This document shows positions 1 through 22,024 of a DNA stretch of 22,024 nucleotides, one piece after another. Numbering within the stretch: position 1 is the stretch's first letter; every line of letters starts with the position of its first letter. The translations under genes and the position numbers were made by a program. This stretch comes from Pseudomonadota bacterium (lineage in GTDB: Bacteria; Desulfobacterota; Desulfobacteria; Desulfobacterales; JBDRRP01): the NCBI GenBank assembly GCA_043825735.1, contig JBDRRP010000145.1:62001-84024 (forward strand). Reading direction: 5' to 3'. The notes under the pieces were generated by a model. The model worked only from the letters and a program-made list of their open reading frames with translations. It was not told the origin of the DNA and did no database searches.

Positions 1-142
1 CCCCTTGGACTGATTTCCAGTGTGTTTCTTTTCTCCGGTCTATCCTGTATATCCCTGTTAACGATCGCTGATTGACCGTTGTTTTCTGATGATGATCACG
101 CCGCGGATCACGCGGATGGAAAGCTGGAAAGTTATTGAGGCC

Positions 143-1135
143 ATGTTTGCCGCCACCGACCTGAATGTCTTGCGCCAGTGGCGCGATGCCGGCACCCCGC
201 CGGTGACGCTCACCCTCCGCACCGCACCCGGCGCCCAAAGTGAGGCACTTCTGGCATATGCTGAGTCGCTGGCCACTCACCTGCCCGCGGTCACGATCAA
301 ACGCCGCTCGGCAGACCGGGAGACCGATCCACCGGCGCTGGTGATCACCGAGCGGCTACACTATCTGGCCACGCCGATGGGCCCGGAGCTGGCGCCCTTT
401 CTCAAAGCACTCCTGGACAGCGGCCGCGGGCTGCCTTCGCTGACATCGGAGACGGCCCGGGGCCTTTCTGCCCTGCCCCTGCCCGCCCGGCTGGAAGTGT
501 TCATCACGCCCCAGTGCCCGTTTTGTCCAGTAACCGTCTCGACCCTGCTGCCACTGGCGCTGGCCCCCGGACGCCAGCGGCTGTCGGTCATCGACGGCAC
601 CCTGTTCCCCGATCTGGCCGCCGCCAGAGCCATCCGCACCGCACCCACCGTCATCCTGGACGGAAGCTTCCGGTGGACCGGAAAACCGGGGATCGACGAG
701 ATTGTGGACGTCATGGTCAACCGCGAGCCCTCCCGCCTGAGCCCGGACAGTCTGAGGGGCATCATTGAAGACGGCATGGCCGAAACGGTGGCCCGGATGA
801 TGATCGATCACGGCGGCATCTTCGACAACCTGCTGCCGCTGCTGGCCCATGACAAATGGCCGGTGCGGCTGGGAGCCATGGTGGTGATGGAGTCCTTCCA
901 GACCCTGCGCCCCGATCTGGCGGCAGAAGCCCCCGAGCGCCTCTGGTCCCTGATGGAAACCGCGGCCAATCCGGTCAAAGGTGATCTTCTCCACGTCATC
1001 GGCGAAACCGGCGACTTGCGCCAGGTGGCGCGCCTGGAGGCTCTGCTGGGCGAAGGCCTGCCGCCGGATCTGGCCGAAGCGGCCGCCGATGCGCTGGAAG
1101 CCATCCGCGGGCGGGTACGGCCGGACGGCAGATGA
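143..1135 (+). CDS. Thioredoxin-family protein (AhpF N-terminal/PDO-like, CPFC motif) with helical HEAT-like C-terminal region
   Basis: ORF 89-1135; start uncertain (89, 116 or 143; GAGG precedes ATG 143). HYLATPMGPELAPFLKALL and LEVFITPQCPFCP resemble the two thioredoxin folds of the AhpF N-terminal domain. The C-terminus (LLAHDKWPVRLGAMVVME; VKGDLLHVIGETG; AEAAADALEAI) resembles HEAT repeats. Confidence 0.75.
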   Translation: MFAATDLNVLRQWRDAGTPPVTLTLRTAPGAQSEALLAYAESLATHLPAVTIKRRSADRETDPPALVITERLHYLATPMGPELAPFLKALLDSGRGLPSLTSETARGLSALPLPARLEVFITPQCPFCPVTVSTLLPLALAPGRQRLSVIDGTLFPDLAAARAIRTAPTVILDGSFRWTGKPGIDEIVDVMVNREPSRLSPDSLRGIIEDGMAETVARMMIDHGGIFDNLLPLLAHDKWPVRLGAMVVMESFQTLRPDLAAEAPERLWSLMETAANPVKGDLLHVIGETGDLRQVARLEALLGEGLPPDLAEAAADALEAIRGRVRPDGR

Positions 1136-1156
1136 CAGAGGTCAGATGACAGAGGA

Positions 1157-1192
1157 CCCGCCTTCGCTAAAAAGCATGCTACGGCGGGCAGG
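1157..1192. repeat. REP-like palindromic intergenic element
   Basis: CCCGCCTTCGCTAAAAAGCATGCTACGGCGGGCAGG: CCCGCC/GGCGGG stem just downstream of the stop codon. Confidence 0.45.
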
Positions 1193-1374
1193 CAGAGGAA
1201 GAGAAACACCAAAAATCAAAATCAACTGCGAGTTATCCACAGATTTCACAGATTAACACAGATTAAAACCAAGGGGCTTCGGCCTGCGGCCGGACTGCAA
1301 CAGCAACTGCCAATTGACCGCAGACGAACGCAGACAGACGCAGACAGTTGAGAGCGGCCTTCGGCCGGTCAGTC

Positions 1375-1470
1375 CGATCCTAACGATCCAAACGATCCAA
1401 ACGATCCAAACGATCCAAACGATCCAAACGATCCAAACGATCCTAACGATCCTAACGATCCTAACGATCC
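1375..1470 (+). repeat. 9-bp tandem repeat CGATCC(A/T)AA, 10 full units plus a partial unit
   Basis: Read directly: 1x CGATCCTAA, 6x CGATCCAAA, 3x CGATCCTAA, then CGATCC. Lies between convergent genes. Confidence 0.97.
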
Positions 1471-1494
1471 GCCGGCGCCAACCACGGGAGGGGC

Positions 1495-3030
1495 CTACAT
1501 GGTCCTGGCCAGCGCGAACAGCGGCGCGTGATTGGAGGTGAAAAACGGCGGGGCCCGGCGAAGGATGGCGGCGATGGCCGGATCTTTTCGAAACACCCCG
1601 TCCACAAAGCGGCGCACATTGCGCCGGTGCCAGCCCAGGGGGTGGACGAAATCGCGGTAGCAGCCCAGATCGGCGGCGGAAAAGGGCCGCGTTTCAAGGG
1701 TGACGGCGTCCGGGCTGCCTGCGGGCAGGTTGAAAACCGCCACGTTGAGATAGTCAACGGACGCCGCGTGCGCGCGAACAAATGCCAGCGTGCGCCTGGC
1801 GGCGGTTTCGTCTTCGCTGGGCGTTCCGAAAAGAACGTACACATAGGTGGCGATGCCGGCCCGATGAAGGGTGGTGAGCACCCGCGATGCCGTTTCCAGC
1901 CGGAGCCCCTTGTCCATGGCGTCCAGAACGCCCTGGTCTCCGGATTCCAGTCCCAGTTTGAGCATGACGCAGCCGCTGCGGCGCAGGGCCGCCGCGGTGT
2001 CCGGCTCGGCCAGGCGCTGGTCAAACCGGACGAAACCGTACCAGGGCGCTCCCGGCGGGTCGAGGCAAAGGCGCTCCAGCAGCGCCGGCCGCAGCGCATT
2101 GTCTACCAGGTGAATCAAGGCCGGCCGGTGACGTTGAACCAGCGCGGCAAGCTCGCTGACCGCAATGCCCAGGGGGGCGGGACGCCACAAAGACGCCTCG
2201 GCCCGCTCCGGGCAAAAACGGCATCGCCGCCAGAAGCACCCGTCGGCCGTGCTGTAGGGTACGATGGGGCCCGGACTGAAATACCGCCCGGGGAGAAAGT
2301 CGCTGTAGTCCGGAAGCACTGCGGCCGCCGGATCGACTCCGGCCAGATTCAGCAGGAACGCCTCGCCCGGCCCGGCCACAAGATCGTCCACCAGACCGGT
2401 AAAATCCGGTGCGCCGCTGCCGGCCCGAAGCCAGGACGTCACCAGTCCTCCTCCCAGAATGATGCGCACTGCCGGCAACCGACGGCGCAGGGCGCCGATG
2501 AGATGAAACGCGCTGAGGGCCTGGGACTGAAATCCCACCGAAATGCCGACGATGTCAGGACTGCGGTGGATGCATTCCGCATCGATGAGCGCCTCGAAAT
2601 AACCGGCAAATGGGCTGGCCTCAGGCTGCTCCGCGGCGCGGCACAAATCGGCGGAGTGAAACGGCTGCAGGACCGGGTCTGAATAGTTGCTCAACCCGGC
2701 AAACGCGCCGGTGGCCGATGGGGCCGCTGTCATGAGCCGGTTGAGCGCCGTCACGGCCTGCCTGTAGGCGGCTGCGCCCCGATATCCCGCCCAGGAGCTG
2801 ACCAGCGCCAGGTTCCGCTCGCGGTGCCGCAGGGCACGGCGGGTAAATGTATCGTCGGGCACCTCAGAACGGGCGAGCAGCCACCGTTGCCCGTCCAGAT
2901 TGGCGTCCACCACACGGCAGGAAACACCGCTGCCCCGGAGCACGCCGGCCAGCCGGGCAACCCCCGGCGGCGGCTCGCAGGCCTTGACCGCCGGCGGGCT
3001 GATCAGCAACACGTGGGGGAGATGTTTCAT
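1495..3030 (-). CDS. B12-binding domain radical SAM protein
   Basis: CxxxCxxC motif (CFWRRCRFC). N-terminal LLISPP..PPPGVARLAG, PDIVGIS and IILGGG segments are typical of cobalamin-binding radical SAM proteins; GLESGD and LFGTPSE are TIM-barrel motifs. Start placed at MKHLPH (3030); the track start at 3057 lies in repeats. Confidence 0.88.
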   Translation of the reverse strand: MKHLPHVLLISPPAVKACEPPPGVARLAGVLRGSGVSCRVVDANLDGQRWLLARSEVPDDTFTRRALRHRERNLALVSSWAGYRGAAAYRQAVTALNRLMTAAPSATGAFAGLSNYSDPVLQPFHSADLCRAAEQPEASPFAGYFEALIDAECIHRSPDIVGISVGFQSQALSAFHLIGALRRRLPAVRIILGGGLVTSWLRAGSGAPDFTGLVDDLVAGPGEAFLLNLAGVDPAAAVLPDYSDFLPGRYFSPGPIVPYSTADGCFWRRCRFCPERAEASLWRPAPLGIAVSELAALVQRHRPALIHLVDNALRPALLERLCLDPPGAPWYGFVRFDQRLAEPDTAAALRRSGCVMLKLGLESGDQGVLDAMDKGLRLETASRVLTTLHRAGIATYVYVLFGTPSEDETAARRTLAFVRAHAASVDYLNVAVFNLPAGSPDAVTLETRPFSAADLGCYRDFVHPLGWHRRNVRRFVDGVFRKDPAIAAILRRAPPFFTSNHAPLFALARTM

Positions 3031-3054
3031 TTGGAATTTGTGATTTCCTGTTTC

Positions 3055-3079
3055 CAATCAACAATCGACAATCAACAAT
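3055..3079 (+). repeat. 7-bp tandem repeat CAATC(A/G)A, about 3.5 units
   Basis: CAATCAA CAATCGA CAATCAA CAAT read directly. Confidence 0.8.
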
Positions 3080-3137
3080 GCCTAGCCCCACTGGCTCATA
3101 CTCCAGCGTGTGCCGGAGTGAAAGCGTTTTCGCCGTT

Positions 3138-3391
3138 TGAGGATTGAGAACGTGCGAGTACGCCGCCCAGGGCCAAAAGATGCCGTTTCTGGATGGGCAC
3201 AGTGCCCATGCAGAAATGGTAGATTTTGGTTCTGGGCAAGGCTCGAGCAAGTTCTCAACCGGAGGAATAGCGGAGCTATTTGTCTTAGAAACCCGGTGCT
3301 TCGCACCGGGTTCCAGACGAACAGCCTGAGGATTGAGAACGTGCGAGTACGCCGCCCAGGGCCAAAAGATGCCGTTTCTGGATGGGCACTA
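3138..3391. mobile_element. MITE-like element (3201-3391) preceded by a duplicate of its right arm
   Basis: Identical 63-bp direct repeats at 3138-3200 and 3327-3389. 3201-3260 is an imperfect reverse complement of that repeat (AGTGCCCATGCAGAAATGG... versus ...CCGTTTCTGGATGGGCACTA). Internal hairpin AACCCGGTGC-TTC-GCACCGGGTT. No transposase. Confidence 0.65.
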
Positions 3392-3498
3392 TTTACATTA
3401 CCGCGGCCACTGGTATAGAACACAACCGCAGCCGGGAACGGCCCGGCGTCGCGCGCCGCCCTTCAACCCTGACAACTCGCGCACACCCTAAAAACATA

Positions 3499-4440
3499 AT
3501 GAAACACGCCTCACCGGTCATGCTCGCCGTGCTCATTGCCGCCGGCGCCGCACTGTTGCTCACCACACCGGTGGACTATTCCTGGACTGTCTACCTGGCC
3601 ACGCACAAGGTAGAAAGCTTTGCCGAATACATGGGGCAATCAATTTTCGAAGGCGAGCTTCCCGGCGGCGGGGATCCGGTCATCTGCTACCTCATTGCCG
3701 TGGTGGGGTTTTACTATGCCACCCTTCGGGCCAAGAGCGGCTCCCGATTGTACCTGCTCAGGCCTGCCGCCGGTTTTCTGGTGGTCGCCAGCCTGACGAG
3801 CGCCATATTCACCGTCCACAGCCTGAAATGGATCGTGGGCCGGGCCCGACCGGGCGAGGTCTTCTCCGGGCACCTGCCGTTTTCCCCCTGGTTTGCCCTG
3901 GGCCCGCAACTCATGAGCCAGGGGATCTTTGGCGGTAGTTTTCCCAGCGGCCACACGGCCCTGGCTTTTACGCCCTTTGCCCTGGTCTACGTTTTAGCGA
4001 GGCGATGGTCAGCGGGCCGAAACGCCCTTCTGCCCGTCACTGTCGGTGCCCTTGTCATGCTTTATACAGCGGCCATGGGCACGGCCCGGTGCATGACCAG
4101 CAGCCACTGGGTCAGTGACGTGGCGGGCTCCGTGGCGCTGTCCATGGCGGCCATGTACCTGATCTATTTCAAGCTGCTGCAGGTGCCGGCACAGGAGGCC
4201 GCTGCGGGCCGTGGCGAAAGCGAGCGGCCGCTTCCCATCGGATGGGAGCTTCGCCTGGCCTTTTCTATGAGCCTGTTCTGTGCCGGCGCGGTGGCGGCCC
4301 TGTGCGGGCTGCGCATCATCTGGCGCCAGGGGCTCGATGGATGGAGTCTCATGGTGCCTGTTGGCGCCGTTCTTTTGTGGATAGGCGTCCGGCAAATTAT
4401 TTGCCGATGCCGCCAGGTGCAGCGCCTGGTGACACCATAA
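3499..4440 (+). CDS. PAP2 superfamily membrane phosphatase
   Basis: C1 KWIVGRARP, C2 SFPSGH, C3 ARCMTSSHWVSD; several hydrophobic helices. Start placed at MKHASP (3499) because the track start at 3382 lies inside the MITE. Confidence 0.88.
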   Translation: MKHASPVMLAVLIAAGAALLLTTPVDYSWTVYLATHKVESFAEYMGQSIFEGELPGGGDPVICYLIAVVGFYYATLRAKSGSRLYLLRPAAGFLVVASLTSAIFTVHSLKWIVGRARPGEVFSGHLPFSPWFALGPQLMSQGIFGGSFPSGHTALAFTPFALVYVLARRWSAGRNALLPVTVGALVMLYTAAMGTARCMTSSHWVSDVAGSVALSMAAMYLIYFKLLQVPAQEAAAGRGESERPLPIGWELRLAFSMSLFCAGAVAALCGLRIIWRQGLDGWSLMVPVGAVLLWIGVRQIICRCRQVQRLVTP

Positions 4441-4443
4441 CCC

Positions 4444-5625
4444 GTGATCACAAATGACATGACTGAACCGCGCCCCCGAAATATGCCTTCAGCCCCTTCC
4501 CTGCCAATGAGCGGAAGCCAATGCCGCCGTCGCGGAATGGGGGTCATCACAGCGACCATCGGTGTCCTTGTGATCATCACGGCGGCCGGTGTCTGGACGG
4601 GTGTGGATCTGCGGGTGGCGGGGTCATTTTTCCGTCCCGGCGACGGGTGGTTTCTGGCCGCCAAAGAGCCCTGGCTCTGGCTCTACCGCTACGGCACGAT
4701 CCCGGGCATCGTTCTCAGCGTCGGGGCGCTGATCGTCTGGGGGATGTCATTTGTGCGCGCGCGTTTCGCCCCGTGGCGATCCATTTCCCTGCTCATCGTG
4801 CTCACATCGGTAATCGGCGCCGGGCTTCTGGTCAATACGGTCCTCAAACCCTACTGGGGAAGGCCGCGGCCCGACCAGATCGTGGCTTTCGGCGGACTGT
4901 GGGAATACCGCCACGTGCATCAGCCGGGCACCCCTGGAAAAGGGGAGTCGTTTCCATGCGGCCATTGCACCATGGGTTTTGTTTTTGTAGCGGTGTTTTT
5001 TGCCTATCGCCGATCGCCCCGGCTGGCTCTGGCCGGCGGTGCCGCCGGCATTGTCCTGGGGGGGCTGCTCAGCGCAGCCCGCATTGTCCAGGGGGCGCAC
5101 TTTTTTCTGGACACCGTGTGGTCACTGGGCATTATCCTGCTGACAGCCCAGGTGCTGTATTACCTGGTGCTTCAGATACCGGCCGAAGAAGGCAACGCCG
5201 CCCGATCCGCGCCCCTGAGCCCTCGCCGACGGCGGTGGATGATTGCCGGGATCGCCGTAGCGGTGGTGCTCATGGGCACGGCCTTCGCCACGCGCCGCCC
5301 GTTTTACCGAACATTCACCGACCAGTTTGAGGTGCCGCCGGACGGGGTCGTCGTCGTTCGGCTCAACGCAGAGCCCAGCCGGTTCACGGTCAATTATGAG
5401 GGGACGCGCAAGGGACAGGTCCGCATCGATTCCCGGGGCTTCGGGTGGGCAGGTTTTGATTTTGCCATCATCCCGGCCCACCGACACACAGGCAATACGA
5501 CGACTCTGGGTTATGACATCCGGGTGGACAGCTATTTTTCAGAGCTGCGCCATGCCGTGGAGGTCACGCTGCCCGCCACGCTCAAAGACGCGGTCTCGGT
5601 TCGGCTGGCAATCACAGGCGAATAA
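4444..5625 (+). CDS. PAP2 superfamily membrane phosphatase with extra C-terminal TM helix and soluble domain
   Basis: C1 KPYWGRPRP, C2 SFPCGH, C3 ARIVQGAHFFLD. Exact start uncertain (several Met codons between 4444 and about 4540). Confidence 0.88.
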   Translation: MITNDMTEPRPRNMPSAPSLPMSGSQCRRRGMGVITATIGVLVIITAAGVWTGVDLRVAGSFFRPGDGWFLAAKEPWLWLYRYGTIPGIVLSVGALIVWGMSFVRARFAPWRSISLLIVLTSVIGAGLLVNTVLKPYWGRPRPDQIVAFGGLWEYRHVHQPGTPGKGESFPCGHCTMGFVFVAVFFAYRRSPRLALAGGAAGIVLGGLLSAARIVQGAHFFLDTVWSLGIILLTAQVLYYLVLQIPAEEGNAARSAPLSPRRRRWMIAGIAVAVVLMGTAFATRRPFYRTFTDQFEVPPDGVVVVRLNAEPSRFTVNYEGTRKGQVRIDSRGFGWAGFDFAIIPAHRHTGNTTTLGYDIRVDSYFSELRHAVEVTLPATLKDAVSVRLAITGE

Positions 5626-5688
5626 ACGACTACCGGCAAAGCAGGCGGCGTCGACATTCAAGCACCGCCGGGTATTGGTCCACCGACC

Positions 5689-6210
5689 TCAACCATTTTC
5701 ATTATCACCGGAAACGATGATCCGCAGCACCTCTCCGTGGCAATAGGCATTGATGCGATGCCTTCCGGGAACTGGCGGCAGAGGGAAATTTCGTTGAAAC
5801 CGCCGGCCGCTCTGCCCAAAAGCCGCTTCGATAGGCGCGGGCACGGCCTGCTCGCCGGTCACTGTGAGGATGTTGTCACGCACGCCGATGTATACACTCT
5901 CGCGCACCAATCGCGGCAGCCGCAATTCAATGAGCAGACCGGACGGCACTTGGGTGACCTCTATTTTTGGCGCAGCGACCTGCTCCGGCTGCCGGTCCCT
6001 GACCCAGTCCACACGGCTTGCGGCCAGCCAGGGCGTGGCCGGATTTTCGGGAAGCGGCACGTCGTGATCAAGGGCATTCCAGCCCAAAACAGTCATGTTG
6101 TCATAAGCGGCCATGTCACGGTGGATGAAAGCCGTGTCAAACAGTTCATCGATGCGCTCGTCGATGCGCCCTTTTTGAGTCATCAGGCGCCAGTTTAAAG
6201 TGGTTCTCAT
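5689..6210 (-). CDS. Hsp20/alpha-crystallin-domain small heat-shock protein (divergent)
   Basis: PKIEV..LLIELRLP..DNILTVTGE..FQRNFPLP..AYCHGEVLRI follows the alpha-crystallin pattern; N-terminal IDELFD. GAGG lies 6 nt before ATG 6210. Confidence 0.75.
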   Translation of the reverse strand: MRTTLNWRLMTQKGRIDERIDELFDTAFIHRDMAAYDNMTVLGWNALDHDVPLPENPATPWLAASRVDWVRDRQPEQVAAPKIEVTQVPSGLLIELRLPRLVRESVYIGVRDNILTVTGEQAVPAPIEAAFGQSGRRFQRNFPLPPVPGRHRINAYCHGEVLRIIVSGDNENG

Positions 6211-6337
6211 CGGAAGCCTCACTTTCTACCCGTGTCCTTCAGGGACACGTTTTATGACATCTGCCGGGCAAAGACCCCGGTATTGGGTCACCATCCGTCA
6301 AAATTCTGCCCGTACGGGCGTGTCGATGACACAATTA

Positions 6338-6353
6338 AGCAATCTGCATGCCA
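6338..6353 (-). promoter_or_regulatory. Sigma-54 (-24/-12) promoter upstream of Hsp20
   Basis: Minus strand TGGCATGCAGATTGCT has exact GG-N10-GC spacing and closely matches TGGCAC-N5-TTGCW; about 130 bp upstream of the Hsp20 start and correctly oriented. Confidence 0.65.
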
Positions 6354-6812
6354 CCTTTGCAGCATCGAAGGCCATATCGGCCCCTGACCCCGTTCGGGCG
6401 CCACATGAAAGGGTCGTGGAACTTGCGTCGGGCTTACATTTTTTTTGCATGAGGATGCGGCGCCGTAATTGACGAACACCGGCTGTTTTTATGCCGCAAC
6501 GGCTTCGCCATCGGGGTCAAATGCACCGATCCGGCCGACATTTAAACATTCAATTGAGTCGCCTGCCCACATGTGGTAGAAATCTGGCGTATCGACCACA
6601 ACCCAGTGTGCCATAATGGAAAGATGATCAAATCCAGTGGCATAGACGCGAAACGTAAAAAATCGTGCGCGCCGCGGTTCGATGATGCATATTTCGTTTG
6701 TAGTTTTTGGGCTTTCGTGGTTTCCGTGCCCTCGGCCCGGCCAACGCCCCGCTGACATGGCGTCAATGCCCCATACCGCCAAGCCCGGAAATACCGGCAG
6801 GATGCGACAAGC

Positions 6813-8696
6813 ATGAACTTGAACAACTACACGGCAGAATCCATCGAGGTGCTCAACGGACTGGAACCGGTCCGTCGCCGCCCCGGCATGTACACCGATA
6901 CCACTCGGCCCAATCACCTGGCCCAGGAAGTTATCGACAACAGCGTGGACGAAGCCATTTCCGGCTACGCCAACCGCATCGATGTCACCCTTTTCGAGGA
7001 CGACTCCCTCCTGGTGGTGGATAATGGCCGCGGGATGCCTGTAGATATCCACCCCGAGGAGGGCATCACCGGGGTGGAACTGATCATGACCCGGCTCCAT
7101 GCCGGCGCCAAGTTCTCGGACAAGAATTACCGCTTCTCCGGCGGGCTTCACGGCGTTGGGGTTTCGGTGGTCAACGCCCTGTCCAGACGACTGGAAGTGG
7201 AGATCCGGCGCGACGGGAAAAAACACCGCATCACCTTCGCCGGCGGCGACATCGACACCCCGCTGGAAGAAATCGGCACCGTGGGGGTTCGCAATACCGG
7301 CACCAGCATCCGCTTCTGGCCGGATCCCAAATATTTTGACATGGAACGGTTCTCTCTGCGGCGCCTGAAACACAACCTCAGAGCCAAGGCTGTCCTGTGT
7401 CCGGGACTCACCATCCGTTTCACCGATGCGCGCACCGGTGAAAGCCAGGAGTGGCTCTATGCGGACGGCCTTGCCGAATACCTGACCGGCGAGTTGGCCG
7501 ATCATCCCCTGCTCCCGGATCCGCCCTTTACCGGCAACGTGGAGGAACCCGGCGAATCGGTGGCCTGGGCGGTCACCTGGCTGCCCGATTCGGGCGAAGT
7601 CGTGGGCGAGAGCTACGTCAACCTGATCCCCACCCCCCAGGGCGGCACCCACGTCAACGGGTTTCGCACCGGACTGCTGCTCTCGCTGCGGGAATTTTGC
7701 GATTTTCGCAAACTGCTGCCCCGCGGCGTGAAACTGACCCCTGACGATCTGTGGGACCGGTGCACCTACGTGCTATCCGTCAAGATGCAGGACCCCCAGT
7801 TCGCCGGCCAGACCAAGGAGCGCCTGGGCAACCGTCAGACCGCCGGCATCGTATCCGGGGTCATCAAGGATGCCTTCAGTCTCTGGCTCAACCAGCACAC
7901 CGAAGTCGGCGAGAAGCTGGCCGAAATAGCCATTCAAAACGCCCAGAAACGGCTGCGCTCAGGAAAGGTGGTGGCCCGGAAGAAAGTCACGTCAGGCCCT
8001 GCGCTGCCCGGAAAACTGGCCGACTGCGTGCTCCAGGACCCCATGCAGACCGAGCTTTTTCTCGTGGAAGGCGACAGTGCCGGCGGCTCGGCCAAACAGG
8101 CCCGGGACCGGCAGTTCCAGGCGGTGATGCCGCTGCGGGGAAAAATCCTCAACACCTGGGAGGTGGACTCGGCCGAGGTGCTGGCCTCAAAGGAAATCCA
8201 CGACATCTCCGTGGCCATCGGCGTGGACCCCGGTGTGGCCAACCTGGAGGGTCTTCGCTACGGCAAGGTCTGCATCCTGGCCGACGCCGACTCCGACGGG
8301 CTGCACATCGCCACGTTGCTGTGCGCCTTGTTTCTCCAGCACTTTGCCCCACTGGTGGCGGCCGGTCACGTCTGCGTGGCCATGCCGCCGCTCTTTCGCA
8401 TCGATGTGGGAAAAGAAACCCACTACGCGCTGGATGAACGCGAAAAGCAGGATCTTTTGGAGCGCATCGCCGCCAAGAACCCCAGAAGCGCCGTCAACGT
8501 GATCCGCTTCAAAGGCCTGGGCGAGATGAACCCGGTGCAGCTCAGGGAAACCACCATGGCTCCGGACACCCGGCGCCTGGTGCGCCTGACCATGGTCGAT
8601 CCCGAGCGCCCCATGGCCGTCATGGACATGCTGTTGGCCAAAAAGCGCGCGGGCGACCGCCGCACCTGGCTGGAAACCTACGGCAGCATGATCTGA
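6813..8696 (+). CDS. parE: DNA topoisomerase IV subunit B
   Basis: GLEPVRRRPGMYTDTTRPNHLAQEVIDNSVDEA, GGLHGVGVSVVNALS, EGDSAGG, PLRGKILNTWE, DADSDG, RFKGLGEM; 627 aa with no GyrB insert. Confidence 0.97.
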   Translation: MNLNNYTAESIEVLNGLEPVRRRPGMYTDTTRPNHLAQEVIDNSVDEAISGYANRIDVTLFEDDSLLVVDNGRGMPVDIHPEEGITGVELIMTRLHAGAKFSDKNYRFSGGLHGVGVSVVNALSRRLEVEIRRDGKKHRITFAGGDIDTPLEEIGTVGVRNTGTSIRFWPDPKYFDMERFSLRRLKHNLRAKAVLCPGLTIRFTDARTGESQEWLYADGLAEYLTGELADHPLLPDPPFTGNVEEPGESVAWAVTWLPDSGEVVGESYVNLIPTPQGGTHVNGFRTGLLLSLREFCDFRKLLPRGVKLTPDDLWDRCTYVLSVKMQDPQFAGQTKERLGNRQTAGIVSGVIKDAFSLWLNQHTEVGEKLAEIAIQNAQKRLRSGKVVARKKVTSGPALPGKLADCVLQDPMQTELFLVEGDSAGGSAKQARDRQFQAVMPLRGKILNTWEVDSAEVLASKEIHDISVAIGVDPGVANLEGLRYGKVCILADADSDGLHIATLLCALFLQHFAPLVAAGHVCVAMPPLFRIDVGKETHYALDEREKQDLLERIAAKNPRSAVNVIRFKGLGEMNPVQLRETTMAPDTRRLVRLTMVDPERPMAVMDMLLAKKRAGDRRTWLETYGSMI

Positions 8697-8713
8697 GATA
8701 TGAACAGCAGGGG

Positions 8714-9038
8714 TTGAACCACGAAGTGCACGGCACGGCATCACCACGACAAAAACATTTTCTCGCGCAGAGACGCAGGGGCGCAGAGAACTTCATGAAC
8801 AAATTGCAAGAGAGCAGCGGATAGTACTACAGCGCAAAAATTTGAGGATGTAGGGGCGGGGTTTACCCCCGCCCGTGTTGCAATCATAGGAAATGGTTTC
8901 CGGCAGCAGTATTCTCTTTCCAATACTCCCGCACCGACGGGAATATAAACTGCGGAGCACACTACGTTCACAAAGAGATCTGGTTTTCATGGCAGCGGCC
9001 CTTCCCTCTTCGTGTCCTTCGTGATCTTCGTGGTTCAA
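8714..9038. repeat. Nested inverted-repeat/REP-like patchwork filling the parE-parC spacer
   Basis: Perfect 13-bp inverted repeat TTGAACCACGAAG (8714-8726) / CTTCGTGGTTCAA (9026-9038). It encloses CGCAGAGA-type tandem units and a GTAG-headed hairpin GTAGGGGCGGGGTTTACCCCCGCCC (8850-8874). Confidence 0.7.
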
Positions 9039-9063
9039 TTATAATCAGCAGCAAGGCATCCCC

Positions 9064-11337
9064 ATGAGCACCACCGACACCACGATCTTAGAAGGCATTG
9101 AAGAGCTCCCCCTGGAGCAGTTTACCGAGAAGGCCTATCTCGAATACGCCACCTACGTCATTCTGGACCGGGCCCTGCCGTTCATCGGCGACGGCCTCAA
9201 GCCGGTACAGCGCCGGATCGTCTATGCCATGAGCGAGCTGGGGCTGCGGGCCACGAGCAAGCATAAAAAAAGCGCCCGCACCGTGGGTGACGTCCTGGGC
9301 AAGTTCCACCCCCACGGCGACAGCGCGTGCTACGAGGCCATGGTGCTCATGGCCCAGCCCTTCTCCTACCGATACCCGCTCATCGACGGCCAGGGCAACT
9401 GGGGCTCGCCCGACGACCCCAAGAGCTTTGCCGCCATGCGCTACACCGAATCGCGCCTGTCGCGCTACGCCGCCACGCTGCTCAGCGAACTGGATCAGGG
9501 CACCGTCACGTGGGAGCCCAATTTCGACGGCACTCTGAAAGAGCCCGCCAGCCTGCCGGCGCGGCTTCCCAACGTGCTTTTGAACGGCACTACCGGCATC
9601 GCCGTGGGCATGGCCACCGACATCCCGCCCCACAATCTTCGGGAAGTGGCGGCCGCCTGCATCCATCTTCTGGACAATCCGGCCGCCGACACCACCGCAC
9701 TGTGCGAGATCGTCAAGGGACCGGATTACCCCACCCAGGCCGAAGTGATCACGCCAAGAGAAGAACTCGAGGAGATGTACCGCACGGGCCACGGCAGCCT
9801 GCGTATGCGCGCGGCCTACTACCGGGAGAACGGGGACATCGTGGTCACGGCGCTGCCCCACCAGGTGTCGGGCAACCGGGTGCTGGAGCAGATCGCCCAG
9901 CAGATGCAGGCCAAAAAGCTGCCCATGGTGGTGGACTTGAGAGACGAGTCCGACCACGAGGACCCCATCCGCATCGTCATCGTGCCCCGCTCCAATCGCG
10001 TGGACATGGACGGGCTCATGAGTCATCTATTCGCCACCACCGATCTGGAAAAATCCTACCGGGTGAACCTCAACGTCATCGGCGTCAACGGCAAGCCCCA
10101 GGTGAAAGGGCTTGCCGCGATCCTGGGCGAATGGCTGGAGTTCAGAAAGCAGACGGTCCGCAATCGGCTCGAACACCGCCTGACCAAGGTCATTGACCGG
10201 CTCCACATCCTGGACGGCCTGCTCATCGCGTTTTTGAACATCGACGAGGTCATCGCCATCATCCGCCGCGAAGACGTGCCAAAACCGGTCCTCATGGCCC
10301 GGTTCGGGCTGAGCGACATCCAGGCCGAGGCCATCCTGGAATTGAAACTGCGGTTTCTCGCCAAGCTGGAGGAAGTAAAGATCCGGTCAGAGCAGGCGGC
10401 GCTGGCCGAAGAGCGCGAGCGCCTGGAAAAAATTCTCAACTCTCCGGCGCGTCTGAAGACCCTCATCCGAAAAGAGCTCGAAACCGATGCCGAGGCCTAC
10501 GGCGACGATCGCCGCTCACCCATCAAGGCCCGGCCCGAGGCCCAGGCCATGACCGAGCTCGACCTCATGCCCGTGGAGCCCGTAACGGTAATCCTATCCC
10601 AAAAAGGGTGGATCCGGTCGGCCAAAGGCCACGACATCGCCCCGGAGAGCCTGGCCTATAAATCCGGCGACGGCTTTTTCGCCGCCGCCCACGGCCGCAG
10701 CAACCAGTTTGCGATCTTTATCGACACCACCGGCCGCAGCTATTCGCTGGCGGCCCACTCGCTGCCCTCGGCCCGCAGCCAGGGCGAGCCGCTCAGCGGG
10801 CGCATTCAGATGCCCGGCGGGGCCACGGCCATGGCCGTTCTGTGCGGCCCGCCCGAGCAGCAGGTGCTCCTGGCCAGCGATGCCGGCTACGGATTCGTGG
10901 TGGCCCTTTCCGATCTGCACTCCAAAAACCGCAGCGGCAAGGCGATGCTCACGCTTCCCCCGGGAGCCCTGCCCCTGCCGCCGGTAGCCGTCGGCGATCT
11001 GGGGACCGATCTTCTGGTGTCCATCACCACCGAAGGACGCATGCTGGTATTTCCCCTGTCCGAGTTGCCCGAGCTGGCCAAGGGCAAGGGCAACAAGATC
11101 ATCAACATCCCCTCGGTGAAGGCCCGGCGCCGGGAGGAGCTGGTCACCCACCTCTTCATCCTGCCGGCCGACCACCAGCTCGTGGTCACCGCCGGCAAGC
11201 GCTTCATCAACCTGCGCCCCGGAAACCTCGCCGACTTTGCCGGCAAACGCGGCCAGCGCGGCAAAAAGCTCCCCCGCGGCTTTCAGAACGTCACCGGCCT
11301 GGAGGCCCAGCCGCTCACCCAGCGAAGCCTGATTTAG
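9064..11337 (+). CDS. parC: DNA topoisomerase IV subunit A
   Basis: [44 protein letters not shown], catalytic AAMRYTE; 757 aa, no GyrA box, ParC-like C-terminal end. Confidence 0.97.
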
Positions 11338-11574
11338 CTATCGCTCGCGAGAAGTCTTCGATGGCTTTTCTATTGTCTTCGATAGGGGCAGCTCCGATTC
11401 GAGCGGCCCCGATATCAGTCGCTTCTATCCGGTGCCTGTCAAGGTAGTTGTCGCATGAAGTCATATCAGTCATCTCTTGTGGTTTCCTTTTTCATGCGCT
11501 CCTCATGCACCTGTTATCCAAACACTTTCATCTGTCATCCCGGCGAAATAGGCGGTGTCGCAGTACCAAGAACC

Positions 11575-11607
11575 GTCATCCCGAACGAGTGAAACGAGAT
11601 CCGGGAT
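11575..11607. repeat. REP-like palindrome GTCATCCCG...CGGGAT
   Basis: GTCATCCCGAACGAGTGAAACGAGATCCGGGAT forms an ATCCCG/CGGGAT stem; a second GTCATCCCG start lies about 40 bp upstream. Confidence 0.45.
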
Positions 11608-11995
11608 AAAAAATATCACTTGACTTGCGCACGGAGTTTTGTTCATCTGCTGAAGCTTTTCACTCCCAGTCTCGGTGAACTGGAACCCTGAAGGGGCGAA
11701 GTGGTCGGTTCCATCACTGAAGCAGCGGCAGTCAGACATCAATCGGGCGAACGATAGACGTTTCGGGCAAACGGGTACCGCCGGAACCGGCAGGCACCAC
11801 GATTCTATAGGTGCGCCGGCTTTCAGGTCCGCCGGCACCAGGAATAACCTGCGCGATCGGGCGAATGCTCAGCAACGGTCCGTATTTTCAACGGACATGG
11901 GCAACGCACCGTTTTCGAAGCTTCTTGCAAACGATTTCGACTCCCAGCATGAACCGCAAGCACTGTCGCAACCATGAACACGCCGAGGGCTTTAT

Positions 11996-12444
11996 ATGAA
12001 ACAGTTAAACCGATCCGTATCTGAACCCATGCCATCCGCAGTTGCACGTCAATCAAGAAGGCGGCCCGCTTTTTTCATGCATAGATGCACATCGGTAGGA
12101 ATACTTTTGTTGCTGCTGGCGGTCGGCTTTCCGTCGCTGGCATTCGGGGCCAGCGGAAATATTACCCAGTCAATCGGCACCGATGCGAATGGTAAAATCA
12201 CGAGCATCAACATTCAGGCGGTGCTGCTTTCCGATGCGACAAGCTCTTACGAATCAGGCGCTTACGGCGGATGCGCTTGTTACACCTATGCAAAAGCGCG
12301 CTATTTGCTGGACGGGGGCTATACCGGCCGTGAGTACCAGTGTGAATGGGGGTGGATGAATAATGCATATGGACAATATGATGATCTTGGCCAAACAAGA
12401 GGCATTTATTCGGTCAATCGATTCCAGTCAAATCAATATTGGAA
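11996..12444 (+). pseudogene. 5' fragment of the IS-interrupted Rhs gene (signal peptide plus start of the N-terminal domain)
   Basis: GAGGG RBS before ATG 11996 (alternative ATG 12077). Hydrophobic h-region GILLLLLAVGFPSLAFG-A. The frame runs into the IS at YWN and resumes in frame after the right TSD. Confidence 0.85.
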
Positions 12445-13517
12445 TCTGGTTATGCAGTTGTCTCAAGTAACCTTTGGTTGTGACCGTATCTGTCACAGCT
12501 ATCGACTATGCTGGCCTGCACATACGAAAGGAGGCCAGCATGAGCCCGATCCAAGTTTTCGAAGATTTCCCGAAAACCCAAAAAGAGTTCGACAAGCGAT
12601 TTAATGACGAAGAAGCCTGTTATGATTATCTTTTCAAGCTTCGGTGGCCTACTGGCTATTGGTGTCCGAAATGCGGGAACTACGCTTACTGGAAGAGCCG
12701 ACGGGGTCTTTTTATCTGCTGCCGATGCGAACACCATCAGTCGGTGACGGCCGGAACCATTTTGCACCGGACCCAAAAACCACTGACCTTGTGGTTCAAG
12801 GCGATGTGGTGGTTTACCACGCGAAAATCGGGAATCAACGCCGTTACCCTTCAAAGCTTGCTTGGTTTTGGCAGTTACCACACTGCTTGGAGCTGGTTGC
12901 AAAAACTTCGCTGCTGTACGATCCGCCAAGGCAGAGAAAAGCTTTCTGGCCAGGTTGAGGCAGATGAATTTTACCTTGGTGGCCAACATACCGGCAAAAG
13001 GGGCCGCGGGTCCGAAAACAAGTGCGCTGTAGCGATTGCTGTGGAAAGAAAAGGGAAAAAGTTGGGCCGGTTGCGGCTTAAAGTCATCGAAAACTGCAGC
13101 GGCGAAAAGTTGCTTCCGTTCGTCAAAGAAAATGTTCAAGTTAGCAGTGCTGTGACCACTGACGGATGGCCAGGCTATAGCGGCCTTGAGAAAGAAAAAT
13201 ACGTGCACAAACAGGTGACTCGGTGCAAAACCGATAATAAGGACAGCGTTCTGCCAGGAGTGCATCTTGTCATCTCTCTCTTAAAGCGGTTGATGCTGGG
13301 AACACACCAAGGCCGATTTGAAGAAAAATACCTACAGCGCTATTTGGACGAGTACGTTTTTCGCTTCAACCGTCGGCAAACGAAGTCAGTAGGCAAACGG
13401 TTCTGGCGCATCGCCCAGCAAATAGCAGTTTCCTCGCCGGTGGCTATACGCCAGATACTCAGCGGTTGCCCTCCGATGCTGGCAAATTAGTCAACTTGAG
13501 GCAACTGCATAACCAGG
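12445..13517 (+). mobile_element. IS1595-family insertion sequence (probably ISSod11-like subgroup), 1073 bp
   Basis: TIRs TCTGGTTATGCAGTTGTCTCAAGT (12445-12468) and ACTTGAGGCAACTGCATAACCAGG (13494-13517) match at 22/24. 8-bp TSD TATTGGAA at 12437-12444 and 13518-13525. Confidence 0.93.
12540..13490 (+). CDS. IS1595-family DDE transposase (316 aa)
   Basis: AAGGAGG RBS before ATG 12540. Zn-ribbon (CPKC..CCRC), HTH region, VEADEFYLGG, TTDG, H..K, YLDEYVFRFNRR. Confidence 0.95.
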   Translation: MSPIQVFEDFPKTQKEFDKRFNDEEACYDYLFKLRWPTGYWCPKCGNYAYWKSRRGLFICCRCEHHQSVTAGTILHRTQKPLTLWFKAMWWFTTRKSGINAVTLQSLLGFGSYHTAWSWLQKLRCCTIRQGREKLSGQVEADEFYLGGQHTGKRGRGSENKCAVAIAVERKGKKLGRLRLKVIENCSGEKLLPFVKENVQVSSAVTTDGWPGYSGLEKEKYVHKQVTRCKTDNKDSVLPGVHLVISLLKRLMLGTHQGRFEEKYLQRYLDEYVFRFNRRQTKSVGKRFWRIAQQIAVSSPVAIRQILSGCPPMLAN

Positions 13518-13664
13518 TATTGGAATTATTATCCCGGCCCGGGTTATCACGTCGCCACTTTTCAGATAGTCGATAGCTACCAGGATGGCCCAAACGGTAG
13601 AACCAGCGGCGTCATTGCCGAAATCAACATTCCCTTCTACGTAGACGCCAGCGGAAACCAGTTC

Positions 13665-16600
13665 ATGCGCCTCAATGAGAGCGCCAATCAGGGATGCGGC
13701 GAATGCAGCGGCACCATCAGCCCGCTGCTCAAGGGCAACCCGACCAACAGTGCAACGGGCAACAAATACGAGGCCGCCACGGACGTGTCGCTGCCAAGTC
13801 TCGGGTATCCCTTGTCCTTCAGGCGTTCCTACAACAGCCGATCCACTGTGGACGGCCCGCTGGGTTTCGGGTGGACCCATTCATACAATACCGCGCTGCA
13901 GGTCGTCGACGGAGACCACGTGGCCGTTCTTCGCGGCGACGGCGGAATGACCCCCTACGCCCGCGATGCCACCAATGTATACAGGGCCGCCTATGGTCCG
14001 AGCGCCGGCATTACAAAAACCTTCGACGCCACGGTGTTTACCGGGTGGGAATTGAATCGCTCCGACGGTATCCGAAATGTTTTCGACACCAGCGGCAAAC
14101 TGGTGAGCATTGTATCCAAGGGGCTGACCACGTCGCTGACCTATGATGCGAACGGCCGGCTGAGCACTGTCACCGATACCGGGTCGGGTCGAACGTTGTC
14201 GCTTGCCTATACCGCCGAGGGACGCATCGACGCCATCACCGGGCCGGTGACCGGGGCCGTCCCAAGCGGCAAGTATGTCGACTACGATTACGATGCGAAC
14301 GGCAACCTCACCGATGTGGTCTATGCCGACGGCAGCGGTTTTGTTTACGCCTATGCCGACCCCGGCGACGTTCACAACCTGACCCAAAAATCGGACCGCT
14401 CCGGACACACCCTGACCACCTGGAATTACGACGCATCGGACCGGGTCATTGCCAGCTACAGCCGGGATTTGGGTGCCATTTCCTTTGACTATGTCAACGC
14501 CAGGCAGACCGTCATCACGGACGGCTACGGCAAGCAGGTCACCCAATCCATCATCATAAAAGACGGCAAGGCGCTGGCATCCACTGTCACGGGCGATGCG
14601 GCCTGCACCTCGGGTTGCGGTCAAACAGGACCGGTGCGCTATGCCTATGACGACCACCACCGGTTCACCGAAAAGGAATATGCCGACGGCCGGATCATCA
14701 GATACGGCAATTTCGACAGTCGCGGCAATGCGCAGACGGTGATCGAGGCTTTCGGAACGCCGGAGGAAAGAACCCTTCTTTACACCTACCATCCCGTTTT
14801 GAACGCTCCGCGCAGTGTCACCCGTGGGTCGGTCATGGGCAGCGGGGATGCCGCAATCATTTACGATTATGACGACGACGGCAATGACACGCCCAACGAG
14901 GCGCCGACCCAATTGGTGCACCGGATGATCCGCCGGGGGAACACCCGCGACCTTTCCGGAACGGTTGCCGCCTCCGAGCAGGTAACGGTGCTTTCCTACA
15001 ATGCAAAAGGGCAGCCGGTGCTTGTGGACGGCCCGCGGGATGGGGTGGCGGATACCGTCGAATTCACCTATGACCCGGCTACCGGGGATCTTTTGAGCGT
15101 CGTATCGGCCGGTGCGTTCACGACGACCTATGCGGACTACGACGCCGCCGGCAGGCCCGGCACCATCACCGATATGAACGGTGACGTCCACGCCTACACC
15201 TATGACGGCCGCGGCCGTGTGCTGACGGTGACCCGCACGGCCGACGGCAGCAGGACGTCTTTTGTCTACAACGCCGATGGCGAAATCGAAACGGTCACAC
15301 TGCCGGGCGGCGCGACGACGCAGTTTACTTACGACAGCGCCTACGGCCGGCTGGTCGAGATGGCCGATGCCGCCGGAAACCGGCTGGCATACGATTACGA
15401 CGCCAATGGCAACCGGTCGGATGTGGGCGCCTATGATGCCGAGGACTCCCGGTCCTACTGGATGCGATACGTTTACGACGGTCCCGGAAACCCCGGGAAA
15501 CTGGCGAGACAAATCAACCCGGACGACACCTTCACCGCGTATGCCTACAACGCCGTGGGCAAGGTCGCCACCGTCACTGACCCCAATGGCAAGGAAACGC
15601 TCGTCGACTACGACATTTTGGGAAGAACCTCCCATGTGACCCAGCCCGGAAGCGTCGTTACCGCTTACAGTTATGATGCCCACGACAACCTCACCTCGGT
15701 GACCGATGCCGAAGGCCAGGTTACCAGCTATGTCTTCGACGACTTCGGCCGCGTGGTGGAAGAAGTCTCCGCCGATGCCGGCACCACCCGCTACGCTTTT
15801 GATGCCGCCGGCAACATGACCGCAAAGACCGATGCGCTCGGCATCACCACCACTTACACCTACGATGCCCTGAGCCGGCTTACCGGCATCCATTTCCCGG
15901 ATGCTTCCCAGGATGTCATTTACACCTACGACGAAGGGGTAAACGGCGTCGGGCACCTCACCGGCATGAGTGATCCTTCGGGAAGCGTTGTCTATCGTTA
16001 CGACGCGCAGGGGCGCCTGAGCGCAGAGGAAAGAACCATCGACGGGCTGACCTATACCACGGCCTACGGTTTTGATGCCGCCGGCATCCTGACGTCCATG
16101 ACCTATCCGGACGGCCGCACTGTGAACTACATCCCCGATGCCGCAGGGCGCATCACCGAGGTCACCACTACGGTGGACGGGGTAACGACCACCCTGGCCT
16201 CGAACATCGGCTACCTGCCTTTCGGCCCCTTGAAGCAGATGACGCTGGGCAGCGGCACCGTCGTGGGCAAAACCTTCGACGAGGCCTACCGCCTCACCCA
16301 TCTGACCGCCGGCAGCCACATGGACCGCGCTTACGGCATGGACGCTATAGGCAACATCACCGCCATCACCGACGCCCTCGATCCCACCCGTAGCCAGAGC
16401 TTCGGTTACGACGATCTTTACCGACTCACCAATGCCACGGGCATCTACGGCGCCATCGGCTATACTTACGACAAGGTGGGAGGCCGTCTCACCCGCACCG
16501 AAAACGGGGAGACCGACACCTACGCCTATGTCACCGGCACCCACCGGCTGGACAGCGTCAGCGGCGTGAGCCCCATGCAGTTCGCCTACGACGCCAACGG

Positions 16601-19600
16601 CAGCACCACGGCAATGGGCGATCGCAGTCTCATCTACAACCAGAACAAGCGCCTCATCCAGGTCGTGGAGAGCGCCGCAAGCCTCGGCGAGTATGTCTAT
16701 AACGGCAACGGGCAGCGGGTGAAGAAAACCGCCAATGGCGAGACCACGGTCTTTCACTGGGACCAGCTTGGCAACGTCATCGGCGAGTCCGACACGGCCG
16801 GTAATTTCAGCGCGGCCTATGTCTATCTGGGAAGCGCCCGCGTGGCGGCCATCCGCGCGTCCGGCGCTACGCCCACCGACATCGCGGTTCAGGTGGCCAC
16901 CGACGAAGGGCGCACCCTTTCAGGTGTGAAAGTCTATGCCTTCACCGAGGCGGGTTCCTATACCGGCAAAAACGCCGTCACCGGTCCCGATGGAACCGCT
17001 ATTTTCACTGCGGCAGATTTTTCTGACGGCCGGTACAAATTCCGCGCCGATTACCTGGGAGACCAGTTCTGGTCGGCGGCGGCAGCCATCCCGGGCACCT
17101 ACAACATCCCGATAGACATCCCCGAAGAGGCCACCGCGGTTCTGGTCACACAGGCCGGCGTGCCGGTATCGGGCGTGAAGGTCTATCTTTTCAGCGATTC
17201 CGGTTCCTATCTGGGCCAGTACCAGGTCACCGACGCCGACGGCCGGGTGACGTTCGTTCTGCCCGAAGGCCAAGGGTATCAATTCCGGGCCGATCTTTTG
17301 GGGGGCCGGTATTTCTCGGGAGTGGTGACCATCGCAGCCGGCCAGAGCGTTCCCGTCTCAGTGGACACCGGCGGCGGCATGCTGTCCTTCACGCTTCAAA
17401 AAGCGGCAGGGCTGCCCATGGCCGGGGTGAAGACCTATCTTTTCTCCGAAGCAGGAAGTTATCTCGGGATCTCGATCACCACCGATGCCGACGGCAAAGC
17501 GGGTTACCCGGTTTCTTCGGGAAGCTATAAAATCCGTGCCGACTACCTGGGCTATCAGTACTGGTCGGATGCGGTGGTCGTGGCCAGCGATACGGCCGCA
17601 GCCCTCACCCTGCCCCATGAGGACGTCACCGTCACCGTGGCCGGCGACAATGCCGGCGACATCGAAGCGCGAAGCGGGGTAAAGGTATATCTTTTCACAG
17701 CGGCCGGCAGCTATCAGGGCATCAATGCCACAACCGACGAAAACGGTCTGACCGTCTTCAGCCTGCCGGCGTCCGAATACAAAGTGCGTGCCGATTATCT
17801 GGGCCGGCAGTTCTGGTCGGAGACGTTCACCCAGGCAGATGCCGCCGTCACCATCCCCGAAGGCGATGTGGACATCATGGTGACCCGGCTGAACGCGCCT
17901 CTGGACGGTGTGCCGGTCTATGTCTTCAGCGCCGCCGGCAGTTATCTGGGCCTAAGTGGCGCCAGCGACGCAGGGTCTCCAATATCGTTCCGTCTGCCCG
18001 CAGGCAATTACAACTTTAGGGCCGACTATCTGGGCAGCCGGTATTTCAGCGGCAACACCACCCTGATCGCAGATCAGGTGAACCCGGTCACCGTCTCCAC
18101 CGGCGGCGGCAATTTTACGCTCACCGTCCAGGAGACAGACGGCGTGCCCATGGCCGGGGTGAAGTGTTACCTGTTTTCGGCGGCCGGCGCCTATCTCGGC
18201 CATCAGGCCGCCACCAGCGCAGCCGGTGAGGCGCCCTTCGATCTGGCGGACGGCGGCTACAAGATCCGGGTCGACACCCTGGGCTACCAGTACTGGTCGC
18301 CGGTGTTCTCGGTGCCGGCAGAGTCCGCACTCGTTTATGACATCCCGCATCAGGACGTGGCCATCACCGTCCAGACCGATGACGGCTCAGCCACGACGCC
18401 GGCCGCCGGTGTAAAAACCTATCTTTTCACCGAGGCCGGCAGCTACCAGAATGTTTCCATTACAACAGACGAAAGCGGACTGGCGATCTACCATCTGCCG
18501 GCAAACGCCTACAAGATCCGCGCTGATTACGTGTCGCAGCAGTATTGGTCCGAGGCTACGATCCAGGAAGACAAGACAGTCACCATTGCCCAGGGCATCG
18601 CCCGCGTGCAGGTGAGCCAGGGGGCCAGCCCTATCGAAAACGTCAAAGTTTACGCATTCACCACCACCGGTTCTTATCTTGGTTTAAATTGCACCACGGA
18701 CGCCTCAGGCGAGGCCGTGTTCACCCTGCCCGAGGGCAGCTACAAGTTCCGCGCCGATCACCAGGGCAGCCAGTTCTGGGCCACGGCCACGGTAACGGCA
18801 GGCGTTGACACTCCGATCGTGCTTTCCACCGGCGGCGGGATATTCGCCCTAACCGTCCAGACCGATGCCGGAGCGCCTCTCACCAACGTGCCGGTTTACG
18901 TGTTTTCAACCAGCGGCAGCTATCTTGGCATCAACGCCGCCACCGACGAAAACGGCATCGTCCGGTTCGATCTTGCCGATGGCGGCTACATGTTCCTCGC
19001 CGACTATCTGGGCTACCAGCACTGGAGCAACATCTGCACCGTTCCGGGCATGCTCTCCGATGTATTGAGTCTGCCGCACACCGATGTGACGGTCACCGTA
19101 AACGAGGTTTACGGAACCGACAGCGATCCGCTCTCCGGCGTAAAGGTCTATCTGTTCACGGCATCCGGCGCCTACCAGAGCGTAAATGCCACCACCGATG
19201 CCGACGGGCAGGTATCGTTCACGCTTCCCAACCAGAATTACAAAGTTCGAGCGGACTATCTGGGCCGGCAGTTCTGGTCCGAGGTATTCAACGGGGCAAG
19301 TGAAGTGGCCGTTGACATTGCCCATGGCTATGCCGACATCCACGTCACCGATCTCGGCGCTGATGTGCAAGGCGCTTCCGTTTATCTCTTTACCGAGACG
19401 GGTTCCTACCTGAGCCGCATGCAGCCAACAGATGCGGCTGGCACCGTATCATTTATCGTACCGGCCGGCGCCTACAAGTTCAGGGTGGATCACGGCGGCA
19501 GTCAGTACTGGTCCGATGTCGTGAATGTGCTTGCAGACGAAGTCACACCGATCGAGATGGCCCTGGACCTTCTGGCCCTGGACGACACACTCAACCCGCA

Positions 19601-20399
19601 TCCCCACAGGTTCGACGGCACGCCGCCCAAATACCGGCCCGAACCGGTCTACCTGGCATCCCTGCTGAACATCACCGGCCTTCTGGCAAACACCGTGGTT
19701 GCCGCAACCCCCAACGATGCCGTATACTATTACATCAACGATCACCTGGGCACGCCGCAGAAAATGATCGATGCCCAAGGCAATGTGGTATGGGAAGCCG
19801 ATATCAAGCCGTTTGGGCAGGCGGCGATAAATGCAGACACAGTACCAAATCATTTTAGGTTTGCCGGCCAATACTTCGATAGTGAATCCTCACTTCATTA
19901 CAATTACCAACGCTACTTTGATCCAAGCGCAGGAAGATACCTCACACCGGACCCGATTGGATTTGGTGGAGGGGTTAATCTTTTTGTGTATGTCAAAAAT
20001 AATCCGCTGAATTTGATAGATTCGTATGGTTTGTGGTCTATCTGGAGTGGATCAAGCGGGGTCGCAGCCTGGGGTCCATGGGGTGGAAATGCAGGAAGTG
20101 GGTTCGCATATGATTCTGACAGGGGATTTGGCGGTTATACAACGACAGGGGCTACTCAAGGCGCTGGAGGTTCTATAGGCTACGAAGCGGGTTTCTATAC
20201 AGGCTCCATAAGTGGAGAAACAGAAGTTTTTACATTAGGTCTTGGTTTCGGTTCGGTAGGTTTCGTAACAGACTATAGAGGGAATTGGGGAATTGTGCTC
20301 GGGGTGTCAAAGGGCATCCCGGCAGAAGCTACGATTTCACAAAACAATACAATTTTTTATCCGATTTCTGATAGCGAGGAAAGCACTTGCCAGCAATAA
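13665..20399 (+). CDS. Rhs/YD-repeat polymorphic toxin-like protein (3' part of the IS-split gene; frame continues upstream to 13518)
   Basis: DUF6531-like GNPTNSATGNK..FRRSYNS..GPLGFGWTHSY; many YDxxGRL/YDxxGNL repeats; Rhs core YYYINDHLGTP..RFAGQYFD..HYNYQRYFDPSAGRYLTPDPIG..NNPLNLIDSYGL; 121-aa C-terminal extension. Confidence 0.95.
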   Translation: MRLNESANQGCGECSGTISPLLKGNPTNSATGNKYEAATDVSLPSLGYPLSFRRSYNSRSTVDGPLGFGWTHSYNTALQVVDGDHVAVLRGDGGMTPYARDATNVYRAAYGPSAGITKTFDATVFTGWELNRSDGIRNVFDTSGKLVSIVSKGLTTSLTYDANGRLSTVTDTGSGRTLSLAYTAEGRIDAITGPVTGAVPSGKYVDYDYDANGNLTDVVYADGSGFVYAYADPGDVHNLTQKSDRSGHTLTTWNYDASDRVIASYSRDLGAISFDYVNARQTVITDGYGKQVTQSIIIKDGKALASTVTGDAACTSGCGQTGPVRYAYDDHHRFTEKEYADGRIIRYGNFDSRGNAQTVIEAFGTPEERTLLYTYHPVLNAPRSVTRGSVMGSGDAAIIYDYDDDGNDTPNEAPTQLVHRMIRRGNTRDLSGTVAASEQVTVLSYNAKGQPVLVDGPRDGVADTVEFTYDPATGDLLSVVSAGAFTTTYADYDAAGRPGTITDMNGDVHAYTYDGRGRVLTVTRTADGSRTSFVYNADGEIETVTLPGGATTQFTYDSAYGRLVEMADAAGNRLAYDYDANGNRSDVGAYDAEDSRSYWMRYVYDGPGNPGKLARQINPDDTFTAYAYNAVGKVATVTDPNGKETLVDYDILGRTSHVTQPGSVVTAYSYDAHDNLTSVTDAEGQVTSYVFDDFGRVVEEVSADAGTTRYAFDAAGNMTAKTDALGITTTYTYDALSRLTGIHFPDASQDVIYTYDEGVNGVGHLTGMSDPSGSVVYRYDAQGRLSAEERTIDGLTYTTAYGFDAAGILTSMTYPDGRTVNYIPDAAGRITEVTTTVDGVTTTLASNIGYLPFGPLKQMTLGSGTVVGKTFDEAYRLTHLTAGSHMDRAYGMDAIGNITAITDALDPTRSQSFGYDDLYRLTNATGIYGAIGYTYDKVGGRLTRTENGETDTYAYVTGTHRLDSVSGVSPMQFAYDANGSTTAMGDRSLIYNQNKRLIQVVESAASLGEYVYNGNGQRVKKTANGETTVFHWDQLGNVIGESDTAGNFSAAYVYLGSARVAAIRASGATPTDIAVQVATDEGRTLSGVKVYAFTEAGSYTGKNAVTGPDGTAIFTAADFSDGRYKFRADYLGDQFWSAAAAIPGTYNIPIDIPEEATAVLVTQAGVPVSGVKVYLFSDSGSYLGQYQVTDADGRVTFVLPEGQGYQFRADLLGGRYFSGVVTIAAGQSVPVSVDTGGGMLSFTLQKAAGLPMAGVKTYLFSEAGSYLGISITTDADGKAGYPVSSGSYKIRADYLGYQYWSDAVVVASDTAAALTLPHEDVTVTVAGDNAGDIEARSGVKVYLFTAAGSYQGINATTDENGLTVFSLPASEYKVRADYLGRQFWSETFTQADAAVTIPEGDVDIMVTRLNAPLDGVPVYVFSAAGSYLGLSGASDAGSPISFRLPAGNYNFRADYLGSRYFSGNTTLIADQVNPVTVSTGGGNFTLTVQETDGVPMAGVKCYLFSAAGAYLGHQAATSAAGEAPFDLADGGYKIRVDTLGYQYWSPVFSVPAESALVYDIPHQDVAITVQTDDGSATTPAAGVKTYLFTEAGSYQNVSITTDESGLAIYHLPANAYKIRADYVSQQYWSEATIQEDKTVTIAQGIARVQVSQGASPIENVKVYAFTTTGSYLGLNCTTDASGEAVFTLPEGSYKFRADHQGSQFWATATVTAGVDTPIVLSTGGGIFALTVQTDAGAPLTNVPVYVFSTSGSYLGINAATDENGIVRFDLADGGYMFLADYLGYQHWSNICTVPGMLSDVLSLPHTDVTVTVNEVYGTDSDPLSGVKVYLFTASGAYQSVNATTDADGQVSFTLPNQNYKVRADYLGRQFWSEVFNGASEVAVDIAHGYADIHVTDLGADVQGASVYLFTETGSYLSRMQPTDAAGTVSFIVPAGAYKFRVDHGGSQYWSDVVNVLADEVTPIEMALDLLALDDTLNPHPHRFDGTPPKYRPEPVYLASLLNITGLLANTVVAATPNDAVYYYINDHLGTPQKMIDAQGNVVWEADIKPFGQAAINADTVPNHFRFAGQYFDSESSLHYNYQRYFDPSAGRYLTPDPIGFGGGVNLFVYVKNNPLNLIDSYGLWSIWSGSSGVAAWGPWGGNAGSGFAYDSDRGFGGYTTTGATQGAGGSIGYEAGFYTGSISGETEVFTLGLGFGSVGFVTDYRGNWGIVLGVSKGIPAEATISQNNTIFYPISDSEESTCQQ
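16875..19568 (+). repeat. 11 tandem ~82-aa beta-rich domains (SpaA/Cna-B/carboxypeptidase-regulatory-like) inside the Rhs gene
   Basis: Consensus GVKVYLF(T/S)xxGSYLG..TDxxG..FxLPxGxYKxRADYLGxQ(Y/F)WS counted 11 times in the translation. The fold assignment is inferred from the motif pattern. Confidence 0.9.
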
Positions 20400-20437
20400 A
20401 ATCGCCAATAAATGATCTTCCAGAGGCCAAAGCGAGT

Positions 20438-20758
20438 ATGGAGACGACGAAAAGCAGCGACCTTAAGGAAAAGGTTAGGAAGATACTATTTAGAAGAAAT
20501 ATTGCCGTGCTATCTATTTTTCTTTTTGTACCACTTGTTGGGTTAACAGATTACTTTTTTAGATCAAAAACGGTCAGCCTGTCTTTTGCCGGCCTGTTTT
20601 TATTTGTAATAGGTTTGCAGATATTTATCTTGAATTTCAGTAAGTGCCCTCGTTGTCATAAATTCTTTTTCTGGTCGAAGCTATGGGCAAACGTGTTTTC
20701 GAGCAAATGTATGAATTGTGGTCTTGGCGTAAAGGATGAAGAGGCTACAAATGGATAG
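20438..20758 (+). CDS. Small membrane protein (2 TM plus CxxC..CxxC), candidate Rhs immunity protein
   Basis: Immediately downstream of the Rhs stop, same strand, low GC. Hydrophobic IAVLSIFLFVPLVGL and LSFAGLFLFVIGLQIFIL, followed by CPRC..CMNC. Start uncertain (20387 or 20438). Confidence 0.65.
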   Translation: METTKSSDLKEKVRKILFRRNIAVLSIFLFVPLVGLTDYFFRSKTVSLSFAGLFLFVIGLQIFILNFSKCPRCHKFFFWSKLWANVFSSKCMNCGLGVKDEEATNG

Positions 20759-20795
20759 TTGAGTACACCCTTATATGGATTGTTCACATATAACG

Positions 20796-20828
20796 GCGGT
20801 TAAGGGAATTCTTCCTTAACCGCTTTTT
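20796..20828 (+). terminator. Rho-independent terminator closing the Rhs locus
   Basis: Stem GCGGTTAAGG / CCTTAACCGC followed by TTTTT. Confidence 0.8.
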
Positions 20829-20890
20829 GCTTTTATGGAGGCAGGTTCTCCGCAGGAAGGTAAGGCCCGGACACGCAGACGGTACGCCGC

Positions 20891-21376
20891 CTATTTCTGT
20901 TTTTGTCTTTCCTTGTCAAGTTCTATGTTGAAGGCGATGTTGAGTCTCATGATATCGACAATGTTTTTGAAAAAGGAAAACACGTTTATCACGGATAGGA
21001 TAAACAGTCCTCCGGAAATCGCGGCGGCGCTTTTGCTCTGCGTGATCTGCGTGATGCCAAAAGCGATGGTTGTCACCAGAAAAACCGCTATGGCTGTGAG
21101 AAATGCCCGCAGGTAATTGTTAAACGCTTTTTTCTGGTAAAGCCATTTTGCAAAATCGCTGTCGCTGCGTGAATAGAAAGTCCAGAAGAATGCAATGCTC
21201 CCTGCCAGCATGATGGCCGTGAATTTTGTTGCCCAGCTATCGGCCGTGCTTATGAAGAAGCTTGCGATCTGATCGAAATCCCAGAGCCAAAAGGAAAGGC
21301 TGTATAAAAGCCCTGCCAGTATAACTTCGGATAGATAGGCCCACAGGATCACGAGTCTGTTTTTTGCCAAGGCCAT
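20891..21376 (-). CDS. Hypothetical membrane protein (about 4 TM helices)
   Basis: 161-aa ORF with four hydrophobic stretches. Its ATG overlaps the upstream TGA (TGATG), implying translational coupling. Confidence 0.8.
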   Translation of the reverse strand: MALAKNRLVILWAYLSEVILAGLLYSLSFWLWDFDQIASFFISTADSWATKFTAIMLAGSIAFFWTFYSRSDSDFAKWLYQKKAFNNYLRAFLTAIAVFLVTTIAFGITQITQSKSAAAISGGLFILSVINVFSFFKNIVDIMRLNIAFNIELDKERQKQK

Positions 21377-21918
21377 CAGCCCTCTTTGGGATGCAGCCTG
21401 TCAATCTCCGCCGCAATGGCACTGATGACTAGCTGTGTCTCTTTAGCTTTTGCATTTGCGGCGACGCCCCGGACATAGTCTTTAAGGGCATCCAGTTTGC
21501 CTCTTGCCGCATCCTCACTGGATCTGACTTTGGTGAACTTGTTCTCTTTTATCCCCTCAAAAAGAACTTCTCCGCTTTTATAGCCTTCTTCAGCCAATGC
21601 AATCGAGGCGAATGGCCGGGCCTGTTCATCTTTTGACAATCCGCCCGGGTTCTTCATGTCTTGCAGGTACTCTCGGATGCCGCCTTTTTCTAGATCCTCG
21701 TAGAGGGATTTTGTGTATCTTGAAAGCTCGGGGTTGGGCAATCTCAAATAGACTTTTAGACGGGTGAGCCTATCAAAGGATCTAAAAAGTTTTACGATCT
21801 CGTGTTGTTCCGGGACTTCCTCCAGCAAAAGCGATGAGGCCATTTTCATCTTGATGGCGGCGTTTAACAGAATTTTTGTGGGTCGTTTGGGGGACGGACC
21901 AAGCCAAGCTATTGACAT
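21376..21918 (-). CDS. Hypothetical soluble protein, possibly DUF4747-like and 5'-truncated
   Basis: Protein-like composition (RLKVYLRLPNPELS..GGLS..AEEGY..GEV..EG) and coupled to the next gene. No RBS before 21918; the frame is closed by TAG near 21991. True start unknown. Confidence 0.6.
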   Translation of the reverse strand: MSIAWLGPSPKRPTKILLNAAIKMKMASSLLLEEVPEQHEIVKLFRSFDRLTRLKVYLRLPNPELSRYTKSLYEDLEKGGIREYLQDMKNPGGLSKDEQARPFASIALAEEGYKSGEVLFEGIKENKFTKVRSSEDAARGKLDALKDYVRGVAANAKAKETQLVISAIAAEIDRLHPKEG

Positions 21919-22024
21919 GAGGAGTAAAATTTGAAAAACTGGCCCTAAAATCGGCCTTAGGATGCTAATTTGGCCCCCAAAAATACCGTTCTAAGCAAAA
22001 CCCCCTTCCCATGGCCCGTGCGAG

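Follow-up and report, generated by a model that had tools for sequence, protein, structure and literature searches.

We found that the stretch of DNA analysed here (22,024 nucleotides, hereafter the window) encodes an Rhs/YD-repeat toxin in which an insert of 955 residues (aa 1064-2018, nt 16854-19718) separates the final YD strand from the PF03527/Rhs core. Our favoured interpretation, to which we assign a probability of about 0.6, is that the protein is a Sec-type Rhs toxin with an 11-domain array looped out of its closed cocoon as a display or adhesion stalk. To our knowledge, Rhs cocoons have been studied almost solely as T6SS cargo or as scaffolds of Tc toxins and teneurins. The features of the locus are the following:

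11996..12445, + strand: 150-codon 5' part of the Rhs gene, severed by the IS element; its hydrophobic N-terminus resembles a Sec signal (ORF translation)
12446..13517, + strand: IS1595-family element (transposase ORF 12474-13490, inverted repeats, direct repeat)
13527..13664, + strand: in-frame Rhs continuation from the element to the first ATG of the called ORF (stop-to-stop frame open)
13665..16853, + strand: plug region with DUF6531 (aa 24-95), then the shell of YD repeats up to aa 1063, whose final strand is AAYVYLGSARVAAI
16854..19565, + strand: lead-in of 7 residues, then the array of 11 CnaB/transthyretin-like beta-sandwiches in tandem (aa 1071-1967), with a super-repeat of period 3
19566..19718, + strand: conserved 51-aa linker leading from the array back to the core (aa 1968-2018; homolog alignment)
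19719..20033, + strand: PF03527 'RHS protein' segment and Rhs-associated core, plug/autoprotease region (aa 2019-2123; Pfam/NCBIfam)
20034..20399, + strand: polymorphic, glycine-rich C-terminal tip of 121 aa (homolog alignment, GC)
20438..20758, + strand: putative immunity gene for a small product in which two hydrophobic stretches were seen by eye (position just after or overlapping the toxin stop)

Make-up of the Rhs gene and the inserted array

Translation of the ORF 13665-20399 gave a single frame of 2244 aa, and the stop-to-stop frame 13500-20399 is open over 2299 codons. Searches against Pfam and NCBIfam located DUF6531 (PF20148) at aa 24-95 (E 1.7e-20), followed by the multiple YD (RHS) repeats that form the shell of an Rhs toxin (PF05593, E 2.9e-79, 14 stretches; TIGR01643, E 3.6e-59). 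This shell matches the solved Rhs cocoons 8h8a, 7q97, 8cp6 and 7pq5. Downstream of the insert we observed PF03527 at aa 2020-2055 (E 2.5e-13, 50.1 bits, cut-off 27.9) and TIGR03696 at aa 2048-2123 (E 6.7e-24, 84.2 bits, cut-off 32.5), and in 28 solved chains the core could be aligned with this region. Since four residues that are invariant in the 45-row family alignment (R2083, D2096, D2119, G2122) are all present, the core looks intact, as had been stated in the preliminary description of this DNA. The succession of PF03527 and TIGR03696 with conserved Asp residues defines a putative autoprotease core. Its last motif reads DSYGL vs DPxGL in the family consensus. Against the equivalog model of the E. 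coli-type RHS element core protein (NF041261) the protein scored 203.3 bits (cut-off 2000), which places it outside this type.

For the insert itself, translation, repeat alignment and the Pfam/NCBIfam assignments agree with the earlier claim of 11 tandem domains plus a 51-aa linker inside the Rhs core region. The start of the insert at 16854 was also given correctly, but it ends at 19718, one codon before the previously assigned 19721. The flanking segments quoted at that time were located at aa 1050-1063 and from aa 2019 on. When the 11 repeats were delimited and aligned, they measured 77-84 aa each, shared 30-61% pairwise identity and followed a super-repeat of period 3, (A-B-C)x3 + A-B, with an invariant Gly-Gly(-Gly) at all three B-to-C boundaries (G1237/G1238, G1480-G1482, G1723/G1724). 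Tandem Repeats Finder detected no DNA-level tandem repeat in the array region, and thus the repeats are old and diverged. A profile built from the 11 repeats recovered 9-19 copies in each of the 120 homologs listed, so the array is far beyond chance.

The linker is conserved as well (53.5% mean identity over 44 homologs), with the family consensus LDLLAL..TN.P.PVRFDG.PP...PE...LASL. A search with the linker alone retrieved 45 representative proteins, and in 30 of the 30 scanned PF03527 follows directly; the matches were mostly short orphan-like proteins with zero full-length members, and their number therefore gives no family size.

Nine of the 11 repeats matched PF13620 at E<=0.01, each of them alone below the curated cut-off. 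Judged by the models, the repeats are CarboxypepD_reg/CnaB (transthyretin-like) domains, prealbumin-like beta-sandwiches of ~80 residues. Structural comparison of the single domain with VIA gave Z-scores of 12.1 (3e8v), 10.9 (CnaB2 domain 8bdw) and 10.4 (transthyretin-like domain of carboxypeptidase D, 5aq0), with rmsd values of 1.8-2.4 over 78-85 residues. At the sequence level, the repeat profile found nothing significant in the PDB (best E 0.017, 6fwv). The four-domain piece models as rigid (pLDDT 96.3, pTM 0.81). When the whole insert and its flanks were modelled by AF2 without the shell, the domains reached pLDDT values of ~80-94, the pTM was 0.36, and linker and flanks stayed below 50. 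Among the domain pairs, C-to-A superposes on the pilin GBS52 (VIA, Z 10.3, rmsd 4.6, 166 residues), and for A-B and B-C neither Foldseek nor VIA matched a known multi-domain arrangement. The best Foldseek matches of the four-domain model were 6fwv and 1d2p; with Foldseek and VIA its arrangement had no known match, the likeness being of the generic tandem-Ig/CnaB kind (TMq <=0.29).

The array thus resembles CnaB-type stalks (Cna/SdrD B repeats, the B. anthracis TIE protein, Gram-positive pilins) in its single-domain fold and in the head-to-tail tandem use of the domains. It differs from them in its period-3 super-repeat, its diderm host, its insertion into a toxin cocoon and its unmatched four-domain arrangement. 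The array had been described as adhesin-like. A stalk fold of the CnaB/transthyretin type is borne out, whereas the adhesin part of this description is a reading of the fold.

Insertion point and docking of the core

In its overall plan the protein corresponds to canonical Rhs proteins (RhsP 8h8a, RhsA 7q97, Tse5 8cp6, Tre23 7pq5, Tse15 8uy4): it shares with them the DUF6531-type N-terminal region, the YD-repeat shell, the PF03527 plus TIGR03696 core with conserved Asp, the polymorphic tip, the small downstream gene and the orphan tip cassettes. The insertion point is different, since canonical Rhs proteins have between 13 (RhsP) and 54 (Tse15) residues there vs 955 in the present protein. In the paralog P0121, encoded by the same genome, and in the RhsP structure, the segment comprises only ~8-13 residues. 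In the alignment with P0121, ~35 residues stand against 982 in P0001, and the query segments 624-1035 and 2019-2142 map 105 nt apart. In RhsP (8h8a), query 964-1048 corresponds to chain residues 944-1029 and query 2013-2122 to 1043-1151. Both proteins align on either side of the insert with a short gap, which supports the earlier statement that the flanks are consecutive in typical Rhs proteins. As judged from these alignments, the array splits two segments that follow each other directly in canonical Rhs.

When shell and post-insert core were submitted to structure prediction as two chains, the core was re-docked on the shell with an ipSAE of 0.85 (best control 0.00). Of 157 solved complexes, 116 score at this mark or above, as do 2 of 215 mismatched pairs. 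In the prediction the partners had pLDDT values of at least 67, at least 61% of the contacts agreed between runs, and both insertion boundaries (1057-1063 and 2014-2027) lie in the interface; the linker stretch 1968-2013 falls outside the confident interface. Because the core is predicted to dock on the shell with both boundaries in the interface, we favour an array that leaves the cocoon as a loop and comes back to where it started, which was the first of two options offered in the preliminary description. The docking concerns two halves of a much-solved fold and may mirror the model's memory of Rhs structures.

According to the second option, the array would be a spacer that keeps the plug and the toxin tip off the shell, with the cocoon open or closed in trans. 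A 51-aa linker would hardly close a fully extended rigid chain of 11 domains, and the low confidence of flanks and linker in the shell-free model points the same way. However, the canonical docking of the core, with both boundaries in the interface and no such signal in the control, disfavours a spacer; so does the maintenance of the flanking strand motifs and core residues across the family. Moreover, the array stands N-terminal to the shell in the protein P0083 and at a terminus in non-Rhs proteins, where it cannot space shell from plug. We consider the spacer very improbable.

The module has its place in the hairpin that links the final YD strand to the PF03527/Rhs core, and in the preferred reading shell and core would still close into a cocoon. 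Given this predicted closure, the array of ~100 kDa would project from the C-terminal pole of the cocoon as an outer arm held at its two ends. An insertion of ~100 kDa is tolerated in this hairpin, which may be of use in the engineering of Rhs cages. In addition, a stalk of the size of the shell adjoins the plug that gates the toxin, and this would offer a natural system for the coupling of an external binding element to cocoon opening.

Distribution of the module and possible functions of the arm

Among the best 120 database matches, 53 are Rhs-type proteins with the same two junctions and the linker. They stem from many separate assemblies and sources, mostly Desulfobacterales metagenome genomes, and 51 of the 53 carry exactly 11 domains. 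Homologs with an insert at the same position had been anticipated and were found, but a repeat number varying between them, also anticipated, was not. At the genome level, 17 of 76 loci extend past the shell flank as far as the core, and almost all of them come from Desulfobacterales-type MAGs. Intact members include the proteins of the loci L019 (70% identity) and L047 (58% identity). For practical work it must be considered that every family member found belongs to an uncultured genome and that the copy in the window is disrupted.

Mean identity amounted to 54.4% in the array, 45.9% in the shell and 58.0% in the core, and family members retain the strand motifs at the flanks and the residues of the core. 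Thus, the sequences indicate an array that is as conserved as the shell, while the toxin tips are polymorphic; the array is not hypervariable, as a receptor binder in an arms race might be. The fixed domain number could reflect simple inheritance from a single insertion event and not a geometric constraint. A family conserved with fixed geometry bears on how Sec-exported Rhs toxins are displayed and triggered in diderms.

These data also bear on the possibility that the architecture is an artefact, either an assembly chimera of Rhs and adhesin genes or a decaying pseudogene without function. The assembly that contains the window consists of 160 contigs, an IS element disrupts this copy, and among the listed Logan pieces junction 2 is bridged by a 212-nt record alone (6 differences, 26 nt past the junction). 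Against this stand the occurrence of the same two junctions in the database proteins and the genome loci, a 3289-nt contig that spans junction 1 with zero differences, the long open frame with an array conserved like the shell, and orphan cassettes that hold repeat 11, linker and core as one unit. For the family an artefact is effectively refuted, and we assign it next to no probability.

The module is not confined to Rhs proteins. The remaining 67 of the best 120 matches do not belong to the Rhs type and have 11-19 domains; the array runs to the C-terminus in 60 of them. In the genome of the window, the protein P0122 carries 11 array domains at 49% identity, and P0083 has 12 array domains N-terminal to a YD shell. 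By sequence comparison, the module (11-19 domains) forms the C- or N-terminal part of giant non-Rhs surface proteins of the same bacterial group, and the inserted module is autonomous and conserved. This flags a widespread, unnamed surface module of 11-19 domains in Desulfobacterales.

Such a distribution is compatible with a docking or assembly module that does not bind cells. The array might dock the cocoon on another machine, as the beta-propeller of TcB does on TcA, or array-array contacts might build a lattice, a fibre or an S-layer-like coat together with the array proteins of non-Rhs type. Its presence in unrelated surface proteins including P0122, its conservation at a shell-like level without diversification and the rigidity of the predicted unit would fit, as would the best Foldseek match of the full array model, the neck of GhpA, an oligomeric grappling-hook protein. 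However, the latter similarity (TMq 0.05-0.06, rmsd >90 A) is a generic tandem-Ig likeness, and none of six related loci contained a conserved neighbour or partner gene. On balance, we regard a docking or assembly function as rather unlikely.

The preferred function of the arm is surface display or adhesion. After Sec export, it may hold the loaded cocoon on the envelope of the producer or on a neighbouring cell and may thereby allow the tip, once released by autoproteolysis, to be delivered on contact and without a T6SS. For adhesion or tethering by the array we refer to the likeness of the fold and to the places where the module occurs. By analogy, the arm would do the job of the N-terminal adhesion arrays of WapA and of bacterial teneurin-like proteins (TLPs). 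WapA of Gram-positive bacteria is a Sec-exported, surface-displayed YD-shell toxin with a polymorphic tip and an N-terminal adhesion array. Bacterial TLPs, which include proteins of Thermodesulfobacteriota, are described in PMC13018210 and PMC6425310 as toxins with a YD shell that are exported by Sec and displayed on the surface, and that combine polymorphic tips with adhesion/beta-sandwich arrays. The transthyretin-like domain of teneurin (8fia_A 860-940) matches a single repeat with a Z-score of 9.1 in VIA. In WapA and TLPs the adhesion arrays are N-terminal to the scaffold, whereas here the array is inserted before the core. TLPs are further defined by a TTR-TIP-FN-plug-NHL propeller series N-terminal to the YD shell; judged by Pfam alone, our protein has DUF6531 there, and TIP, FN-plug, NHL or propeller domains were not found.

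A different precedent is provided by the mosquito protein SGS1 and by TcB, in which, according to PMC9935623, accessory domains are encoded within the YD-repeat sequence and displayed on the exterior of the shell; the two accessory domains of SGS1 that are Ig-like beta-sandwiches have been proposed as receptor domains. The general statement that accessory domains normally lie N-terminal to the shell is therefore incomplete. The additions in SGS1 and TcB are solitary domains (propeller, CBM, lectin, wedge) located elsewhere in the shell, whereas in the present protein a single array of 11 domains in tandem, roughly equal to the shell in length, occupies the final hairpin ahead of the core. Pfam detected no beta-propeller family in the protein, neither the window nor the six loci contained a TcA-like neighbour, and TcdB2-TccC3 chains were matched by the core region only, which sets the protein apart from Tc toxin BC components. 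What appears to be new is the tandem-array insertion layout, while single domains inserted in YD shells were already known. The literature searched, which lay mostly outside the subscription journals and supplements, contained no description of an array inserted before an Rhs core, in line with the earlier remark that no characterised example was known. A search for RHS repeats in Desulfobacterales returned no paper.

In a more elaborate scenario, diderm sulfate reducers would possess a system of contact-dependent inhibition that relies on Sec and not on a T6SS, and the array would be a folded-back bundle of 2+3+3+3 domains. Four antiparallel rigid segments joined at the Gly-Gly(-Gly) B-to-C turns would return the chain to the shell, and the number 11 would be set by topology; for non-Rhs arrays of 13-14 domains such a return is unnecessary. 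Besides displaying the cocoon, the arm would, once bound to a neighbour, pass a force or conformational signal to the adjacent core plug, which would release the toxin. In this detailed form we hold the proposal to be distinctly improbable.

Toxin tip, export route and the interrupted 5' end

The tip had no Pfam family even at E 5, and in the Atlas it met unnamed clusters only, with recognition below the Atlas reliability mark. Its identity to the 15 homologs that align there is 16.3%, and the GC content drops from 0.55 to 0.43 at the tip. Tips of the family include Tlde1 and M23, which are peptidoglycan-directed types. The orphan cassettes begin in repeat 10 and carry repeat 11, linker and core as one unit. 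For the ORF 20438-20758 no Pfam family was found above threshold. At related loci small unrelated ORFs occupy the same position, and it is from position alone that we consider this ORF a candidate immunity gene.

Canonical Rhs proteins are T6SS cargo with PAAR, VgrG or clade domains, whereas here a Sec-type signal is found and no T6SS gene is nearby. Neither among the neighbours in the window nor at six related loci did we observe T6SS, PAAR or VgrG genes, and Pfam detected no N-terminal PAAR- or VgrG-binding domain in the protein, so that it differs from T6SS-delivered Rhs effectors. Signal-peptide-like N-termini were seen in 28 of 52 homologs with a crude hydropathy rule. Elsewhere in the genome, TssC is present on contig C120.

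The preliminary description did not include the IS1595-family element that lies between the signal-peptide piece and the rest of the gene. Its transposase shows PF12762 (DDE_Tnp_IS1595, E 2.3e-33) and, at the N-terminus, the zinc ribbon PF12760. Inverted repeats of 23 nt (12446-12468 and 13494-13516) are 96% complementary, and a 9-bp direct repeat, TATTGGAAT, read from the sequence at 12437-12445 and 13518-13526, flanks the element. Transposase with zinc ribbon, terminal inverted repeats and target-site duplication together assign it to the IS1595 family. The 5' piece stops on a codon boundary at the left end of the element and is in the same frame as the sequence from 13527 onward. Since this 150-aa piece matched no Pfam family and had no relative among the 120 listed homologs or in 40 related genomes, its membership of the Rhs gene rests on frame continuity across the element. 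Because the element parts the signal-peptide piece from the rest, this IS-interrupted copy is probably not exported. A Logan contig of run X1 covers 11900-13927 with zero differences, and an IS-free joint was not seen in the X1 contigs, which drop rare variants. Two metatranscriptome runs of the same study had no contigs on the stretch, which has no bearing on expression. End fragments of the same IS element are located on contigs C6 and C33.

Layout of P0001 and its flanks

A preliminary description had proposed that the shell (YD-repeat cocoon wall) of the Rhs toxin P0001 is interrupted by an array of 11 domains and a 51-aa linker, and ORF translation, Pfam/NCBIfam matching and repeat delimitation confirmed this layout. 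The flanks quoted there correspond to aa 1050-1063 and to aa 2019 onward.

Features of P0001 (domain matches from Pfam/NCBIfam)
nt 13665-20399, plus strand: Rhs ORF encoding P0001, 2244 aa, one long plus-strand ORF (ORF listing, translation)
aa 24-95: DUF6531
14 stretches: RHS-repeat
aa 1064-2018 (nt 16854-19718): insert, 955 aa (from the position of the two flanks)
aa 1071-1967: 11 repeats, each 77-84 aa (delimitation and alignment)
aa 1968-2018: linker, 51 aa, following the 11 repeats
aa 2020-2055: PF03527
aa 2048-2123: Rhs-associated core TIGR03696

The insert region gave weak overlapping matches to the beta-sandwich families bMG3, Big_1, CarbopepD_reg_2 and transthyretin. Pairwise identity between the repeats is 30-61%, and the identity matrix together with best-match mapping revealed a three-domain period, (A-B-C)x3 + A-B. 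At the DNA level, a tandem repeat is absent from the array.

That the flanking segments are adjacent in canonical Rhs proteins, as had been assumed, was borne out by two independent comparisons. When we aligned P0121 (C50, 2163 aa), a paralog from the same genome, P0001 624-1035 and 2019-2142 matched only 105 nt apart, and its sequence continued without interruption from the counterpart of the last YD strand, via a turn of two residues, into the YYYxNDHLGTPQK segment. For the solved structure of RhsP (8h8a), P0001 964-1048 corresponds to chain residues 944-1029 and P0001 2013-2122 to 1043-1151, so that 13 chain residues stand against 964 of P0001 between the flanks, 15 of the 964 being the last YD strand. 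In Tse15 (8uy4) the corresponding gap spans 54 residues, so that loops are accommodated here even in T6SS effectors.

Inserted domains on YD shells are already established: four of the five surface domains of SGS1 are encoded by inserts within the YD-repeat sequence, two of them being Ig-like sandwiches, and TcB bears a propeller (PMC9935623). Carboxypeptidase-regulatory-like repeats are frequent in bacterial teneurin-like proteins (PMC6425310), but there they lie upstream of the scaffold, whereas the P0001 array is inserted before the Rhs core. In the literature searched, neither a tandem array placed ahead of the Rhs core nor this Desulfobacterales family was described, and no paper on the RHS repeat in Desulfobacterales came up.

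Recurrence of the array and polymorphism of the tips

A homolog search with aa 1040-2060 returned 358 proteins at E<=0.001, the best 120 of which were examined. YD motifs precede the array in 53 of these 120, and all 53 have in common the junction Y-I/V-Y-L-G-x-x-R-L-A-A, followed by the array, a conserved linker of ~50 aa and a YYY-I/L-NDHLGTPQ segment. The variable repeat number envisaged for homologs with the insert at the same position was not found, since 51 of the 53 carry exactly 11 repeats, the other two having 10 and, in a truncated protein, 9. Database names of the homologs read merely 'RHS repeat-associated core domain-containing protein'. On one-genome-per-species contigs, 17 of 76 loci reach from the shell flank to the core, with labels including Desulfobacterales, Desulfobacteraceae, Olavius algarvensis Delta 4 endosymbiont, Desulfocapsaceae and Syntrophobacterales. 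Two MAGs with odd labels also appear.

An assembly chimera had been raised as an explanation of the layout. Logan contigs holding the stretch come from a single DNA run, a groundwater metagenome whose independence is in doubt because it is possibly the source sample itself; they cover 11900-13927, which holds the IS, and 13978-17266, which holds junction 1, with zero differences. Junction 2 is represented by one 212-nt piece only, with six differences, which would speak for an artefact, but the same junctions recur in the 53 homologs and 17 loci, and this renders an artefact extremely improbable. The array-in-Rhs layout is neither a one-off nor a chimera.

Mean identity to P0001 by region (44 homologs per region; tip, n=15)
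Shell: 45.9%
Last 300 shell residues: 55.0%
Array: 54.4%
Linker: 53.5%
Core: 58.0%
Tip: 16.3%

By these identities, the array behaves as a structural part and the tip as a polymorphic toxin. In two related loci, orphan cassettes downstream of the main gene (L047:15262-16512 and L013:10243-11562) start within repeat 10 and comprise repeat 11, the linker, the core and a tip unlike that of the main gene. The family thus seems to exchange tips with the array end as homology arm. When 1.84 billion representatives were searched with the linker only, we found 45 proteins, mostly of 115-700 aa and with zero full-length (over 2000 aa) family members among them. PF03527 directly followed the linker in all 30 of the 45 that were scanned, and among their tips are Tlde1 and peptidase M23, both of which target peptidoglycan.

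The remaining 67 of the best 120 of 358 homologs are giant non-Rhs beta-sandwich proteins with 11-19 array domains (13 in 36 proteins, 14 in 19, 15 in 3, 16 in 4, 12 in 2, 11 in 2 and 19 in 1). Here, the array terminates at the C-terminus in 60 of the 67 and begins near the N-terminus in 6. One secreted non-Rhs protein of the source genome, P0122 (C12, L011:6758-12523, minus strand, 1921 aa), has an 11-domain array as its C-terminal half, which is 49% identical to the P0001 insert and largely collinear with it. A single genome uses the module twice, in P0001 and P0122. In the Rhs protein P0083 (2545 aa), 12 array domains are found on the N-terminal side of DUF6531 and the YD shell, not before the core. 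This makes the array an autonomous module, which can be joined to a protein at either end or looped out. The preliminary description had offered a spacer between shell and plug as one option; these positions fit an arm instead, and we consider a spacer very unlikely.

Fold, predicted closure and proposed role of the array

CarboxypepD_reg (PF13620) matched 9 of the 11 P0001 repeats at E<=0.01. In the AF2 model of aa 1040-2130 the domains are confident (block pLDDT about 80-94), but pTM is 0.36, and the flanks and the linker come out disordered. For a four-domain piece, A-B-C-A (aa 1318-1646), pLDDT was 96.3 and pTM 0.81, and the long strands predicted to cross the domain boundaries indicate that this piece would form a rigid unit. 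Top Foldseek matches were CnaB-type stalks (B. anthracis TIE, Cna B1B2, pilins; TMq <=0.29). Single-domain VIA matches reached Z-values of 12.1 (3e8v), 10.9 (CnaB2), 10.4 (carboxypeptidase D transthyretin-like domain) and 9.1 (fly teneurin TTR domain), and one two-domain match was obtained, that of the C-A pair to pilin GBS52 (Z 10.3, rmsd 4.6 A, 166 residues). Gly-Gly(-Gly) is invariant at every B-to-C boundary and would allow a putative fold-back 2+3+3+3 bundle bringing the array back to its origin.

Closure of the cocoon was modelled as a two-chain complex of the shell (aa 240-1063) and the linker plus core (aa 1968-2130), a 45-row family alignment being supplied for each chain. The pair scored 0.85 in three of three runs, the best of three controls 0.00; among solved complexes 116 of 157 attain this mark, among mismatched pairs 2 of 215. 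Partner pLDDT did not fall below 67, and at least 61% of the contacts were shared between runs. The confident predicted interface takes in 1057-1063, 2014-2016 and 2018-2027, the residues bordering the insert, and the linker proper (1968-2013) is outside it. The modelling shows that shell and core resemble a normal shell and plug, closure of P0001 itself being only predicted; the docking may reflect model memory, since many solved structures exist of the fold that was split.

Our analysis establishes the architecture and its conservation, together with the fold and the polymorphic tips; shell-core closure and a rigid array are predicted. We assign a probability of about 0.6 to the array being an external arm, looped out of the closed cocoon and serving surface attachment, and most of the doubt concerns the surface attachment. 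That the array is a docking or lattice module appears rather unlikely. As a looped-out arm, the array would give the cocoon, after Sec export, a stalk anchored at both ends and adjoining the plug. By analogy with CnaB stalks and with the adhesion arrays that bacterial teneurin-like proteins carry N-terminally, this stalk might display or tether the cocoon on a cell surface for T6SS-independent delivery.

Surroundings of the Rhs gene

Features around the Rhs gene
6813-8696: parE, upstream of the Rhs gene
9064-11337: parC, upstream of the Rhs gene
11996-12445: 150-codon ORF with hydrophobic signal-peptide-like N-terminus, after parE/parC
12446-13517: IS1595-family element (transposase domains PF12762 and PF12760; 23-nt inverted repeats)
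12437-12445 and 13518-13526: 9-bp direct repeat on both sides of the element
20438-20758: small ORF with two hydrophobic stretches, candidate immunity gene, downstream of the toxin

In this genome, the Rhs gene encoding P0001 is broken by the IS1595-family element. The 150-codon piece stops on a codon boundary at the element, and the frame after the second direct-repeat copy is that of the Rhs ORF, open from 13500 and continuous with this piece, so that the ATG at 13665 is internal and the signal peptide has been parted from the toxin. By a crude hydropathy rule, 28 of 52 homologs have signal-peptide-like N-termini, and most of the others look N-terminally truncated. No T6SS, PAAR or VgrG genes were found within the window or six related loci, between which the neighbour genes vary; TssC is present elsewhere in the genome. 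Two further contigs of the genome carry end fragments of the element.

GC falls from about 0.55-0.63 to 0.43 at the tip, a drop that is usual at Rhs tips, and is 0.43-0.48 from there to the contig end (20001-22024). Two minus-strand ORFs (20891-21376 and 21376-21918) matched no Pfam family. The second Rhs gene of the genome, which encodes P0121 (L010:2750-9241), lacks the insert and has an N-terminal region of ~690 aa; its tip, too, is glycine-rich. Directly 5' of this gene lies an ORF of 825 aa (L010:272-2749). Near the start of the window, a 14-bp repeat is present in 1.9 copies (1129-1155), and a 9-bp tandem repeat, CGATCCAAA (1375-1470; 10.7 copies, 97% matches), sits between ORF 89-1135 (plus strand) and a radical SAM/B12-binding ORF (1495-3057, minus strand).
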